Positions 1-64,000 of a stretch of 64,000 nucleotides of DNA are shown here, one piece after another (positions within the stretch are counted from its first letter, which is position 1; each line of letters begins with the position of its first letter). This DNA is from Bacteroidales bacterium (GTDB lineage: Bacteria > Bacteroidota > Bacteroidia > Bacteroidales > UBA4417). The position numbers and the translations under genes were made by a program. Where the stretch lies: assembly GCA_038212135.1 (NCBI GenBank), contig JBBQUX010000003.1:350-64349 (forward strand), in the 5' to 3' direction. The notes under the pieces are model-generated. The model had not been told where the DNA came from. It saw only the letters and a program-made list of their open reading frames with translations, and made no database searches.

Positions 1-2050
1 CGGGGCTGGCGGGGAAATTGATGTTTTGCGTGTTTCCATCGCCGAAATCCCAGTGGTAACGGGCAATAAACCCGGATGTTGTGCTGCTCATATCTGTGTA
101 AAGCACTATATTACCCTGGCAGGTCGGTGTGCTATAGCCGAAATTGGCATCCGGAACAGGCGAAATGATAATCGGTTTTGTACGGGTGTTGCTACAGCCT
201 GCGGTATCAGTCACCGTAAGGGTTACGGAATAGGTTCCCGGCGAAGTGTAGGTGTGTGTGGGAGCCTGTAAGTTGGAACTTCCTCCGTCGCCAAATGTCC
301 AGCTCCAGCTGGCGATTGCTCCGACCGTCATACCTGTTGGCGTAAACGAGGCCAGGTTGTTGGCGCAGGCACTTTGGGTATTGAAATCCACAACCGGTTT
401 GGATTTTATGGTAATGTTCCGGGTGATGGTATCCGAACAGCCGTTACCTGTAAAGGTGATCAGTTTCACAACATAGGTCCCGGCAGTTGCAAAATCATGG
501 GTCGGGTTTTTAAGGGTGCTGGTATTGCTGGTTCCGGAAGTCGGATCACCAAAATTCCAGTTCCAGTTGCTGAGGACTTGTGTGCCGCTGACCGTGGTCA
601 GATCTGTAAACTGGACTGATGTTCCGACGCACTGCCCGTTCATCATAAAATCGGAGGTCGGCACTCCCAGCATATTTACCAGCCTGCTTTCGGAATGGGT
701 ACAGCCTTCGTTGTTGGTTACCGTAAGGGAAACGCTGAAGGTTCCTGCTCCTATATACGTATGGCTAACATTTGGATTTGAAGGGAAAAGGATGGTCTGC
801 GTGTTTCCATCGCCAAAATTCCATTCCCATTTATTGATAAACCCTGTGCCTGAAGTACTCTGATTTGCAAAAGCAACAGCTTGCCCCTGGCAGTTATCGG
901 TATTGGCGGTAAAATGGGCCACCGGCGGCGGGTTCACGGTTACCGGAAGCGAAATGAATCCTTCGCAACCAGCCGTATCGGTAATGGTTAGCGTTACGGT
1001 GAAAGTGCCGGGTGCCAGGTAATTATGCGTTGTATTGCGGGTAAATGCAGTGGCTCCGTCGCCAAAATCCCAGGCATAAGTTGCCGTGGCATTGATATTG
1101 ATCAGCGTACTGTCGGCCAGGAAAAGGGTAGCGCTGTTCAGGCAGCCCGGCGTATTGAAAAAGTTGGCAAGCGGTGCTGCTTTTACGGTTATGGTCTTTT
1201 GAAGCGTGTCGCTGCAACCGTTCTGATTGGTAACAATTAGGGTTACGTTGAAATTGCCGGCAGTTGAATAAGTATGGGTAGGATTTTGCAAAAAGCTGGT
1301 ATTCAGCGACCCGGAAGTAGGTTCGCCAAAATTCCAGAGCCAGGAGGAGATTTGACCACCGAGGTTCTCGAGGGAGTTGTCGAGGAAAACAGCAGCCTGA
1401 TCCTGGCAACTGCTCCAGAGGGTGAAACTAGCCTGCGGACGGTTGAAAACCGTTACCACCGCCTGGTATTCCGACGTGCAACCCCGGCTGTTGTTCACCG
1501 TAAGGGTTACATTGTAATTTCCCTGTGCCGGGTACTGATGCGTTACATTCGGGCTGTTCGGGAAATTGATGGCATCGGCAGGTGTTCCGTCGCCAAAAGT
1601 CCATATCCATTGCTGCAGGTAACCCTGGCCCTGTGGATTGGTGCTCAGATCGGTAAACAGGGTGATATCATTCAGGCAATTAGGCGTATTAAAACTGAAA
1701 AAAGCTGTCGGATGCGGCAAAATCACCACCGGGTGTGTCACCGTATACTGACATCCGTTAGTATCCACCACGCTGAGTGTTACCGTATACGTGCCATAGG
1801 TAGTGTATACATGGCTTGGGTTGAACGGCGCATTGTAGGTGGCAAAAGTTCCGTCGCCAAAAGTCCAGTTCCAGGTGCTGATGCGTGGAAGGAAATTTCC
1901 GCTCAGCGTAAAATAAGTTGTATCGCTGGCGCATGCATTATTGGTGGTGAAATCGGTTACCGGCGTGGGATTCATCACCACATTAATGGTGTCGCGCATC
2001 ATGGCAAGGCAGTTGCCAATGGGATTTTGACCCTGAATTGAATATTGCCC
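1..2050 (-). repeat. Coding array of at least 8 PKD-domain modules (~240-265 nt spacing), C-terminal part of the giant gene
   Basis: W.W.FG[DE][GP] motifs are encoded at about 1860, 1595, 1330, 1065, 812, 555, 290 and 50 (e.g. WNWTFGDGT, WIWTFGDGT, YAWDFGDGA, WEWNFGDGN). Confidence 0.8.
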
Positions 2051-5000
2051 GGGTACGTTATACAAACCGAAATCAAGTGATTCGCCGGTTCCTGAAAGAG
2101 ATATACCAGTATTCATCCCGTTCCGGAATAAAATATAATTAAAACCCAGTTGTGATCCATCCAAAAGTATTGCAATTCCGGAATCCTCTTCGCAGAAACA
2201 TCCGTTTGAGTTTGATTGTGTATTATAAATTATAAGGGTATCTGAAAACATTACAATTTCATTGGAAGCTACCGTATTTGAAGAAGGGCATATTGCATTC
2301 GATGTTAATACGCAGGAAACAATATCTCCATTTAATGGAATATACGAAAAAACAGGCTGATTGTAATTCAGTGTTTGGTTATTCACCCGCCATTCATAAA
2401 CCGGTGAATTCCCTCCATTGGCAATTATTGAAGTAAATGTGACGTTTGTGCCCTTGCAAACATAATTTTTATCTTCTGCTATCAATATACTTACAGGCAG
2501 TTCCGGGTGAACAATCATTATAATAGTATTCGAGATGGCAGGATTTCCGCTTACACATTGAAGCCCGGATATCACATGGCACGATACCTGGTCGCCATTC
2601 TGCGGTGTATATGTAAAGTATTGCAGATAGTTGTTTACCAGTATTCCATTTACAAGCCAGTCAAAAACAGGAGTAGTACCTCCGTTTATTATGTTAGCTG
2701 CAAATGTCACTACGGTACCTTCACAGATAGTATCGTGGATTGATGAAATACTGATACTAACCGGTATTGGCTGTTTTATATTAAAACTTATACTGTTTGA
2801 AGTAGCCGGATTTCCGGTTGCACAACCTGCATCGGAACTGAGATTGCAGGTAACAACATCATCATTAACGGGAATAAATGAAAAAGTACCTGCATTCGCT
2901 CCGGTACTAACGCCATTTACTTTCCATTCATATCCAGGCGAAATCCCTCCGTTTACAATAAACGATGACAGCGTCACCGTTGTGCCTTCGCAAACATTGT
3001 TCTCATCTTCAATAATTGTAATTCCAACCGGCAACAATGGATATACTGTCAGCTGGATCGAATTGGATATGGCTGGATTTATTGAAGGGCAAAGTGCATT
3101 GCTGATTAAGTTGCAGCTTATTATATCAGAATCGGAAGGGATATAAGAAAAAGTTGAGGAATTACTGCCTGCATTGCTTCCATTTACAAACCATTGATAT
3201 TCAGGAGATGTGCCGCTATTATTTGATATTGCTGTAAATGTTGCAGAATTTCCCTGGCAGATTGTATTCTGGTTTTCAGCAATCAATATTCCAACCGGCA
3301 ACAAGGGATTAGTTGTGATTGTAATAAGATTGGACGTTGCCGGATTTGAAACTGCACATAATGCATCCGAAACCAAACTGCATCTCACCTGATCGCCATT
3401 ATTTGGAATAAATGAGTACACAGGTGTATTGTTACCAACATTAGTCCCATTTAAAATCCATTGGTAAGCCGGAGTATTTCCTTCATTTAGTGTTGTAGTT
3501 GTGAAATTAACCATTTCACCCTCGCAAACAGTATTCTGATCGGCACTAATTATAATGCTCACAGGCAGTATGGGGTTTACTGCCATTGTTATTGAATCTG
3601 AAAGAGCCGGATTTCCCGAAATGCACGATGCGTTTGAGGTTAAAATGCAACTGATAACATCATTGTTATTGGGGATAAAAGAAAAGTAATCAGTATTTTG
3701 TCCTGTACCTATTCCGTTGACTTTCCATTGATATATTGGTGAGTTTCCGCAATTGGATGTAACCGCGGTAAAGGACACGGTTGCTCCCTGGCACAAATTA
3801 TTACTGTCTTCATTAATCGAAATTCCGACAGGCAAAACCGCAATAACAGAAAGAACAATTGTATTGGAAGTAGCCGGACTTCCGGTTGTACATAATGCGT
3901 TATTAGCAGTTACCATACATGTTACTACGTCCGTGTTAGCCGGGATATAGGAAAATATAGGCGAATTTGTTCCTGATTGAATACCATTTACACTCCATTG
4001 GTAAACCGGTGATGTTCCGGCATTTGCAGCAATTGCTGAGAAATTAACTGATATTCCTTCGCAAATAGTAATTTGATCAGCAGAAATGGAAATGCTTACC
4101 GGATGTGAACCAATAACCTTCATTATTATTGAATTTGAAGTTACCAGATTTCCTGTTGTGCAATATTCGTCAGTGATCAATGAACATGTAATAATATCGT
4201 TATTGGCCGGGGTATAATTAAATGTATTCTGGTTGGTACCTGCATTAATGCCATTTACTTTCCATTGGAATATTGGATTAATTCCTCCGTTAACCGGAAA
4301 AGCCGTGAAATTTGCATCTGTTCCCTGGCAGAAATTGTTCCTGTCGGCTACAATACTAATACTCACCGGTAATAATTGATTCACATACATTAGTAAATCA
4401 TTCGAATTGGCAGGGTTATTTATGGTACATAATTCAGATGAAGTCAATGTGCAGGTAACAAGGTCGTTATTGCTTGGGGCAAATGAAAAAACCGGAAGGC
4501 TAATTCCTGAATTGACTCCATTTATTTTCCACTGGTACACTGCAGCCGTACCTCCATTTGTTGCCGCAGATGAATAATTTACGATAGTTCCGTTGCAAAC
4601 AGGATTCTGGTCAGCAGATATCGCAATGCTAACAGGCGATATTGGTAATACTGACATCATTAAGGTATTTGATGTAGCCTGATTAGCAGAAACACATGCC
4701 AGATTTGATGTCAGTATACAGCTGACATTGTCATTATTATCCGGTTCATAGGAGTATGTTGCTGAGGTAGTTCCGGTATTCGTACCGTTTACGAACCACG
4801 ATAACACTGGTATTGATCCGCCATTTACAGGTGTAGCAGTGAAATCTACAAAAGTGCCCTGGCAAACACTGTTGTTGCTTTCAGTAATGGAAACGCTAAC
4901 GGGTAAAATTGGGTTTACTGTCATTCCTATGCTATTTGAAGTCGCAGGGTTACCAATCGTGCAGGTTATATCCGAAATTAGCATACAGTTTACCACATCC

Positions 5001-8000
5001 CCATTTGAAGGAATATATGTAAACACATCTGAATTCGTTCCTGAATCAAGCCCGTTTATACTCCATTGGTATATCGGGGCCGACCCGCCATTAACTGCAG
5101 CCGATGTATATGATGCTGTGTTTCCTGAGCAGATTGTATGCTGACTTGTATTTATTGAAACACTTACAGGAAGAGGAGTTATGACCGCCATAGTCAACGG
5201 GTTCGAAAGTGAGGGATTTCCGGTTACACACAGTGCATTTGAAACCATTTTACAGGTAATAATGTCGTTGTTAGCCGGAATACAAGTGAAAAAAGGAGAG
5301 TTTGAGCCTGCATTAATCCCGTTGCGCTTCCACTGGTAAATCGGAGTGGTTCCGCCATTAGTGGCTGTTGCAGTGTAAGCTACTGCTATTCCGGGGCATA
5401 TATTATTCAGATCAGAGGTAATGGCTATACCTGCCGCGAGCACAGGATTTACCGTAATAGTAACCAGGTTTGAAATTGCCGGATTGCCGGTCGAACAGGA
5501 TAATCCTGATACCATACTACAGCTTACTACGTCACCATTAGCCGGCACATAACAATATGATGCTGAATTTACACCGGTTGTGCTCCCGTTTACCTGCCAT
5601 TGATAAACAGGTGTCGAACCACAGTTTATAGGGCTTGCAGTAAATGTTACGGAACTGCTCTGGCAAATTTCTGAATTATCAGGGGAAATAGAAACTCCTG
5701 CGGGCAGGTTTGCACTTACAAGCATTAAAATTGTATTGGAAGTAGCAGGACTTCCCGAAACACATAAAGCATCCGAAACCATTTCACAACTTACAATATC
5801 GCCATGACTCGGGATGTGTGTAAAAGTGGTTGAATTTATTCCGTTGTTTACTCCGTTCACTTTCCATTTGTAAATTGGGTTGTCCCCTCCATTAACTGCC
5901 GTAAGAGTGTAATTCACTGTAGTCCCGGTACAAATATTATTCTGATCGGCTGAAATTATAATACTGGCAGCAAGTTGTGTGTTTACCGTCATCGTTATTT
6001 CATTCGAAGTAGCAGGGTTGCTGATCGGACAAGCAATACTTGATGTTAAAATACATGATATTTTATCTCCATTTACCGGCATATAGGAGTATGTGGCTAA
6101 GTTAGAGCCTGCATTTGTACCGTTTACTTTCCATTGATAAAAAGGTGCTGATCCACAATTTACCGTAAGTGCATTATAAGATACTGTCGTTCCGCCGCAA
6201 ATATTGTTGTGATTAGCTGTAATAGTAATACTTACAGGTGAAAACGAATTAACATTTACATTCAATGTATTGGAAGTTGCCGGGTTGCCTGTTGCACATA
6301 GAGCACCTGATGTAAGTACGCAGCTTACCTGGTCACCAATAACAGGTATATATAAGTAATTTGACGAATTGGATACAGTTCCTGATCCATTCACGAACCA
6401 TTGATAAACAGGGCTACTTCCTCCATTAACAGGTGCTGCTGTATATGAAACCGGCACGCCTGAACATGCAGTTGCCGGGTTTTGAGTAATAGTAACCGAA
6501 ACGGGCAGCACATTGCTTACCGACATTGAAATAATGTTCGAAATTGCAGGATTAAATTTGGTGCAGGTCAGATCAGATGTAAATTCACAGGTAATAATAT
6601 CCCCGTTCAGCGGTATGTATGAAAAAGTTGCAGCATTTGTTCCTGTATTCGCCCCGTTCACTCTCCACTGATATATTGGAAAGATACCTCCATTAACTGT
6701 TGTAGCAGAGTATGTAACGGTAGTTCCCTGGCAAACATTAACCTGGCTTGCTGAAATGCTTACCGAAACAGCAAACGAAGGATTTACTGTTAAATTTATA
6801 AGGTTAGAACTGGCAGGATTATTAGTGGCACATAGAATGCTTGATGTTAGCATACAATAGACAATATCGGAGTTAGAAGGAGTATAGCTAAAGAAAGGAG
6901 AATCCGTACCTGCATTTGCTCCATTCACAATCCATTGATAGGCAGGGTCTGTTCCTTCGTTGAGAGACGAGGCAACAAAATGAACTGTATCTCCATCGCA
7001 GAGCGTATTTTGATCAGCCGAAACCGAAATACTTACAGGCATAAAGTCATTTACAACCATAAATACCTGGTTCGAAGTTGCCTGTACTCCATTCGCGCAC
7101 GAAAGGTTCGAAGTGACCCGGCATTCAACTATATCTCCATAAGCCGGTACGTAATTAAAATCAGGTGAATTTGAGCCAGAGTTCAGTCCATTCACAATCC
7201 ATTGAAATTCCGGTGCCGTTCCTCCATTTACAACAGTTGAGCTAAAGTTCACTATATTTCCCTGGCAGCTGTTATTTGAACTTTCAACAATCGTAACACT
7301 CACTGGCATCGAATTGAAAATTGCCATTGAAATAACATTCGAAACAGCAGGATTATCCGTAACACATGTTATACCTGAAGTTAGAACGCATGAAATCAAA
7401 TCACCATTGAGCGGAATATAAGAAAATAAAAAACTATTGGTTCCTACATCAATTCCGTTTACTTTCCACTGAAAGGATGGTAATACTCCGCCATTTACTG
7501 GTGTAGCAAAAAAGTTTACGGTTGTTCCCTGGCACATATCATTCTGATCCGCAGAAATAGAAATGCTCACCGGCACAAGAGTTATCACGATCATTTTCAT
7601 GTTATTCGATAAAACTGTATCGTAAAGTAAACAAGGCGCATCTGATTTCAATGAACAGGTAATACTTTCGCCATTCACAGGAACACAGGTATATGTTGAT
7701 GAATTAGTTCCTACATGTATTCCATTCCTTTTCCATTGAAAAGCAGGGTTTGTTCCACCGTTGGTAGTTGATGCCGTATATAATACTGACATGCCTGCAC
7801 ACACAGGATTGGCACTGGCTATAATTGAAACCGAAGGCACGTCGTAAGGCAATACGGCTATACTAAGCTGGTTCGAATTTAAAGGGTTGCCAGTTGCACA
7901 TGATATACTTGAATACAAAATACAACTTACGATATCTCCGTTTGCAGGAGTATAACTAAAAGTATTTTGATCCGTACCATGATTGCATCCGTTTACCTGC

Positions 8001-10390
8001 CACTGATAAACAGGATATGACCCCCCGTTTAATGGAAATGCAGTAAAATTCACAACTGATCCCTGGCAAACAGTTTCAGCACTGGCATTAATTGTAATTG
8101 CGGCAGCGAAGGATAAACTTACACTCATTATCAGGGAATTGGACGTAGCCGGATTACCTTGAATACAAGATTCTGAAGAAGTAAGAATGCATGTTACAAC
8201 ATCACCGTCATTGGGGTTATATGTGAATATTGAAGCATTGGTACCTGCATATAACCCATTAACCTGCCATTGATACGAAGAAGAACTTCCGGCATTTTCG
8301 GGCATTGCTGTGAAATTGACCGCAACGCCGTCGCAAATATTATTTTGGTCAGAAGTAATCTGAACACCAAGCGGTAATATTGGAAATACATCCATTAAAA
8401 CCGTATTTGAAATTGCGGGATTATTGCTTAAACATAAAAGATCCGATGTAAGCTCACAGCTAACAATATTTCCGTCCAAAGGAATGTAACTATATGTGGA
8501 TGAGTTAGTACCCACATCAGCCCCGTTAACTCTCCATTGCAAGTGTGGTGTTATGCCGGCATGAACTGTTGAAGCTGTGTAAGTTACAATAGTTCCGGTA
8601 CAAGCTGCATTTTGGTCTTCAGAAACGGATATGCTTGCGGGCAGCATGGGGTTCACCGACATGGTAACCACATTCGACATGGCGGGGTTACCAAGTGTAC
8701 ACTGATAATCAGAAGTAACCATACATGTTACTAAATCTCCTTCATTCGGTACATAAGTATAGGTAGGTGAATTTGTACCGGAAATTATATCGTTCACCGA
8801 CCACTGAAAAACGGGTGAAGTGCCTCCGTTAACTGTCGTACTATTAAAAGTAACAATTGATCCCAGGCAGATATTATTATCGTTTTCCGATATCAGGACA
8901 TTTACCGTTTGCCAGGGTATAACCGTCATTGCAATTGAATTTGAAACTGCGGGACTACCTGATACGCACAATGCATCTGAGGTTATGCAGCAAACAATTA
9001 AATCACCATCAAGTGGAATATATGAGAAGATTGCTGAATTTGTACCGGCATTCAAACCGTTAACTTTCCACTGGTATTGTGGGAAGCTTCCACAATTAAC
9101 TGTAGCTGCTGATAAAATAACTATAGTTCCATGGCAGGATGCGGTTTGAGATGCCGAAATAGAGACACTTACGGGCAGAATAGGGCTAACACTCATCACC
9201 AGTAGGTTCGAAACCGAAGGATTTCCTGTGGCACAAACCAAATCTGATGTAAGTAAACATGTAACCTCATCGCCATTAGCCGGTTGATAAGAAAAATATG
9301 GAGAGTTTAGACCTGTATTTACATTATTTACCCTCCACTGGATTATAGGGGAAATGCCACCGTTACCTGGCGTAGCTGTAAAATTAATTGTAACCCCACT
9401 ACAAACATTGTTCTGATCGGATGCAATCGCCACACCAGCCTGAAGTTGCGGATTTACTCCAATTGTAACTGTGTTTGATATTGCCGGGCTTCCGATTGAG
9501 CAAACGGCATTATTTGATGTCAGCACACAGCAAACCTTGTCGCCTTCAGCTGGAATATAGGCATATGATGGTAAATTTCCTCCGGCTGGTAACCCGTTCA
9601 CTTTCCATTGGTAAAACGGATAAGTTCCTTCGTTTACCGCAGTAGCAATTAGTATAACTTGTGATCCGGGGCAAACCGGGTTCGAAAGTGCTTCAATTGA
9701 AATACTTACAAGGCGTTCAGGCTCAACTTCAACCAGGGCCAATCCTGTTAAGTCAACCGGGTCCGCTGGCCCGCTGTCATCGCTGAGACTTGCAATAGTA
9801 TAAACGGTTGTCGCATCAGGGCTTACTGTTACTATTATTGTTGGGGCGTAACCCGAAAAAAGGGTTCCGTCACTCAGTGCACCGGAAATTAATCCTGTAC
9901 CTTCAACGTCCAGAAGAAGATCTGTGTTTTGCCCGCTGCAGATTGTTGTCGATCCGCTTAGTATACCGGAAAGTATTCCCTTGAGAATTGGAATAGTATT
10001 TTCTGGCAGGCTTGAAATTTCTTTGTCCGAAACCTTAGATTTTGAGTTCAGATATTCAGTGCTTTGGTTGGCGGGAATGAATTGATTCTGAAAATTCATT
10101 GCCAATTTATAAAGATCAATACCAAATCCTGACTTCCCTTTTTGCTCGCTCAGTGGTAGTTTGCTGCTTTGGCAGTCCTGCTCGTAAGCGGTTGTTAATA
10201 TGGAGAATAAATATGAATAATATATATTTTCGGGGTTGGTTTTGGAAGGAAAATCTGAAGAATTGATTTTACCCGGAAAATATTCTGCTTCTATGCCTGG
10301 TGTTGAATAAACAGACAAGAAGTTTCCTCCCTGTGATTCAAATGATACAAGGATAGTTAAAATACATAAAACCAGAGATTTAACAATCAT
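1..10390 (-). CDS. Giant secreted cell-surface/adhesin-like protein, 3'-truncated by the window edge (more than 3460 aa here). Order: signal peptide, ~225-aa unique N-region, 28 tandem 89-aa Cys-containing Ig/PKD-like modules, ~70-aa linker, at least 8 classical PKD domains
   Basis: My own minus-strand translation from ATG at 10390-10388 (MIVKSLVLCILTILVSF...) stays open to position 1, with an in-frame upstream stop at 10442-10444. It is absent from the ORF track, apparently because no stop lies inside the window; only short antisense or off-frame ORFs are listed there. Module consensus: C.G..V.F.A....GG..P.YQW.VNG...G.N...F.Y.P.NGD.V.C.LTS...C..GNPA.SN. The last 2 kb carries W.W.FGDG PKD signatures. 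Confidence 0.9.
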   Translation of the reverse strand, partial: MIVKSLVLCILTILVSFESQGGNFLSVYSTPGIEAEYFPGKINSSDFPSKTNPENIYYSYLFSILTTAYEQDCQSSKLPLSEQKGKSGFGIDLYKLAMNFQNQFIPANQSTEYLNSKSKVSDKEISSLPENTIPILKGILSGILSGSTTICSGQNTDLLLDVEGTGLISGALSDGTLFSGYAPTIIVTVSPDATTVYTIASLSDDSGPADPVDLTGLALVEVEPERLVSISIEALSNPVCPGSQVILIATAVNEGTYPFYQWKVNGLPAGGNLPSYAYIPAEGDKVCCVLTSNNAVCSIGSPAISNTVTIGVNPQLQAGVAIASDQNNVCSGVTINFTATPGNGGISPIIQWRVNNVNTGLNSPYFSYQPANGDEVTCLLTSDLVCATGNPSVSNLLVMSVSPILPVSVSISASQTASCHGTIVILSAATVNCGSFPQYQWKVNGLNAGTNSAIFSYIPLDGDLIVCCITSDALCVSGSPAVSNSIAMTVIPWQTVNVLISENDNNICLGSIVTFNSTTVNGGTSPVFQWSVNDIISGTNSPTYTYVPNEGDLVTCMVTSDYQCTLGNPAMSNVVTMSVNPMLPASISVSEDQNAACTGTIVTYTASTVHAGITPHLQWRVNGADVGTNSSTYSYIPLDGNIVSCELTSDLLCLSNNPAISNTVLMDVFPILPLGVQITSDQNNICDGVAVNFTAMPENAGSSSSYQWQVNGLYAGTNASIFTYNPNDGDVVTCILTSSESCIQGNPATSNSLIMSVSLSFAAAITINASAETVCQGSVVNFTAFPLNGGSYPVYQWQVNGCNHGTDQNTFSYTPANGDIVSCILYSSISCATGNPLNSNQLSIAVLPYDVPSVSIIASANPVCAGMSVLYTASTTNGGTNPAFQWKRNGIHVGTNSSTYTCVPVNGESITCSLKSDAPCLLYDTVLSNNMKMIVITLVPVSISISADQNDMCQGTTVNFFATPVNGGVLPSFQWKVNGIDVGTNSFLFSYIPLNGDLISCVLTSGITCVTDNPAVSNVISMAIFNSMPVSVTIVESSNNSCQGNIVNFSSTVVNGGTAPEFQWIVNGLNSGSNSPDFNYVPAYGDIVECRVTSNLSCANGVQATSNQVFMVVNDFMPVSISVSADQNTLCDGDTVHFVASSLNEGTDPAYQWIVNGANAGTDSPFFSYTPSNSDIVYCMLTSSILCATNNPASSNLINLTVNPSFAVSVSISASQVNVCQGTTVTYSATTVNGGIFPIYQWRVNGANTGTNAATFSYIPLNGDIITCEFTSDLTCTKFNPAISNIISMSVSNVLPVSVTITQNPATACSGVPVSYTAAPVNGGSSPVYQWFVNGSGTVSNSSNYLYIPVIGDQVSCVLTSGALCATGNPATSNTLNVNVNSFSPVSITITANHNNICGGTTVSYNALTVNCGSAPFYQWKVNGTNAGSNLATYSYMPVNGDKISCILTSSIACPISNPATSNEITMTVNTQLAASIIISADQNNICTGTTVNYTLTAVNGGDNPIYKWKVNGVNNGINSTTFTHIPSHGDIVSCEMVSDALCVSGSPATSNTILMLVSANLPAGVSISPDNSEICQSSSVTFTASPINCGSTPVYQWQVNGSTTGVNSASYCYVPANGDVVSCSMVSGLSCSTGNPAISNLVTITVNPVLAAGIAITSDLNNICPGIAVAYTATATNGGTTPIYQWKRNGINAGSNSPFFTCIPANNDIITCKMVSNALCVTGNPSLSNPLTMAVITPLPVSVSINTSQHTICSGNTASYTSAAVNGGSAPIYQWSINGLDSGTNSDVFTYIPSNGDVVNCMLISDITCTIGNPATSNSIGMTVNPILPVSVSITESNNSVCQGTFVDFTATPVNGGSIPVLSWFVNGTNTGTTSATYSYEPDNNDNVSCILTSNLACVSANQATSNTLMMSVLPISPVSIAISADQNPVCNGTIVNYSSAATNGGTAAVYQWKINGVNSGISLPVFSFAPSNNDLVTCTLTSSELCTINNPANSNDLLMYVNQLLPVSISIVADRNNFCQGTDANFTAFPVNGGINPIFQWKVNGINAGTNQNTFNYTPANNDIITCSLITDEYCTTGNLVTSNSIIMKVIGSHPVSISISADQITICEGISVNFSAIAANAGTSPVYQWSVNGIQSGTNSPIFSYIPANTDVVTCMVTANNALCTTGSPATSNTIVLSVIAVLPVGISINEDSNNLCQGATVSFTAVTSNCGNSPIYQWKVNGIGTGQNTDYFSFIPNNNDVISCILTSNASCISGNPALSDSITMAVNPILPVSIIISADQNTVCEGEMVNFTTTTLNEGNTPAYQWILNGTNVGNNTPVYSFIPNNGDQVRCSLVSDALCAVSNPATSNLITITTNPLLPVGILIAENQNTICQGNSATFTAISNNSGTSPEYQWFVNGSNAGSNSSTFSYIPSDSDIISCNLISNALCPSINPAISNSIQLTVYPLLPVGITIIEDENNVCEGTTVTLSSFIVNGGISPGYEWKVNGVSTGANAGTFSFIPVNDDVVTCNLSSDAGCATGNPATSNSISFNIKQPIPVSISISSIHDTICEGTVVTFAANIINGGTTPVFDWLVNGILVNNYLQYFTYTPQNGDQVSCHVISGLQCVSGNPAISNTIIMIVHPELPVSILIAEDKNYVCKGTNVTFTSIIANGGNSPVYEWRVNNQTLNYNQPVFSYIPLNGDIVSCVLTSNAICPSSNTVASNEIVMFSDTLIIYNTQSNSNGCFCEEDSGIAILLDGSQLGFNYILFRNGMNTGISLSGTGESLDFGLYNVPGQYSIQGQNPIGNCLAMMRDTINVVMNPTPVTDFTTNNACASDTTYFTLSGNFLPRISTWNWTFGDGTFATYNAPFNPSHVYTTYGTYTVTLSVVDTNGCQYTVTHPVVILPHPTAFFSFNTPNCLNDITLFTDLSTNPQGQGYLQQWIWTFGDGTPADAINFPNSPNVTHQYPAQGNYNVTLTVNNSRGCTSEYQAVVTVFNRPQASFTLWSSCQDQAAVFLDNSLENLGGQISSWLWNFGEPTSGSLNTSFLQNPTHTYSTAGNFNVTLIVTNQNGCSDTLQKTITVKAAPLANFFNTPGCLNSATLFLADSTLININATATYAWDFGDGATAFTRNTTHNYLAPGTFTVTLTITDTAGCEGFISLPVTVNPPPVAHFTANTDNCQGQAVAFANQSTSGTGFINKWEWNFGDGNTQTILFPSNPNVSHTYIGAGTFSVSLTVTNNEGCTHSESRLVNMLGVPTSDFMMNGQCVGTSVQFTDLTTVSGTQVLSNWNWNFGDPTSGTSNTSTLKNPTHDFATAGTYVVKLITFTGNGCSDTITRNITIKSKPVVDFNTQSACANNLASFTPTGMTVGAIASWSWTFGDGGSSNLQAPTHTYTSPGTYSVTLTVTDTAGCSNTRTKPIIISPVPDANFGYSTPTCQGNIVLYTDMSSTTSGFIARYHWDFGDGNTQNINFPASP
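2250..9715 (-). repeat. Coding tandem array: 28 modules of 267 nt (89 aa) inside the giant gene
   Basis: The codons for the YQW/FQW landmark (plus strand CCAYTG) recur at about 9605, 9335, 9068, 8801 ... 2926, 2659, 2390. Nearly every spacing is 267 nt, with two or three of ~270. The copies are diverged at DNA level. Confidence 0.85.
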
Positions 10391-10436
10391 TTTTAAGCTG
10401 TAGTCGGAATAAAGTTCGCGGGAGTTCTCTGTTTTA

Positions 10437-10444
10437 CAAATCTA
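10437..10444 (-). promoter_or_regulatory. Candidate Bacteroidota -7 box (TAgaTTTG) for the giant gene
   Basis: Plus strand CAAATCTA is TAGATTTG on the minus strand, ~47 nt upstream of the ATG at 10390. It matches the established TAnnTTTG consensus. Confidence 0.4.
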
Positions 10445-10629
10445 CAATAATATTTTAACAAAAATTAAGATTTCATTAACATTTTTTTTTGAGTGAATGA
10501 ATAAAACTACAGCCAAAAATATAATCTTCTGAAATTTGCAATAATGGATGCTAGTTAGAATTAATCATAAGGGCTGATTCCTTTCAATACTGGTTATAAG
10601 TATTTTAATTATCATCTGACCAGGAATGA

Positions 10630-10657
10630 AAAAAGCCGTCAAATACTGACAGCTTTT
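10630..10657 (-). terminator. Intrinsic terminator downstream of the 10692-11309 gene
   Basis: Minus strand reads AAAAGCTGTCA-GTATT-TGACGGCTTTTTT: a GC-containing stem followed by a T-run, ~35 nt after the stop. Confidence 0.65.
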
Positions 10658-10691
10658 TCGAAATAGCAGTTACTGGAATGGCTCAGAGGCC

Positions 10692-11309
10692 TTATTCGGC
10701 TTGAGGCAGTTCAATATTCATTTCTTCTGTTGATTTATATTCTACGTAAAACTTTTTTACATCGAATTTCAGGGAATCAAATTCGTTTTCCGGCAATTCG
10801 TCAATTTCAACTGTACCAGCGTCGTTCATAAAGTTATCTGCATCGAACTTAAGATATTCCAGGTCAGTAGCCGGTAATTCAATATTGTCATCTGAACTGA
10901 GACTGTTTTCGGATGTATAATCTGAAACATCGAATTTCAAATAATCATATTCATCTTCCAAATAGCCAGCAACATTGAATTTCAGGTAACTGAAATCAGA
11001 TTCTTCAACAGGCAAAGCAATCAGATCTGCTTTAGCAGCTTCTTCAGTTTCGGGGTAGTCGGCTACATTAAATTTCAGATAATTGAAATCAGCAGATGGT
11101 ATTGCCTGAGCAGTGGGTTGTGTTTCTTCTGTTCTGTAAGCTACAGATGCCAGTGCGGTGGTGTGCGAAAGCATATTTGTTTTATAATTGGTGAAATCGT
11201 AAGTCGAAACCTGGTAGGAATGTTCTGCATCCATGTAGCTGGGGGTTCCGCCAAAGGTTATCATCAGGAAGAAAGCTGCAATGCTCGAAACTAATATTGA
11301 TGTTTTCAT
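10692..11309 (-). CDS. Secreted acidic repeat protein of unknown function, with six [DE][FY].[YS]LKF[ND][VA] motifs alternating with [IAD][EA]LP motifs
   Basis: ORF-track frame 10692..11390. That start codon is TTG. The ATG at 11309 gives MKTSILVSSIAAFFLMITFGG, which looks like a signal peptide. Confidence 0.7.
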   Translation of the reverse strand: MKTSILVSSIAAFFLMITFGGTPSYMDAEHSYQVSTYDFTNYKTNMLSHTTALASVAYRTEETQPTAQAIPSADFNYLKFNVADYPETEEAAKADLIALPVEESDFSYLKFNVAGYLEDEYDYLKFDVSDYTSENSLSSDDNIELPATDLEYLKFDADNFMNDAGTVEIDELPENEFDSLKFDVKKFYVEYKSTEEMNIELPQAE

Positions 11310-11684
11310 GGCTTTTTGATTTTGAACCCTTTCGGGTATTTGGGTTTTTGGTTTTTTATTTTGTATTTGAACATATGACGTGGTGGGCAAATAAATGTTA
11401 CAGCTAAAAGGGTTAATGAATGTTTAAATCGGTTAATGCGGTAAAATTCCCGGTGAATACGCTTAAAATTATGATGAATTTATGCTGTAAATTGCTTGAA
11501 AGCAATGAATTGTATCTGAAAAAAAATCAATTTTCTGAACCCAGGCATATGACCAGCATGTCAGGATATAGTTTCGCCGGGAAAAGATATGCTTTGATTT
11601 TTGTACTAATTTTGGTAAAAGTAAAATTGACCATGAGTTCCTGTTTAATTGCCTTTATAATTCATGATTAACAGCCGTTACAAT

Positions 11685-12278
11685 ATGAAAAAACTGATTT
11701 TATTACTTAGTATAATGATATCACTAGTAGCACAAGCACAAATCGACTCAAAAAAAACAGCATTGCTGATCATTGATATTCAGAATTTCTATTTTGCAGG
11801 TGGTGTCTTGGAATTGACTGATCCTATCCCTGCGAGTCTCAATGCCCAGAAGCTGCTTTTTAGTTTCCGGCAAAGTGAGCAATTGATTGTTCACATAAAG
11901 CATGGTTCAGGTGCCAGGTCAGAAATACATGAAAATGTTGTTCCGCTGGCAGCCGAAAAAATAATCGTTAAAAATGAAGTGAACAGTTTTCTGAAAACTG
12001 ATTTGCTGGACTATTTAAATAAAAATGAAATCACGAACCTCATAATCTGCGGTATGCAGACTCACATGTGTGTGGAAGCCGCCACCCGGGCAGCAGCTGA
12101 TTACGGATTCGAATGCACTGTAATTCACGATGCCTGTGCGACCAGAAGCCTTTCATTTAACCGGAAAACAGTGAAAGCTAAAGATGTTCATACATCAACT
12201 CTCGCAACTCTTAAATCGTATTCAAAAATTATGAGCACAAATGAGTTTTTAAATAAAAAGGATAAGAATTCAAAATGA
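11685..12278 (+). CDS. Isochorismatase-family cysteine hydrolase with signal peptide
   Basis: ALLIIDIQNFYF and ICGMQTHMCVEAATRAA motifs. The internal ATG at 11685 gives MKKLILLLSIMISLVAQAQ. Confidence 0.85.
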   Translation: MKKLILLLSIMISLVAQAQIDSKKTALLIIDIQNFYFAGGVLELTDPIPASLNAQKLLFSFRQSEQLIVHIKHGSGARSEIHENVVPLAAEKIIVKNEVNSFLKTDLLDYLNKNEITNLIICGMQTHMCVEAATRAAADYGFECTVIHDACATRSLSFNRKTVKAKDVHTSTLATLKSYSKIMSTNEFLNKKDKNSK

Positions 12279-12292
12279 ACTCTGTTCATCAT

Positions 12293-12325
12293 CCCTGAAA
12301 CCTGAAACCTGAGACTTTGAAACTC
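12293..12325 (+). repeat. Short CTGAAAC-type heptamer array
   Basis: ccctgaaa cctgaaa cctgaga ctttgaa actctgc, directly after the stop of the hydrolase gene. Confidence 0.6.
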
Positions 12326-12386
12326 TGCACTTCGGCTTGTTTCGACTTCGTAAAACAACCATCGCTCAGTGCATTGAATCGTTATA

Positions 12387-12518
12387 ACCCTCCATACTCT
12401 CCAAACCCTTCAAACTCTCCAAACCCTTCAAACTCTTCAAACCCTTCAAACTCTCCAAACCCTCTAAACCCTCCAAACCCTTCAAACCCTTCAAACCGAA
12501 CCCCCAATCCCTGAAAAA
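12387..12518 (+). repeat. CTTCAAAC/CTCCAAAC nonamer tandem array (~14 units), nearly G-free, ending at the ATG of the next gene
   Basis: Read directly. I count only 2 G in ~130 nt. The array generates the spurious PSNSPNPSN and FEGFGEFEG ORFs in the track. Confidence 0.85.
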
Positions 12519-12746
12519 ATGCTTCCCGATTCTCAACTCCTTCTTCAGCTGGTCGAAATGAAGATGCCTTTCGGAAAATACAAAGGCACTCTGTTGTGCA
12601 ACCTGCCTGTTTCATATTTAGAGTGGTTTAACCGTAAAGGTTTTCCAGATGGGAAACTTGGTATGTTGCTCCGCACTATTCATGAAATAAAACTTAACGG
12701 GCTCGAAGACCTTCTCGATCCAATCAGAAAAATGCAAAAGTTGTGA
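12519..12746 (+). CDS. DUF3820-family protein
   Basis: The MPFGKYKG..L..LP..YL.WF...GFP.GKLG pattern is typical of DUF3820. Confidence 0.8.
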   Translation: MLPDSQLLLQLVEMKMPFGKYKGTLLCNLPVSYLEWFNRKGFPDGKLGMLLRTIHEIKLNGLEDLLDPIRKMQKL

Positions 12747-13228
12747 TGAAAGCCTCAACAATCAGCACTATAAAAAAGGAATTAAATATTTTGCCAACCG
12801 CTGATGTGGTTGATCTTTGCCTGAGATTGGCAAAATATAAAAAGGAAAATAAGGAATTACTCAGCTACCTGTTATTCGATTCCAATAATGAGCCTGAATA
12901 CATCCGGAATGTGAAGGCAGACATTGATAGTCAGTTCGGGGGAATAAACCTTAGCCACTTGTATTTTGCAAAAAAGAGCGTTCGTAAAATTTTGAAAACT
13001 ACTATCAAATTTATCCGGTATTCGGGGCATAAGCAAACCGAAGTTGAGCTGCTTATCTATTTTTGTACCAGGCTAAAAGCATCAGGCATTCGCATCGAAT
13101 CCAGTAATTCACTCAGCAATCTGTTTGCAAACCAGGTGCGAAAAATCAGGCAGGCCATCAGTGTGCTGCATGAAGATCTTCAGCATGACTATAATGAAGA
13201 ACTGGCTGCAATGATTAAACGCCAATAA
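12746..13228 (+). CDS. Conserved hypothetical protein
   Basis: 161-aa ORF. The ATG at 12746 overlaps the upstream TGA (TGATG), suggesting translational coupling. No motif recognised. Confidence 0.7.
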   Translation: MKASTISTIKKELNILPTADVVDLCLRLAKYKKENKELLSYLLFDSNNEPEYIRNVKADIDSQFGGINLSHLYFAKKSVRKILKTTIKFIRYSGHKQTEVELLIYFCTRLKASGIRIESSNSLSNLFANQVRKIRQAISVLHEDLQHDYNEELAAMIKRQ

Positions 13229-13274
13229 GTCCCGGCTTCTGACTCTAATTTCTTTATGAAATGCCTGTCGATAA

Positions 13275-13303
13275 AAAAGGCCGCCAGAATATGGCAGCCT
13301 TTT
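13275..13303. terminator. Bidirectional intrinsic terminator between convergent genes
   Basis: AAAAGGCCGCCA-gaata-TGGCAGCCTTTT, with an A-run on one side and a T-run on the other. Confidence 0.6.
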
Positions 13304-13320
13304 CTAAGCAGTACTATTGG

Positions 13321-16300
13321 TTATTTATTGATAACAAACCGCTTACTGAAACCAGTCTGTTTATTTTTGAGTTTCAGTATATAGATGCCATTGGTAAGTT
13401 GCGAAAGGTTCAGGGAATGCAGAAATTCATTTCTAATATTCAATCCTGATTCAGTATATAGAAGTTTGCCATTCAAATCATAAACATTCAGATCGTACTT
13501 ACCCGCTGGTATGGCCTGGCTTCTGATTGCAAACTGGCCTGTGTTTGGGTTTGGATACAATTCAATGAGCTTACTATCGGCATATTCCTCAATTCCGGTG
13601 CAGTCGAAGAAGGATACAGAGGCATTGCCTGTGGTAATACATCCATTGGCATCCGTCACCGTAACTGAATATAAATGAGTTCCCAGGCCTTTGCCAATAG
13701 TGTCAATCTGAATTTCAGAAGTTGTAGCACCACCCGGAGTCCATAAATATGACTGTGGATTGCTTATGGCGACATCAAACGTAAGTGTTTGATTTCCGCA
13801 TACAGATGTATCGTTGATAGCAACAGCGGGTAATGAATTAATTTTAACTACCTGAGTGGCAGTACCCGGGCATCCGTTTGTAGGATCTGAATACGTGTAG
13901 CTAATGGAAATATCACCAACGCCTGCAATATTTGGGTATAGAGTGTCACTTGAAACGCCATTGCCAGAGAAAACACCTCCTGAGGGAGAAGCAGTTAGCT
14001 TGACAGGTGAAGCACTTACACACACAGCAGCAACAGCATTTATAGTAACCAGGGGTATGGCATTTACTGTTATTGCCTGGATAAAGGAATTTGTACAACC
14101 ATTTACATCAGAATAGTAATAGGTTATATCATGATTTCCTGCTCCGGCAACAGCCGGATTGAATGAAATCCCATTTGCCACACCATTTCCTGAATAGAAA
14201 CCTCCTGTGGGAGTACCTCCGAAAAGATTGAATATAGCAGCTGATTCACAAACAGTATCAAGCGGATTGAGATATACCATTGGTAATTCATTGATAGTCA
14301 ATGAAACAGTGGCAGGCTGACTTTCACAACTGTTTGTTGTTTGAGTTACCGTATAATTGTAAATTCCTGTCGAAGCCTGGCCAGTATTAAATGCAGGTCC
14401 GGTTCCAACTGCAGTATTGCCTGAATACCATATCAGATCGGTTCCGGTGGCAGTAAGTTCAGGAACCGGCTGGCCGAAACAAATTGCCTCACTTGTGGCT
14501 AATGGAGGCTCAGGCGATGGTTTTACCGTGATATAATTGCTCATTACGCTTGTGTTCGAGCCCATTAGATTGGTAACAGTTAAAGTAACATCGTAACTTC
14601 CTTCTGTACTATACACAATTCCGGTTGGATTTTGAACAGTGGAAGTGGCTGGGGTTGCACCGGGGAATGACCATTCCCATGAACTTGGTGGGCCTGCAGA
14701 AAGATCAGTGAAATTAGTTGGCTGTCCTTCGCATGGATTTGTATTACCTGATGTAAAATTAGCTGTAGGCGGTAATGAAGCAACAACCCTTACTGTAACA
14801 GTGCGTTTATGAATGGGTGAGCCATTGCTTCCGGTCGTAGTGATTGTTACTGTGTAATCTCCGACCGGAGCGGTATTGCTGCTGATCTGGATCGGTATTT
14901 GTCCCGGATAAGACCATAGTTTATTTCCTTCCGGGTATGAAATGTTGAACATTCCAATCGCCGCATTTACGCTTGCACTCACAAAAACAGTGTCAGTGTA
15001 TAGTTTAACACTGGGTATTACGGCATAAAAAGTTGCAACAGGAGCAATTGTGTCTATTGCGGGTTGCGCCCTGAGTCCGTAATCCGGGAAATATCCAACA
15101 TAGCTGCCAAAGTTTCCATCGCGGAAATCAGTCCACGCCAAAATAGATGTTACTCCATTTGAAGCAACACCATTATAATCGCCGTAATAGGCAGGTGAGC
15201 CTCCGCCACCGCAGGATGTGCAATTAATCTTCATTTTTTTATTCGAAATCTTTTGATTAGGCTCAAAATTTATACCATCTGTAGTGTATGCTGCATACAT
15301 CATTGCACTGTCACTTGTCGGGCAATCGCGGGTATCCATCCATGAAATGTATAGTCTGCTTGTTTTTGAATCATGCCATACTGCTGGAAACCAATTGCTG
15401 TTATTCTGTGAATTAATATCGTCATTAACCGTTTTTGATGCTGACCAGGTAGTTCCGCCATTATCCGAATAGCGGCAGAAAATATCGGGTTTATTGCCAT
15501 TTCCGGACGGGAAATTTGATGCATATACTAAATAGAGTCTTCCGCGATTAGGTCCGTAGCTGTTATCAACTGAAATAAACGGATATGGACGTGTTCTCAT
15601 ATTTTGAACTGAATTCCGCCCGTTCGAGTTTACTCCTACATAATTGGAAAAATTCTGTGATGATTTAAATGTGTATGACTGACCACCATCATTCGATTCG
15701 TAGAATGTGTAAGTTGATGCAAATGAACTTCCCGAATTGGTTACAACATAAATTGCGCCACCCTGATTCGATTCTTTGGGCCCTACTGCAACCATCATTC
15801 CAGGGAGCGATTGAGTGTTCATATTCTGGGTATTGGTAAAATTTGCCCCGTTATTGATTGAGCGGGCATGATTTCCACCGCTGTTAGCAGTCATAACAGT
15901 ATAAATGTAATTTGAATAAGCACCCCCTGTCTGATCGGCAGCAATCCAGTTTTTATCTGCCCCAGCAATCGCAATCACAACCGGATCCCATGTTTGTCCA
16001 AAGTTTGTTGAAGTGGCAACTTTACAGCCCGATATATTCCCATACATGTTTTCATAAATAAGTCTTCCTGTACTATCGCTGGTAACAACCACATCACCGG
16101 CCATGCCCGTCCATGAAGGGTTTGATGCCGTCCAGTCGAAGCCATTTGAGGTGCGGTAACCCTTTCCTCCGGCAGTTCCGGTTGAATTCCATACTGCGTA
16201 CATTTCTGTCGGGTTAAGCGGATTAATGGTTATGCTGCATTCAGCAAAATCTGTACCCAGCTTAAAATTATCATAATCACCTATGGTTACCACTGTTGCC

Positions 16301-16464
16301 AGTGACGCATCGCCATCGGGTGCTTTATATCCCGGTACCATTACCATCGGGTCGCGGTGAATATTATTATCTTTGGTAGCAGGCTGCGCAAATGATTTTA
16401 TTCCGGTTAAAAGGAATAATGTTACGCTAAATGCAATTAATACATTAACAGTAAAAATTTTCAT
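13321..16464 (-). CDS. T9SS-secreted protein: BNR/Asp-box (sialidase-like) beta-propeller, PKD domain, Ig-like repeats, C-terminal sorting domain
   Basis: Signal peptide. Asp-box motifs STNFGQTW, SNDGGQSY and SDNGGTTW. PKD signature WEWSFPGATP. C-terminus ELYPNPNTGQF...NGIYILKLK...FVINK is typical of the T9SS CTD. Confidence 0.9.
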   Translation of the reverse strand: MKIFTVNVLIAFSVTLFLLTGIKSFAQPATKDNNIHRDPMVMVPGYKAPDGDASLATVVTIGDYDNFKLGTDFAECSITINPLNPTEMYAVWNSTGTAGGKGYRTSNGFDWTASNPSWTGMAGDVVVTSDSTGRLIYENMYGNISGCKVATSTNFGQTWDPVVIAIAGADKNWIAADQTGGAYSNYIYTVMTANSGGNHARSINNGANFTNTQNMNTQSLPGMMVAVGPKESNQGGAIYVVTNSGSSFASTYTFYESNDGGQSYTFKSSQNFSNYVGVNSNGRNSVQNMRTRPYPFISVDNSYGPNRGRLYLVYASNFPSGNGNKPDIFCRYSDNGGTTWSASKTVNDDINSQNNSNWFPAVWHDSKTSRLYISWMDTRDCPTSDSAMMYAAYTTDGINFEPNQKISNKKMKINCTSCGGGGSPAYYGDYNGVASNGVTSILAWTDFRDGNFGSYVGYFPDYGLRAQPAIDTIAPVATFYAVIPSVKLYTDTVFVSASVNAAIGMFNISYPEGNKLWSYPGQIPIQISSNTAPVGDYTVTITTTGSNGSPIHKRTVTVRVVASLPPTANFTSGNTNPCEGQPTNFTDLSAGPPSSWEWSFPGATPATSTVQNPTGIVYSTEGSYDVTLTVTNLMGSNTSVMSNYITVKPSPEPPLATSEAICFGQPVPELTATGTDLIWYSGNTAVGTGPAFNTGQASTGIYNYTVTQTTNSCESQPATVSLTINELPMVYLNPLDTVCESAAIFNLFGGTPTGGFYSGNGVANGISFNPAVAGAGNHDITYYYSDVNGCTNSFIQAITVNAIPLVTINAVAAVCVSASPVKLTASPSGGVFSGNGVSSDTLYPNIAGVGDISISYTYSDPTNGCPGTATQVVKINSLPAVAINDTSVCGNQTLTFDVAISNPQSYLWTPGGATTSEIQIDTIGKGLGTHLYSVTVTDANGCITTGNASVSFFDCTGIEEYADSKLIELYPNPNTGQFAIRSQAIPAGKYDLNVYDLNGKLLYTESGLNIRNEFLHSLNLSQLTNGIYILKLKNKQTGFSKRFVINK

Positions 16465-16529
16465 GTTTAAAAGAAATTATGTGGAGATGAAATTATTTAA
16501 AGATTACGTTGGATGAATCTTTTATTGTG

Positions 16530-16537
16530 CAAATTTA
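16530..16537 (-). promoter_or_regulatory. Candidate -7 box (TAaaTTTG) for the 13321-16464 gene
   Basis: Plus strand CAAATTTA, ~66 nt upstream of the start at 16464. Confidence 0.4.
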
Positions 16538-16550
16538 AACTATTTTCAAT

Positions 16551-16558
16551 TACTTTTG
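16551..16558 (+). promoter_or_regulatory. Candidate -7 box (TActTTTG) for the lipoprotein gene
   Basis: TACTTTTG lies 42 nt upstream of the ATG at 16600. It forms a divergent promoter pair with 16530-16537. Confidence 0.4.
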
Positions 16559-16599
16559 TTCACCCAAGATAACACTATTAACCTTAACACAAAAAAATT

Positions 16600-17115
16600 A
16601 TGAAATTTAGTCTTTTTCAGAAAGTATTAGCTTCAGTCAGCCTCGTTGTATTTGTTGTTTTATTAACAGGTTGTCCTTACTCGAGTAGCGTTCCGATTGA
16701 TGAAGGAACGGTTAAAATAGCAGCCGCTCTCGAGGGACAATGGTTGAGTTCACAGGATTTGGAATCAGAAAATCCAACTTATTATATTATTTCTAAAGAA
16801 AATAAGTTTCGCGCTAGTGCAAAAAAAATGGAATTTTCATCATCCGATAGTGCGTACAATGAAACCATTTATCACCTCACTTTTTCAGATGTAAATGGTG
16901 ATATCTTTATGAACGCTATCGAAGATGGTGGTACAACTTATAATTTGTATAAATTTAACTTCGATGAAAAAGCTGTTGAAATAAATACTTCCGAAGTCAC
17001 TGATTATATTAAGGAAACCTTCAGTACATCAAAAGAGTTAAATGATTTTATTGCCAAAAATAAGTCGAACAGCTATTTCTTTACCAATACAAACGAAACA
17101 TACGTTCGTAAATAA
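16600..17115 (+). CDS. Lipoprotein, function unknown
   Basis: Signal peptide with lipobox LLTGC. Confidence 0.75.
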   Translation: MKFSLFQKVLASVSLVVFVVLLTGCPYSSSVPIDEGTVKIAAALEGQWLSSQDLESENPTYYIISKENKFRASAKKMEFSSSDSAYNETIYHLTFSDVNGDIFMNAIEDGGTTYNLYKFNFDEKAVEINTSEVTDYIKETFSTSKELNDFIAKNKSNSYFFTNTNETYVRK

Positions 17116-17156
17116 AGGAACAAAACTCAAAGCAGGATTAATCTGCATTTTTAAAA

Positions 17157-17277
17157 CCCAAGTCTCAAATTCCAAATTTCAAGTCCCGGGAAGGATAAGG
17201 AAATAATAATGTGAAGATCAAAAGAAATGATGTCTTGAAATTTGGGTCTTGAAATTTGGGACTTGACATTTCAAATC
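17157..17277. repeat. Inverted arms built from 14-nt (2x7) GTCTTGAAATTTGG units between convergent genes
   Basis: The left arm cccaagtctcaaattccaaatttcaagtccc (17157-17187) is approximately the reverse complement of the right arm gtcttgaaatttgg gtcttgaaatttgg gacttgacatttca (17232-17277). Confidence 0.75.
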
Positions 17278-17307
17278 AGCAATTTATCTCTTTCTGAAAA
17301 ATGCCTT

Positions 17308-18120
17308 TTAAAGATTGCTGATCACTTCCTTAAAAAGCCGGATAAGCTTGATTTCAGCTTTCCCGGCTGTTTCGAGTATATCCTCAAGCCTTGCCGGAAC
17401 CAGGTTATCCGGGTCGCACAAATCAGTAATTACCGATACTGCAGCGCAAGGTAAGCCCATATGATTCGCAACAATTACTTCGGGTACTGTCGACATTCCT
17501 ACAACATCAGAACCAATCATGCCAAGGTAGCGGTATTCGGCACGGGTTTCGAGGTTAGGACCGGGAACAACGGCATAAACTCCCTTGTGCAGCGTTATGT
17601 TAAGCCTGGCTGCAGCTGATTCCATTTTTTTGTTTATAACAATTGAATATGGGCAACTCATGTCCGGGAAACGCGGTCCAAGTTCGTTAATATTTGTGCC
17701 GGTCAGCGGATTTTCAGGCAGCAGATTAATGTGATCGTCGAGCAACATCAAATCGCCTTTTTCGTAGCTTTTATTAATTGCTCCGGCAGCATTCGAAAGG
17801 AGTAACCACTTAACGCCCAATAGTTTCATTACCCTTATCGGCAAAGTTACCTGCTGAAGCGAATACCCTTCGTAAATATGAAACCGACCCTGCATGGCAA
17901 GTACTTTATGTCCTTCCAGATTTCCATAGATTAACCTTCCGCGATGTGATTCAACGGTAGATACCGGGAAATGAGGTATATCGGCATAATCGATTGCAAC
18001 TTCAATATCAATTTCCGAAACCAGTCTCCCCAAGCCGGTTCCTAAAACGATTCCTGTATCAGGAGAAGTAATACCTTTGCTTTGTAGAAAAGCTGCGACT
18101 TCTTTGATTATTTCAAACAT
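17308..18120 (-). CDS. Purine nucleoside phosphorylase (PNP family, inosine/guanosine type)
   Basis: GIVLGTGLG...HFP.STV.SH.G.L..G...G..V..MQGRFH.YEGY and the VGMSTVPE motif. Confidence 0.9.
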   Translation of the reverse strand: MFEIIKEVAAFLQSKGITSPDTGIVLGTGLGRLVSEIDIEVAIDYADIPHFPVSTVESHRGRLIYGNLEGHKVLAMQGRFHIYEGYSLQQVTLPIRVMKLLGVKWLLLSNAAGAINKSYEKGDLMLLDDHINLLPENPLTGTNINELGPRFPDMSCPYSIVINKKMESAAARLNITLHKGVYAVVPGPNLETRAEYRYLGMIGSDVVGMSTVPEVIVANHMGLPCAAVSVITDLCDPDNLVPARLEDILETAGKAEIKLIRLFKEVISNL

Positions 18121-18187
18121 ATATGGTGTATAAAATGTTAAATTACCACAAGAAAAGAACTTTGTGTAAGTTGCGGGGTAGCGACTG

Positions 18188-18195
18188 CAAAATTA
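18188..18195 (-). promoter_or_regulatory. Candidate -7 box (TAatTTTG) for the PNP gene
   Basis: Plus strand CAAAATTA, ~68 nt upstream of the start at 18120. Confidence 0.35.
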
Positions 18196-18240
18196 CACAA
18201 TCGCATCAACTCCTGGATTCATATATTTAGAATTTATACT

Positions 18241-18513
18241 TTGGATACACAAAACTTTGAAAAGCTACGCGAACAACTAAGTACAAATTTCATCTGGCCA
18301 TCGGTGTATATGTTTAAATTTATTGCACCGGCTGATAACCGTATTTTTGCCTTGTTGCACGACCTGTTTCCGCAACAGGCTGATTTCACCAACAGGCATT
18401 CGGCAGGCGGCAAATATGTGAGCATTACCGTGAAAGAAATGATGCTCAGTGCGGATGAAGTTATTGAGCGATACCAGAAAGCATCGGCCATTGAGGGTGT
18501 GATCGTACTATAA
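18241..18513 (+). CDS. DUF493 (YbeD-like) family protein
   Basis: 90 aa with WPSVYMFKFI, similar to the FP..Y.FK.IG DUF493 core. The start appears to be TTG. Confidence 0.7.
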   Translation: MDTQNFEKLREQLSTNFIWPSVYMFKFIAPADNRIFALLHDLFPQQADFTNRHSAGGKYVSITVKEMMLSADEVIERYQKASAIEGVIVL

Positions 18514-18538
18514 TTGTTTTAGCTTTATTTTTAACAGC

Positions 18539-18965
18539 ATGAATAACACCAATCTCATTCAAAATATACGAAAGTATGTTGAACTTGACGGAAACAAAAT
18601 TCCTGTTCTGGAAAAATACGTTAACCCTGTTAGCTTTACTAAAAATGAGTTCTTGTTAAAAGAAGGCCAGGTATGTCGATCCATGTATTTTGTTGAAAAA
18701 GGCTGCTTACGAATGTTCTTTATAAATAAAAAATCAACCGAACAGATTACGCAATTTGCGATTGAAAACTAGTGGTTATCCGACTACTTTAGCTTTATGG
18801 ATAAAATCCCTACTTATTATTACATCCAGGCTATTGAAAAGTCTGAAATAGCAGTGATTGATACCCTTTCATATGATGAATTGCTCAAAGAAACACCACA
18901 ATTGGAAAAATATTTCAGGATAATTATGCAAAAAGCTTTGGCCGCTGCGCAATACAAAGCAAAAA
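18539..18965 (+). pseudogene. Crp/Fnr-family regulator remnant: in-frame TAG at 18770-18772 and 3' truncation that removes the HTH domain
   Basis: The cNMP-binding region reads ...QFAIEN*WLSDYFSFM..., and a TGG codon would be expected at the stop. Recognisable sequence ends at ...AAAQYKAKT near 18965, where antisense sequence of the neighbouring remnant begins. Confidence 0.65.
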
Positions 18966-20205
18966 CACCTGTATTCAGCGTGTTAGCAGGTATATTGATT
19001 GTTGCAGTTTCATCTCCATGTTGCACTCCATCAATTTCCTGTATTACCTGATATTCTCCTCCATTAGCAGAAGTCTGGTATAAACAAACAGTAGCCTTTT
19101 GAAGGTATGCTAAGTTTTTAATTGTCACTACTATTGAATTATCTTCATCCAATCCAATATGTCTGGGCGTTACTTCCGCAATAAATCTTACAGGTTTTTT
19201 TGTATAATACATCATTTCGGGATCACCAAATTAGTTATTTGTAAGATATGTTTCATAATTATAATAATAATCATAATAAGGGCTTTTCCCTACATACCAA
19301 GCCCAGTCTGCTGTGCAATATCGGGTTTGTGTTTGATTAGTTCCCATATGGCAAGCTTTTAAAACTGAAGTTAAAGCACCTAATTTGTACTCTCCTGTAG
19401 GATCCAATCAACAAACTTGTTCAATGGTATAGAATTTACAAAGTTGTCAGGTACAACCACAACATAATCCATATTTGCCACTGTAGTTGAGCTTTGGTCT
19501 TTTTGTTTGATTACCTCAATATTGCTGATAAATGAATCTATCATTTCAGGGTTTTTTAATTATAGCAGATAATTCACTGACATAATAGTTAAAAAAAGAT
19601 CTTACCATCTTTACGGTTTGAGTTCCGTTATTTCCATTATTATCTGAATAATAAACAATTATATTCTTGGAAGTGCAAAACACAAGTTTATTTTCCTTTG
19701 GATAATATTTGAATGGAGTAAGATCAATTGTAACAATTTGTGCCAAATACCAATATCCAATATTAGAAATTGGCTCATCTGATGGGAAATAAGAATTGTT
19801 TAACTAAACTGACGAATCAATAGACGTAAACCCTGGTACAAGGCAATTAATGCAAGTTGGAACAGGAGACTGTGCAGGGAATATCTTATGGCTTAAGAAA
19901 ACCATAGTAGTATCTCCGCCGATAATTTTAATACTATCAATTCGACTCTGAGTTGGTATGAGAAATTTAACAGAAACCATGGGTAATGCAGGCTGCCCAG
20001 GTTGAGAAAGCGTCGCATCTGGCAATGCGGGGAAGTAGGTGTATATCTGATTGTCAGGACATAAGGCATCACACATAACAAAATCAGAAATTGAAAATCT
20101 TTCAGAGTGATTAATCTGGCAGATTGAATGCAATGAGCAGATAACCAGAGTAATGATAATAATATGTTGCTTCATAATTTTATAAATTTTAGGATATGTA
20201 AACAT
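18966..20205 (-). pseudogene. Decayed secreted peptidase-like gene (C25/gingipain-type propeptide similarity) with frameshifts, an in-frame TAA and large internal/terminal deletions
   Basis: The pieces lie in three frames: signal peptide plus GQPALPMVSVKFLIP propeptide-like segment (19804-20205); ...VTIDLTPFKYYPKENKL (19546-19746); DYVVVVPDNF...; ...YLTNN*FGDPEMMYY... followed by an Ig-like piece ending near 18966. No C-terminal sorting domain. The family assignment is tentative. Confidence 0.5.
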
Positions 20206-20374
20206 AGTGTATATTAGTAAAATTGCAACATAGTCAAGAAAAAAATATAGGTAATTAATCTCTTATTAGAATTACAATCATAAACCAACCAATTCCCATC
20301 AATTGCAAATTAAAGAGTGAAAAAGCAAATCTTATCCCTGACCTCCGTTGGAATATGGCCTTTCAACTCAGATT

Positions 20375-21460
20375 CTATCGTTTGTCAGCCCAATTGCTCA
20401 CTATCACCGGAAACTCATTTTCAAAATTCGGGGTAAACACTCCTTTCCCCAGATTTTCCCTGATTTCGCCAATCGTCCAGAAACGACCGTCTTCAATTTC
20501 CATTTTATTAAAAACCGGTGTGGCGTTATACAATGCCATAAAGCTGAAAACCAGTTCCGATTCAACTGCTGATTCCCATTTGTATTTTGCCAATGGAACA
20601 GGATGAATACCTGTTATATTCAGTTCTTCAGCCGTTTCACGGAGCAGAGCCTGTTCAATGGTTTCTCCCAGATCGACATGTCCGCCAACGGCTGAATCCC
20701 ATTTCCCAGGTTCAACATCTTTGTGCAATGCTCGTTTCTGAAGGTAAATTTCACCTTTACTGTTGAAAATTTGTAAGTGTACAACCGGATGAAGTTTTCC
20801 TGGTCCGCTGTGGACTTCCTTGCGTGTTGCTTTCCCGATTATTTTACCTTCTTCATCCACAAGGGGAACCCATTCATCAGCAGGATGTACAGTGGATTTT
20901 ACTTTTCGTTTAGATGTAAGGTATTGCCATGCGAAATACAGCCCGAAAAGTATATAGAGTAATCCGCCGCTGATAAATGCCCATGCTTCCTTGCTCATGA
21001 AATATGCCGAATAAATGATCAGTAAAGTATAACCCAGCATCATCCAGAATAAAATGCGCATAGTTTCCTGCATGGCTTTTTCTGCTCCGGCAGGCATCTT
21101 CATATCACCCATATAGCGTTGGGTATAAATCATCATCAGGTTTTTACTGCTAAAAGCTGAATAACCAAGTATGCCGCATAATAGCAGGTTGATTAGTGCA
21201 GGCTTTAGCTTAAAGAATATCTCATCTTTCAGCGCAAGTGAGATTCCTCCCAATGCAACCAGCAAAGCAGTGTCAAAAAGCACAAATCTGTCAAGACGAC
21301 GCTCGCGGACAAAAACATATATTAGTTGAACCACTCCGAATATAACAGCAACTACAAGCCCAGCCTCCGTTGACCAGAAAAAATCAACAAGAATAAATAC
21401 AAAGATTGGCAGTAATCCTGGCAGTATCTTTTTGAAAAGGTTTAGCTGGCTGGTATCCAT
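20375..21460 (-). CDS. Fusion protein: N-terminal polytopic IspZ/YciB-like membrane domain plus C-terminal NUDIX hydrolase
   Basis: About 190 aa of hydrophobic helices, then the Nudix box GGHVDLGETIEQALLRETAEELNI. Confidence 0.85.
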   Translation of the reverse strand: MDTSQLNLFKKILPGLLPIFVFILVDFFWSTEAGLVVAVIFGVVQLIYVFVRERRLDRFVLFDTALLVALGGISLALKDEIFFKLKPALINLLLCGILGYSAFSSKNLMMIYTQRYMGDMKMPAGAEKAMQETMRILFWMMLGYTLLIIYSAYFMSKEAWAFISGGLLYILFGLYFAWQYLTSKRKVKSTVHPADEWVPLVDEEGKIIGKATRKEVHSGPGKLHPVVHLQIFNSKGEIYLQKRALHKDVEPGKWDSAVGGHVDLGETIEQALLRETAEELNITGIHPVPLAKYKWESAVESELVFSFMALYNATPVFNKMEIEDGRFWTIGEIRENLGKGVFTPNFENEFPVIVSNWADKR

Positions 21461-21582
21461 AATCTTTAAATTTCGTATGTATGATGTCGGATGTTAAATT
21501 TTGGAGAAAAAAAATTATTGAATCACTAATTGCAACCCCCGAATCACAAATCGGATTTCTCTTTTCACTAGCCTCACTAAAC

Positions 21583-21616
21583 AAAAAAGGAGCCCTTCCG
21601 AGAAGAACTCCTTTTC
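21583..21616 (-). terminator. Intrinsic terminator after rny
   Basis: Minus strand GGAGTTCTTC-tcg-GAAGGGCTCC (10 bp including G-U pairs), followed by TTTTTTG, ~20 nt after the stop. Confidence 0.6.
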
Positions 21617-21631
21617 TGAAAATAAATTTAT

Positions 21632-23197
21632 TTATTTGGCAAAACTTATAGCCCTTGTTTCACGAATAACTGTAATCTTGATCTGACCCGGATAGGTCAT
21701 TTCTTCCTGTATCTTACGTGAGAGGTCGAAAGCTATCTGGTTCGATTCTTCATCGGTAACTTTATCAGCTCCGACAATTACGCGCAGTTCGCGACCTGCC
21801 TGAATAGCATAGGTTTTAACTACACCAGGGTAGGAGAGGGCAAGCTCTTCGAGTTTGTTAAGACGCTGAATATATGCTTCCACCACTTCGCGGCGGGCTC
21901 CCGGACGGGCTCCCGAAATAGCATCACACACCTGAACGATCGGAGCAATTAGTGTCTCCATCTCTATTTCATCGTGGTGGGCACCAATGGCATTGCATAT
22001 ATCCGGTAGCTCTTTGAATTCCTTGGCAATCTTCATACCGAGGATTGCGTGTGGCAATTCGGCTTCGTTTTCGGCAACTTTTCCAATATCATGGAGAAGT
22101 CCGGCGCGTTTGGCTTTTTTTACATTCAGCCCCAGTTCGGCAGCCATGGTAGCGCAGAGATTAGCCACTTCGCGCGAATGTTGCAAAAGGTTTTGCCCGT
22201 AGGATGAACGATATTTCATTTTACCTATCAACCGAACGAGTTCAGGATGGAGACCGTGAATACCAAGGTCGATGGTAGTTCGTTTACCAGCCTCAATCAT
22301 TTCCTGTTCAACCTGTTTTTTTGTTTTGGCAACAACTTCTTCGATACGGGCCGGGTGAATACGGCCATCAGTTACCAGTTTGTGTAATGACAGTCGTGCA
22401 ATTTCGCGGCGCACCGGATCGAAGCCGGAGAGAATAATGGCATCGGGCGAATCGTCAATAATAATTTCAATGCCGGTAAGTGCTTCAAGGGCGCGGATGT
22501 TACGTCCTTCGCGACCAATAATTCGGCCTTTTATTTCTTCGCTTTCAATATTGAAAACGGAAACGGTATTTTCAATAGTTTGCTCGGCAGCAGTACGCTG
22601 AATGGTTTCGACAATAATCTTTTTGGCTTCGTTGTTGGCTTTCAGTCTGGCTTCCTCAACTATTTCGTTGATCTGGGCCATGGCCTGGGTCTGGGCTTCG
22701 TCCTTCAGGTTTTCGACAAGTTGATTCTTTGCTTCTTCAGCAGTAAAACCTGAAATAATTTCTAGTTGATCGATATATTGTTTATGTGCTTTGTCAATTT
22801 CCTGCTGTTTCCGGCTAATTATTTCTTTTTGCTGGTCGAGAGTTACTTTGGTTTCTGTAAGTTCTTTGAATTGTTTCTGAACTTCTTCGTTCTTTTTCTG
22901 AATTTCGTCGTGACGTTGGTTAAGTTGTTGTTCGCGTTGTTTCTGACGGTTTTCGTTTTTTGCTACATTGTTGTTTTTTTCCTGGATCATATTTTCGTGA
23001 TCCGTTTTTAACTGGAGAAACTTCTCTTTGGCCTGAAGCATTTTTTCTTTTTTGACCATTTCGGCTTTCTCTTCGGCGTCCTGCAGCAGGTGGATACTCT
23101 TTTTCTCGATCGCCTTTCGCAGGAGGGTGGTCGCGAGGGCAAGCCCTGCACCTAACCCGACAATAGCTGTAATAACAGCTACTATAATATTGCTCAT
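21632..23197 (-). CDS. rny: Ribonuclease Y
   Basis: N-terminal TM helix [21 protein letters not shown], a long coiled coil, a KH domain ([15 protein letters not shown]) and an HD domain (LLHDIGK). The start was moved to the ATG at 23197; the track's 23299 start is TTG. Confidence 0.92.
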
Positions 23198-23260
23198 TTC
23201 ATGTTGGTATATGGTGGTTAAACATATAACCGGGCATGGATCAGAAAGAAGAAAAAAGAA

Positions 23261-23461
23261 AAAACCCGCGATTAATTCATGCATTTCGGGAAACCCCAAA
23301 ACGACAAGTTTAGGCTGCCTGAAATCGTCGGGCTTCCAATGTCCCCCTGAAGGGATCCGTATACCCGAAAGTATACGGTAAGGCCTGTCCTGTTATTTCA
23401 ATAGCTTCGCCCGATTGTAAATATGTTGAGTTTCCAAACGGATTGAATTAATGCGGGTTTT
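23261..23461 (-). ncRNA. Structured ~200-nt RNA candidate, 6S (ssrS)-like, between zapA and rny
   Basis: 23261-23279 pairs with 23444-23461 (18 bp, one bulge), enclosing ~165 nt. Further end-to-end pairings are 23288-94/23430-35, 23304-12/23418-26 and 23323-33/23409-16. There is an internal hairpin CCGTATAC-ccgaaa-GTATACGG. The strand is inferred from the flanking genes only. Confidence 0.35.
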
Positions 23462-23491
23462 AATCCTTGTATTTTCAAAGAACGTGTAACA

Positions 23492-23785
23492 TCAGTCTTT
23501 TAAAGCATCGGTCAGTATGCGGTCAATCTCACTTAGTGTCGGGGATAAACTGTTGGCAGCAAATTCTACTTCGTTATGATTATTAATAGCCAAAGTAGCA
23601 AAATGTAATACTACCATTGCCAGTAAATCCTGTTTGTCGCTGTAGCGAAAGTTTTTTGCATAGTGGTTGATTTGTCCTTCAATATGTTTCGCGGCTTTAC
23701 GAATTGTTTCTTCCTCATTACGGTTTACAGTAAGCTTATAAGGTCTTCCTGCAATGTTAATGGTGATGGGTAATTCGTCGGCCAT
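23492..23785 (-). CDS. zapA: Cell division protein ZapA
   Basis: 97 aa; ITINIAGRPYKLTVNRNEEE..IRKAA is typical of ZapA. Confidence 0.85.
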   Translation of the reverse strand: MADELPITINIAGRPYKLTVNRNEEETIRKAAKHIEGQINHYAKNFRYSDKQDLLAMVVLHFATLAINNHNEVEFAANSLSPTLSEIDRILTDALKD

Positions 23786-23791
23786 AGGCTT

Positions 23792-24088
23792 TTATATTGT
23801 TTTATTGTTTAAAAGATCAATGCATGTATCAAGTTCCCGCAGTAGTTCATTTATCTTCTTTTTGGCTTTGGATGATTCCTTGCCGGTTGGGATTGATTTT
23901 GCTATTGTTAGTATTTGTATTTGTTTTTCTAGTTCAAGTATTATTTTTTTTTGTTGAAGTAAGCTATTTTCGGTTTCAAGGTATTTTTGTTCCAGTTTGA
24001 TGAATTCATCTTTAAGTGTTTTGTGCCTGAGTACTAGTTGCCTGCTTTTGATATCCAGTCCTTTAACCAGCTTGCTTAAGTCTTCCAT
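23792..24088 (-). CDS. Coiled-coil protein upstream of zapA, function unknown
   Basis: 98 aa, heptad-rich (LEQKYLETENSLLQQKKIILELEKQIQ). It lies 6 nt from zapA. Confidence 0.65.
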   Translation of the reverse strand: MEDLSKLVKGLDIKSRQLVLRHKTLKDEFIKLEQKYLETENSLLQQKKIILELEKQIQILTIAKSIPTGKESSKAKKKINELLRELDTCIDLLNNKTI

Positions 24089-24124
24089 TTATTTAATCGC
24101 ACTTGACACTTGAAGTAACAGGTG

Positions 24125-24132
24125 CAAAGATA
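24125..24132 (-). promoter_or_regulatory. Candidate -7 box (TAtcTTTG) for the coiled-coil/zapA operon
   Basis: Plus strand CAAAGATA, ~37 nt upstream of the start at 24088. Confidence 0.4.
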
Positions 24133-24200
24133 ACTACTAAAAGAGATATTAACAATAATATAACATTTATTCTGGTAAAAATAGTTTAAGTCATTTTAAA

Positions 24201-24824
24201 TCAATTTATTAATTCGAAGAACCCTTTTTCGGAATTATATGCGAATATTTCGCCTGTTTCAATAATATAGTGCCAGCCGCTGATATTCAGCTCGCCGGCT
24301 TTGTGCTTCTCGGCAATATAAGGATAGGTGAGCAGATGCTTTAATTGTTCTACTACATTCATTTGTTCGGTAAGCCATTCGCGGGCAGCGGCATTTGCTT
24401 CGGGCAAAAGTAAATTTACTTTATCGCGAACCGGCATGGATAATTCGAGCCATTTGCGGGTATGAGGTAATTTCTCAAAATAAGAATCAGGTTTATAAAG
24501 AGCCGCACACCCGCCGCAATTCGAATGACCGCAGACAATAATATTTTCCACTCCAAGTGCCTGAACAGCAAATTCAATAGCCGAAATAGTTGCCAGGTAT
24601 TCGCCCGAAAACTTATAATTTGGTACTATATTAGCTATGTTGCGGATAATAAAAAGTTCGCCGGGCATTGTGGCAGTAATCATATTCGGAACCAGGCGCG
24701 AGTCGGAACAACCGATAAAAAGGGTATGTGGTTTCTGTTCGTTGCCAAGATTCTGAAAAAGAGTTTCATGGGCTTCGAAATCATTTTGCCTGAATGTAAC
24801 CGCACCTTCGAGTAGTTTTTTCAT
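24201..24824 (-). CDS. Beta-class carbonic anhydrase
   Basis: CSDSRLVP and GHSNCGGC zinc-ligand motifs. Confidence 0.9.
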   Translation of the reverse strand: MKKLLEGAVTFRQNDFEAHETLFQNLGNEQKPHTLFIGCSDSRLVPNMITATMPGELFIIRNIANIVPNYKFSGEYLATISAIEFAVQALGVENIIVCGHSNCGGCAALYKPDSYFEKLPHTRKWLELSMPVRDKVNLLLPEANAAAREWLTEQMNVVEQLKHLLTYPYIAEKHKAGELNISGWHYIIETGEIFAYNSEKGFFELIN

Positions 24825-24953
24825 TGATATTCAATTGATTAAAATTTGAATTGCATTCTGCTCAGTATAATGTGTGTATATTCGAAACAATAATAGTACA
24901 ATCTTTCCTTCGGATGAAGAAAATAAAATTGACATTGCATTTTATTTTTCACT

Positions 24954-24961
24954 TATATTTG
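24954..24961 (+). promoter_or_regulatory. Candidate -7 box (TAtaTTTG) only 5 nt before the ATG, implying a leaderless or near-leaderless transcript
   Basis: TATATTTG at 24954-24961; ATG at 24966. Confidence 0.35.
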
Positions 24962-24965
24962 TGTC

Positions 24966-26234
24966 ATGACAGAGGAATTCCTGCATTATATCTGGCAATA
25001 CCGAATTTATAGCCCTCATCTCGTGCTGCAATCAGGCGAAAAGGCTGAGGTGCTGCACCCCGGAATTCATAACAGCGATTCTGGTCCTGATTTTTTTAAT
25101 GCTAAGATCAGGATCGGAGAAACCATCTGGGCTGGAAATATTGAGATTCATATTCTTTCGTCGGATTGGAATCGTCATAAACATCAGCATGATATGAGTT
25201 ATGATAATGTGATTCTTCATGTTGTGTGGCGTGATGATTCGGAAGTTTTACGCGCTGATGGAACAGCTATTCCTACGCTCGAACTGGATGGATTATATAA
25301 TGAACATGCCTGGAAAAGTTACCTGGGGTTTATGAATTCCAGGCAGTGGATTCCTTGTAATACTGCGATTTCAAAAGTTGATCCATTCATTCGGAATGCA
25401 TGGCTCGATAGGGTACTGATTGAACGCCTCGAGCGAAAAGCCTTGGAAGTTGAGCATATATTATCAATTAACAGTAATGATTGGGCGCATACTTTTTACC
25501 GTTTACTTGCCCGGAATATGGGCTTCAAACTGAACAACCAGGCTTTCGAAATGCTCGCTTTTTCCTTGCCCTATTCTTTCCTTGCCAAACATGCTGATGA
25601 TCTTTCACAGATTGAAGCCATGGTTTTTGGTCAGGCAGGTTTACTGGCAGGACCCTTCATCGACGATTATCCCAAAAAACTAAAGAAGGAATACGAATTT
25701 CTGCAGAAGAAGTTTGATTTAATACCAATAGAAGCACATCTCTGGCGGTTTATGCGACTTCATCCCGGGAATTTTCCAACCCTGCGTTTGGCACAATTTG
25801 CCTCCATTATCCACCATTCTGGAAATATTATCGGTGAGCTTTTTAATACTAATGATGTTCCTCCCTATCGAAAACTTTTTGGCGCTCAAGCATCGGAATA
25901 CTGGAATACGCATTATACATTCGATAAAGTTTCCTCGCCACGACGAAAAACTCTTGGTGCTTCATCCGTTGATTTGCTGATTATTAACCTGGTTGCTCCA
26001 TTGTTGCTTGCTTACGGTCGGCGTAAAAACGATACCGGAATGACCGAAAAGCCAATTGATATGCTTATGCAGATCAAGGGCGAGGATAACTCAATTATAC
26101 GAAACTGGGCTGAATTAGGCGTTGATGTTTCCAATGCTGCCGCTACCCAGTCGCTACTCGAACTTAAAACAAATTATTGCGATTTGAAAAAGTGTTTGAG
26201 TTGCAGAATTGGGAATGAATTGCTTAAAGGATAA
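24966..26234 (+). CDS. DUF2851-family protein
   Basis: The N-terminus EEFLHYIWQYRIY and the overall 422-aa length match my memory of DUF2851. Confidence 0.85.
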   Translation: MTEEFLHYIWQYRIYSPHLVLQSGEKAEVLHPGIHNSDSGPDFFNAKIRIGETIWAGNIEIHILSSDWNRHKHQHDMSYDNVILHVVWRDDSEVLRADGTAIPTLELDGLYNEHAWKSYLGFMNSRQWIPCNTAISKVDPFIRNAWLDRVLIERLERKALEVEHILSINSNDWAHTFYRLLARNMGFKLNNQAFEMLAFSLPYSFLAKHADDLSQIEAMVFGQAGLLAGPFIDDYPKKLKKEYEFLQKKFDLIPIEAHLWRFMRLHPGNFPTLRLAQFASIIHHSGNIIGELFNTNDVPPYRKLFGAQASEYWNTHYTFDKVSSPRRKTLGASSVDLLIINLVAPLLLAYGRRKNDTGMTEKPIDMLMQIKGEDNSIIRNWAELGVDVSNAAATQSLLELKTNYCDLKKCLSCRIGNELLKG

Positions 26235-26389
26235 AGGTTTGATGAGATTGAAGAGATTGATGGGATTTAAGAGATTGATGGGATTGAAAGGAAGCCAGAG
26301 AACATTAACGATTACTTCGGTACAGTGCCCCGTAAACTGAAACTTGAATCCAGAAACTCTTTTAATATCAATACTCTCAAACTAAAATA
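26235..26389 (+). repeat. Composite intergenic element: purine-rich AGATTGAWG array (26235-26291), ~40-nt core, G-poor CTGAAAC/CTCAAAC-like array (26334-26389) ending at the start codon
   Basis: Read directly. The left units are approximately the reverse complement of the CTTCAAAC family. Confidence 0.7.
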
Positions 26390-26391
26390 CT

Positions 26392-28212
26392 ATGGCGAAC
26401 AACGAAGCCTGGGGATCCAGAGTCGGACTCATTCTGGCAATGGCCGGTAATGCGGTCGGACTTGGAAACTTTCTGCGTTTCCCTATGCAGGCAATTCAAA
26501 ATGGCGGAGGAGCATTTATTATTCCTTACCTGGTGTGTTTCCTGTTAATGGGAATTCCGCTTTTATTTGTTGAGTGGACAACAGGCAGGTTTGGCGGGCA
26601 ATTCGGACATCATACAACTCCGTTTGCTTTCCATAAAATGAACAGCCGGTGGCTATGGAAGTACATTGGTGTTTTCGGGATTTTTTCAAACTTATCAATT
26701 GCAGCCTATTATTGTTACATCGAAAGCTGGACGCTGTCATATACCATTCATTCCGCAGCGGGTACTTTTAATGGATTGTCGCAGCATGGAGTTTCGGAAT
26801 TCTTTACAAATTACCTCGACATCTCTACCTCAACTACCGGAATTCCTTATGAGGCTGTTGTTTTTTATGTGTTGTGCCTGGCATTAAATGTATGGATACT
26901 CAGCAAAGGTTTGAGTGGCGGAGTGGAGAAAGCCGCAAAAATAATGATGCCATTATTAATATTGTTTGGTGTTTTCCTTGCTATAAGGGGGATAACCCTA
27001 AAAGCCGGCGAAAGTGGAGCTTTGTTCGATGGTGTTGTAGGCCTTAATTTTTTATGGACACCACAGTACGATACACTTGCTAATCCTAAAGTATGGCTTG
27101 CCGCTGCAGGACAGATATTTTTTACTCTTTCACTGGGGCAGGGCTCAGTGCAATGTTATGCTTCGTATGTAAAAAAAAAGGATGATATCGTACTCAACTC
27201 CATGTCGGCTGGTTGGATGAACGAATTTGTTGAAGTTGTTCTCGGGAGTGCTATCATTATACCCATAGCTATTGGCTATTTTGGATTGGATAGAGTTGTT
27301 GAACTAACGCAACTTGGTGGTCTTGGACTAGGTTTTCGGGTTATGCCTTTCCTTTTCGAACAATGGGGACCATTGCTATCGGTAATGGCAGGAGTTTCGT
27401 TTTTTGGATTATTGTTTTTTGCTGGTATCACCAGTTCTCTTGCTATGGGCACACCTGCCATGTCTTTCCTGATGGACGAATTCAAATGGCAGCGTGGAAG
27501 TTCAGCCGTTGCTTTTGGCGTGGCAGTTCTGGTTCTTGGACTCCCAACAGTGTTGTTTTTTCAGCAGGGTGTTTTTGATGAATACGACTACTGGGCGGGA
27601 ACTGTTTCGCTCGTGGTATTTGCGATGCTCGAAATTATTTTGTTCTCCTGGGTTTTTGGTATTAAAAAAGGATGGGCCGAACTTACAGCCGGGGCTGATA
27701 TCCGTATACCCAATATATATAAGTTTATTCTCAAATTCGTTACACCTCTTATGCTCATTGCCGTTTTCTTCGGTTCACTATTACGCCCGATTAATGACGA
27801 TTGGAGCAAACTGAGTTTTCGCGGTTGGGAGTTACATCACGAAAGTATCCTTGGGCAGATGTTGCACAACAATATTGGTCCTAATCATACTTATTTCAGT
27901 GATGCATTTTATTCGGAAAAGTCAGGAGTGGTAGATTCGGTTTATATGCTGAGGGATAATAATTTTATCCGGGTAAGCGATACAAGTGGATCTGCCCGTT
28001 CGTCAGCAGATTTCGAATATAAAAGCAAAAATACCCTGATCGTTAAAATTGGTGACCAGGTTGCCAAAGGTGATATTTTATACACCGGTGGTGTTATCAA
28101 TAAAGTGTTCTTCATTGATATTTCGCGCTTCCTGTTAACGGTCATTTTCGTTCTGATTGGTTTTACAGTGTACTACGCATACCGCAAGCGTGTGCGCGAA
28201 AACAGGATTTGA
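26392..28212 (+). CDS. Sodium-dependent transporter, NSS (SNF) family
   Basis: WGSRVGLILAMAGNAVGLGNFLRFP is the hallmark NSS N-terminus. Polytopic. Confidence 0.92.
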   Translation: MANNEAWGSRVGLILAMAGNAVGLGNFLRFPMQAIQNGGGAFIIPYLVCFLLMGIPLLFVEWTTGRFGGQFGHHTTPFAFHKMNSRWLWKYIGVFGIFSNLSIAAYYCYIESWTLSYTIHSAAGTFNGLSQHGVSEFFTNYLDISTSTTGIPYEAVVFYVLCLALNVWILSKGLSGGVEKAAKIMMPLLILFGVFLAIRGITLKAGESGALFDGVVGLNFLWTPQYDTLANPKVWLAAAGQIFFTLSLGQGSVQCYASYVKKKDDIVLNSMSAGWMNEFVEVVLGSAIIIPIAIGYFGLDRVVELTQLGGLGLGFRVMPFLFEQWGPLLSVMAGVSFFGLLFFAGITSSLAMGTPAMSFLMDEFKWQRGSSAVAFGVAVLVLGLPTVLFFQQGVFDEYDYWAGTVSLVVFAMLEIILFSWVFGIKKGWAELTAGADIRIPNIYKFILKFVTPLMLIAVFFGSLLRPINDDWSKLSFRGWELHHESILGQMLHNNIGPNHTYFSDAFYSEKSGVVDSVYMLRDNNFIRVSDTSGSARSSADFEYKSKNTLIVKIGDQVAKGDILYTGGVINKVFFIDISRFLLTVIFVLIGFTVYYAYRKRVRENRI

Positions 28213-28286
28213 TAGGAATCCGGCATATGGAAATCGGCATCAGACGTCTATTTAATAAAACATTTGAACTTTAATTAACGCAGATT

Positions 28287-28415
28287 ATGCAAACACAGGC
28301 ACTTATATTTATGGTCTCAGCCGAAGTGATAATTACAGGGCTGACACTTTATTTTTTTATCCGGGTTTTGTTTACCAAACCTAATGATGAACCCGATTCG
28401 TACACCGAAGAATAG
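28287..28415 (+). CDS. 42-aa single-TM micro-protein, candidate MetS-like small subunit of the NSS transporter
   Basis: My translation: MQTQALIFMVSAEVIITGLTLYFFIRVLFTKPNDEPDSYTEE*. It is below the ORF-track size cutoff and lies between the NSS gene and the APC permease. Confidence 0.5.
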   Translation: MQTQALIFMVSAEVIITGLTLYFFIRVLFTKPNDEPDSYTEE

Positions 28416-28426
28416 AGCATTAAAAT

Positions 28427-29863
28427 ATGGAAACTGAAAAGTCAGAATTCAAAAAGAGTCTTGGATTTATTGATTCAACCGCACTTGTAGCCGGTTCGAT
28501 GATTGGATCGGGAATTTTTATTGTAAGTGCTGATATTGCCCGTAATGTAGGATCCCCCGGCTGGATGCTGATAGTTTGGGTTATAACCGGCCTGATGACC
28601 ATTTTCGCTGCTCTTAGTTATGGTGAACTCGCTTCTATGATGCCAAAAGCAGGTGGTCAATATGTTTATATACGTGAAGCATTCAACCCCCTGGCTGGAT
28701 TTCTTTATGGCTGGACATTTTTTACAGTTATTCAAACCGGTACTATAGCCGCTGTGGCAATGGCTTTCGCCAAATTTGCCGGGGTGCTTATACCCTGGTT
28801 TTCCGAAAGCAATATCCTGATCAGTTTTGGCTTTATAAAAATCAGTACGGTTCATCTCCTGGCAATAACGATGATACTGCTGCTTACTGGTAATAACCTT
28901 CTCGGAATACGGAACGGTAAATGGGTTCAGAATATTTTTACCTTTCTGAAAATAGCTCTGTTGATTGGCTTTATTATCCTGGGTTTATTTTTTGCAAAGA
29001 ACCCTGAAGCCATAGCTATGAATAACAGCTATTTCTGGCAACCCGTTGCGCTGGATGGCGCAACACTGAGCGGTTGGGCATTAATTGCATCAATAGGGGT
29101 TGCGATGGTTGGATCATTGTTTTCGTCCGATGCCTGGAACAATATCACCTTTGCCGCTGCCGAGGTGAAAAATCCAAAACGGAATATCCCTCTCAGCCTG
29201 GTAACGGGAGTTACACTGGTCACTATACTTTATATACTCGCCAATTTCGTTTATCTGAATGCTCTTCCATTGCGCGGAATGACAGATGGTGCCGGCGTTT
29301 TTGAAAGAGGTATTCAACATGCCGTAAACGACCGGCTTGGATCGGCTTCCATGTTTGGCTTATTTGGATCAACTGCTGCACTGATGATGGCTGCGTTTGT
29401 AGTAATTTCCACTTTCGGCTGCAACAATGGGCTGATACTTTCGGGAGCAAGGGTATATTATGCCATGGCAAAGGACAACCTTTTCTTTAAAAGTGCAGGT
29501 ATTTTGAATAAGAATTCAGTTCCGGCTGCCGGGTTGAAAGTTCAGGCTGTGTGGGCTTCCTTGCTTTGTTTGTCAGGCACCTATTCAAACCTTCTTGATT
29601 ATGTGGTTTTCGCAGTATTGATTTTTTATGTGCTTACCATAGCCGGTATTTTTGTTCTTCGCCGTAAAATGCCCGATGCCGAACGGCCTTACAAGACATT
29701 TGGTCACCCTGTGGTTCCGGTTATTTATATGGCTTCTGCCTGTCTCATTATGCTTGTACTGCTTATTTACCGCTTCGAATATGCAGGCTTTGGATTATTG
29801 ATAGTGGTTTTAGGGTTCCCGGTTTATTATATTTGGAAGAAATGGGGACAGCGGGTGGAGTGA
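28427..29863 (+). CDS. Amino-acid permease, APC superfamily
   Basis: About 12 TM segments; the N-terminal GSMIGSGIF motif. Confidence 0.9.
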   Translation: METEKSEFKKSLGFIDSTALVAGSMIGSGIFIVSADIARNVGSPGWMLIVWVITGLMTIFAALSYGELASMMPKAGGQYVYIREAFNPLAGFLYGWTFFTVIQTGTIAAVAMAFAKFAGVLIPWFSESNILISFGFIKISTVHLLAITMILLLTGNNLLGIRNGKWVQNIFTFLKIALLIGFIILGLFFAKNPEAIAMNNSYFWQPVALDGATLSGWALIASIGVAMVGSLFSSDAWNNITFAAAEVKNPKRNIPLSLVTGVTLVTILYILANFVYLNALPLRGMTDGAGVFERGIQHAVNDRLGSASMFGLFGSTAALMMAAFVVISTFGCNNGLILSGARVYYAMAKDNLFFKSAGILNKNSVPAAGLKVQAVWASLLCLSGTYSNLLDYVVFAVLIFYVLTIAGIFVLRRKMPDAERPYKTFGHPVVPVIYMASACLIMLVLLIYRFEYAGFGLLIVVLGFPVYYIWKKWGQRVE

Positions 29864-29922
29864 ATTTTCAATTAATAAAGAGCCTATATCGCTCGAAAGA
29901 ATAATTTGCCACTAAATAAATC

Positions 29923-30032
29923 AAGAATAAGAATTAAAGATAAGGTTAAGGTTAAGGTTAAGGTTAGGGGTGAGGTTAAGTGTGAGGGGAGACCTCAATC
30001 TGAATCTAAACCTAAGTTAATTGAGATTGAAG
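29923..30032 (+). repeat. C-free AGGTTA-type hexamer array (29923-29990) followed by a short G-poor inverted segment
   Basis: aagaat aagaatt aaagat aaggtt aaggtt aaggtt aaggtt aggggtg aggtta agtgtg agggga. I count no C in ~68 nt. It is followed by gacctcaatctgaatctaaacctaag...gagattgaagg. Confidence 0.75.
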
Positions 30033-30094
30033 GAAAAAATAGAGTAAAAGTGTATTGGTACTCAATATATTAATTAGAAGATGATGTAACTGCA

Positions 30095-31015
30095 ATGATT
30101 ATGTCGGATATTTTAAAGAACTATTTTACTTTTAATAAAGGAGAACGAATCGGTATTCTGGTGGTAATTGCCATTATAATACTGGTACTGGCGGTGCCGT
30201 ATATGATTAAGTATGAGGTTAAAAGCAATAAGGATGAGTATACCCGTTTTGTGAAGGATATTGAAGAGTTTGAAAACAGCCTGAAATTCGCAGCTGATTC
30301 AGTAAATGAAGCAAGGATGCTTAATTTTCAGCTGATGGATAAATCAGTAGCTGAGAATAGAATTATGCCCTTTCCATTCAACCCGAACAAGTTGCCTTCA
30401 GAGCAGTGGAGTAAAATGGGTTTGAAGGATTGGCAGATAAAAGTTATTAAGAATTATGAGGCTAAAGGAGGGAAATTCAACAAGAAGGAAGATTTTAAAA
30501 GGATGTTTTGCATTTCTCCTTCTGAATTTGAAATTCTTGAACCTTATATTTCGATACCTGAGCAAAAGACAGAGTTTACTGAAAGTAAATCGGAGATAAA
30601 AGTAAAGAAAGAGAGGGTATTGGTTGATTTGAATACAGCAGATTCTGCAACTTTACTCACCCTTTACGGAATTGGGCCTTCGTTTGCAAAGAGAATTGTA
30701 AAATACAGGAATTTACTTGGCGGATTTTATAGTAAACAACAATTACTCGAAGTATTTGGTTTTGATCAGGACAGGCTAGATAAGATTGCAGATTACTGCG
30801 ATGTTGGTCCAGGACAGATTAGGAAGATTAATATCAATACAGTGCGTACCGAAGAATTGAAGAAGCATCCATATTTAGACTATTATACGGCTAAAGCGAT
30901 TGTTGATCAACGTATTTTTCTCGGAAAATACACTTCACTCCAACAGGTTAAAGAAATCCCTTTAATACACGACGAACTTTTTAATGAGATCAGGCATTAC
31001 CTGGTTATTGAATGA
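30095..31015 (+). CDS. Membrane-anchored helix-hairpin-helix (ComEA-like) DNA-binding domain protein
   Basis: N-terminal TM helix. HhH repeats LNTADSATLLTLYGIGPSFAKRIVKYR and INTVRTEELKKHPYLDYYTAKAIV. Confidence 0.8.
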   Translation: MIMSDILKNYFTFNKGERIGILVVIAIIILVLAVPYMIKYEVKSNKDEYTRFVKDIEEFENSLKFAADSVNEARMLNFQLMDKSVAENRIMPFPFNPNKLPSEQWSKMGLKDWQIKVIKNYEAKGGKFNKKEDFKRMFCISPSEFEILEPYISIPEQKTEFTESKSEIKVKKERVLVDLNTADSATLLTLYGIGPSFAKRIVKYRNLLGGFYSKQQLLEVFGFDQDRLDKIADYCDVGPGQIRKININTVRTEELKKHPYLDYYTAKAIVDQRIFLGKYTSLQQVKEIPLIHDELFNEIRHYLVIE

Positions 31016-32376
31016 TAAGACATAAATATATTCCCGAAACAAAAATGAGTAGCTGCAAAATTGCATTTATTTTCTTTTTACTGATGATTCCATTCATGAT
31101 GGTGGCTCAGGATGAGGCTGCGCCTCTAATTGAAAAGTTGCAGCAGGCAAAGGGAAACGTAAAAGTTGATATATTGAATGAGATTTCGGTCGTATACCGG
31201 AAATCTGATCGTTATATGGCCTTGGATTATGCCAGGAAGGCATACAGTCTCGCTGCCGGGAGTAAATATTTATCCGGCAAAGCACTTGCAAAGAAAAATG
31301 AAGGTATTTGTTGGTTTTTTGTTGGGAATAACGATTCGGCAACTATTTGTTATACAGAATCACTTGACATATTTACTCTCATAAAAGACCAAAAGGGTAT
31401 GTCGGCTTGTTATAACAATCTTGGATTGATTGCACAAGAGACAGGGAAGTATGATGAGGCATTAAGCCTTTACAAGTTATCAATTGATATTGATAAAAAA
31501 CTGGGCGATGAGATTGGGGTTGCGCTTACATTAGAAAATATGGCAGCTATTCACATGTATCGGGGAAACGCTTATAAAGCTATTATTTTAACCAATGAAT
31601 GTATCCATATTTATACAAAGCAATCATATAAACCAGGGCTAATGGCAAGTTATAGTAATAGGGGATCTGAATATGATTATCTTATGAAATATGATGAGTC
31701 TATCCATGATTTTACTAAAGCACTAGATTTAGCTCGAGAATTAAATGATAAGTATTGGGAAATTAAAACCAAAAGTAACATAGGAGTCATTTATTGGCAC
31801 ATGGGGAAACCTAATATTTCAATTGAATATCTGAATTCTGCACTAGAAATGAGTGATGAATATGATGATGCATACAATATTGATAACACACTCAAGACAA
31901 TAGCTGAAATATATTCATCTCAGAAAAAGTATGTCAAATCAAATAAAATTCTTCAAAGAATTCTCAAAAGGAATGAAACAATTGAAAATGTGAGACAGGC
32001 TGCAGTGATAATGACGAATATTGGTAGAAATTTGGTTGAACTTGATGAAATAGATAAAGCACTCGGCTATCTAAATAAGAGCCTTGAGATTACATCCGAA
32101 CTTGAAGCTCCTTATGAAAAGTTAGAAAACTACAGAAATCTTGCCCATGCAAATGCAGTACTCCATAACTTCAGGTTGGCTGATAGCCTTCAGGATTTAT
32201 TTGCTCAAACGTATTCATCTCTCTTTAATGCAGATTCAATTGGAGCATTTCGGGATAGTGAAGTGAGTAAAGTAGACGGTCACTTTGCCAAAACATCAGC
32301 GGTATCTGATTGGATAACAGCGTTTGCCTCATTAATTATTATTTTATTGCTTTCGGTTGTTGCTTACCGTAGATAG
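31012..32376 (+). CDS. Tetratricopeptide-repeat protein with C-terminal TM anchor
   Basis: Multiple TPR-like A..Y...L.I units. The ATGA overlaps the upstream stop. An alternative start at 31045 (MSSCKIAF...) is possible. Confidence 0.8.
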   Translation: MIRHKYIPETKMSSCKIAFIFFLLMIPFMMVAQDEAAPLIEKLQQAKGNVKVDILNEISVVYRKSDRYMALDYARKAYSLAAGSKYLSGKALAKKNEGICWFFVGNNDSATICYTESLDIFTLIKDQKGMSACYNNLGLIAQETGKYDEALSLYKLSIDIDKKLGDEIGVALTLENMAAIHMYRGNAYKAIILTNECIHIYTKQSYKPGLMASYSNRGSEYDYLMKYDESIHDFTKALDLARELNDKYWEIKTKSNIGVIYWHMGKPNISIEYLNSALEMSDEYDDAYNIDNTLKTIAEIYSSQKKYVKSNKILQRILKRNETIENVRQAAVIMTNIGRNLVELDEIDKALGYLNKSLEITSELEAPYEKLENYRNLAHANAVLHNFRLADSLQDLFAQTYSSLFNADSIGAFRDSEVSKVDGHFAKTSAVSDWITAFASLIIILLLSVVAYRR

Positions 32377-32825
32377 ATGGAGGAAACTTAAATGGATCCA
32401 ATGTGGAATATGCCTAAAAGGAATAATTCAATAAAATAAAAAGTCAGGGGTATTGCAATATGTTGATTTGCACGCAATGCGGAATTTAAAACTTTTCATA
32501 CGCTTGAATTCAAAAGTGCGGATTACTGATGAGTGTAAATTCCTGAGGGCACTTTCCTTTGATCGGACAAATTGATTTCACTGGATGGAAGAATGAAATA
32601 ATTTTTAAACCTGTTTCGATACCTGACTGGCATCTGATTTTTATCCTTCGTTAACTAAATGTTAATAAATATTAAGTGCTCGAAACATATGCAAACACTT
32701 GAATTTATGCGTAATCGGATAGAATATAACAAGCTGTCAGTCAAAAATATTTGGAATTATTGTAAAATGTATATATTTTGGCTCTTTCAAACGGATCAAC
32801 CCAATTAATAACCAAAAACACAAAA

Positions 32826-34463
32826 ATGAAAAAATTAGTACTCCTCGCTCTTTCTGCAGCATTTTTATCCACAGGCCTTATGGCTGGTGGAATCATGACT
32901 AACACGAACCAAAGCGCTGCATATGCACGTTTACTTTCCCGAAATGCCAGTTTAGGTATCGATGCTGTGTATTACAATCCCGCCGGTCTTACCAAATTAG
33001 GTAACGGCTTCCATCTGTCGCTGAACAATCAAACTATTTTTCAGACTAAGGATGTAACAAACAATTATCCATACCTGCATAAATCACCTGATGCAAAATA
33101 TACCGGAGAAGTTAAAGCTCCTGTATTTCCTGGTGTTTATGCCGTTTATAAAATGGATAAACTTGCTTTTTCATTTGGTTTTAATCCGGTAGGCGGCGGT
33201 GGCGGCGCAACCTATGCTACAGGACTTCCTTCCTTCGAAATGCCAATCTCTGATTTAGTTCCTGGCCTGGCAGCTAAAGCTGGAGTAACTGATTACAAAG
33301 CCGATATCAATTTTGAAGGTACATCGGTATATTTTGGCTACCAGTTTGGGGTTTCGTACGAAGTATGCAAGTCATTCTCGGTTTTTGCAGGCGTGCGCAG
33401 TGTTTCCGCGAAGAATACTTATAAAGGTTCAATTTCAAATATCATGATCAATCCGTCAATTCCCGGTACACCTTATGACGGTGGTTTTATGCGTGCTGAC
33501 TTATTCGGAACACAACAGGCTACTTATTATACCGGTGTTGCAACATCATACAATACCGCTGCTGCCGGAGCCGGTCAGTTAACTGCCGCAGGTCTTGGTT
33601 CTTTTACTTTTGCCCAGGCTCAGCAGGCAGGTGCAATCAGTGTAGCTCAACAAGCGGGATTTGAAGGTGCTTTGCAGGCTGCAGGTCAACCGATTGATAC
33701 ACCTATTGGTACTGCACAAGTTGTATATACAACCGTATCAGGACAGGCAACTGCAGGTGCTGCTCAAATGACTGGATTAGCTGCTAAAACTGCGGATGCA
33801 GAAGTTGATGTAGTTCAGACTGGCACAGGTTATACTCCAATTTTCGGCGCTAATATGACTTTTGCCGAAAAACTTACAGTATCTCTTAAATATGAGATGA
33901 TTACTAAAATAGAACTTACCAACGAAACCAAAGTTGATGGAACCGGTACTTTTGTTGACGGAGCCAAATCGCGCGCTGATATGCCGGCTATGTTTTCTTT
34001 AGGTGCTGCATACCCTGTAACCAAGAAACTTAATGCAACAGTTAGCTATAACTACTTTTTCGATAAAAAAGCCGATTACGGTAAGAAAGATGCCGCTGGC
34101 AAACCGGTGACAAACGAATCGGTTATTGATAAAAACTTCTTTGAACTTGCTTTTGGCCTCGAATATGACATCACTGATAAATTCCTGGTTAGTGGCGGTT
34201 ACCTTCTTGCTAAAACCGGAGTTTCAGAAGCTTACCAGACTGATTTGAGTTTCAGTAATACTTCTAACAGTGTTGCAGGTGGTTTTCAGTACAAAATTTC
34301 TCCAGCAATTGCAATAAACCTGGGTGGTATCTATGTCATGTACAAAGATGGCAATAAAACCTATAACCACATGTTGGGTACCAACAGCATCCCGGTAAAT
34401 GAAATTTATGCAAAAACAACCTGGATGGCAGCAGTTGGACTTGATATTAAAATTGGCAAATAA
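32826..34463 (+). CDS. Outer-membrane transport protein, FadL/OmpP1/TodX-like
   Basis: The internal ATG gives MKKLVLLALSAAFLSTGLMAGG, then NQSAAYARLLSRNAS...DAVYYNPAGL as in the FadL family. The C-terminus looks like a beta-barrel. Confidence 0.8.
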   Translation: MKKLVLLALSAAFLSTGLMAGGIMTNTNQSAAYARLLSRNASLGIDAVYYNPAGLTKLGNGFHLSLNNQTIFQTKDVTNNYPYLHKSPDAKYTGEVKAPVFPGVYAVYKMDKLAFSFGFNPVGGGGGATYATGLPSFEMPISDLVPGLAAKAGVTDYKADINFEGTSVYFGYQFGVSYEVCKSFSVFAGVRSVSAKNTYKGSISNIMINPSIPGTPYDGGFMRADLFGTQQATYYTGVATSYNTAAAGAGQLTAAGLGSFTFAQAQQAGAISVAQQAGFEGALQAAGQPIDTPIGTAQVVYTTVSGQATAGAAQMTGLAAKTADAEVDVVQTGTGYTPIFGANMTFAEKLTVSLKYEMITKIELTNETKVDGTGTFVDGAKSRADMPAMFSLGAAYPVTKKLNATVSYNYFFDKKADYGKKDAAGKPVTNESVIDKNFFELAFGLEYDITDKFLVSGGYLLAKTGVSEAYQTDLSFSNTSNSVAGGFQYKISPAIAINLGGIYVMYKDGNKTYNHMLGTNSIPVNEIYAKTTWMAAVGLDIKIGK

Positions 34464-34490
34464 TTCCTGATGAGTTGGAATAAAAGCATA

Positions 34491-34514
34491 AAAGCCTTCA
34501 GCGATGAGGGCTTT
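34491..34514. terminator. Intrinsic terminator between convergent genes
   Basis: AAAGCCTTCA-gcga-TGAGGGCTTT followed by TTTGC. Confidence 0.6.
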
Positions 34515-34565
34515 TTGCTTTATAGTCTTTTAGATGAATTCTCGATTGACGTACAAAAAAATGAT

Positions 34566-37500
34566 TTATCTGTTAATAACTATCTTCTGAGTTTGCAATG
34601 TCGAGCTATTTTCAAAAGTAAGCAGATAAATTCCATTCGACAGGTTGCTAAGTTCAATTGTTGCAATTTCAGGGAGCAACCGGAAGTCGGAGTAATATAC
34701 AACTTTCCCTTGCACATTTCTGATGTAAATTCTGGATGTATCTCTATAAGTGGATTTAATATATAGGATATTTTTTACCGGATTAGGCCAGACCTGGAGT
34801 TCATTAGTTTCTGTACTTTCGGGTATTCCGATAAATTGTGAAACTGTAATTTGTAATGCATCCGAAAATTCACCTGTACCGCAGGAGTTTATTCCGGCAA
34901 CCGAAAGGTAAGCAGTACCGTTAAAAAGCGGATTCCAGGTTACCTGGCAGTTATAAGTTATTGAACTGTTGATTCCGGCTTCAACAGGCGATATGTTCCA
35001 TAAATACGCATCCGAATTGGGCGATAATATTGAACTATAGGATGTTGATGGTGTAAGAAAAACATTTACTGCGGTAGATCCAGATGGTTGATTTGGAACC
35101 AGGGCGGTTGAATCGACATTAACACTAATTGAAGCAGAAACAATATTTATCCCATCTGAAACCTCTACATTATATTGGGTCGTAACCAGCGGGTTTACCG
35201 ATGGATTTACAATTGAAGAAATAAAACCAGCCGGAATGGATGTCCAGGAATATGTATAATTGCCGGAACCGCCGCCAGCCATAGCGTTAAGTTGTGAATA
35301 CTCTGCTATGCATATCTTTTCAGGAGTAGCAGTTATATTCACACTTAATGGACTGCCGGTAACATTTACAAACACCATATCGGCAGATATGCATTGTGTA
35401 GCCGGATCGGTCACAAGCATTGTAAATTCAAATGAATTAGTAAGGTTTATAGTGTGTGGATTGATTATTCCTGCATTTACCAGCAGATCAGCCGGTTCCC
35501 AACTTATGTTGAGTGAGCCGGATCCACCGGATGCTGCCCCGTTCAACTGTGTTGAAGTTCCATATAGTATGGATTGGTCAGTGCCTGCATCAGAATATAC
35601 AGCCGGATTTATTGTTAGCAGGAGCGAATCGACTGTGTTTCCACATTGAATTGTGCCATAGGCTGTAAGAATCAGGAAAACTTCCCCGCCGGCTATATCA
35701 TTTGATCCGGGAGTATATACAGGATTGAGGATAATGGTATTGCTGAAAGTACCATCTCCTGAAGTAATCCAAGCTACCGTTTGGGTCAATGTGGCTGATC
35801 CTGAAAGCGTGAAACCGTTGGCAGAGCATATTGCCGCATCCGCACCTGCCGATGCATATGGTTTTTGAAAAATACCGAGCGTTATAGTATCAGATACTTC
35901 GGGTGCGCTGTTATTTCCTGCATGAATAATAAGGTTTACCGACCCAAAATTAAGATCGTAAGTACCCGGATAATATGTTGCAGCAGCAATTGTGCTGTTG
36001 TCGAAATACCCGTCTCCGCTGGTTGCCCACGTAATATATTCAGCATTCACTACAACAGACTGTAGCGGATAACCTGGAGGAAAGCATGCAATATCGTCCG
36101 GACCGGCATTCGCTATTAATAGAAAGTCGTCAAAAGGTGGCCATACAATGTAGTCGATCCATGCTTTATCACTTCCTGCAACCGTATTGATATCTTTATT
36201 ATACTTCCATGTAAACGTATGTGAGCCGGCTGATATCTGGTAAGTCACTTTTGCCCAGGGAACTTCTCCCGACCATTTTCCCTTTTCTTCGCCATCAATA
36301 TAAAAAGTCATGAAATCGTAATTGGCTTCGGAGGAAATTTTTCGGTAAAAGCTGATTTCTGAAGCACATAACACATTCATTGTTACATACATTGAACTTT
36401 GCATATTGTCAGCCAAAGTCGGTGAAGATGCACAGAATGAACCTTGAAATGGTAAACTGGTATTAATTATCCAGTTTGCATTTCCGCTAAAATGCCAGGG
36501 ATACTTAGTGAAATCGGCTGTTTCGAAATCTTCGGCAATAATTCCGACATTAAAATAGACACTATCTTCTGATGAATAATTCTGTTCGGCAGTGAGGTGA
36601 AGTGCTGCCATGGTGATGTGCCCAAGAGGACAACTTGTTGATATTGATACCTGGAATTCAATGCTTTGTGAAGTATGGGCAAAGAGTGTGTCCAATACCC
36701 CATTTCCCTGTATTATCGCGATAAAAGGATCTATTGAAGTGAGTAATGCATTGACATTCACAGCAGCTGATCCTCCATTGTTACTTACAGTTACATTAAG
36801 TGTTCCGCTTTCGCCAGGCATAAGAATATTATTGTTACCGTCAGTAATAATGACTGCTGTTATTTTCAGATTGGCCGAATAAGCAGGAATAGTGATGTTG
36901 CGGGTAAAAATATCTTCGGTTGCAATGGCCTGGCTGGTGGTGATTATTTCGTGCCCGTCAGGGATATATTGCGAAACATTAAAAGCTAAAGCATTTGCAA
37001 CAACAATTGTCTGTCCCGGATTTAACAATCCTATGTGTTGTGTGCTGTCTGTCAATATGATAAACGGGTCCGAAATGAGTAGTTTCAGATTCACATTATG
37101 CAAGGTTGTGCTACCAATGTTGGTTAGTTTCGCAGTCAGAATTACATTTTCTCCATACTCAACAACGCTATCGCCACCCGAATTGACAATGTATTCCAGT
37201 TTAACGCCTTTGGTCGAAAAATTGAGAGTTTTGGTGTTGTACATATTGTTAATATCCTCGGCATAGAACCTCACAGGGACATTGCTGTATTCAGCGGAGG
37301 GTGTTCCGGTAAGCAATCCATCGTCACTAAGGTTCATTTCGGTTGGAAAGGCTGAGGTTATAAAACGAAACATTGTGTTTTCCGCAGGCTGGGCAAGCGA
37401 ATCGGTAATTGAGCAGAAATTGTAATTTATACCGTCGCCGTTCGAAATTCCTGCATTCCATGTAACCCATGAATTCGATACGATATTTCCATAATACAAT

Positions 37501-39443
37501 TCTATCTTTCCATTTGGAAAAATCTTTACAGCATAGTTTATATCTGTTGTTGGTCCACTGCCATACATGCCTGATTTCCAGCGAAAAATGGCATAATTCG
37601 GATTAGAGTCGTACCAGATTCCATCTCCTTCGGAGGGAAAGAGTATAAGCGGTTTCGCCATGTAAGGCGATATGTTGCGTGTGTTTTTAAAAAAGGTCTT
37701 TTCGTAAATGATGAAAGTCCAGGGCATCAGGTCGGGTTGAAACATGAGGTATCCATCTACATGTGCATAGAGTTTTGAATACTTTTTCCCATAAAAAGGA
37801 AACTCAAAGGGCAGGTTTACCTCAGCAAAGCCGTTGCCTGTGTTTGCAATTGTGAGCTGTTGGGCTGTTATTAAAGGGAATGCTGCTGTGTGTGGGGTTT
37901 CATTGTAGTCGCAAAGGAATTTCCACTTGTAGGAAGGGGTGCCCCCGGAAGCTTCCATCTGCTGGCTGTAAGGCTCATAGATTTTAGCTTCAGGAAGAAA
38001 AGTATTAGTAATTGATGGCCGGTTGTGATTGGGTGTGTGGGTAATTGACATCACCGTAAGCCCGTTTTCGACAATTGGAACATTGCTGTTCGTGCAGGGA
38101 ATAGTAGTCGTGAATCCGTTATAATCCACAAGGTCAAAGGAAATAATCTGCCCGGTGGCAGATGCTGCAGGATCTGTTTCGCTGAGCATCAGGAAAAATT
38201 TTGCCGCTTGTCCTGGCACAATTTCACTCAGCAGAGAAGTAGCATCAATACCGAAAATAATTGTTTTGTCAGCTTCGGTGGTACCTCCCAACATATATTT
38301 GTCACCGCCCTGCATATCGAAGATTGGCAGGTTGAGCAACAAATCAGGTTCGGTGGCGAGTGGATTTTGTGAAACTCCGGCCATTAATTTCAGCTTATTC
38401 CTCGAAGTATGTTTCAGCGTTACCTTGAAAGTAAGTTTTGGGGTAACATCCGTTTTTACTTTAATAATATGTGCTGCATGGTTCCATATACCGCCACTTC
38501 CCAGGTTATCAGCAAATGTTTTGTACATTACATACGAAAATCCAAGATTTCCCCAGTTATTGATACCACCGTAAGTATTGGCAAGCCTGAATCCGCCAAT
38601 TTCCCAGTCTTTCATATCAACAATACCATCTCCATTAATATCAATAGTATTGGTATATAGTCCGTCATTATTATAATCATACCGGATTGAATCGTTGTAA
38701 CCAACCAGTGTTACCGCGTGATTCGGGCTGCCACCCCAGGTAGTGATCACCCATTTGCCGGCTTCAGGAGTACCGGAAGCAAGCTGTGCATCAGGCGTTT
38801 TGTACTGAATATAAATATTAGCCAGTCCGCCGACAGTTGAAGTATTTGAATGGTTGTAAATCCAGTTTTTCAATGTACTGAGGCCTGATTCGTCGTCGGT
38901 AGTAATAGTATAAACATCGGATATACGATTGTGCATAGAATTGTAGTATTTGTCGTATCCGGTCATCCAGCGTGTGGCTCCTCCGGCAGAAAGACCACCA
39001 TAATCAGCTACGCTTGGGTTGCCGCATCGCTTGATGATTTCCCATGTTTCGAAATAGCTAACCCCGGCATCACTTCCGCCATTGATGAAATTGTAGGTAA
39101 AATATGTTGCATATTGATTTTGCGAAACATTGGCAGGCAGGTTTCGGACCCAGTCAATTTCATACGTGAAATTTAAACCTATGCTTGCCGCCTGTCCGCA
39201 TTCGAGGCCCGACTGGTTAAAAAGTGGCCTAAAAAAAGGCTGCGTAGTATTATCAACGCTAAATGGCAAGGTCGTTGCCTGGTCACCGGTTTCGAACTGA
39301 TACTCAGGAATTGTAGCTAGTTTCTGAAGTTCAGTGGTTGATAATGGGCTTAATTCGGGGTTTCCCAGTTTTCCCTGGGCATTGATAAAAACCGGAAAGA
39401 GAAAGGGTATTGCCAGAAGAAGTAAGTGTTTTTTCATATTCAT
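34566..39443 (-). CDS. 1625-aa T9SS-secreted multidomain protein: papain-like (C1-type) cysteine peptidase domain, MAM/jelly-roll-like domain, Ig-like repeats, C-terminal sorting domain
   Basis: Signal peptide. QSGLECGQAAS (Gln/Cys) and NHAVTLVGYND (His) resemble clan CA catalytic motifs. The C-terminus is LQVWPNPVKNILYI...NGIYLLTFEN...IVINR. Confidence 0.9.
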   Translation of the reverse strand: MNMKKHLLLLAIPFLFPVFINAQGKLGNPELSPLSTTELQKLATIPEYQFETGDQATTLPFSVDNTTQPFFRPLFNQSGLECGQAASIGLNFTYEIDWVRNLPANVSQNQYATYFTYNFINGGSDAGVSYFETWEIIKRCGNPSVADYGGLSAGGATRWMTGYDKYYNSMHNRISDVYTITTDDESGLSTLKNWIYNHSNTSTVGGLANIYIQYKTPDAQLASGTPEAGKWVITTWGGSPNHAVTLVGYNDSIRYDYNNDGLYTNTIDINGDGIVDMKDWEIGGFRLANTYGGINNWGNLGFSYVMYKTFADNLGSGGIWNHAAHIIKVKTDVTPKLTFKVTLKHTSRNKLKLMAGVSQNPLATEPDLLLNLPIFDMQGGDKYMLGGTTEADKTIIFGIDATSLLSEIVPGQAAKFFLMLSETDPAASATGQIISFDLVDYNGFTTTIPCTNSNVPIVENGLTVMSITHTPNHNRPSITNTFLPEAKIYEPYSQQMEASGGTPSYKWKFLCDYNETPHTAAFPLITAQQLTIANTGNGFAEVNLPFEFPFYGKKYSKLYAHVDGYLMFQPDLMPWTFIIYEKTFFKNTRNISPYMAKPLILFPSEGDGIWYDSNPNYAIFRWKSGMYGSGPTTDINYAVKIFPNGKIELYYGNIVSNSWVTWNAGISNGDGINYNFCSITDSLAQPAENTMFRFITSAFPTEMNLSDDGLLTGTPSAEYSNVPVRFYAEDINNMYNTKTLNFSTKGVKLEYIVNSGGDSVVEYGENVILTAKLTNIGSTTLHNVNLKLLISDPFIILTDSTQHIGLLNPGQTIVVANALAFNVSQYIPDGHEIITTSQAIATEDIFTRNITIPAYSANLKITAVIITDGNNNILMPGESGTLNVTVSNNGGSAAVNVNALLTSIDPFIAIIQGNGVLDTLFAHTSQSIEFQVSISTSCPLGHITMAALHLTAEQNYSSEDSVYFNVGIIAEDFETADFTKYPWHFSGNANWIINTSLPFQGSFCASSPTLADNMQSSMYVTMNVLCASEISFYRKISSEANYDFMTFYIDGEEKGKWSGEVPWAKVTYQISAGSHTFTWKYNKDINTVAGSDKAWIDYIVWPPFDDFLLIANAGPDDIACFPPGYPLQSVVVNAEYITWATSGDGYFDNSTIAAATYYPGTYDLNFGSVNLIIHAGNNSAPEVSDTITLGIFQKPYASAGADAAICSANGFTLSGSATLTQTVAWITSGDGTFSNTIILNPVYTPGSNDIAGGEVFLILTAYGTIQCGNTVDSLLLTINPAVYSDAGTDQSILYGTSTQLNGAASGGSGSLNISWEPADLLVNAGIINPHTINLTNSFEFTMLVTDPATQCISADMVFVNVTGSPLSVNITATPEKICIAEYSQLNAMAGGGSGNYTYSWTSIPAGFISSIVNPSVNPLVTTQYNVEVSDGINIVSASISVNVDSTALVPNQPSGSTAVNVFLTPSTSYSSILSPNSDAYLWNISPVEAGINSSITYNCQVTWNPLFNGTAYLSVAGINSCGTGEFSDALQITVSQFIGIPESTETNELQVWPNPVKNILYIKSTYRDTSRIYIRNVQGKVVYYSDFRLLPEIATIELSNLSNGIYLLTFENSSTLQTQKIVINR

Positions 39444-39600
39444 TTATTGAAAATCCACCTAAAAGTAATTTTTATTTCCGGTTTGATGCTGCCTTCTTTC
39501 CGAAAAGATATATTATTTTGAATTTTGATCTCTTACCAGTCAGGAAACTGAGGATTTAGTGATGAAAACAACAGATACTATTTTATTCCCTTAAGCAGGA

Positions 39601-40341
39601 TCAATTTCTTTCGTTAAACCTGAGCCTCCCGACAGTATCCGTGGTTGACTCAATGCTTTTACGGATGAGGTAGTCGTATTTCTCTTTCTCAAAAGCTTGC
39701 ATGACTTTCTTTTCAATAAGTAACTCGTAATATTTTTCCCTGTAATCCTGTGCAGGTTCATTTTTCCCGGTGGTTGGATTTTTCTGAAATATCCAGAACA
39801 ATCCTGCAATTAATGCGACCAACAATGCAGCTGATGACAGTATTACCGCCAGGTAATCACGCTGTGGGTGAGTGCTGACAGGTTCAAAATGGGATGGGCT
39901 GGAAGATATTTCATAGAGTTCGTGATCAGCAGCATTTACTGTAACACTGGCAGGCACATGCCTTTCAATCAGTTCTTCGAAATATTCGCCGATTGTATCC
40001 TTTATAAGGTAATCGAGAGCCTGACGGGTTGTTCCATAATTGAGGTAGCGGGTAATTACCAGCAGTTTGAACTGTATGGTAAGTGAACCATGTTCACGAT
40101 AGTCGAGGAAATAAACCCTTGTGCTGTCGCGGATTACAATGCTCCGTTCAATATTAGTCTGCAAAAAATCCCGTATGGGGTTTTCAATCTTATCGCCTTT
40201 TTTTCGGGTATATTCAAAACGGGTCAGTTCCGCAAAGAGCAAATCATGCAATTCGCTAAATCCACTATCCTTATCTTTTATCTGGATAGTATATTCGATT
40301 TCGCGAATGGTAATAGCATCTGAAAACTTGCTGTTGGCCAT
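39601..40341 (-). CDS. Hypothetical single-pass membrane protein
   Basis: 246-aa ORF with TM segment AVILSSAALLVALIAGLFWIF. No family recognised. Confidence 0.65.
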   Translation of the reverse strand: MANSKFSDAITIREIEYTIQIKDKDSGFSELHDLLFAELTRFEYTRKKGDKIENPIRDFLQTNIERSIVIRDSTRVYFLDYREHGSLTIQFKLLVITRYLNYGTTRQALDYLIKDTIGEYFEELIERHVPASVTVNAADHELYEISSSPSHFEPVSTHPQRDYLAVILSSAALLVALIAGLFWIFQKNPTTGKNEPAQDYREKYYELLIEKKVMQAFEKEKYDYLIRKSIESTTDTVGRLRFNERN

Positions 40342-40398
40342 ATGCCAGGCTTAAAATATTTTAATTTTTCTGATTTCAATTATTAAAACCAGTTTTTT

Positions 40399-40406
40399 GC
40401 AAAAGT
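40399..40406 (-). promoter_or_regulatory. Candidate -7 box (TActTTTG) for the 39601-40341 gene
   Basis: Plus strand CAAAAGTA, ~58 nt upstream of the start at 40341. Confidence 0.35.
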
Positions 40407-40446
40407 AATGGAAATCAGTATGTATTGTATATTCCTGCCTTCATGA

Positions 40447-41142
40447 TTAACGGATGAACTCCTCATGATCACCCTGAAAACGGAAGCCAAGCCGCTTGCC
40501 TGTGGTCATCTTCATATTGTCAAGTGTGGTTTGGATATCAGCAACTGTAACCATCTTAAGTGCATCAAAATGAGGCGTGAGCAAGTCGAAATTAACAGTA
40601 TATCTGATTGCCGATTCGAGGATTGTGCGCACCGATTCGCGCGTTATTACCGAAGACTGAAAATTATTGTATAATTGCCCAACTTCGCGCTTACCTTCGA
40701 CAAAATAATGATTTTCATTATTCACGAAGATACGGCCTATCATATATCCCAGGTCATTCATCCGGTTGTATTTGAATGAATCGGCCAGGAAGTTGAATAT
40801 CATTATTATACCGCAATATGAGCGCTTAGTGTTTTCATGAATATAACTGGTTTTCATTACTTCATGATCGCGTGAAAATTCAAATATGTTGGTATGCATG
40901 GTGAAAATGAGTACATCACCCCCAAACCTGAGTTCGGCTTCGAATTCACCTTTGTCGCGGTATTCGAAAGGTACCTGGAGCGGGTCAGTCATAAACTTTT
41001 GCCTGTATTCGGTATCAAGTTCTATCAATACGGATTTGAAGAGCCGGAAAGTTTCAAGTGTGTTTCTGTATACTTCCTGTTTAAAAGCAGCTTTTTTTCT
41101 GAGACCAGGAAAGAGCTCATCATTTGGTAATATATCCATCAT
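40447..41142 (-). CDS. Conserved hypothetical cytoplasmic protein
   Basis: 231-aa ORF. No signal peptide and no motif recognised. Confidence 0.7.
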   Translation of the reverse strand: MMDILPNDELFPGLRKKAAFKQEVYRNTLETFRLFKSVLIELDTEYRQKFMTDPLQVPFEYRDKGEFEAELRFGGDVLIFTMHTNIFEFSRDHEVMKTSYIHENTKRSYCGIIMIFNFLADSFKYNRMNDLGYMIGRIFVNNENHYFVEGKREVGQLYNNFQSSVITRESVRTILESAIRYTVNFDLLTPHFDALKMVTVADIQTTLDNMKMTTGKRLGFRFQGDHEEFIR

Positions 41143-41196
41143 TGTTGTGATTATTGAGGTTATAAAAGTAAGTTAATAATCAGATTTTCATACCGC

Positions 41197-42759
41197 TTAC
41201 TTTTTATATTTTTTCACAACAGCCTGTGCACAACGAACGCCATCCATGGCCGATGACACGATTCCACCGGAGTAACCGGCTCCTTCTCCGCAAGGGTAGA
41301 GTCCCGGAAGATTGATATGCTCCAGTGTATCGCTGTTGCGGGGAATTCGCACCGGTGATGAAGTGCGTGATTCAGTTCCCAAAATTAACGCTTCGGAGGT
41401 ATGAAAGCCTTTCATCATTTTATCGAACTGTAGAAATGCTTCCTGTAGTCTTACAGATACAAAAGAAGGCAGTATTTCGTGCAAAGGAGCCGAAACAATT
41501 CCGGGGTAATAGGAACACTCAGGCAAAGAAACCGAAACTATTCCTCTCGTAAAATCGCTTATCCGCTGTGCCGGGGCTGCCTGGCTCATTCCGGCGGCAC
41601 GCCAGCATGCATCTTCCACACGGCGTTGAAACTCAAGCCCGGCGAACGGCCCGTATTCCGAAAGATGCGCAATGTCCGATGGATCAATCTGAACAACAAT
41701 TCCTGAATTGGCAAAAGGAGAATTACGCCGGCTGTTCGACATTCCATTAACCACAACCTGCCCTGCTTCGGTTGCGGAGGGTACAATAATTCCTCCAGGG
41801 CACATGCAGAATGAGAAAACACCACGGCCTTCGACCTGTTTCACCAGGCTGTAAGTTGCGGCTGGTAAGTAAGGATCGCGTGGCGAGTGGTGGTATTGGA
41901 TAGTATCGATAAGTTCCTGTGGATGCTCGGCACGCACTCCGAGTGCAAAGCTCTTTGCTTCGAGGGCCAGTCCTTTGTTGTGTATAAGTTCATAAATATC
42001 CCGTGCTGAATGTCCGGTAGCCAGGATTACAGCCTGCGCTTCATAACGGTTACCAGCTTTGTCTTCAACACCTTTTATCTTATTGTTAAGAATAAGGATA
42101 TCGGAAATCCGCCTGTTGAAATAAATCTCGCCTCCCGCTTCAAGAATTGTTTGACGCATAGCTCCCACAATGGCAGGAAGCTTATCCGTTCCTATGTGGG
42201 GATGACTATCAATAAGTATATCTTCCGAAGCTCCATGCGAAACCAGAACCGAGAGGATTTCATCAACATTTCCCCGCTTTGTTGACCGGGTATAAAGTTT
42301 GCCGTCACTATAAGTGCCGGCTCCACCTTCGCCAAAGCAATAATTTGAATCAGGATTAACAATGTGTTCGCGGTTTATCCGTGCAATATCAAATTTTCGG
42401 GCTTTTACATCTTTCCCACGCTCAATCACGATGGGTTTCATCCCGTTTTCAATCAGTGTAAGTGCGGCAAAAAGACCTGCCGGACCCGCTCCAACAACAA
42501 TTACCGGAATTTTGTGACTAACGTCAGCAAAATTTTTGCGGATGATTTTATGAATTTCTTTTGGTTGTTCGTCAATATATAAATCGGCTTTAAGCCTTAT
42601 TTTTACTTTCGATGAGCGGGCATCAACCGACCGTTGAACAGGTTCCAGGTGTTTAATCCTGCCAGGCTGAATTCGAAGTGCATGGGCAAAGGCAGTTTTC
42701 CATCCCGAAGGGTCAGCAGCCTGTTTCGGGGTCATGGCGATTTCAATTTCTTTACGCAT
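41197..42759 (-). CDS. NAD(P)/FAD-dependent oxidoreductase (COG2509-like)
   Basis: Rossmann motif VIVVGAGPAGLFAA and the C-terminal GEGAGYSGGI motif. Confidence 0.88.
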   Translation of the reverse strand: MRKEIEIAMTPKQAADPSGWKTAFAHALRIQPGRIKHLEPVQRSVDARSSKVKIRLKADLYIDEQPKEIHKIIRKNFADVSHKIPVIVVGAGPAGLFAALTLIENGMKPIVIERGKDVKARKFDIARINREHIVNPDSNYCFGEGGAGTYSDGKLYTRSTKRGNVDEILSVLVSHGASEDILIDSHPHIGTDKLPAIVGAMRQTILEAGGEIYFNRRISDILILNNKIKGVEDKAGNRYEAQAVILATGHSARDIYELIHNKGLALEAKSFALGVRAEHPQELIDTIQYHHSPRDPYLPAATYSLVKQVEGRGVFSFCMCPGGIIVPSATEAGQVVVNGMSNSRRNSPFANSGIVVQIDPSDIAHLSEYGPFAGLEFQRRVEDACWRAAGMSQAAPAQRISDFTRGIVSVSLPECSYYPGIVSAPLHEILPSFVSVRLQEAFLQFDKMMKGFHTSEALILGTESRTSSPVRIPRNSDTLEHINLPGLYPCGEGAGYSGGIVSSAMDGVRCAQAVVKKYKK

Positions 42760-42866
42760 GTAAAAGGGTATATGAATTCTAATTGACCAAAAAGAGTATT
42801 AATTTCCAGCTGAGGAATTAACAAACAATCCCTAAGGCTTGATGCCTGATGCCGGTATATCAAAGA

Positions 42867-43646
42867 CTATTCAAAAGTAAAGGAAATCTGGAACATTTTG
42901 GACGACATACGGTCAACAGCATCGGTATATATAGTGTTGTCACGTTTTAAAACATCGAACAAACCGTATGACATGGTTATTTCGGTTCCAAATTTAAAAT
43001 AAGCTGTGTAAAAATCAAATCCTACCCCGCCGAGGGCATAAATATCCTTACGGTTTATAAAGACATATGCTGAACTGTTATCAGCTTTCTTCTTAGCATT
43101 TGATGCAAGATCGAGAGCCCATTTGCCTCCCGCAAGCACGTAAGGCCTTACATTATGAATTCGTTTTCCCTTAAACCGGACCCAAAGAGGAAATTCGACG
43201 AAAGTGGACTGAATATTCTTGGTAACATAGAGTAACTGAGGCTCAGGTGAATTGTAATAACTTTGAATAGTATAATCCAGGTTTCGTTCGCCAAATGTGA
43301 GCGAAGGGGTAAATCTAAGATCGAAATACTCTCCAAGTCGCAGGTTGCCTACAATTCCGATTACAAAACCGAAAGTCGGAGCCGCTTCCATACTAAAAAG
43401 ATAAGCAGAATCAAGGTTTTGATCAGGTACGGATTGGTATTCTTCATTATTATAATAAATTTTTTTCTGGTAGCCGGGAAAAGTATTGATAGTGAAAAAC
43501 ATCTCATTAACGCCCAAAAGGAACCCAAAATGATAAGGTGCCAGGTCGTAATTGGGATTATTCGGAACTTGCCTTGATTGTGTATAGGCCTTGAATGAAA
43601 AGCAAAGCAATACCAGAATGACATAAAGTTTAGGTGTCCGCAGCAT
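42867..43646 (-). CDS. Outer-membrane beta-barrel protein, PorT/SprT-like (T9SS-associated); function tentative
   Basis: Signal peptide, alternating beta-strand pattern, position immediately downstream of ubiE. Confidence 0.75.
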   Translation of the reverse strand: MLRTPKLYVILVLLCFSFKAYTQSRQVPNNPNYDLAPYHFGFLLGVNEMFFTINTFPGYQKKIYYNNEEYQSVPDQNLDSAYLFSMEAAPTFGFVIGIVGNLRLGEYFDLRFTPSLTFGERNLDYTIQSYYNSPEPQLLYVTKNIQSTFVEFPLWVRFKGKRIHNVRPYVLAGGKWALDLASNAKKKADNSSAYVFINRKDIYALGGVGFDFYTAYFKFGTEITMSYGLFDVLKRDNTIYTDAVDRMSSKMFQISFTFE

Positions 43647-43744
43647 GAAAATTATTGAATAATTTATAAAAACGGAGCAATTGTCACTTTAGTATGTTTT
43701 GTGCTCATGCCGCCCAAATTACATGATTTTCAAATAACCGTCTT

Positions 43745-44464
43745 TCACTTTTTCCCGATATAGAGATTTGTGATCCCAAAACTGAGACTGATAAATTCAG
43801 CCTGCCTGAAACCCGAAGCCAGCATTATTTTTATAAACTCATCATCCAGGGGGAATGCGGCCACTGATTCAGGTAAATACGTGTATGCTGTACTATGTTT
43901 TGAAACCAAACGACCGATCATTGGTAATATAAACCGCGAATACAAACCAAATAATTGCTTAACAGGAAATTTCCGGGGTTTCGAGAATTCAAGAATAAAA
44001 GCCCTCGAACCGGGTTTTAATACCCTGCACATTTCGCTCAATCCTTTCGGGAGATTTTCGTAATTCCGAACCCCGAAAGCAACCATGGCGGCATCAAATT
44101 CATTATCCATAAAAGGAAGGTTTTCGGAATCGGCTTTTTGTAAAGTGATAATCTTATCCAGACCCAGTTTCTTTACTTTTTCCAATCCGATTGCCAGCAT
44201 TTCTTCAGCAATATCAGTGCCCGTAATATTTTCGGGATTTATTTTGGCAGCAGCAATAGCAAGATCACCTGTACCGGTAGCCAGATCAAGTATGCGGCGC
44301 GGGTGGTCCTGTGCCATAAGTACTACCAGCCTTTTCCTCCATCCACGATCAATTCCTGCCGATAACAGATGGTTCAGCAAGTCGTATCTGCCGGCAATGT
44401 CGTTAAACATGACCTGAACCTGTTGCTTTCGGCCCGGTGATTGAGTGATGGGAGGTTTCGACAT
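43745..44464 (-). CDS. ubiE: Demethylmenaquinone / ubiquinone-family C-methyltransferase
   Basis: FNDIAGRYDLLNHLLS.G.D..WR and the SAM motif ILDLATGTGD. Confidence 0.92.
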   Translation of the reverse strand: MSKPPITQSPGRKQQVQVMFNDIAGRYDLLNHLLSAGIDRGWRKRLVVLMAQDHPRRILDLATGTGDLAIAAAKINPENITGTDIAEEMLAIGLEKVKKLGLDKIITLQKADSENLPFMDNEFDAAMVAFGVRNYENLPKGLSEMCRVLKPGSRAFILEFSKPRKFPVKQLFGLYSRFILPMIGRLVSKHSTAYTYLPESVAAFPLDDEFIKIMLASGFRQAEFISLSFGITNLYIGKK

Positions 44465-44589
44465 GCTTTAATTCGGTTGTTTTTAAATGAGAACTGTGTA
44501 ATTTTAAATGTTTCCAAGCTTTGTCAGGACACAGAATCCGACATCTCTTAAAAAGGTTCCTCTGTTTATTAAGTTGGTAAAAATAGATT

Positions 44590-44794
44590 GACGGAAGTCA
44601 GGAGGCTGGAGTCGGAAGTTCCCTTGATGACTTCTATTTTCTCATTAAAGTTGAGCTTGATTAGCTAATTCCATGTCTTCGAATCGTTATCGTAAAAGTA
44701 ATGTTAAATTTCAAATCAGAACCGTTCTTCTGTCTTCGGTCTTCCGTCTTCGGTCTTCCGTCTTCGGTCTTTCGTCTTCTAACTTCCGTCTTCC
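44590..44794. repeat. Inverted arrays of GTCTTCS heptamers flanking a ~100-nt core in a 410-nt intergenic gap
   Basis: Right arm 44724-44794: gtcttcg gtcttcc gtcttcg gtcttcc gtcttcg gtctttc gtcttct aacttcc gtcttcc. Left arm 44590-44623, in the opposite orientation: gacggaag tcaggag gctggag tcggaag. Confidence 0.8.
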
Positions 44795-44874
44795 TGTCCA
44801 TAAAAGCCAAATTCCATTCAATTCGTGGTAGAAGCCTTAAAAATAATAGATTTACTGAAAACCTGACGAATTAT

Positions 44875-45882
44875 TTACTGCAGTTCAGTTATTGCTTCCT
44901 TCATTAATATGGCTTTGTCAACAGGCACAACACCTGATTTTTCGCATACCAGTCCACCAGCTATATTTGATAAGGTCGCTAAAATGGCAGGACCGGTTTT
45001 TGATGCAAGGCAAAGCGCAGCCATGCTAATAACGGTATCTCCCGCGCCCGAAACATCTGCAATACTGCGCATCAAAGCCGGAATGATTTTTGTTTCGGCC
45101 CCGTCCGGATTTTTTGAGCTGATAAAAATGCCGTGTTCGGATAATGTGATCAATACTATATTTATATCTTGAGTGGTATGCAGTAATTCTGCAGCATTCC
45201 TGAGGCTTTCAACTGATAGGGGATCAATATTAAGATTTAAGCCTTCACTGATTTCTTTCAGATTGGGTTTAAAAAGAGTTATCCCTGTATAGCAATCAAA
45301 ATTATTCTTCTTGGGATCAACAGCAACAGGGATTTTTCCAGCAGAAGCCATCAAAGATATTTTCCCGATTACTTCGGCTGACAGCACTCCTTTATTATAA
45401 TCCTGAATAATGATAACATCAGGTTTGTACGAAACCAGAAGTTGCGAAATAGAATTTATGAAGTCAGCAGTGTCCCTGGTATTTAAATCGATGTCAATTT
45501 CTTCGTCAACGCGGAGCATTTGCATGCGATTGCCGATGATACGGAATTTCGAAGTGGTGATCCTTTCCTTGCTGCGAATGATTCCTTTAGTTGTAAGACC
45601 TTCTTTCTTCATCAATTCAAGCAGAACATCACCTTGTTTATCGTTGCCAATAACGGAGCATAAAACAGCATTGGCACCCAATGCCTTTAGGTTGAGAGCT
45701 ACATTTGCAGCACCTCCCAGCAAATTATTTCTTTGTTTAAGGGCAACCACAGGAACCGGAGCCTCCGGCGAAATGCGATCTACCTTACCTATCAGGTACG
45801 AATCGACCATCACATCCCCGATTACAAGCACCCTGCAAGTATTGAAACTACTGAACAGTTGCCTGATCTCTTGTTCTGACAT
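44875..45882 (-). CDS. PfkB-family sugar kinase, D-glycero-beta-D-manno-heptose-7-phosphate kinase (RfaE/HldE domain I)-like
   Basis: VLVIGDVMVDSYL.G.V.RISPEAPVPVV and DVSGAGDTV motifs. Confidence 0.88.
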   Translation of the reverse strand: MSEQEIRQLFSSFNTCRVLVIGDVMVDSYLIGKVDRISPEAPVPVVALKQRNNLLGGAANVALNLKALGANAVLCSVIGNDKQGDVLLELMKKEGLTTKGIIRSKERITTSKFRIIGNRMQMLRVDEEIDIDLNTRDTADFINSISQLLVSYKPDVIIIQDYNKGVLSAEVIGKISLMASAGKIPVAVDPKKNNFDCYTGITLFKPNLKEISEGLNLNIDPLSVESLRNAAELLHTTQDINIVLITLSEHGIFISSKNPDGAETKIIPALMRSIADVSGAGDTVISMAALCLASKTGPAILATLSNIAGGLVCEKSGVVPVDKAILMKEAITELQ

Positions 45883-45939
45883 GGTTATATTTTGTTAAAG
45901 TAAAATTAAATTTCCAGGTGGAAACACCTGATTTGCAGG

Positions 45940-47142
45940 TCACTTCAATTTCGAAAGGGCTTCACTGATACGCCTGATAGCTTCCCGGAGGTTGTCCTCG
46001 GAAGTAGCGTATGAAATGCGTATACAATCGGGCGAACCGAAAGCAGCCCCTGGAACTGTTGCTACAAAAGCAGTATCAAGAATGTAGTCGCAAAGGTCTG
46101 ATCCTGATAAGATTATTCTTTCTCCGTTCGATTTTCCGTAATACGATGTAACTTCAGGGAAAAGATAAAAGGCACCATCCGGTACATTGAGTTTTACTCC
46201 GGGTACCTCACGCAAAAGGCTGATGGCCAGGTCGCGGCGATACCGGAACGCATCAACCATGAGTTTAATGTCGTCACTTTTGGCTGGATCGGTATTCATA
46301 GCGACAATGGCTGCACGCTGGGTGATAGAGCATGCTCCTGATGTTATTTGTCCCTGGAGTTTATCGCAGGCTTTAGAGATTTCCTTCGATGCAGCCATGT
46401 ATCCCAGGCGCCAGCCAGTCATGGCAAAGCCTTTGGAAAGTCCGTTTATTACTATTACTCTGTCGTAAATTTCCTCAAAACCAGCTATGCTGTGGTGTTT
46501 ACCAATGAAATTTATATTCTCGTATATTTCGTCAGAAATAATAAAAACCTGAGGATGGCGGGCAAAAACTTCTGCGAAAGCTTTTAGTTCATCAAGTGTA
46601 TAAACTGTACCCGATGGATTGCAAGGGCTGCTGAAAATGAACAGCTTGGTATCAGGTGTAATGGCTGCTTCAATTTGTTCGGCAGTTACTTTAAAATCGG
46701 CTAGGATGCTACTGTCGATAAAAACACCTTTTGCACCTGCCAGTTTTATTATTTCTTTATACGAAACCCAGTAAGGAGCAGGGATAAGTACTTCCTGGCC
46801 TGGATTAACGAGGCAGAGAATTGCATTGGCCAGAGACTGTTTTGCGCCTGTTGAAACCACAATTTGTTCAGCAGTATAATTCAGGTTATTGTCGCGTTTC
46901 AGCTTGTTTGCAATAGCCTGCCTGAGTTCAGGATATCCGGGAACCGGGGTATAATGCGTATAATTCTGATCGATTGCTTCTTTTGCCGCTTCTTTTACAT
47001 GATCGGGAGTATCAAAATCTGGCTCGCCGATACTCAGGTTTATAACATCAAAACCTTGAGCACGCAATTCGCGGCTTCGGCGGGTCATGGCCAGTGTTTC
47101 CGATTCGGCAAGCAGGTTTATCCTGTCTGACAAGTAGTTCAT
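45940..47142 (-). CDS. Class I/II PLP-dependent aminotransferase (aspartate aminotransferase-like)
   Basis: SKGFAMTGWRLGY (PLP lysine), NPSGTVY and the ~400-aa length. Confidence 0.92.
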   Translation of the reverse strand: MNYLSDRINLLAESETLAMTRRSRELRAQGFDVINLSIGEPDFDTPDHVKEAAKEAIDQNYTHYTPVPGYPELRQAIANKLKRDNNLNYTAEQIVVSTGAKQSLANAILCLVNPGQEVLIPAPYWVSYKEIIKLAGAKGVFIDSSILADFKVTAEQIEAAITPDTKLFIFSSPCNPSGTVYTLDELKAFAEVFARHPQVFIISDEIYENINFIGKHHSIAGFEEIYDRVIVINGLSKGFAMTGWRLGYMAASKEISKACDKLQGQITSGACSITQRAAIVAMNTDPAKSDDIKLMVDAFRYRRDLAISLLREVPGVKLNVPDGAFYLFPEVTSYYGKSNGERIILSGSDLCDYILDTAFVATVPGAAFGSPDCIRISYATSEDNLREAIRRISEALSKLK

Positions 47143-47171
47143 TGTTCGAGGTTTTAATACAATATGAAGAG

Positions 47172-47179
47172 CAAAAGTA
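47172..47179 (-). promoter_or_regulatory. Candidate -7 box (TActTTTG) for the aminotransferase gene
   Basis: Plus strand CAAAAGTA, ~30 nt upstream of the start at 47142. Confidence 0.4.
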
Positions 47180-47375
47180 GAAAAATTATTATCCTAAATC
47201 GTAATCCCTGTTGTTGTTTGTTAGCAAAATAACACCGATTGTGGATAAATAACAGAATCACAGATGATTGTAATATTAAGAGTTTGCTTTTACGAAAATA
47301 GCGGATATTTTTGATCAAAAACGTGAATAAGTTTCAATGTATACATTGGTTTTTAAAGGAGTACAACCCGCACAG

Positions 47376-47429
47376 AATGCTCATCGTTTTATTGCAGAAA
47401 TATATTCTGCAAATGAGTGAGCATTTTTT
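47376..47429 (+). terminator. Terminator-like hairpin plus T-run with no upstream CDS on its strand
   Basis: AATGCTCA...TTGCAGA-aatatat-TCTGCAA...TGAGCATT followed by TTTTTA. It ends 30 nt before the ATG at 47460. Confidence 0.5.
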
Positions 47430-47459
47430 ACGAAATTTGCACGGAAAACAAATACTACC

Positions 47460-47984
47460 ATGCAGTCATTATTCGAATTATTAAAATACACTGTTCCATC
47501 GTTGGTTGTACTTGCCGCAGCCTATTTTTTGTTAAAAATGTTCCTCGACAAGGAATCTGAGAAAAACCAGGTTCAAATGAGAATTGATGTGCAAAAGATC
47601 AGCCTCCCGGTTCGAATGCAGGCCTACGAGCGACTAGTGCTTCTGCTTGAACGAATTGAGCCTGCCGGATTGTTGGTTCGTACCAATATGCCAGGTATGA
47701 CAGCTTCGCAGTTGCAATCGGCATTAGTTCAGTCTATCCGTTCGGAGTTCGATCATAATCTGTCACAGCAATTATATGTTTCGACCAAAGTTTGGGAAAT
47801 GGTAAGGAATGCGCGGGAGGAAACCATCAAACGTATCAACACTGCTGCACTGAAACTTCCGGCTGATGCCAGTTCCGCCGACCTTGCAAGCCTTATTCTT
47901 ATATACGATATCGATGCTGCCCTGTCAGCTGTAAAAGGAGCTCTCGATCTTTTGAAAACGGAAGCACGGAATAATTTTTTCTGA
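47460..47984 (+). CDS. Conserved hypothetical protein with N-terminal TM helix
   Basis: 174-aa ORF; VPSLVVLAAAYFLLKMF is a TM segment. Confidence 0.7.
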   Translation: MQSLFELLKYTVPSLVVLAAAYFLLKMFLDKESEKNQVQMRIDVQKISLPVRMQAYERLVLLLERIEPAGLLVRTNMPGMTASQLQSALVQSIRSEFDHNLSQQLYVSTKVWEMVRNAREETIKRINTAALKLPADASSADLASLILIYDIDAALSAVKGALDLLKTEARNNFF

Positions 47985-48106
47985 TTTTTACTCTCATTTG
48001 ACCGACCTTCCATTTCAAAACTTTTGTTGATTTATTCAATGTATGGTTTCCGGATTGAACCATCTGTCGATAATATTGTTTAATTATTTATAAAAAATAT
48101 TAAACA

Positions 48107-48565
48107 ATGCGACGATTAGAATTTGTTCAGTTTGTGCCTGCCCCGCTTGATGTAGTTTGGGATTTCTTTTCCTCACCCTCCAATCTTTCGAAAATTACTC
48201 CTCCTGAAATGGGTTTCATTATTACCTCTGCGGTGCAACCCGAAATGTATCCGGGAATGTTTATTACATACACAGTAAGCCCGGCTCTTGGTATAAAGCT
48301 AAACTGGGTTACAGAGATTACACAAACAAGTAATAAGGAATATTTTGTCGATGAGCAACGTCGCGGGCCTTATAGTTTATGGCACCATGAGCATCATTTT
48401 AAAGCAGTTGCAGGAGGAGTCGAAATGAAGGATATCTTATATTACCAGATCCCTTTTGGCATTGTTGGCAGACTTGCAGATGCAATTTTTGTAAAGAAGA
48501 AAGTAAGCAGTATTTTCCACTTCAGGGAAAAGCAGGTAAATAAGATATTCCCTTTAAAACAATAA
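48107..48565 (+). CDS. SRPBCC (START/cyclase-dehydrase-like) family protein
   Basis: 152 aa. The pattern ...VW.FF..P.NL..ITPP...F........M..G......V.P resembles this fold family. Confidence 0.8.
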   Translation: MRRLEFVQFVPAPLDVVWDFFSSPSNLSKITPPEMGFIITSAVQPEMYPGMFITYTVSPALGIKLNWVTEITQTSNKEYFVDEQRRGPYSLWHHEHHFKAVAGGVEMKDILYYQIPFGIVGRLADAIFVKKKVSSIFHFREKQVNKIFPLKQ

Positions 48566-49311
48566 TATTATGCATGTTAATATCAACGTTTTATCATTCT
48601 GTCAGGAGTAAATAGTCTTTTGGTATCGTGCAGAAATTTTGTTAATAAAATTGTAAAAAATCTCAGGTGTCAAAAATTTGGATGAAATGTCAGGCTTTAA
48701 GGTTTCAAAACGGGAAAATAATACCAAAATGAAAAAAAATCTTAAGCGATGTTCGGATTCAGGGACAATATATTTTTCAAATAAATAATGCCCGCGGAAC
48801 GTGCTTCTTTCAGGCATCAAACTCAAGCTTTGCCAGTCAGATAAGTAGTTTTCACAGTAAAATATTCTTTTTCACTTTAATTGAGGACAAATTCATCTTC
48901 CGATACTTCAATTTCAAGATCAGCACCAACCAGTTCAGCCAGCCATTTATAGTCTCTTTTAATAATAAGGCGGATTTCGGTGAATCCAAGAACGGGGAAT
49001 TTTAGAGTTGCTAACATAGTTTTATGATTTAATAATTGGGTTAATACTTTAGTCCATATGAGTTAAAAATAATTCCTATTTATTTATATATCAACCTGTG
49101 TGCCAAAAGTAACTTTGATGCATTCCAAAAAAATATTACATTATTCGGGGGGCTTAAAATTTATATGTTAATTGATCGGTAAATCCGCATTTTCAAAAAT
49201 CTTATCAGCAAGTTCAACGGTATAGAAAATAAACCGATAAGATTTAATGAAGTATGTTTCTACCCACCCGGTTTTTTTTACTGAACAAACATTCATTCTC
49301 TTTCGTTTTAC

Positions 49312-49319
49312 TATCTTTG
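49312..49319 (+). promoter_or_regulatory. Candidate -7 box (TAtcTTTG) for hmgA
   Basis: TATCTTTG lies 44 nt upstream of the ATG at 49363. Confidence 0.4.
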
Positions 49320-49362
49320 AACTAATTCTGAATTAAAATTCATAGCTTCAACAGAGTCAATC

Positions 49363-50520
49363 ATGCCATTTTATATCAAACTGGGAATGATCCCGCATAA
49401 ACGTCACACGCAGTTCAGGAAACCTGATGGCGAACTTTACTCCGAACAACTGGTCAGTACCGAAGGCTTCTCCGATCTGTATTCAATTACATATCATGTG
49501 CATCCGCCAACACTTGTCAAATCCGTTGACGAACCCTATAGTGTTGCTCCTGAAATCGCCGTGTTAAATAATACACAGAACCGGAGCTTTCAGGGATTTT
49601 CAGTAAAGCCAGCTGATGATTACCTTACCAGCCGGGTACAGGTGCTGGTGAACAACGATGTGTACATTTCTCTCGCTGCTCCGCGAAAATCGATGAAAGA
49701 TTACTTTTACCGGAATGTAACGGCTGATGAGTTGCTTTTTATTCACGAAGGGAAAGGTGTGCTGCATACCATGTATGGCGATATTTCTTTTGAATATGGC
49801 GATCATGTGGTTATTCCGCGCGGAGTTACATATCAGCTGGAATTCGAATCAGAGCAAAACCGGATATTTATAGTTGAATCTTTCACTCCTTTCCGTTTCC
49901 CGAAACGATATGTAAACCATGTTGGGCAGTTGCTCGAAAACTCCCCGCTTTGCGAGCGCGATATACGTGTTCCGGGCAACCTGGTTACTCATGATGAAAA
50001 GGGCGATTTTAAAGTTCTTATCAAAAAGAATGATATGATGTTTCCGTATCATTTTGCAGCACACCCTTTTGATGTGGTGGGCTGGGATGGATGTCATTAT
50101 CCGTGGGCTTTTTCAATCCACGATTTTGAGCCAATTACCGGAAGGATACATCAGCCGCCACCTGTTCACCAAACGCTCGAAGCCAATAACTTTGTAATGT
50201 GTGCATTTGTGCCCAGGCTGTACGATTATCATCCGGATTCCATTCCTGCACCATATAATCATAGCAATGTGGATTCGGATGAAGTTCTTTATTATGTTGA
50301 TGGTGAATTTATGAGCCGTAAACATGTGGACAGAGGTCAAATAACATTACATCCTATTGGCCTTGTTCACGGACCACATCCCGGGGCTGTTGAAAAAAGC
50401 ATCGGATTGAAGGAAACCCTCGAATTGGCCGTAATGGTTGATACCTTTAAACCTTTAAAACTAACAAAACAAGCAATGGAAATTGAAGAGAAAGAGTACT
50501 ATAAATCGTGGGTGGATTAA
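49363..50520 (+). CDS. hmgA: Homogentisate 1,2-dioxygenase (short Bacteroidota type)
   Basis: MPFYIKLGMIPHKRHTQFRKPDGELYSEQL.STEGF N-terminus, 385 aa, cupin-type. Confidence 0.9.
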   Translation: MPFYIKLGMIPHKRHTQFRKPDGELYSEQLVSTEGFSDLYSITYHVHPPTLVKSVDEPYSVAPEIAVLNNTQNRSFQGFSVKPADDYLTSRVQVLVNNDVYISLAAPRKSMKDYFYRNVTADELLFIHEGKGVLHTMYGDISFEYGDHVVIPRGVTYQLEFESEQNRIFIVESFTPFRFPKRYVNHVGQLLENSPLCERDIRVPGNLVTHDEKGDFKVLIKKNDMMFPYHFAAHPFDVVGWDGCHYPWAFSIHDFEPITGRIHQPPPVHQTLEANNFVMCAFVPRLYDYHPDSIPAPYNHSNVDSDEVLYYVDGEFMSRKHVDRGQITLHPIGLVHGPHPGAVEKSIGLKETLELAVMVDTFKPLKLTKQAMEIEEKEYYKSWVD

Positions 50521-50533
50521 AATTGTGGAATTT

Positions 50534-50658
50534 ATTTCAGGTTTCATGTTTCATTTTCCCCGATTTTCAAAACAGTGAGACCCTATTTAATCCTTTTTTT
50601 TTTCTGAAACATTTAAATCCTGAAACCCTGAAATTTTGAAGCTTGAACCCCTGAAACA
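50534..50658. repeat. Inverted CTGAAAC-type heptamer/octamer arms between hmgA and hppD
   Basis: Left arm 50534-50561, atttcag gtttcat gtttcat tttcccc, is the reverse orientation. Right arm 50604-50658 is ctgaaac atttaaat cctgaaac cctgaaat tttgaag cttgaac ccctgaaac. Confidence 0.75.
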
Positions 50659-50691
50659 TTTTTTTTAAATCAAATATAACCTATTGAACAA

Positions 50692-51789
50692 ATGAATAAT
50701 CAAGATTTTCTTCCAATCAACGGGACCGATTACGTTGAATTTTATGTCGGAAATGCGAAACAGGCAGCACATTATTATCAAACAGCATTCGGGTTTCAGC
50801 CTTTGGCTTATGCCGGACTTGAAACCGGGCTCATGGATCGCTCATCCTATGTTTTACAGCAGGGCAAAATCCGGTTCGTTCTTACTACTGCGCTGGTGCC
50901 TGATTCGATTATCGGCGAGCATGTAAAACAACACGGAGATGGAGTGAAAGTGGTCGCTTTATGGGTGGATGATTCCCGTAAATCATTCGAAGAAACAACC
51001 AAACGAGGCGCAAAACCTTATCTCCAGCCAACCGTTCAGAAAGATGAAAATGGCGAAGTGGTTTTGTCAGGCATTCATATTTATGGCGAAACGGTTCACA
51101 TTTTTGTGGAACGAAAAAATTACAAAGGTTTGTTTTTGCCGGGATATATAAAATGGGAACCCGAATACCAGCCAACGGATGTCGGACTCAAATATGTAGA
51201 TCATATGGTTGGCAATGTGGACTGGGGACAGATGAACATCTGGACTGAATTTTACGCCAATGTCATGGGATTCAAACAGTTGATTTCGTTTGACGATAAC
51301 GATATTTCCACTGAGTACACAGCACTTATGAGTAAGGTAATGTCGAATGGAAATGGTTATATTAAATTTCCGATTAATGAACCTGCCAAAGGCAAAAAGA
51401 AATCGCAGATTGAAGAGTATATTGACTACTATCGCGGTTCCGGTGTTCAGCATGTGGCAATGGCAACCGATAATATTATGCTTACAGTAGGTGAATTGCG
51501 CAAAAGAGGGGTAGAATTTCTGACCGTCCCTGATTCCTATTATGAAACTGTTTCGGACCGCGTTGGTGTAATTGAAGAGGACATCAAAGTGCTCCGGAAT
51601 CTTGGTGTTCTGATTGACCGCGATGATGAGGGGTATCTGCTGCAATTGTTTACTAAACCTGTTGAAGACCGCCCGACCGTTTTTTATGAAATTATTCAGC
51701 GCAAAGGAGCAAAATCTTTTGGGAAAGGCAATTTTAAAGCTTTATTCGAAAGTATTGAACGGGAACAGGCAAGGCGGGGAACGCTTTAG
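50692..51789 (+). CDS. hppD: 4-hydroxyphenylpyruvate dioxygenase
   Basis: VEFYVGNAKQAAHYY..AFGF; GSGVQHVA; the C-terminal FGKGNFKALFESIE...RG.L. Confidence 0.92.
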   Translation: MNNQDFLPINGTDYVEFYVGNAKQAAHYYQTAFGFQPLAYAGLETGLMDRSSYVLQQGKIRFVLTTALVPDSIIGEHVKQHGDGVKVVALWVDDSRKSFEETTKRGAKPYLQPTVQKDENGEVVLSGIHIYGETVHIFVERKNYKGLFLPGYIKWEPEYQPTDVGLKYVDHMVGNVDWGQMNIWTEFYANVMGFKQLISFDDNDISTEYTALMSKVMSNGNGYIKFPINEPAKGKKKSQIEEYIDYYRGSGVQHVAMATDNIMLTVGELRKRGVEFLTVPDSYYETVSDRVGVIEEDIKVLRNLGVLIDRDDEGYLLQLFTKPVEDRPTVFYEIIQRKGAKSFGKGNFKALFESIEREQARRGTL

Positions 51790-51820
51790 GAGGGTGAGTT
51801 TATTTGATGTTTGGGTTTAC

Positions 51821-51875
51821 GGGAGAGGGGCAGAGGGGAGAAAAGAGAAAAGAGAAAAGAGAAAAGGCAAGGGGC
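51821..51875 (+). repeat. ~55-nt polypurine tract containing 4 x GAGAAAA heptamers
   Basis: gggagaggggcagaggggagaaaagagaaaagagaaaagagaaaaggcaaggggcgaa. Almost exclusively A/G on the plus strand. Confidence 0.8.
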
Positions 51876-51962
51876 GAATAATATGGCAGTCACATGGGGA
51901 ACCCACCTTACCAGTTGATTGCCACGATGCAGTTTAAATAAATTAAAATTAGAAAGCTGAAA

Positions 51963-53213
51963 ATGAAATCGTGGATAGAGATTAAACCGGACAGTGATTT
52001 TTCATTATACAATATTCCTTTTGGTATAGGGGTTATCCCGGATAGCGGAACTTGTATCTGCACCCGCATCGGCGATTGGGTAATTGACCTGGCAGCCATG
52101 GCACGGCTTGGTTACTTTGATGTGCTTGGATTTAAAGTTTCGGATTTTGAATCCAAAACCTTAAATGGAATTATTTCTAAAGGGAAAAAAGCATCGTGCC
52201 GGATCCGCACAATTATCCAGGAAAGTTTTACGAAAGAGAATTGTAATGATGCCGAAGCCAGTCTGCTGAAACAGTTTGCATTTCATAAAGCAAATGATAT
52301 TCAAATGCTGATGCCCTTGCAGATTGGAGACTATACAGACTTCTATTCCAGTATTGAGCATGCAACAAATGTTGGTATTATGTTCCGGGATCCGGCTAAT
52401 GCATTGCTGCCAAACTGGAAACATATTCCTGTAGGATACCACGGAAGGGCTTCCAGTATAGTTGTTTCAGGTGCCGAAGTTCACAGGCCAAAGGGGCAAA
52501 TTAAACCCACTGATGCGCCCGGACCTGTTTTCAGCGCAAGCAAACAGCTGGATTTTGAACTGGAAACAGCTTTTGTAATAGGAAAAGAAAACACCCTTGG
52601 TGAAAGTATATCAACTGCTGAAGCTGAAGATTATATCTTTGGAATGGTACTTTTTAACGACCTGTCAGCAAGGGATATTCAGAGTTGGGAATATGTGCCA
52701 CTCGGGCCATTCCTCTCGAAGAATTTTGCCTCGGTTATTTCGCCCTGGGTTGTAACGTTGGATGCGCTTGAACCTTTTCGCTGTGCTGGTCCCGTTCAAC
52801 AACCTGAAGTTCTTCCTTACCTGAGTTTTGAAGGAGATTGTAACTACGATATCGACCTGGAAGTTTTTTTAATGCTAGAGGGGAAAAGCGAGGTTAACAT
52901 ATGTAAATCTAATTTTAAATATATGTACTGGAACATGAGCCAGCAACTGGCTCATCATACAGTGAACGGTTGTAACATGCGCATTGGCGACCTCTGCGGA
53001 AGCGGAACCATAAGCGGGCCCGATGCCGGAAGTTATGGCAGTATGCTCGAACTTTCCTGGAAAGGCACCAAACCTATACAAATGCCTGATGGAACTGAAC
53101 GTAAATTTATCAACGACTACGATACTGTGATAATGCGGGGATTTTGTGAGAAAAATGGAGTCAGGGTGGGCTTTGGAGAGGCTGTTGTTAAAATTATACC
53201 GGCAAAATCATGA
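51963..53213 (+). CDS. fahA: Fumarylacetoacetase
   Basis: FSLYNIPFGI N-terminus, DFELE, and the GDL.GSGTISG C-terminal domain. Confidence 0.92.
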   Translation: MKSWIEIKPDSDFSLYNIPFGIGVIPDSGTCICTRIGDWVIDLAAMARLGYFDVLGFKVSDFESKTLNGIISKGKKASCRIRTIIQESFTKENCNDAEASLLKQFAFHKANDIQMLMPLQIGDYTDFYSSIEHATNVGIMFRDPANALLPNWKHIPVGYHGRASSIVVSGAEVHRPKGQIKPTDAPGPVFSASKQLDFELETAFVIGKENTLGESISTAEAEDYIFGMVLFNDLSARDIQSWEYVPLGPFLSKNFASVISPWVVTLDALEPFRCAGPVQQPEVLPYLSFEGDCNYDIDLEVFLMLEGKSEVNICKSNFKYMYWNMSQQLAHHTVNGCNMRIGDLCGSGTISGPDAGSYGSMLELSWKGTKPIQMPDGTERKFINDYDTVIMRGFCEKNGVRVGFGEAVVKIIPAKS

Positions 53214-53299
53214 TTCAGACTTTTCAGAATAGTTGTATTATGTTCTTCAGTTTTTGATCTTGGCTTAACAAATCAGTGGCAGAGACGTGATATACTGCA

Positions 53300-53372
53300 A
53301 CCCTGCCCGAAACTCTCCAGACCCGAAACTCTTTAAACCCTTCAAACCCTTCAAACCATTCAAACTCTTCAA
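53300..53372 (+). repeat. CTTCAAAC-family array ending at the ATG of the flavin reductase gene
   Basis: ...cccgaaact ctccagac ccgaaact ctttaaac ccttcaaac ccttcaaac cattcaaa ctcttcaa-ATG. I count no G in the last ~45 nt. Confidence 0.8.
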
Positions 53373-54287
53373 ATGTCCACCATCGACCCAAACAATATTC
53401 CACATCATCACCTGCACCGGATTTTACTTACTGCTATTGCTCCGCGCCCGATTGCTTTTGCCAGTACCATGGACCTTGCCGGTAATGCCAATCTTTCGCC
53501 TTTCAGTTGTTTTAATGTATTCGGCGTAAATCCCAGCACTCTGATTTTTTCACCTTCGCGCAGTGGCCGGACCAATGAACTTAAAGATACTTTGCTAAAT
53601 GTAAAAGAAGTAGCTGAAGTTGTAATCAATATGGTTACCTATCCGATGGTAGAACAGGCTAACCTTGCCAGCACTGAATTTCCACGTGGTGTTAACGAAT
53701 TTTATAAATCGGGATTTACTCCCATCCCTTCGGAGCAGGTAAAACCTTTCCGGGTGAAAGAATCACCGGTTCAGATTGAATGCAAAGTGCGACAGATTAT
53801 CGAAACCGGCACCGGGCCAGGAGCTGCTAACCTTATTATTTGCGAAGTTGTACTGATTCATGTTAATGATTCAATTCTTGATAAATCAGGTGCTATCGAT
53901 ACCCGTAAGCTTGATCTTGTTGGCAGGATGGGAGCTGATTATTACGTGAGAGCATCGGGTAGGGCACTTTTTACTCTCGAAAAACCTATGTCTAAACAGG
54001 CAATCGGTGTTGATTCTTTACCTGAAGATGTGCGGATGAGCAGTATCCTGACCGGTAATGACCTTGGAAGACTTGGAAGTCTTCAGTCTATGCCTGCTGC
54101 ACCTGAAATTGAGAAATATATTATCTCACCCTTGTTCCGGACAATTGCGACCAGGTATAGCGACAGTTCTGAGAAAATTATTGAAGAAGCGCATAAACTC
54201 GCTCATGGAATGATTTCAGCAAATGAATTGCATGAAGCAATTTTGCTGTTGATGGCAGCCAGCACTAATCCTGCAAATGAACATTGA
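53373..54287 (+). CDS. Flavin reductase-family (FMN-binding split-barrel) protein
   Basis: ...PRPIAFAST.D..GN.NLSPFS.FN is typical of this family. 304 aa. Confidence 0.85.
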   Translation: MSTIDPNNIPHHHLHRILLTAIAPRPIAFASTMDLAGNANLSPFSCFNVFGVNPSTLIFSPSRSGRTNELKDTLLNVKEVAEVVINMVTYPMVEQANLASTEFPRGVNEFYKSGFTPIPSEQVKPFRVKESPVQIECKVRQIIETGTGPGAANLIICEVVLIHVNDSILDKSGAIDTRKLDLVGRMGADYYVRASGRALFTLEKPMSKQAIGVDSLPEDVRMSSILTGNDLGRLGSLQSMPAAPEIEKYIISPLFRTIATRYSDSSEKIIEEAHKLAHGMISANELHEAILLLMAASTNPANEH

Positions 54288-56010
54288 TCAATTCAAGTCC
54301 GTCAGCGATTAATTTTTGCATTTCTTCATTTTCTGATGCTTTGGTTTTAAGGTAAGCGAGTATTTCTTCTGTTATAGTGTTTGTATCTTTTTGTTTAAGA
54401 AGTGCTTCTGCTATTTCCAGAGGTAACAACCATTCTTCAGCATAATCTTTCTTTATTGTTTCCCAGGAATTTATTAAAGTTGCATTATCGCTGCCGTTAT
54501 TTTGTGCGGCATTTACGCTGCTGTACAAACTAAATAGCTTTTTATTTGAAGCAGTATGTTCAATGTGATGTGTTTTTTCCTCAGGAGCGGGATATTGCAG
54601 TTCAAAAGCATCCGGATCGGAAGGGCCGGCAAACGCGGAAATAATCTTTTCGCCGACTGCCATATCATACGTTCCCCATTCAGGACGGAAAAGCTTTTTG
54701 TCCTTATAGGCTACGATACAGTTCTGGAAAGAGAAAAGCAGGTTATGGCCATTGATTGTTGTGATTCCTTCAAGTCTTCCTTTTACATTTACACCACTTG
54801 TAAATTCAAGGTCGATTTCTTTACCGGTTATAATTCCATTCTCGGCAAGCTCTCCCACGCTCATAGTTTCGATCTCTCCGCTGATACTTTTAATTTTTCC
54901 GATAGGTGAGCCAAATCCATCTTTGTGATAGCGGATATCATGTCCCCCAAGTTGCTGGTTTTTGTATGAAAGCATAGCTGGCCCGGTGAAACTTAAATAT
55001 ACTGGCTGTTTGTTTTCTTCAGTTACCTTTTCCAGTTTACCCGAAATCTGCAATCCCGAACTATAAACTACTGTGCATGTTGACCCTGATTGTTGTGCTC
55101 TTTTCAGACTCTGCAATCCTCCTTTGCGCACTGCCATAGTATCAAGATATTGCTCAAGAACCGTGTTAAGTTGTTCGAAATCAGGAGTTACAAACAACTG
55201 TGGCTGCTGCGTGGTTATGTCGAAAGCATAGTTTTGGGCATCGAGGGAATAGGGGAGCTTTTTAACTTTGGGCTTCAGGCAATTATAGCTTTCACCTATC
55301 GATGATAGCAAGCCTGCTCCATAAATTTTCGGATTTTCAACCGTTCCGATAAGGCCATATTCAACAGTCCACCAATGCAGGTTGCGCAGTAAAGCCATTT
55401 CAGAAGGAGCCTCCTGCAATTTCGAAAGTTCGTCAAGTTGCGATTCGGCTTTTTCTATTTCAATGAAAGTTGTATAAGGATCGGCTTTTAAAATCGATAA
55501 GTGCCTGATTGCTTCATACATCTTGTTATCATATACTGATGAAAATGCTTTTGTGCCGGCTCTGCCAAAATCGCGCAGATATCCGGAGTATTCCTCATCA
55601 GCAATAATGGGAGCATGACCTGCAGCCTCGTGGATAATATCAGGGGCGGGTGTGTAAAGAACCTGATCTACCGGCCTTATATCAGCTGCAATAACCAGCA
55701 CATTATAGGCCTGAAATTCCATAAATGCAGCGGGAGGAATAAATCCATCCACTGCAACAGCTGCCCAACCGATTTCCTTCAGTATCCGGTTCATTCCATA
55801 CATATGCGGAATTTGGTCGATGCTGATACCCGTCCGTTTTAATCCGTCAAGGTATGATGCATGCGCAACACCAGGAAGGCATCTCACATTTTGCCTCATG
55901 ATATAACGCCAAACCGCATGATCCTGTGCTGTATAGTTGTTATACGGCTGCTCTATGATGAGGTTTTGCAAATGATGCGGAAGTTTGTCGAGTAATTCGT
56001 TACTTTCCAT
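54265..56010 (-). CDS. Biopterin-dependent aromatic amino acid hydroxylase (phenylalanine 4-monooxygenase-like) with a ~290-aa C-terminal extension
   Basis: The N-terminal ~290 aa carry IIHEAAGHAPII (iron-binding His pair region) and a YGAGLLSS-type motif. The total is 581 aa. Its 3' end overlaps the convergent flavin reductase gene by 23 nt. Confidence 0.85.
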   Translation of the reverse strand: MESNELLDKLPHHLQNLIIEQPYNNYTAQDHAVWRYIMRQNVRCLPGVAHASYLDGLKRTGISIDQIPHMYGMNRILKEIGWAAVAVDGFIPPAAFMEFQAYNVLVIAADIRPVDQVLYTPAPDIIHEAAGHAPIIADEEYSGYLRDFGRAGTKAFSSVYDNKMYEAIRHLSILKADPYTTFIEIEKAESQLDELSKLQEAPSEMALLRNLHWWTVEYGLIGTVENPKIYGAGLLSSIGESYNCLKPKVKKLPYSLDAQNYAFDITTQQPQLFVTPDFEQLNTVLEQYLDTMAVRKGGLQSLKRAQQSGSTCTVVYSSGLQISGKLEKVTEENKQPVYLSFTGPAMLSYKNQQLGGHDIRYHKDGFGSPIGKIKSISGEIETMSVGELAENGIITGKEIDLEFTSGVNVKGRLEGITTINGHNLLFSFQNCIVAYKDKKLFRPEWGTYDMAVGEKIISAFAGPSDPDAFELQYPAPEEKTHHIEHTASNKKLFSLYSSVNAAQNNGSDNATLINSWETIKKDYAEEWLLPLEIAEALLKQKDTNTITEEILAYLKTKASENEEMQKLIADGLELINVHLQD

Positions 56011-56039
56011 ATCCGGATTTTTATTTCATAATAAACTAC

Positions 56040-56047
56040 TACTTTTG
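56040..56047 (+). promoter_or_regulatory. Candidate -7 box (TActTTTG) for the glycosyltransferase gene
   Basis: TACTTTTG lies ~55 nt upstream of the TTG at 56102. Confidence 0.35.
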
Positions 56048-56071
56048 AAAATTGTTAGCAAAATCGTTTCC

Positions 56072-56079
56072 CAAAGATA
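56072..56079 (-). promoter_or_regulatory. Candidate -7 box (TAtcTTTG) for the hydroxylase gene
   Basis: Plus strand CAAAGATA, ~62 nt upstream of the start at 56010. Confidence 0.35.
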
Positions 56080-56101
56080 TATATTTAACTCCATATAAAA
56101 C

Positions 56102-57352
56102 TTGTTGATTTTGACACCGCCGCTTATTTATATTGCCCTTCCGGTTTTAGATGAAATGGAACGCCTTCCCTTGCTAATACAGGCAATTATGGATCAAACA
56201 GTTCAACAATTCAGGGTGGTGGTATGCGTAAATCAACCAGAAAGCTGGTGGGATGATCCGCCTCATCTGCATGTTTGCCACGAAAATCAGCTGACTATAA
56301 AATACCTGCAATCGCTCGAAGATAAGCGGATTGAAATTCTTGACAGGTCATCGCCCGGAAAAGGCTGGCCACCCAAAGGTCAGGGAATCGGGTATGCCCG
56401 AAAATACCTGATGGATTACATTTCGTCCAGGGCTGATGGAAATGATATTATTATCAGCATGGATGCAGATACTATTTTCAATAAAGGATATTTTTATACG
56501 GTAGCTGAAAATATACGACTCAACCATGCTGCCTCTGCCATTTCGATACCTTATTATCACCGGCTATCGCACAATACTGAACTCGACAGGGCAATGCTTC
56601 GTTACGAGATTTATATGCGCGCTTATGCCATTAATATGTGGCGGATCCGCAGCCCGTATAGTTTTACAGCACTTGGCTCTGCTATTGCATTTCCTGTATG
56701 GGCCTATAAAGCAGCAGGAGGGATGACACCTAAAATGAGCGGCGAAGATTTTTATTTCCTTCAGAAAATAGTGAAAACCGGTCGCTTACTCCACTGGAAC
56801 GGCGAAATTGTTTATCCTGCCGCCCGTTTGTCCGATAGGGTTTTCTTCGGCACAGGTCCTGCGTTAATAAAAGGAATAGAAGGTGACTGGAGTAGTTACC
56901 CTGTTTACGACCAGCGGCTTTTCGACAAGGTTGCAGAAACATACAGGCTATTCGGGCCACTTTTTAAAAAAGAAGTCCAAACTCCTTTTGACGATTTTCT
57001 GATAAATAGGTTTGGTGAACTTCCCTGGAAAGGATTAAGACTGAACTTTAAAACACAGACGCATTTTGTACGTGCATGCCACGAAAAAATTGACGGATTG
57101 CGGATTTTGCAATTCCTGAAGGAAAGCCAGCCTGCCGACGAAAAAGTGAGCGAAGAAGCACTTTCACAATTGCTGCAGAATTACCAGAATCTTTTCCCGG
57201 AATTGATTTCAGGCCTGAATACAAAAGTTAATTTCCTTCTAACGCCTGTTTCTGAACTCGATCATATCAGGGATATACTTTTCGAGATTGAAATGTATTA
57301 CCGGAAGTTGCACTGGAATGATTTTACGGGGTTGACGACGATGTATAATTAG
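56102..57352 (+). CDS. Glycosyltransferase (GT-A fold, family 2-like)
   Basis: The N-terminal IYIALPVLDE...L..Q and the DAD motif (IISMDADT). No in-frame ATG precedes the conserved first strand, so the start is probably TTG at 56102-56111. The exact start is uncertain. Confidence 0.75.
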   Translation: MLILTPPLIYIALPVLDEMERLPLLIQAIMDQTVQQFRVVVCVNQPESWWDDPPHLHVCHENQLTIKYLQSLEDKRIEILDRSSPGKGWPPKGQGIGYARKYLMDYISSRADGNDIIISMDADTIFNKGYFYTVAENIRLNHAASAISIPYYHRLSHNTELDRAMLRYEIYMRAYAINMWRIRSPYSFTALGSAIAFPVWAYKAAGGMTPKMSGEDFYFLQKIVKTGRLLHWNGEIVYPAARLSDRVFFGTGPALIKGIEGDWSSYPVYDQRLFDKVAETYRLFGPLFKKEVQTPFDDFLINRFGELPWKGLRLNFKTQTHFVRACHEKIDGLRILQFLKESQPADEKVSEEALSQLLQNYQNLFPELISGLNTKVNFLLTPVSELDHIRDILFEIEMYYRKLHWNDFTGLTTMYN

Positions 57353-57358
57353 CATTCA

Positions 57359-57401
57359 TTTCTATTCACGGGGTGACTTTGAGTCACCCCGTGAATAGAA
57401 A
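57359..57401. terminator. Perfect 19-bp palindromic hairpin 7 nt after the glycosyltransferase stop, with no T-run
   Basis: TTTCTATTCACGGGGTGAC-tttga-GTCACCCCGTGAATAGAAA. Confidence 0.5.
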
Positions 57402-57446
57402 GTCTCAACTCTTCTCTTATCTTTGCCATTATTAATCTATTATCAT

Positions 57447-58121
57447 ATGAGCACACCCATCAATTCCACCGATACTTTTGTCGGTGAAATGAATACCTGG
57501 CACGGCCGGACACTTGGACTTAAAACCGTTGAAGCTTTGCGAAAAAACCGTTTTGGAGCTGATTTTTTTGAAACACGTGAAGCGACTGCCAAAGCCTTAC
57601 TAGAACTCATTTCTCCTGGTATGGAAGTCGCTTTCGGCGGATCACAAACTGCAAAGCAACTGAATCTGCAACAACTGGTTACGGATAAAGGAGCCGTTAT
57701 TCTCGATCATAATGCTGCTGGTTTAACTGATGAAGAAAAACTGGAAGTCATGCGCCGCCAGCAGATCTGCGATGTGTTTATCTGCAGCAGCAATGCTATT
57801 TCGCTGCAAGGCGAACTTTTTAATATTGACGGACATGGAAACCGGGTCGCAGCTATGAGTTTCGGTCCAAGGAGAGTAATTGTGGTTGCCGGTGTTAACA
57901 AACTGGTAGCTGACGAGGACGCTGCCTGGGAACGTATCCGAACCATTGCCGCCCCAATCAACTTTAAAAGGCTTAACCGTCCTAATCCTTGCGCCAAACA
58001 CGGAGTATGCATGAATTGCAACCTGCCGACCCGGGGATGTAATATTTATGTAGCAACCAGGCGTAGGCCTTCTTTAACTGATTTTTCGGTTTTTATTGTG
58101 AATGATTCTCTCGGGTTTTAG
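57447..58121 (+). CDS. LUD-domain (YkgG/LutC-like, DUF162) protein
   Basis: The pattern ...VAFGGS.T...L........G..........L..EE.......DVFI.S.NAI...G...N.DG.GNRV resembles the LUD domain. The start was moved to the ATG at 57447. Confidence 0.8.
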   Translation: MSTPINSTDTFVGEMNTWHGRTLGLKTVEALRKNRFGADFFETREATAKALLELISPGMEVAFGGSQTAKQLNLQQLVTDKGAVILDHNAAGLTDEEKLEVMRRQQICDVFICSSNAISLQGELFNIDGHGNRVAAMSFGPRRVIVVAGVNKLVADEDAAWERIRTIAAPINFKRLNRPNPCAKHGVCMNCNLPTRGCNIYVATRRRPSLTDFSVFIVNDSLGF

Positions 58122-58139
58122 TCTACTGTGATCAGGTCG

Positions 58140-58186
58140 GCGGGATTTGTAATCCCGCTGCAAAGAGTACCGGATTTTAAATCCGG
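58140..58186 (+). terminator. Two adjacent related hairpins downstream of the LUD gene
   Basis: GCGGGATT-tgt-AATCCCGC (58140-58158) and CCGGATTT-t-AAATCCGG (58170-58186). Confidence 0.45.
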
Positions 58187-58331
58187 ATTATCAAACAAAA
58201 TATTCTTCTTTTAAGTCGGCAACCTCATCTTTTTTAGCAATAATTTCGCAAGTTTGCTTAACGTTTTAAGTTATAAACGTAAAAATCGTATTAAATTTTC
58301 TAAAAACTTGCAATTCATTCATATGCTTTCA

Positions 58332-58339
58332 TACTTTTG
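58332..58339 (+). promoter_or_regulatory. Candidate -7 box (TActTTTG) for purB
   Basis: TACTTTTG lies 27 nt upstream of the ATG at 58366. Confidence 0.45.
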
Positions 58340-58365
58340 ACCGGTGAATCTTTATACTTTTAGCT

Positions 58366-59718
58366 ATGGATCTGACGATGATTAATGCCATTTCGCCTAT
58401 TGACGGTCGTTACCGTAAACAGGTTGAACGTCTTTCTTATTATTTCAGCGAAGCCGCCCTTATCAATTACCGCGTATTTGTTGAGGTGGAATATTTTATT
58501 GCACTTTGCGAGATACCGCTTCCGCAATTGAAAGGGATCGAACGAAAGAAGATTGCTGAACTCAGATCCCTGTGCCGGGATTTTACTTTTACTGACGCAC
58601 AGGAAGTTAAAGACATTGAAGCAACAACCAATCACGATGTTAAGGCTGTTGAATATTATCTGAAGAAGAGGTTCGATAAAATCGGTCTCGGTAAGTATAA
58701 GGAGTTTATTCATTTCGGTCTGACTTCGCAGGATATCAACAATACTGCCGGCCCTTATGCATTGAAACTTGCTCTGGATGAGGTGGTTGTACCCATGTAT
58801 GACGATTTGCTGCAAAAACTTACCCGCAGGGCTAAGGAATGGAAAAAGGTTCCCATGCTTGCGCGTACACATGGACAACCGGCTTCGCCAACCATTCTCG
58901 GGAAAGAAATATATGTTTTTGCCGAAAGGTTAAAGCAACAGCTGAAATTACTTAAAACAATTCCGATTTCTGCAAAATTTGGCGGGGCTACAGGAAATTT
59001 CAATGCTCATTATGTTGCATATCCCGAAATCAACTGGCCTGAGTTTGGTGATGATTTTGTTAAAAACAACCTTACTCTCGAACGTCTGCGCCATACAACC
59101 CAAATTGAGCACTACGATAATATGGCAGCGATTTTTGATACTATGAAACGCATTAACACGATACTTCTCGACTTGAGTCGTGATATGTGGAGCTATATTT
59201 CGATGGAATATTTCAAGCAAAAGATAAAAGCAGGTGAAGTAGGCTCTTCGGCCATGCCGCACAAAGTGAACCCTATTGATTTCGAAAATGCAGAAGGGAA
59301 CCTTGGAATGGCAAATGCTCTTTTTGAACACCTTTCGGCAAAGCTCCCGCTTTCGAGGCTTCAGCGCGACCTTACGGATTCAACTGTAACGCGTAATATA
59401 GGAGTTCCTATATCGCATACCGTAATTGCTATAAAATCATTGATAAAAGGTTTGGATAAACTGATCCTGAACGAAGAGAAAATCCAGGCCGATCTTGAAA
59501 ACAACTGGGCTGTGGTTGCCGAAGCTATTCAAACCATTCTTCGCCGCGAAGGGTTCCCCAAACCTTATGAAACCCTGAAAGAACTCACCCGCACCAATGC
59601 GCATATTGATCATAAAGCAATAAGTTCATTTATTGACAAACTGAATGTGCCGGCCAAGGTGAAAACCGAGCTGAATAAAATCACTCCATCAAACTATATC
59701 GGACGGTTCGAGATATGA
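58366..59718 (+). CDS. purB: Adenylosuccinate lyase
   Basis: ISPIDGRY N-terminus and the SSAMPHKVNP signature. Confidence 0.95.
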   Translation: MDLTMINAISPIDGRYRKQVERLSYYFSEAALINYRVFVEVEYFIALCEIPLPQLKGIERKKIAELRSLCRDFTFTDAQEVKDIEATTNHDVKAVEYYLKKRFDKIGLGKYKEFIHFGLTSQDINNTAGPYALKLALDEVVVPMYDDLLQKLTRRAKEWKKVPMLARTHGQPASPTILGKEIYVFAERLKQQLKLLKTIPISAKFGGATGNFNAHYVAYPEINWPEFGDDFVKNNLTLERLRHTTQIEHYDNMAAIFDTMKRINTILLDLSRDMWSYISMEYFKQKIKAGEVGSSAMPHKVNPIDFENAEGNLGMANALFEHLSAKLPLSRLQRDLTDSTVTRNIGVPISHTVIAIKSLIKGLDKLILNEEKIQADLENNWAVVAEAIQTILRREGFPKPYETLKELTRTNAHIDHKAISSFIDKLNVPAKVKTELNKITPSNYIGRFEI

Positions 59719-59776
59719 GCAATTGTTAAATTTTGTGAGAAAGTAAAACAATGTAGTATTAACAGATTGTTTTAAG

Positions 59777-59784
59777 TAATTTTG
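59777..59784 (+). promoter_or_regulatory. Candidate -7 box (TAatTTTG)
   Basis: TAATTTTG lies 21 nt upstream of the ATG at 59805. Confidence 0.4.
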
Positions 59785-59804
59785 CGCAAAATATAGACCG
59801 ATAT

Positions 59805-60260
59805 ATGGATTTGAAAGAGATTTTATCAGTTTCGGGCAAGCCCGGGCTTTTTAAAACAATCGCACAGACTAAAACGGGCGTAATCATCGAATCGCTTACG
59901 GATGGAAAGCGCCTGCAAGCTTTTGCAAGCGATAAAATCAGCTCTCTGGGTGAAATAAGTATTTTTACTGCAGATGAGGATTTACCCTTACGGGAAGTTT
60001 TCAGGATCATACAGGAGAAAAACGGCGATCAACCCGTTCCTGATCCTAAAACCAATGACACCGCATTAAAAGCATTTTTCGAGACAATTTTGCCTGATTA
60101 CGATCGTGAGCGTGTATATGTTTCGCACATGCGTAAACTGGTTCAATGGTATAACCTGTTGATTGCAAACGGGATAACAGATTTTTCAGCTCCTGCCGAA
60201 GAAGCCGGAGCCGACGCAGCTTCTCCGGGCGAAACAGAACCCGAAACCGAAGACAAATAA
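59805..60260 (+). CDS. DUF5606-like protein with acidic C-terminal tail
   Basis: MDLKEILSVSGKPGLFK......G.I.ESL.DGKR matches my memory of this conserved Bacteroidota family. Confidence 0.75.
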   Translation: MDLKEILSVSGKPGLFKTIAQTKTGVIIESLTDGKRLQAFASDKISSLGEISIFTADEDLPLREVFRIIQEKNGDQPVPDPKTNDTALKAFFETILPDYDRERVYVSHMRKLVQWYNLLIANGITDFSAPAEEAGADAASPGETEPETEDK

Positions 60261-60265
60261 TTCTA

Positions 60266-60297
60266 AGTCCGTCGTATCACATGGCGGACTTTTTTTA
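60266..60297 (+). terminator. Intrinsic terminator
   Basis: AGTCCGTC-gtatcacat-GGCGGACT followed by TTTTTTT. Confidence 0.65.
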
Positions 60298-60311
60298 AGT
60301 ATTTTCGCCAG

Positions 60312-60319
60312 TATATTTG
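60312..60319 (+). promoter_or_regulatory. Candidate -7 box (TAtaTTTG) 8 nt before the pyrK ATG (near-leaderless)
   Basis: TATATTTG at 60312-60319; ATG at 60327. Confidence 0.35.
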
Positions 60320-60326
60320 CTACCTG

Positions 60327-61097
60327 ATGAAGAAATTTATTCATGACTTTACGGTTACCCGCAATCATCATATTACGGACGACTACTTTGCCTTATATTT
60401 GAAATGTCCGGTCATTCTGCCCTCAATTTTTCCCGGTCAGTTTGCCGAAGTGCTTGTAAGTAACTCAACCACAACATACCTTCGCAGACCCTTTTCGATT
60501 TACGATACTGATTACGAAACAAATGAACTTTCGCTGCTTATCAAAAAAGTGGGTGATGGTACCGCTGCACTCATGAAACTTAAGGAAGGTGATATCCTGA
60601 ACCTGGTTTATCCTTTAGGCAACACGTTTAGTATGCCTGATGGCGAAAAAGCTTTGCTTGTTGGAGGTGGAGTGGGTATTGCCCCGATGCTGCTTTTGGC
60701 AAAACGTTTGAGAATTGAAGGCTTCAAACCTGATGTGCTTATCGGTGGACGAAGTTCGAACGATATTGTTGAACCTGAAAAATATAAACCTTTTGGTGAA
60801 GTGTTTATTACAACCGATGATGGTTCAGCAGGTGAAAAAGGAATGGTGACGCAGCACTCAGTTTTTTCAGGAAAAGTAAAAGAATACTCGGCTATTTATG
60901 CCTGCGGACCTGACCCAATGATGAAAGCCGTTGCAAGGATTGCAGCAGAGTACGATATCCCGTGCGAGATTTCGCTCGAAAATACCATGGCCTGCGGAAT
61001 CGGTGCTTGCTTATGCTGTGTGGTCGAAACAGTTGACGGTAATAAAACCACATGCATTGAAGGGCCGGTTTTTGACACAAGAAAACTTAAATTGTGA
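60327..61097 (+). CDS. pyrK: Dihydroorotate dehydrogenase (class 1B) electron-transfer subunit
   Basis: FAD/NAD-binding RPFSI and GGGVGIAP motifs, and the C-terminal 2Fe-2S cysteines C.GIGAC..C. Confidence 0.9.
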   Translation: MKKFIHDFTVTRNHHITDDYFALYLKCPVILPSIFPGQFAEVLVSNSTTTYLRRPFSIYDTDYETNELSLLIKKVGDGTAALMKLKEGDILNLVYPLGNTFSMPDGEKALLVGGGVGIAPMLLLAKRLRIEGFKPDVLIGGRSSNDIVEPEKYKPFGEVFITTDDGSAGEKGMVTQHSVFSGKVKEYSAIYACGPDPMMKAVARIAAEYDIPCEISLENTMACGIGACLCCVVETVDGNKTTCIEGPVFDTRKLKL

Positions 61098-61103
61098 TTT
61101 TTT

Positions 61104-61131
61104 TGCAAAGTGAAAAATGCAAAGTGAAAAA
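61104..61131 (+). repeat. Perfect tandem duplication of a 14-mer (TGCAAAGTGAAAAA x2)
   Basis: Read directly, 7 nt after the pyrK stop. Confidence 0.85.
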
Positions 61132-61217
61132 TCTGATTAAAATCAATATTGTCAGGCTGGGCGATACCAGAAGAATGAATTTGTGATGTGTTTGAATAGT
61201 TCCAAATGTAACATTAA

Positions 61218-61373
61218 ATCCGACATCCGACATCCGTAATCCACAATCCGCAATCCACAATCCACAATCCGACATCCACAATCCACAATCCACTATCCAC
61301 AATCCACAATCCGCAATCAGACATCCACAATTCGCAATCCGACATCCGCAATCCACAATCCGACATCCGAATC
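61218..61373 (+). repeat. About 22 tandem ATCCRMA heptamers (atccgac/atccaca/atccgca) between pyrK and pyrD
   Basis: Read directly. The array generates the spurious DCGLW-repeat ORF 61087..61356 on the minus strand. Confidence 0.9.
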
Positions 61374-61386
61374 AAAAAAAATAACA

Positions 61387-62298
61387 ATGCCCGAATTATC
61401 AGTTAACGTTCATAAGCTTTTGCTAAAAAACCCGGTTATGTCAGCCTCGGGAACATTTGGCTACGGATCTGAATTCGACGATTTTATCGATGTTAACAGG
61501 CTTGGAGGAATACTTACCAAAGCCTGTACTTCGAAAAACCGTGATGGAAACCGGTATCCGCGTATGGCCGAAACTCCGGCCGGAATGCTGAATTCTGTAG
61601 GGTTGCAAAACAAAGGTGTTGATTATTTTATCGAAACCATTTACCCTAAAATAATGCATTATGATACGCATATTATGGTAAATGTGTCCGATTCAACGGT
61701 TGAAGGCTACATGGAAGTAGCAGAGAAACTAAATCAGCTCGAGAAAATTACCGGTATTGAACTCAATATATCATGCCCCAATGTGAAAGAAGGAGGGATG
61801 GCTTTCGGTACATCCTGCCCTATGGCTGCTGCTGTTACTAAAGCGGTTCGGGAAGTGTATGATAAAACAATGATTGTGAAACTTTCGCCCAATGTAACCA
61901 ATATCGCTGAAATAGCTAAAGCGGTTGAAGATGAAGGTGCTGATTCAGTTTCAGTTATAAATACTTTACTCGGGATGGCAATTGATGCCGAAAAGCGCCG
62001 CCCGATTCTTTCGACCATTACCGGTGGACTTTCAGGCCCTGCTATAAAACCAATTGCGTTGCGCATGGTATGGCAGGTTTCAAAAGCTGTTAAAATACCG
62101 GTTATCGGTTTAGGAGGAATAAGCAATGCGACCGATGCGATCGAATTTCTACTTGCAGGTGCAACCGCTATCCAGGTTGGAACAGCTAACTTCGTTGATC
62201 CACAGGTATGTATCAAAATTCTTGATGGTATAGAGGAATACTGCAACCGGCATGGAATTAAAGATGTAAATGAATTGATTGGTGCACTGGATTGCTGA
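61387..62298 (+). CDS. pyrD: Dihydroorotate dehydrogenase, class 1B catalytic subunit
   Basis: [31 protein letters not shown]. Confidence 0.95.
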
Positions 62299-62406
62299 AA
62301 AGGGGAAAGTTTAAAATGCAAAATTCTAAGGTTAAAACAGTAAAAGTAGTTTTTCGATTTCCATAGTGCCAACCGAATGCCAACCCAATGACAAACTAAC
62401 CATTTC

Positions 62407-62746
62407 ACAATCCTCAAAATCCTCAACCCTTCAAACTCTGAAACTCTTCAAACTCTTCAACCCCTTCAAACCCTTCAAACTCTGAAACCCTTCAAACTCT
62501 TCAAACCCTTCAAACTCTTCAAACCCTTCAAACCCTTCAAACTCTTCAAACCCTTCAAACTCTTCAAACTCTTCAAACTCTTCAAACCCTTCAAACTCTT
62601 CAAACTCTTCAAACCCTTCAAACCCTTCAAACTCTTCAACCCCTTCAAACTCTTCAAACCCTTCAAACTCTTCAAACCTTCAAACCCTTCAAAACCTTCA
62701 AAACCTTCAAACTCTTCAAACTCTTCAACCCCTTCAAACCCTTCAA
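62407..62746 (+). repeat. About 37 tandem CTTCAAAC[C/T] nonamers, ~340 nt, nearly G-free, ending at the purD ATG
   Basis: Read directly. Two unit types (CCCTTCAAA and CTCTTCAAA) are intermixed. I count only 2 G. The array generates the spurious LKSLKG ORF 62475..62675. Confidence 0.92.
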
Positions 62747-64000
62747 ATGACCAAATCCAACATCCTTCTCATAGGCAATGGTGGCCGCGAACATGCCATA
62801 GCCTGGAAACTTGCACAGAGCCCTTTACTTAACCAGTTATTTATTGCTCCGGGGAATGCAGGTACTTCTTTGGTAGGAACCAATGTGCCAGTAAATGGAA
62901 ATGATTTTGAGAGTATAAAAAGCTTTGTGGTTACTAATCGGATTGATATGGTGGTTGTAGGGCCCGAAGAGCCTTTGGTAAAGGGGATTCATGATTTTTT
63001 TTTAGCGGATAATGCCTTGAAGAATATTCCGGTTATCGGTCCTCAAAAAGCGGGTGCTGAACTTGAAGGTAGCAAGGATTTTGCCAAGCAGTTTATGATC
63101 AGGCATAATATTCCCACGGCTGCTTACAGCACTTTTACAATTGAAACTTTAACAGATGGTATTGCATTTATAAAAACACTCAATCCACCCTATGTGCTTA
63201 AAGCGGATGGACTTGCTGCCGGAAAAGGTGTAATAATCTGTAAAACTCTTGCGGAAGCTGAAAAAGAACTGACCGATATGCTTGTTGGCCAAAAATTCGG
63301 CAACGCTTCGGCAATGGTTGTAATTGAGGAGTTTCTTGATGGTATCGAACTGTCAGCATTTGCTATCACCAACGGAAAAGAATACCTGGTTTTGCCCGAA
63401 GCAAAAGATTACAAACGTATTGGCGAAGGCGATACGGGTCCGAATACAGGAGGGATGGGCTCAGTTTCCCCTGTTCCATTTGCTGACAGAGAATTTATGC
63501 AAAAAGTCGAAGACAGAATTATCAGGCCAACTGTTAAAGGGTTGCAGAAAGACGGAATACCCTACCAGGGATTTTTGTTTTTCGGATTAATGAATATAAA
63601 AGGAGATCCGTTTGTTATTGAATATAATGTTCGGTTGGGTGATCCTGAAACTGAATCCGTTTTACCTCGTATTAACAATGATCTGATTGAAATTTTTCAG
63701 GCTACTGCAAATGGAAACCTCTCTGCAATAAAACTGGAAACCGACGAACGCACTGCTGCCTGTGTGATGATCGTTTCAGGTGGATACCCTGGTAATTATG
63801 TTAAGGGGAAAGAAATTTCAGGAATAAAGGAGGTTACTAAAAGCCATATTTTTCACGCCGGTACAGTGACTGAAAACAATAAAACTGTATCTTCGGGAGG
63901 TAGAGTACTTGCAGTTACATCGCTGGCTTCTGATTTAAAAACTGCAGTAAATCAATCGAATGAATCTGCTTTATTATTGAATTTCGAGGGTTCGTATTTT
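62747..64000 (+). CDS. purD: Phosphoribosylamine-glycine ligase, 3' end cut by the window
   Basis: My translation from the ATG at 62747: MTKSNILLIGNGGREHAIAWKLAQSPLL...FIAPGNAGT...VVGPE.PLV.GI. Absent from the ORF track because no stop lies inside the window. Confidence 0.93.
   Translation, partial: MTKSNILLIGNGGREHAIAWKLAQSPLLNQLFIAPGNAGTSLVGTNVPVNGNDFESIKSFVVTNRIDMVVVGPEEPLVKGIHDFFLADNALKNIPVIGPQKAGAELEGSKDFAKQFMIRHNIPTAAYSTFTIETLTDGIAFIKTLNPPYVLKADGLAAGKGVIICKTLAEAEKELTDMLVGQKFGNASAMVVIEEFLDGIELSAFAITNGKEYLVLPEAKDYKRIGEGDTGPNTGGMGSVSPVPFADREFMQKVEDRIIRPTVKGLQKDGIPYQGFLFFGLMNIKGDPFVIEYNVRLGDPETESVLPRINNDLIEIFQATANGNLSAIKLETDERTAACVMIVSGGYPGNYVKGKEISGIKEVTKSHIFHAGTVTENNKTVSSGGRVLAVTSLASDLKTAVNQSNESALLLNFEGSYF

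Follow-up and report, generated by a model that had tools for sequence, protein, structure and literature searches.

Short-unit tandem arrays between pyrK, pyrD and purD in an uncultured Bacteroidales lineage

Cyanobacterial genomes were found decades ago to carry intergenic arrays of short tandem units, and publications of 2007-2015 added Xanthomonas, Beggiatoaceae and a few Bacteroidetes. The short tandemly repeated repetitive (STRR) sequences of heterocystous cyanobacteria are tandem intergenic heptamers, for which Mazel and colleagues are said to have given, in 1990, the consensus units CCCCAGT, TTGGTCA and CAACAGT. The STRR1 strand A[A/G]TCCCC lies one or two bases away from the unit AATCCRC of the locus described below. 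'Three tandemly repetitive heptanucleotides' have been reported in Calothrix (PMC4692102). The tandem heptamers of Xanthomonas (GGGAATC) and Nostoc (GGGGA[C/T]T) analysed by Rehm 2015 (PMC4692102) are intergenic in about 90% of cases, lie mostly between co-oriented ORFs and are polar, i.e. their G-rich strand is non-coding at up to 50 bp before an ORF and coding at up to 50 bp after a stop (stop overlap included); they vary widely in length and sequence among close relatives and show no link to surface or virulence genes. MacGregor 2015 (PMC4679880) described TAACTGA in Beggiatoaceae, cyanobacteria and five Bacteroidetes as forward intergenic heptamers a few nt from starts, in regions without Shine-Dalgarno sequence or predicted RNA structure. 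In some Bacteroidetes the copies reach 43, with other heptamers alongside, one Flexibacter heptamer set is reversed just 3' of a stop codon, and close relatives have shorter spacers without repeats (PMC4679880). PMC4679880 also summarises the long simple sequence repeats (LSSR) of Mrazek 2007, tandem 1-11-nt units longer than chance; according to that summary, they are phylogenetically scattered, heptamers are the commonest class and polymerase slippage is credited with them. Lentimicrobiaceae were outside the genomes available to the 2007 survey.

The window studied here, i.e. the whole 64-kb stretch of DNA, from a Lentimicrobiaceae (Bacteroidales) genome, that was analysed (Table 1), carries arrays of this already described repeat type, heptamers near starts and strand polarity having been published for Beggiatoaceae, cyanobacteria, Xanthomonas and a few Bacteroidetes. 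The remark of the first-pass annotation that heptamer arrays were undescribed in Bacteroidota is thus outdated, since five Bacteroidetes figure in MacGregor 2015 (PMC4679880). What the locus adds is an uncultured, widespread Bacteroidales family dense in arrays, a clean evolutionary series along which an overlapping two-subunit enzyme operon is pried apart and its junction filled, and a strand polarity that recurs across phyla, here where ribosomes skip Shine-Dalgarno pairing; together, these make the hypothesis of a G-poor, unstructured leader or standby site testable in Flavobacterium johnsoniae or Bacteroides.

Like those of Xanthomonas and Nostoc, our arrays are predominantly intergenic, lie mostly between co-oriented genes, vary widely in close relatives, show no surface or virulence gene link and have the same polarity, weaker (p = 0.04) without the pyr/pur spacers; on the C-rich strand the units are also alike (AATCCCC versus AATCCAC and AATCCGC here). 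They differ in belonging to Bacteroidales, in mixing periods of 7, 8, 9 and 11, in splitting an ancestrally overlapping gene pair and in having no G-quadruplex unit. Both G-quadruplex and i-motif were rejected, C runs being too short or too far apart: ATCCRMA holds at most CC, and in the nonamers CCC alternates with CTC, which leaves loops of about 15 nt. The comparison with STRR made by the first-pass annotation is apt at class level, i.e. for tandem intergenic heptanucleotides of which AATCCAC and AATCCGC lie one base from the AATCCCC strand of Nostoc GGGGATT (PMC4692102), and fails at the level of the unit: the phylum differs, no STRR consensus unit is present, and the nearest pair is AATCCAC and Nostoc AATCCCC. 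Forward start-proximal heptamers, without Shine-Dalgarno sequence or predicted structure, are shared with TAACTGA, from which the locus departs in its units (ATCCACA, ATCCGAC and ATCCGCA); TAACTGA has no G/C skew, and many unit families coexist here, none of them dominant. With head-to-tail units of 1-11 nt beyond composition-based expectation, the arrays are LSSR and, as far as the summary of that class goes, do not differ from it in kind. As a functional analogy alone, they also recall ribosome standby sites and A-rich leaders (PMC5934652; PMC6847099), i.e. long G-poor single-stranded RNA 5' of a start with no competing AUG.

Table 1. Position of the pyrK-pyrD-purD features and of the other short-period arrays in the window
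Feature	Position	Strand	Remarks
Terminator-like hairpin (intrinsic type) and T-run	60265..60300	+	End of upstream gene, just 5' of pyrK; 11-pair stem 60265-60291, then TTTTTAAGTA
TATATTTG	60312..60319	+	TAnnTTTG (Bacteroidota -7 promoter motif) matched exactly; 7 nt 5' of pyrK ATG
pyrK-like gene (DHODH electron-transfer subunit)	60327..61097	+	Best profile match, below NCBIfam curated cut-offs
pyrK-pyrD spacer	61098..61386	+	289 nt
14-mer TGCAAAGTGAAAAA, perfect tandem duplication	61104..61131	+	Purine-rich, C-poor, stop-proximal; TRF x2.1 at 61104-61132, 100% matches
Unrepeated middle segment of pyrK-pyrD spacer	61133..61217	+	Contains TTAAAATCAATATTGTCAGGCTGGGCGATACC
ATCCRMA heptamer array	61218..61373	+	22 units; perfect register 61218-61371
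A-rich run CAAAAAAAATAACA	61374..61386	+	Directly 5' of pyrD ATG; typical Bacteroidota translation-initiation region
pyrD (class 1B dihydroorotate dehydrogenase catalytic subunit)	61387..62298	+	NF005574, 438 bits, cut-off 269
pyrD-purD spacer	62299..62746	+	448 nt; purine-rich C-poor start, 11-mer vestige, nonamer array
11-mer vestige TGCCAACCCAA	62367-62394	+	x2.5, in pyrD-purD spacer
Nonamer AAACYCTTC array	62425..62746	+	About 36 copies, 322 nt, only 2 G; abuts purD ATG (62747)
AAACYCTTC-family nonamers AACCCTTCA/AACTCTCCA	12386..12497	+	x12.4; ends 21 nt before ATG 12519
AAACYCTTC-family nonamers	53306..53372	+	Adjoins ATG 53373
TTGAAGAGA/TTGATGGGA	26239..26288	+	x5.6; C-free; resembles reversed AAACYCTTC family; starts 4 nt past stop 26234
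Heptamers CCGAAGA/CGGAAGA (sense strand)	44726..44794	-	x9.9, G-rich; 80 nt past stop of gene 44875-45882
TAAGGT	29941..29989	+	x6.7, C-free; 77 nt past stop codon
GAGAAAA	51838..51866	+	x4.1, C-free; 48 nt past stop codon

The 289-nt repeat-filled spacer that the first-pass annotation had placed between pyrK and pyrD was confirmed between identified ORFs, as were, by TRF, its perfect 14-mer duplication and, as 22 units in register, its roughly 22 ATCCRMA heptamers followed by an A-rich stretch and the pyrD ATG. The units comprise 9 ATCCACA, 5 ATCCGAC, 3 ATCCGCA and 5 single variants, all forward-oriented, and are followed by TCAAAAAAAATAACA and the pyrD ATG, 13-15 nt from the array end. Array composition is A55 C63 G12 T26, the TG dinucleotide is absent, and no NTG codon occurs from 61206 to the pyrD ATG. 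The pattern ATCCRMAATCCRMA, with at most one mismatch allowed, gave 17 matches (16 of them inside the array) against 0.66 expected and a shuffle maximum of 4. In the unrepeated middle segment, TTAAAATCAATATTGTCAGGCTGGGCGATACC is by eye like the backbone ...TTAAATCAATTnTCAnTCAGGCTGAGCGAAGTCGAAGCC... of relatives L008, L012, L013, L081 and L088; the segment also includes TGAATTTG (61176) and TGTGTTTG (61187), each one mismatch away from the -7 motif.

The genes pyrK, pyrD and purD are co-directional and presumably co-transcribed. A likely candidate promoter for the pyrK-pyrD-purD transcript is TATATTTG, the sole intergenic match to TAnnTTTG on the + strand of 60200-63000, another match (60394) falling within pyrK. 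No intrinsic-terminator-like site was found in the pyrK-pyrD or pyrD-purD spacer, and the exact -7 motif is absent on the + strand of both, including the former, where an ordinary independent promoter would have counted against the first reading. More generally, 16 of 61 array-bearing spacers hold a promoter motif, versus 190 of 294 array-free ones.

Comparison with relatives bore out the statements that class 1B DHODH subunit genes are usually adjacent or overlapping and that the split seen here is derived and lineage-specific. Outgroup genomes have the two genes overlapping by 7-13 nt; pyrK and pyrD overlap or abut (spacer of 0 nt or less) in 29 of 36 pairs from relatives with PyrD identity below 72% and in 27 of 53 pairs at 72-75.5% identity, and close clade spacers measure 40-669 nt, none being 0 or less. 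No relative shows an equally long, repeat-free spacer: length and content differ widely, and most carry a heptamer tract. Pairs of ATC phased at 7 nt occur in the last 45 nt 5' of pyrD in 27 of 33 non-redundant close genomes, the same test giving 0/25 and 0/82 in more distant groups and 5/261 for other genes, and the copy number of the pyrD-proximal tract ranges from 2 to 22 across genomes. Because phased ATC motifs are so placed in 27/33 close genomes, the window array can be viewed as the largest expansion of an ancestral tract.

These spacers turn over rapidly. L001 and the window share 92-94% identity in coding DNA, but BLAST similarity ends at 61079 to resume at 61370. A palindrome that is uninterrupted in the window is split in L001 by a 155-nt insert with GGGAYTT heptamers, placed exactly inside it, and L008 has an entire ORF inserted between pyrK and pyrD. 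The purD nonamer, with 36 copies in the window, has about 6 in L001, 8 in L025 and 12 in L088, and relatives carry 8-mers at the purD-leader position held by nonamers in the window. Certain stop-proximal arrays overlap the local stop-codon sequence (e.g. TGAAAAG in L023), on which they appear to have been seeded. Since repeats mislead the MAFFT alignment of the spacers, homology of the backbone to that of L012, L013 and L088 was judged by eye. No conspecific strain is on record by exact PyrD match, the best metagenome matches being at most 97% identical.

The window has nine short-period arrays; block-wise dinucleotide shuffles have 0-1 (20 shuffles, mean about 0.1) and a 50-kb E. coli control has none. 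The first reading had overlooked both the far longer nonamer array that follows pyrD (62425-62746) and the fact that the arrays are strand-polar. That reading considered the heptamer family dispersed: the copy on which it relied, the 12-mer gatgtcggatgt at 21483-21494 (read in the sense of minus-strand gene 20375-21460 and 23 nt 5' of its ATG), is present, but it does not prove dispersal because the number of matches is within chance (4 common 12-mers between the array and the rest of the window, 1.1 in shuffles, 3 of 30 shuffles reaching 4). Dispersal is real for other units, AAACYCTTC occurring at three window loci plus one reverse-oriented related array, and even the 18-nt CCC/CTC alternation recurs at unrelated loci; the purD-spacer modules B and C were found at no other locus. 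Related genomes have ATCC-type heptamer arrays at further loci, the window itself having only chance-level heptamer matches elsewhere.

In sampled Lentimicrobiaceae loci, array density is about 13-18 per 100 kb, and 96 of 104 arrays (92%) are intergenic, versus a crude coding fraction of 0.77; in the replication set, 43 of 51 are intergenic. Gene calls behind these statistics are crude, i.e. longest ATG ORFs of at least 100 aa. On the sense strand, arrays ahead of start codons tend to be poor in G and those behind stop codons poor in C: in co-directional spacers, 18 G-rich and 8 C-rich arrays lie nearer the stop and 2 and 24, respectively, nearer the start (p = 8e-6, a value which, like the others, overstates independence because many loci are orthologous). 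Within 30 nt of a start, every one of the 18 arrays is C-rich. De-duplicated metagenome loci used for replication gave 9/0 (stop) versus 2/5 (start) (p = 0.005); when the pyr/pur spacers are left aside and each distinct unit is counted once, the counts are 11 G and 20 C at starts and 19 G and 11 C at stops (p = 0.04). Polarity is a tendency rather than a rule. Start-codon avoidance was ruled out as its general driver, since start-proximal arrays have about as many ATG per kb on the sense strand (16.0) as on the antisense strand (17.4). Structure avoidance alone leaves the C-poor post-stop arrays unexplained, because a C-free array is equally unstructured.

Folding predictions set the two leaders apart from controls: the minimum free energy (MFE) per nt comes to -0.012 in the pyrD leader and 0.000 in that of purD, versus -0.172 +/- 0.055 for 32 controls (over 165 nt, -1.9 kcal/mol for pyrD and 0.0 kcal/mol for the last 165 nt before purD), and the pyrK-pyrD spacer RNA folds worse than 100 of 100 shuffles (z = +2.84). 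A structured RNA or riboswitch was rejected, given this positive z-score and the lack of relevant Rfam matches: none in the whole window at gathering score and, at permissive thresholds in 60900-62900, one sub-threshold chance match within the pyrD coding region. Translational coupling through pairing of stop-proximal G-rich with start-proximal C-rich arrays was likewise rejected, because by inspection the units are mostly non-complementary (L007, L023) and the spacer as a whole forms less structure than its shuffled versions. A nucleotide-sensing attenuation mechanism peculiar to pyr genes was discarded, as similar arrays also stand ahead of purD and of unrelated genes. On the + strand, the purD frame stays open through the nonamer array, but the array cannot encode an N-terminal extension of purD because no NTG lies between the last in-frame stop and the ATG.

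On balance, we lean towards the view that these are intercistronic arrays grown by slippage within a pyrK-pyrD-purD transcript and tolerated in the orientation that gives an unstructured leader. The formerly overlapping pyrK/pyrD junction would have opened and then been filled by simple-sequence expansion; a short tract of AAATCCG / CAATCCA type 5' of pyrD would already have been present in the ancestor of a genus-level Lentimicrobiaceae clade, and replication slippage may have expanded it to 22 units. Heptamers are the commonest class of long simple-sequence repeat and polymerase slippage is the process credited in the summary of Mrazek 2007 given in PMC4679880. Arrays of 7-11-nt units would then survive preferentially in one orientation, G-poor before starts and C-poor after stops. 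Under such a passive effect, pyrD would gain a long leader without structure or start codons, and unit sequence and copy number would therefore be nearly neutral; the heptamer array probably persists because the mRNA before the pyrD start stays unfolded. An unstructured leader would suit Shine-Dalgarno-independent ribosomes and may serve them as a runway for 30S standby. In Bacteroidetes, initiation regions are rich in A, have little structure and contain few additional AUGs (PMC6847099), and unstructured 5' tails are reported to work via ribosome standby (PMC5934652). Against this explanation speak the recurrence of the same units at unrelated loci, which hints at a sequence-specific target or copying mechanism, the one-mismatch promoter-like motifs at 61176 and 61187, and the points made above on polarity as a tendency, on equal ATG densities and on C-poor arrays after stops.

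The recurrence of units is what an alternative built on sequence-specific mRNA or DNA sites for a lineage-specific or ribosome-associated single-strand-binding protein (such as bS1, a cold-shock-domain or an RRM protein), forming a post-transcriptional regulon, would account for. A few units (AAACYCTTC, CTGAAAC, TTGAAC) recur at unrelated loci and across genera, ATCC heptamers occur in L039, L040, L041 and L072, arrays abut start codons, the pyrD tract is kept in 27/33 genomes, and the same proposal was made by MacGregor for the TAACTGA repeats (PMC4679880). However, orthologous starts are preceded by unrelated units (ATCCGAC, AACCCATC, TAACCACCGAA, TTGAACCC, TAACTCC), which have composition in common and not sequence, copy number varies from 2 to 36 with no sign of constraint and no candidate protein emerged, so that we regard the proposal as unlikely. 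A bolder version, which we rate as distinctly unlikely, holds that the arrays are a functional device of Shine-Dalgarno-independent bacteria, G-free runways without structure bound by bS1 or a dedicated ssRNA-binding protein, which would allow internal cistrons to initiate independently and stand in for the translational coupling given elsewhere by the pyrK/pyrD overlap; the cross-phylum recurrence of AATCC-type units (Nostoc AATCCCC, Xanthomonas GATTCCC, AATCCRC here) would then come from a shared molecular target, not from slippage bias. Classical rut sites are C-rich, G-poor, unstructured untranslated RNA of at least 70-80 nt. The heptamer array (40% C, 8% G over 156 nt) matches this description in composition, length and predicted lack of structure, the nonamer array is similar (39% C, 0.6% G over 322 nt), MFE is about 0 and both lie in untranslated intercistronic RNA without intrinsic terminators. 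Arrays might thus load Rho and attenuate transcription from one cistron to the next, which would either tune the levels of pyrD and purD or link transcription with initiation further downstream, and C-poor sequence right after stops would fit avoidance of premature Rho loading. This seems improbable to us: attenuation between PyrK and PyrD has no obvious benefit because they form one enzyme, arrays also precede functionally unrelated genes, and placing the best Rho site just 5' of an internal cistron contradicts the avoidance argument itself.

Import of the repeat block by a small mobile or recombining intergenic cassette, instead of slippage in situ, is very improbable, although it would explain why L001 has an entirely different spacer from the window despite flanks 92-94% identical, why the window backbone resembles more distant L012, L013 and L088 rather than L001, and the insertions into the palindrome in L001 and between pyrK and pyrD in L008. 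The heptamer tract abuts the pyrD ATG at the same place in 27/33 genomes, no terminal inverted repeats or target duplications surround the array, variant units in perfect 7-nt register suit local expansion, and purD-spacer modules B and C are confined to that spacer. The large differences in copy number among species could also evoke a contingency locus, in which copy-number change switches pyrD expression (phase variation). We find this scarcely credible, as these are housekeeping genes, the site is intercistronic with no exact promoter motif whose spacing could shift, and a 7-nt period outside a reading frame cannot alter the frame; the array thus lies neither in a reading frame nor between promoter elements of a surface or virulence gene. 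Rehm et al. reached the same negative verdict for the Xanthomonas and Nostoc heptamers (PMC4692102). Hardest of all to believe is an assembly artefact of this metagenome-assembled genome: short-read assemblers may mis-size tandem repeats, and contigs of L005, L013 and L092 end at or near these spacers, but same-family arrays stand at the same positions in dozens of independent assemblies, and the irregular mix of eight unit variants is not a collapsed perfect repeat, so that at most the exact copy number could be wrong.

In practice, such arrays break assemblies and create spurious ORFs on the opposite strand (e.g. the LKSLKG... and MDCGCRI... frames). A coding role was rejected for the opposite-strand ORFs at 61087-61356 and 62475-62675, which are without family match. 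Elsewhere in the window, an apparent ORF-free stretch of 7.5 kb (3147-10441) turned out to be a giant minus-strand ORF running off the window.

The 289-nt spacer between pyrK and pyrD (61098-61386, + strand), in a window of 40.9% GC, carries the 14-mer duplication and the heptamer array described by the first-pass annotation, whose interpretation stood in part. Chance alone would give 0.66 matches to the two-unit heptamer pattern; there are 17, of which 16 fall within the array. A reverse-orientation 12-mer at 21483-21494 had been taken as a sign of a dispersed family; this copy exists, but only four 12-mers of the array recur elsewhere in the window, where shuffles give 1.1 and 3 of 30 reach four, so it is no evidence for such a family.

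Features of the pyrK-pyrD-purD region
Feature	Position	Strand	Remarks
Intrinsic-terminator-like hairpin	60265-60291		5' of pyrK
TAnnTTTG	60312	+	7 nt before the pyrK ATG
pyrK-like ORF	60327-61097	+	DHODH electron-transfer subunit models are the best matches, with scores below their curated cut-offs
TAnnTTTG	60394	+	Inside pyrK
Perfect duplication of the 14-mer TGCAAAGTGAAAAA	61104-61131	+	TRF, 100% matches
One-mismatch -7 motifs	61176, 61187		In the pyrK-pyrD spacer
Exact -7 motif TACATTTG	61203-61210	-	Directed back into pyrK
Heptamer array, 22 copies	from 61218	+	Perfect 7-nt register; 9 ATCCACA, 5 ATCCGAC, 3 ATCCGCA, five single variants
TCAAAAAAAATAACA		+	Directly 3' of the heptamer array, then the pyrD ATG
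pyrD, class 1B	61387-62298	+	NF005574, 438 bits (cut-off 269)
Vestige of CCGAATGACCA array	62367-62394		In the pyrD-purD spacer
Nonamer array AAACYCTTC, ~36 copies	62425-62746		322 nt with two G; abuts the purD ATG (62747)

Related loci (L numbers) were retrieved by a PyrD scan of one genome per species (80 loci) and a metagenome scan (80 more, 66 non-redundant). Best matches in the former were Lentimicrobiaceae/Bacteroidales MAGs, the closest being L001 (98%). As the first-pass annotation had expected of these genes, pyrK and pyrD overlap or abut (spacer <=0 nt; overlaps of 7-13 nt) in 29 of 36 pairs below 72% PyrD identity. The same holds for 27 of 53 at 72-75.5% and for none at >=90%, where spacers measure 40-669 nt, with a median of 131 nt. 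This makes the split a derived, lineage-specific state. In 27 of 33 non-redundant close-clade genomes, the 45 nt that precede the pyrD ATG contain ATC motifs in 7-nt phase (typical units AAATCCG, CAATCCA, CATCCGA and AAATCGC; 2 to about 12 copies). The more distant groups have them in 0/25 and 0/82, and in the genomes that carry them they precede only 5 of 261 other genes. This ancestral pyrD tract has changed length fast, and the 22 copies of the window are its largest expansion. Turnover of the spacer is fast as well: coding DNA is 92-94% identical between the window and L001, BLAST similarity ends at 61079 and restarts at 61370, and the non-repeated backbone (…TCAATATTGTCAGGCTGGGCGATACC…) resembles that of L012, L013 and L088, not that of L001.

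In L008, the 669-nt pyrK-pyrD spacer (5332-6000) contains a complete small ORF beginning MKKTFIIFIFGLTLGNAFG..., signal-peptide-like, so that the junction also accepts gene insertions. An element of ~40 nt, ...CTCAGTGCCTCCGTGGTTTAAA(W)A..., with no Rfam match, recurs in the pyrK-pyrD spacers of L001, L004, L006, L011, L022 (twice, as a ~100-nt direct repeat), L081 and L084. FMN riboswitches (RF00050, 111-115 bits) lie ~5 kb 3' of pyrD in L006 (11501-11620) and L012 (11760-11879).

The nonamer array before purD, absent from the first-pass annotation, is larger than the heptamer array and stands out most among the arrays of the window. Across species the pyrD-purD spacer (62299-62746 in the window) keeps ordered modules whose copy numbers vary wildly, i.e. 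purine-rich 7-mers at the pyrD stop codon, ACGACTGC 8-mers, CCGAATGACCA 11-mers (L004, L007, L009, L012, L022, L024, L081), and CTGAAAC, CTTCAAACC or TTGAACCC units adjoining the purD ATG. The middle modules are confined to this locus and the purD-abutting units are dispersed. Every CCGAATGACCA array holds an ATG with an in-frame TGA three codons on, and its 11-nt period is close to one helical turn of DNA.

In the window, TRF detected nine arrays with periods of 5-12 nt and three or more copies; twenty block-wise dinucleotide shuffles gave 0-1, and 50 kb of E. coli K-12 none. Over all sampled loci, array density per 100 kb was 13.3, 17.5 and 8.3 in the close, middle and far groups, with periods ranking 7 > 8 > 9 > 11. 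Of 104 arrays, 96 are intergenic, with the coding fraction crudely put at 0.77, and a small repertoire of units reappears at unrelated loci. They also tend to be polar on the sense strand. In co-directional spacers, 18 arrays near a stop are G-rich and 8 C-rich, against 2 and 24 near a start (p = 8e-6), and each of the 18 arrays no more than 30 nt from a start is C-rich; de-duplicated metagenome loci gave 9 and 0 against 2 and 5 (p = 0.005). By nearest gene end in any spacer type, the counts were 46 and 24 at stops (p = 0.012) and 17 and 48 at starts (p = 1.5e-4). When pyr/pur spacers were excluded and identical units collapsed, 19 and 11 against 11 and 20 remained (p = 0.04); as much of the signal comes from orthologous pyr/pur spacers, the polarity is a tendency, not a rule. 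Background composition goes in the same direction, more weakly (C 0.19, G 0.12 at -1 to -20; C 0.15, G 0.18 after stops). The same unit family follows the tendency in both orientations: the window array at 26239 has a C-rich counterpart 5' of purD in L025, and L085 has TCGGATG in the half of its pyrK-pyrD spacer nearer the stop. The nonamer family also lies 5' of the ATGs at 12519 and 53373, with a related reverse-orientation unit 4 nt past the stop codon at 26234.

In the close clade, the -7 motif TAnnTTTG of Bacteroidota peaks 20-30 nt 5' of start codons, with 72 of its 134 sense matches there. On the + strand of 60200-63000, its only exact matches are the two tabulated, and neither the pyrK-pyrD nor the pyrD-purD spacer contains one or an intrinsic-terminator-like hairpin. 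Of 61 co-directional spacers with arrays, 16 hold the motif, vs 190 of 294 without arrays (odds ratio 0.19); where both occur, the motif is mostly 3' of the array (23 vs 4). We infer that pyrK, pyrD and purD form one transcript, in which the arrays would be intercistronic RNA. The minus-strand motif may mark an antisense start or be a chance match. At pyrK (60312-60326) and at the gene starting at 24966 (24950-24965), exact motifs end just 5-7 nt short of the ATG, against 20-30 nt for most other genes, which suggests leaderless or near-leaderless mRNAs.

The pyrK-pyrD spacer folds worse than 100 of 100 shuffles (MFE -30.6 vs -43.3 +/- 4.5 kcal/mol, z = +2.84). Over the final 150 nt together with 15 nt of coding sequence, the pyrD leader has a predicted MFE of -1.9 kcal/mol (-0.012 per nucleotide) and the purD leader one of 0.0 (0.000 per nucleotide), against -0.172 +/- 0.055 per nucleotide (range -0.321 to -0.073) for 32 array-free window genes, and the arrays are predicted to be structure-free. 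No ATG, GTG or TTG occurs from 61206 to the pyrD ATG or from 62388 to the purD ATG; in start-proximal arrays, the sense strand shows no reduction in ATG density. Neither spacer matches an Rfam family.

The arrays would arise by replication slippage; this fits their perfect register, their variant units and the stop-proximal arrays that appear seeded on local stop-codon sequence (e.g. TGAAAAG in L023). Selection on mRNA would then filter them, a G-poor array being the safest product ahead of a start codon. Initiation in Bacteroidetes proceeds without Shine-Dalgarno pairing and relies on A-rich, weakly structured regions depleted in extra AUGs (PMC6847099), and unstructured 5' tails can serve as 30S standby sites (PMC5934652). 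We lean, by a little, towards tolerated, possibly helpful, sequence-non-specific leaders. This gives no reason for C-poor arrays after stops, as a leader free of C would have just as little structure, nor for the undiminished sense-strand ATG density, nor for the recurrence of few units.

That recurrence counts in favour of arrays as sites of a sequence-specific binding factor, a reading that we consider unlikely. Rho-loading sites, in spacers devoid of the terminator motif, appear less likely again, and a mobile or recombining cassette, at a junction where similarity to L001 is interrupted, slightly less so still. A phase-variation locus is very improbable; phase variation was argued against for the Xanthomonas and Nostoc heptamers, which include repeats overlapping stop codons (Rehm et al. 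2015, PMC4692102) and have exactly the polarity of the present arrays. An assembly artefact is the least credible; the arrays are real.

The first-pass annotation knew of no heptamer arrays described for Bacteroidota, but there is an earlier account: MacGregor (2015) described forward TAACTGA direct repeats in Beggiatoaceae, cyanobacteria and five Bacteroidetes, lying just 5' of start codons, with up to 43 copies, other heptamers beside them and repeat-free spacers in close relatives (PMC4679880). Among long simple-sequence repeats, heptamers are the most common class (Mrazek 2007, cited through PMC4679880). From the families of MacGregor, Rehm and Mrazek, the present arrays differ only in unit sequence and in having no G-quadruplex-forming unit. 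The combination of Lentimicrobium and tandem repeats was not found in the literature searched; this is a known type of repeat in a lineage where it was not previously reported. It is chiefly of use as a clean natural setting for the long-standing question of what polar heptamer arrays do, here in an organism without Shine-Dalgarno-guided initiation.

Elsewhere in the window, a giant minus-strand ORF (<1 to 10441, >2,480 codons) runs off its start, so 3147-10441 is only seemingly ORF-free. Region 17141-17276, flanked by the converging genes 16600-17115 (+) and 17308-18120 (-), holds the 14-mer repeat GTCTTGAAATTTGG x2.9 and an inverted counterpart (arms of 28-43 nt, 72-84% complementary), and may be a bidirectional terminator made of repeat units. 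It has the motif AAGTCTCAAATTCCAAAT in common with a ~155-nt insert of L001 (2725-2881), which bears seven GGGAYTT heptamers and is absent from window 58166-58190. This insert lies exactly inside the palindrome CCGGATTT-T-AAATCCGG, intact in the window; at this hairpin an array-bearing segment is polymorphic for its presence or absence.

Follow-up and report, generated by a model that had tools for sequence, protein, structure and literature searches.

A nearly G-free nonamer array running into the purD start codon of a Bacteroidales bacterium, and the placement of similar arrays in Bacteroidota genomes

What is a tract of about 340 nt with hardly any G doing directly in front of a purine synthesis gene? 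The question arises from a stretch of 64,000 nucleotides of a Bacteroidales genome (called the window in the following), in which a tandem array of nonamer units occupies most of the spacer between pyrD and purD and continues into the purD start codon. A preliminary description of this DNA had suggested that the array could be either an expandable unstructured 5' leader or spacer, or a slippage-prone contingency tract that tunes purD expression. Here we characterize the array, its transcription context and its variation among strains, and compare it with arrays of the same unit in other genomes.

The array lies on the plus strand at 62405..62747 and consists of about 36 units of CTTCAAAC[C/T] and variants thereof. 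TRF delimited a period-9 array at 62425-62747 with 36.2 copies and a score of 457, which is preceded by degenerate units from 62405 onwards. The most frequent units are CTTCAAACC and CTTCAAACT; minor variants comprise CTTCAACCC, CTTCAAAAC, one 8-mer and two double units with CTCTGAAAC. The final unit reads CTTCAAATG and overlaps the purD ATG at 62747. With the pyrD stop at 62298 the spacer extends over 62299-62746, i.e. 448 nt, so that the early count of roughly 37 units filling most of it and ending at the purD ATG was essentially reproduced. Its non-array 5' part (62299..62404, plus strand) is nearly identical in two of the related contigs introduced below (L118 and L119). It starts with about 60 nt of mixed sequence, followed by C/A-rich degenerate repeats with 2.5 copies of TGCCAACCCAA at 62367-62394, and contains neither a TAHHTTTG box nor a terminator-like site.

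The composition of the tract is extreme. Between 62407 and 62746 we counted 132 C, 115 A, 91 T and only the two G that had been claimed, which are located at 62440 and 62484. The segment 62485-62748 is with 264 nt the longest G-free run of the window, which has 21% G overall. Exact matches to CTTCAAACY occurred 39 times in the window, compared to 1.33 expected and a maximum of 5 in 100 shuffles, and 28 of the 39 fall inside the tract. On its plus strand there is no ATG or GTG, as previously stated, and no TTG either. The companion statement that the unit yields no stop on the plus strand holds for the canonical unit in every frame but not for the two CTCTGAAAC variants, each of which makes one TGA, such that two of the three plus frames carry one stop each. 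Being a head-to-tail repetition of a unit within 1-11 nt that is longer than expected by chance, the array falls under the definition of a long simple sequence repeat (LSSR) or minisatellite. An assembly artefact was ruled out, since the array was recovered upstream of purD in four other contigs (L001, L002, L118 and L119) from three independent datasets. That the tract codes for a protein or extends PurD at its N-terminus was rejected as well: it offers no start codon, and short upstream ATGs reach stops before the array. Open reading frames on the minus strand across the tract are repeat artefacts.

The gene that follows, purD (62747..64000, plus strand, cut by the window end), encodes phosphoribosylamine--glycine ligase (TIGR00877, E = 1.4e-140). 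Its homologues are mostly 427 aa long with the query fully covered, and PurD of relatives begins with M-N/K-K-S/T-N-I/V-L-L-I-G at the equivalent codon, both of which support the ATG at 62747. Upstream on the same strand are pyrD (61387..62298), the class 1B catalytic subunit of dihydroorotate dehydrogenase (NF005574, E = 1.1e-131), and pyrK (60327..61097), the electron-transfer subunit of dihydroorotate dehydrogenase B, which is probably the first gene of the operon. Exact-protein look-ups of PyrD, and of the product of a gene at 53373-54287 discussed below, returned no match. Ahead of pyrK, the plus-strand segment 60265..60319 comprises a strong intrinsic terminator-like hairpin (11 bp stem and T run, 60265-60291) and, downstream of it, a perfect match to the Bacteroidetes -7 box, TATATTTG, at 60312-60319 just before the pyrK ATG. 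The consensus of this box is TAHHTTTG and thus needs a G (PMC6847099). From this box to purD we found no other TAHHTTTG and no terminator-like site; there were only weak one-mismatch -7 candidates at 61098 and 61176.

This arrangement bears directly on whether the array is transcribed. As the array lacks the G that the -7 box needs, it cannot hold such a box, and as it touches the purD ATG no transcription can start downstream of it. A promoter inside the array and a leaderless purD were rejected on the same ground, the last units carrying no such motif. Judged from the sequence, the array is thus almost certainly transcribed, most likely as the intercistronic region of a pyrK-pyrD-purD mRNA, although non-consensus promoters could exist in the 62299-62404 segment. 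The earlier placement of the array in the purD leader transcript agrees with this, as far as ATG contact and the absent G can tell.

Folding predictions for the sense RNA of 62299-62790 (492 nt) gave a minimum free energy of -21.3 kcal/mol compared to -32.2 ± 3.9 kcal/mol for shuffled sequences (z = +2.8). The RNA folded more poorly than 100 of 100 shuffles, and the array itself was predicted to be unpaired; the antisense RNA folded to -104 kcal/mol. The view that the sense transcript has very little secondary structure is therefore borne out at the level of prediction. A structured RNA or riboswitch, e.g. a purine- or pyrimidine-responsive leader, was rejected, since the RNA is predicted to be unpaired and Rfam gave no match in the window at gathering score (at E <= 1 the only match was a spurious miRNA inside pyrD).

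By its predicted fold the array would provide a single-stranded tract beside the initiation region, which is what characterizes a standby site. In E. coli the effect of single-stranded standby tails reaches saturation at 16-18 nt (PMC5934652), so that 340 nt are far above what standby binding needs. The initiation region does not look particularly strong either. In Flavobacterium johnsoniae, where leaders have an average length of 33 nt, A at positions -3, -6, -12 and -13 raises initiation (PMC6847099). Within -14..-1 of purD, C is found at -3, -6 and -12 and T at -13, and the missing A at all four positions argues against a strong initiation site. In addition, the tract has the sequence properties of a rut site, for which RNA that is free of structure and ribosomes and contains more C than G is required over at least 70-80 nt (PMC6407284): over about 340 nt, every 78-nt window contains 29-32 C and 0-2 G.

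Is the array needed for purD? Relatives with about 80% identical PurD keep the pyrK-pyrD-purD order, yet their pyrD-purD spacers (231, 70 and 52 nt) contain no array, and their pyrK-pyrD spacers carry 1-3 seed copies resembling ATCCGAC. The genome that L006 stems from is an example of a relative in which the purD array is missing. Within the species the situation is different. Four assemblies with flanks of 97-99% and PurD of 99-100% identity all possess the array and the CTTCAAATG junction, and at least three alleles occur among them. The window assembly has a spacer of 448 nt with 36 units (first allele), and L118 a spacer of 511 nt with 43 units (second allele). The L001 contig breaks in the array after 30 recovered units, which match the last 30 units of L118 (second allele as well); the L002 contig also breaks in the array and has at least 37 units (third allele). 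The alleles share anchor units, between which the number of units varies. A heptamer array between pyrK and pyrD likewise differs between strains, with 22 vs 28 units. Such variation is what slippage-type instability would produce; errors of short-read assembly could contribute, yet L001 and L118 are independent and identical. The comparison of unit numbers that had been suggested thus reveals that the copy number is not fixed (36 vs 43). For short-read assemblies these arrays are a practical obstacle, as they break or mis-join contigs: L001 and L002 stop within the array, and L119 was joined through it to another gene.

The array before purD is one of roughly a dozen short-unit arrays in the window, two of which are further arrays of the same nonamer. 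One sister array (53306..53373, plus strand) ends with CTTCAAATG at the start of the 304-aa gene at 53373-54287, whose ortholog in L003 carries a Flavin_Reduct domain (PF01613). The other (12386..12497, plus strand) has 12 units, and a gap of 21 nt separates it from the ATG at 12519; in another Lentimicrobiaceae species (L043) the ortholog of the gene that starts there likewise has the array. The heptamer array between pyrK and pyrD (61218..61370, plus strand, about 22 units of ATCCGAC, ATCCACA and ATCCGCA) has a C-rich sense strand, and 17 nt separate its end from the pyrD ATG. A related nonamer array in opposite orientation, with units TTGAAGAGA and TTGATGGGA and a G-rich sense strand, is found at 26239..26288 (plus strand). 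It begins 5 nt past the stop of the gene at 24966-26234 and exemplifies an arrangement in which arrays adjoin stop codons; further arrays with a G-rich sense strand lie just past stop codons at 29941-29989 and 51838-51866. What the preliminary description had missed is that the array is one of many, and that copies in opposite orientation adjoin stop codons.

To see where such arrays are placed we scanned one genome per species for three consecutive nonamer units and found at least 110 loci. About nine tenths of the matches listed are Bacteroidota genomes assembled from metagenomes, and the lineages among the matches listed include Lentimicrobiaceae, other Bacteroidales, Paludibacter, Prolixibacteraceae/Tangfeifania, Prevotella, Saprospiraceae and Chitinophagales. 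From the matches listed, 122 nonamer arrays were delimited with TRF and compared with simple gene calls. The 3' end of the C-rich strand faced a start codon on the same strand in 56 arrays (17 within 12 nt, 35 within 60 nt) and a stop codon on the opposite strand in 42 arrays (27 within 11 nt). The 5' end of the C-rich strand faced a same-strand stop codon in 52 arrays and an opposite-strand start codon in 37 arrays, with 3 and 1 of them, respectively, being within 12 nt. At a distance of 12 nt or less from a gene boundary we thus found 44 of 98 3' ends vs 4 of 89 5' ends (Fisher p = 4e-11). Similarly, a same-strand start lies within 60 nt of the C-rich 3' end in 35 of the 122 arrays, and in only 7 for the opposite orientation (p = 1.5e-5). 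Expressed in terms of mRNA, the arrays come in a leader form, (CUUCAAACY)n-AUG, and in a trailer form, stop-(RGUUUGAAG)n. The stop-codon class could have resulted from shadow open reading frames; this was ruled out by Pfam domains that reach the C-termini in 10 of 10 stop-side reading frames tested. The genome-wide search for the unit relative to start codons, which the preliminary description had named as a check, therefore yielded a strongly non-random placement.

The rule extends beyond the nonamer. Besides the nonamer arrays, the loci listed contain 248 others with short units, which belong to 188 unit types; unit sizes of 7-9 nt dominate and period 7 is the commonest. Arrays of unrelated units follow the same placement rule: adjoining start codons the sense strand has 8.8% G and 22.5% C, adjoining stop codons 29% G and 12% C. 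Ordinary leaders and trailers in these genomes exhibit a milder skew in similar direction, leaders having less G than C. Immediately downstream of the stop-side arrays no consistent hairpin with T run, as expected of an intrinsic terminator, was found. Flanking the arrays on the 5' side there was no conserved element, and an exact TAHHTTTG occurred within 150 nt in only 5 of 34 cases; the rate of -7 boxes near arrays is similar to that in ordinary co-directional spacers (22% vs 26%). In those five loci the array extends to the start codon and the box precedes it by 18-127 nt, which places the array in the 5' UTR there. The exact nonamer is shared by distant orders, namely Bacteroidales and Chitinophagales/Saprospiraceae, and arrays precede orthologous genes in different species (L007 and L089; L036 and L113); a Beta_elim_lyase gene is preceded by an array in both L119 and L025. 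The presence of an array at a given gene can thus persist or recur. The array-bearing genes have no functional theme: besides purD they include a flavin reductase gene, a GldB neighbour and diverse housekeeping genes, as well as genes which we take from their N-termini to be YrdC-like and YraN-like.

How can these observations be combined? We start from what was directly observed, i.e. the anatomy of the array, the non-random placement and orientation, the absence in relatives and the variation among strains. The reading that we prefer is that a long simple sequence repeat of the minisatellite type expanded, presumably by slippage, in a spacer of the probable pyrK-pyrD-purD operon. Its transcribed RNA, being devoid of G, would contain no start codons, no Shine-Dalgarno-like sequence and essentially no pairing, and for these reasons the array would be tolerated directly against the purD AUG rather than being of benefit there. 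It may serve as a single-stranded landing region for the Shine-Dalgarno-independent ribosomes of Bacteroidota. Selection on the leader RNA would enforce the orientation, with the G-poor strand as sense, and the length of the array would drift by gain and loss of units. The large number of arrays with their 188 unit types fits such a general mutational process. The array length as such probably has no function, since relatives manage with array-free spacers of 52, 70 and 231 nt and standby effects saturate at 16-18 nt. Taken together, a slippage-prone minisatellite tolerated as an unstructured leader of probably non-functional length could equally well turn out right or wrong. Three observations fit it poorly: pure drift does not predict an exact nonamer across orders and at orthologous genes; tolerance in leaders does not explain the even tighter stop-side class (27 of 42 within 11 nt of the stop); and given the rut-like sequence, harmlessness is an assumption. 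For the proposals of the preliminary description this means that an expandable unstructured leader is upheld insofar as the RNA is predicted to be unpaired and its length varies, and weakened by the relatives with about 80% identical PurD that do without it. Nothing supports a tuning or enhancement of purD, considering the array-free spacers, the A-poor -14..-1 region and the standby saturation.

The main rival to a tolerated leader is the loading of Rho. The C-rich, G-free untranslated RNA would then act as a rut-like attenuator that recruits Rho after ribosomes leave pyrD; transcripts reaching purD would depend on ribosome loading at the AUG and on the tract length, so that the unit number would set the pyrD:purD expression ratio. 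Over its approximately 340 nt the tract, which has no start codons and is predicted to be unpaired, contains many times what defines a rut site in terms of sequence, and the Rho of Bacteroides, which carries a large disordered insert, is active (PMC12360218). The placement rule can moreover be restated such that C-rich RNA enters a gene and G-rich RNA leaves it, which would suit the suppression of read-in and antisense transcription. However, the arrays precede housekeeping genes whose expression is required, and leave no room for a promoter on their downstream side. The C-rich heptamer array separates pyrK and pyrD, which code for two subunits of the same enzyme and have no canonical promoter between them; an efficient terminator at this place would unbalance the enzyme complex. 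We regard Rho loading as unlikely; a bolder form of it, in which (CUUCAAACY)n is a Rho-platform rheostat set by the unit number and, more broadly, the polarity constitutes a repeat-borne control code, is rather speculative. If true, Rho vs ribosome/S1 loading at the AUG would govern transcription into purD, slippage would reset the pyrD:purD ratio within populations, and the polarity, seen in at least three phyla, would represent a general code for read-in, read-out and antisense transcription. The array may also be a sequence-specific platform to which a protein that binds single-stranded RNA attaches (ribosomal protein S1 and cold-shock-domain proteins would be candidates); the genes behind (CUUCAAACY)n would then constitute a post-transcriptional regulon. 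This would account for the recurrence of the identical unit across numerous Bacteroidota lineages and ahead of orthologous genes of different species, and for the dominance of units of 7-9 nt, a length on the order of an OB-fold footprint. A protein platform has also been proposed before for TAACTGA repeats (PMC4679880). Nonetheless 188 other unit types keep the rule of placement and orientation, which indicates that the shared property is strand composition rather than a motif; furthermore the downstream genes have no functional theme, and at stop codons the nonamer is reversed, the RNA there being the complement. We consider such a regulon improbable.

Equally improbable, in our view, is a contingency tract that tunes or switches purD by changes of the unit number and is kept because the variation is adaptive. 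Unit number and order do differ among near-identical strains, and a precedent exists in the 5' UTR of Moraxella catarrhalis uspA2, where the copy number of AGAT sets expression (Attia & Hansen 2006, as cited in PMC4679880). A 9-nt unit outside a reading frame or promoter spacer offers, however, no on/off mechanism, and purD is a housekeeping gene of purine synthesis rather than a surface or virulence gene. Phase-variation loci typically lie in frame or in a promoter spacer and concern surface, virulence or restriction-modification genes; the purD array does neither. The neighbouring heptamer array is just as variable, as expected of any long tandem repeat, and effects of standby length would saturate at 16-18 nt (PMC5934652). 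Beyond the length variation itself, the contingency tract of the preliminary description thus found no support. A role at the level of DNA, in which a G-quadruplex, an i-motif or a duplex-binding protein affects transcription or genome stability, seems least plausible of all. The G4-forming GGGNATC repeats of Xanthomonas and Nostoc share the polarity (PMC4692102), and a polarity that is kept regardless of gene orientation hints at a DNA-based property. On the other hand, a canonical G4 motif is missing from the G-rich strand of the purD array: the 16 GGG tracts of this strand are spaced by 9-45 nt and never come as four with loops of 7 nt or less. This missing G3+N1-7 x4 motif led us to reject the G-quadruplex as the shared property. 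A G4 motif occurs in no more than 18 of the 35 arrays at start codons and 11 of the 27 at stop codons, and G runs are lacking altogether from many of the units found in these genomes.

We finally compare the array with known systems. Our literature search retrieved no published description of a CTTCAAACY family; the unit dimer was unmatched, and the single nonamer gave only primers. Closest in arrangement are the TAACTGA heptamer repeats of marine Beggiatoaceae, Cyanobacteria and five Bacteroidetes (MacGregor 2015, PMC4679880), which belong to the start-codon class as well. Their largest class ends 1 nt upstream of the start codon, compared to the purD array, which ends in the ATG itself. Shared features are the lack of a Shine-Dalgarno sequence, the lack of a functional theme downstream and the absence from the equivalent spacer in close relatives. 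In length the purD array far exceeds the 2-6 copies typical of Beggiatoaceae and resembles the arrays of up to 43 copies in some Bacteroidetes. S1, Csp and CsrA have been proposed as proteins binding TAACTGA (PMC4679880). Agreement is thus found in orientation and in the ending at a start codon, and not in the unit sequence: the purD unit is the G-free nonamer CTTCAAACY, whereas TAACTGA has a G as well as TGA/TAA. The lineages differ too, as the nonamer occurs in Lentimicrobiaceae, other Bacteroidales, Saprospiraceae and Chitinophagales, which are not TAACTGA lineages.

An identical placement rule governs the GGGNATC and GGGGA(C/T)T repeats of Xanthomonas and Nostoc (Rehm et al. 2015, PMC4692102). 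There, the 5' side of the repeat, read on the G-rich strand, is nearer to the open reading frame irrespective of the orientation of the latter, as we found for the nonamer arrays. The GGGNATC repeats are mostly located between co-oriented reading frames, and most are transcribed. They differ in unit and phyla, favour four units and form G4 in vitro, and their loci are more stable than controls, in contrast to the about 36 units and the strain variation of the purD array. LSSR with units of 5-11 nt (Mrazek et al. 2007, as cited in PMC4679880) and the cyanobacterial STRR heptamers resemble the present genomes in having many short-unit arrays with heptamers being commonest. LSSR-type arrays are intergenic and attributed to polymerase slippage; the top LSSR genomes named in the summary of PMC4679880 do not include Bacteroidota. 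The TTCAAAA/TTTTGAA repeats of Nostoc share the TTCAAA core with our unit, and four cases overlap a start codon (bioRxiv 10.1101/2022.06.06.494920).

With regard to a function in RNA, two types of unstructured tract are comparable. Standby or enhancer tracts of this type could preload 30S subunits or S1. The omega leader of TMV, a G-poor translational enhancer, is such an unstructured leader. CA-repeat 5' tails (Sterk et al. 2018, PMC5934652) are, like the purD tract, G-poor, C/A-rich unstructured RNA upstream of the initiation region, but were assayed on structured, Shine-Dalgarno-containing E. coli sites, whereas the purD initiation region is itself unstructured. Relative to rut sites (PMC6407284, PMC12360218) the purD array displays each sequence property in the extreme. 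What defines natural rut sites is, however, termination by Rho, and they lack a tandem repeat structure; the likeness is one of sequence, and the purD array, unlike them, sits where transcripts must continue into a gene of an essential pathway.

The locus may be useful beyond its own interpretation. A leader of 340-400 nt without G, structure or start codon represents a clean natural test case, in front of a gene of simple function in a nucleotide-synthesis operon, in a phylum whose ribosomes ignore Shine-Dalgarno sequences, with natural length alleles and close relatives that have no array. It could reveal whether the length or composition of a leader alone affects initiation in Bacteroidota and whether Rho acts there. 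Short-unit arrays set against start and stop codons have now been found in Gammaproteobacteria, in Cyanobacteria and, at large scale, in Bacteroidota, with the strand rule shared among them. Seen in this context, the purD array is an extreme nonamer example, in Bacteroidota, of a class of repeats that is already known.

Besides the array of CTTCAAACY nonamers ahead of purD, the window contains a heptamer array at 61218-61370, in which the units ATCCGAC, ATCCACA and ATCCGCA add up to approximately 22 copies. It fills the spacer between pyrK and pyrD, whose products are subunits of a single enzyme. At this position a second strain (locus L119) carries 28 units compared to the approximately 22 of the window. 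In relatives only 1-3 seed copies of the ATCCGAC-type heptamer were found.

Short-unit arrays were also seen behind genes. Four arrays of the window with a G-rich or purine-rich sense strand (26239-26288, 29941-29989, 44726-44794 and 51838-51866) are positioned between the stop codon itself and about 80 nt downstream of it. For nonamer arrays of other genomes in stop-side orientation, 27 of 42 start at most 11 nt past the stop codon. No consistent terminator was found 3' of the stop-side arrays. Three long stretches of the window, of 449-588 nt (19216-19803, 32377-32825 and 48818-49362), contain neither an ORF of at least 70 aa nor a large array.

In two loci of other assemblies, nonamer or related arrays lie within longer blocks that are themselves repeated, with a period of about 400 nt in L060 (4853-5502) and about 215 nt in L031 (2971-3434), an arrangement that suggests higher-order repeats with short arrays inside them. 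The spacer before the flavin-reductase gene of a relative (L003, 890-915), the ortholog of window gene 53373, has no array: The same spacer that holds the array of the window gene here carries two copies of TCTTTTAACC separated by 5 nt, a pair that may represent a proto-repeat of the CTTCAAACC unit. In eight loci from Saprospiraceae / Chitinophagales (L075, L076, L079, L085, L103, L112, L116 and L052) a conserved 22-nt hairpin element, CGGCGGCTAAACCCGCCGGTAC, follows the nonamer array and precedes the ATG start codon by about 34 nt. The element resembles a dispersed repeat in its own right.

About 10 units into the purD array, the L119 contig (ENA ERZ27246970 k141_2009376, 5130-5250) switches to the leader of a Beta_elim_lyase gene with its own nonamer array. 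In L001, from the same sample, the array is joined to purD. The L119 join is probably an assembly chimera formed via the repeat, and less probably a genuine rearrangement.

Exact matches to the Bacteroidetes -7 promoter box (TAHHTTTG; PMC6847099) precede pyrK (box and start at 60312-60327) and gene 24966 (24954-24966). Since these boxes end only 7 and 4 nt upstream of the respective start codons, their placement implies that both mRNAs would be leaderless or nearly so.
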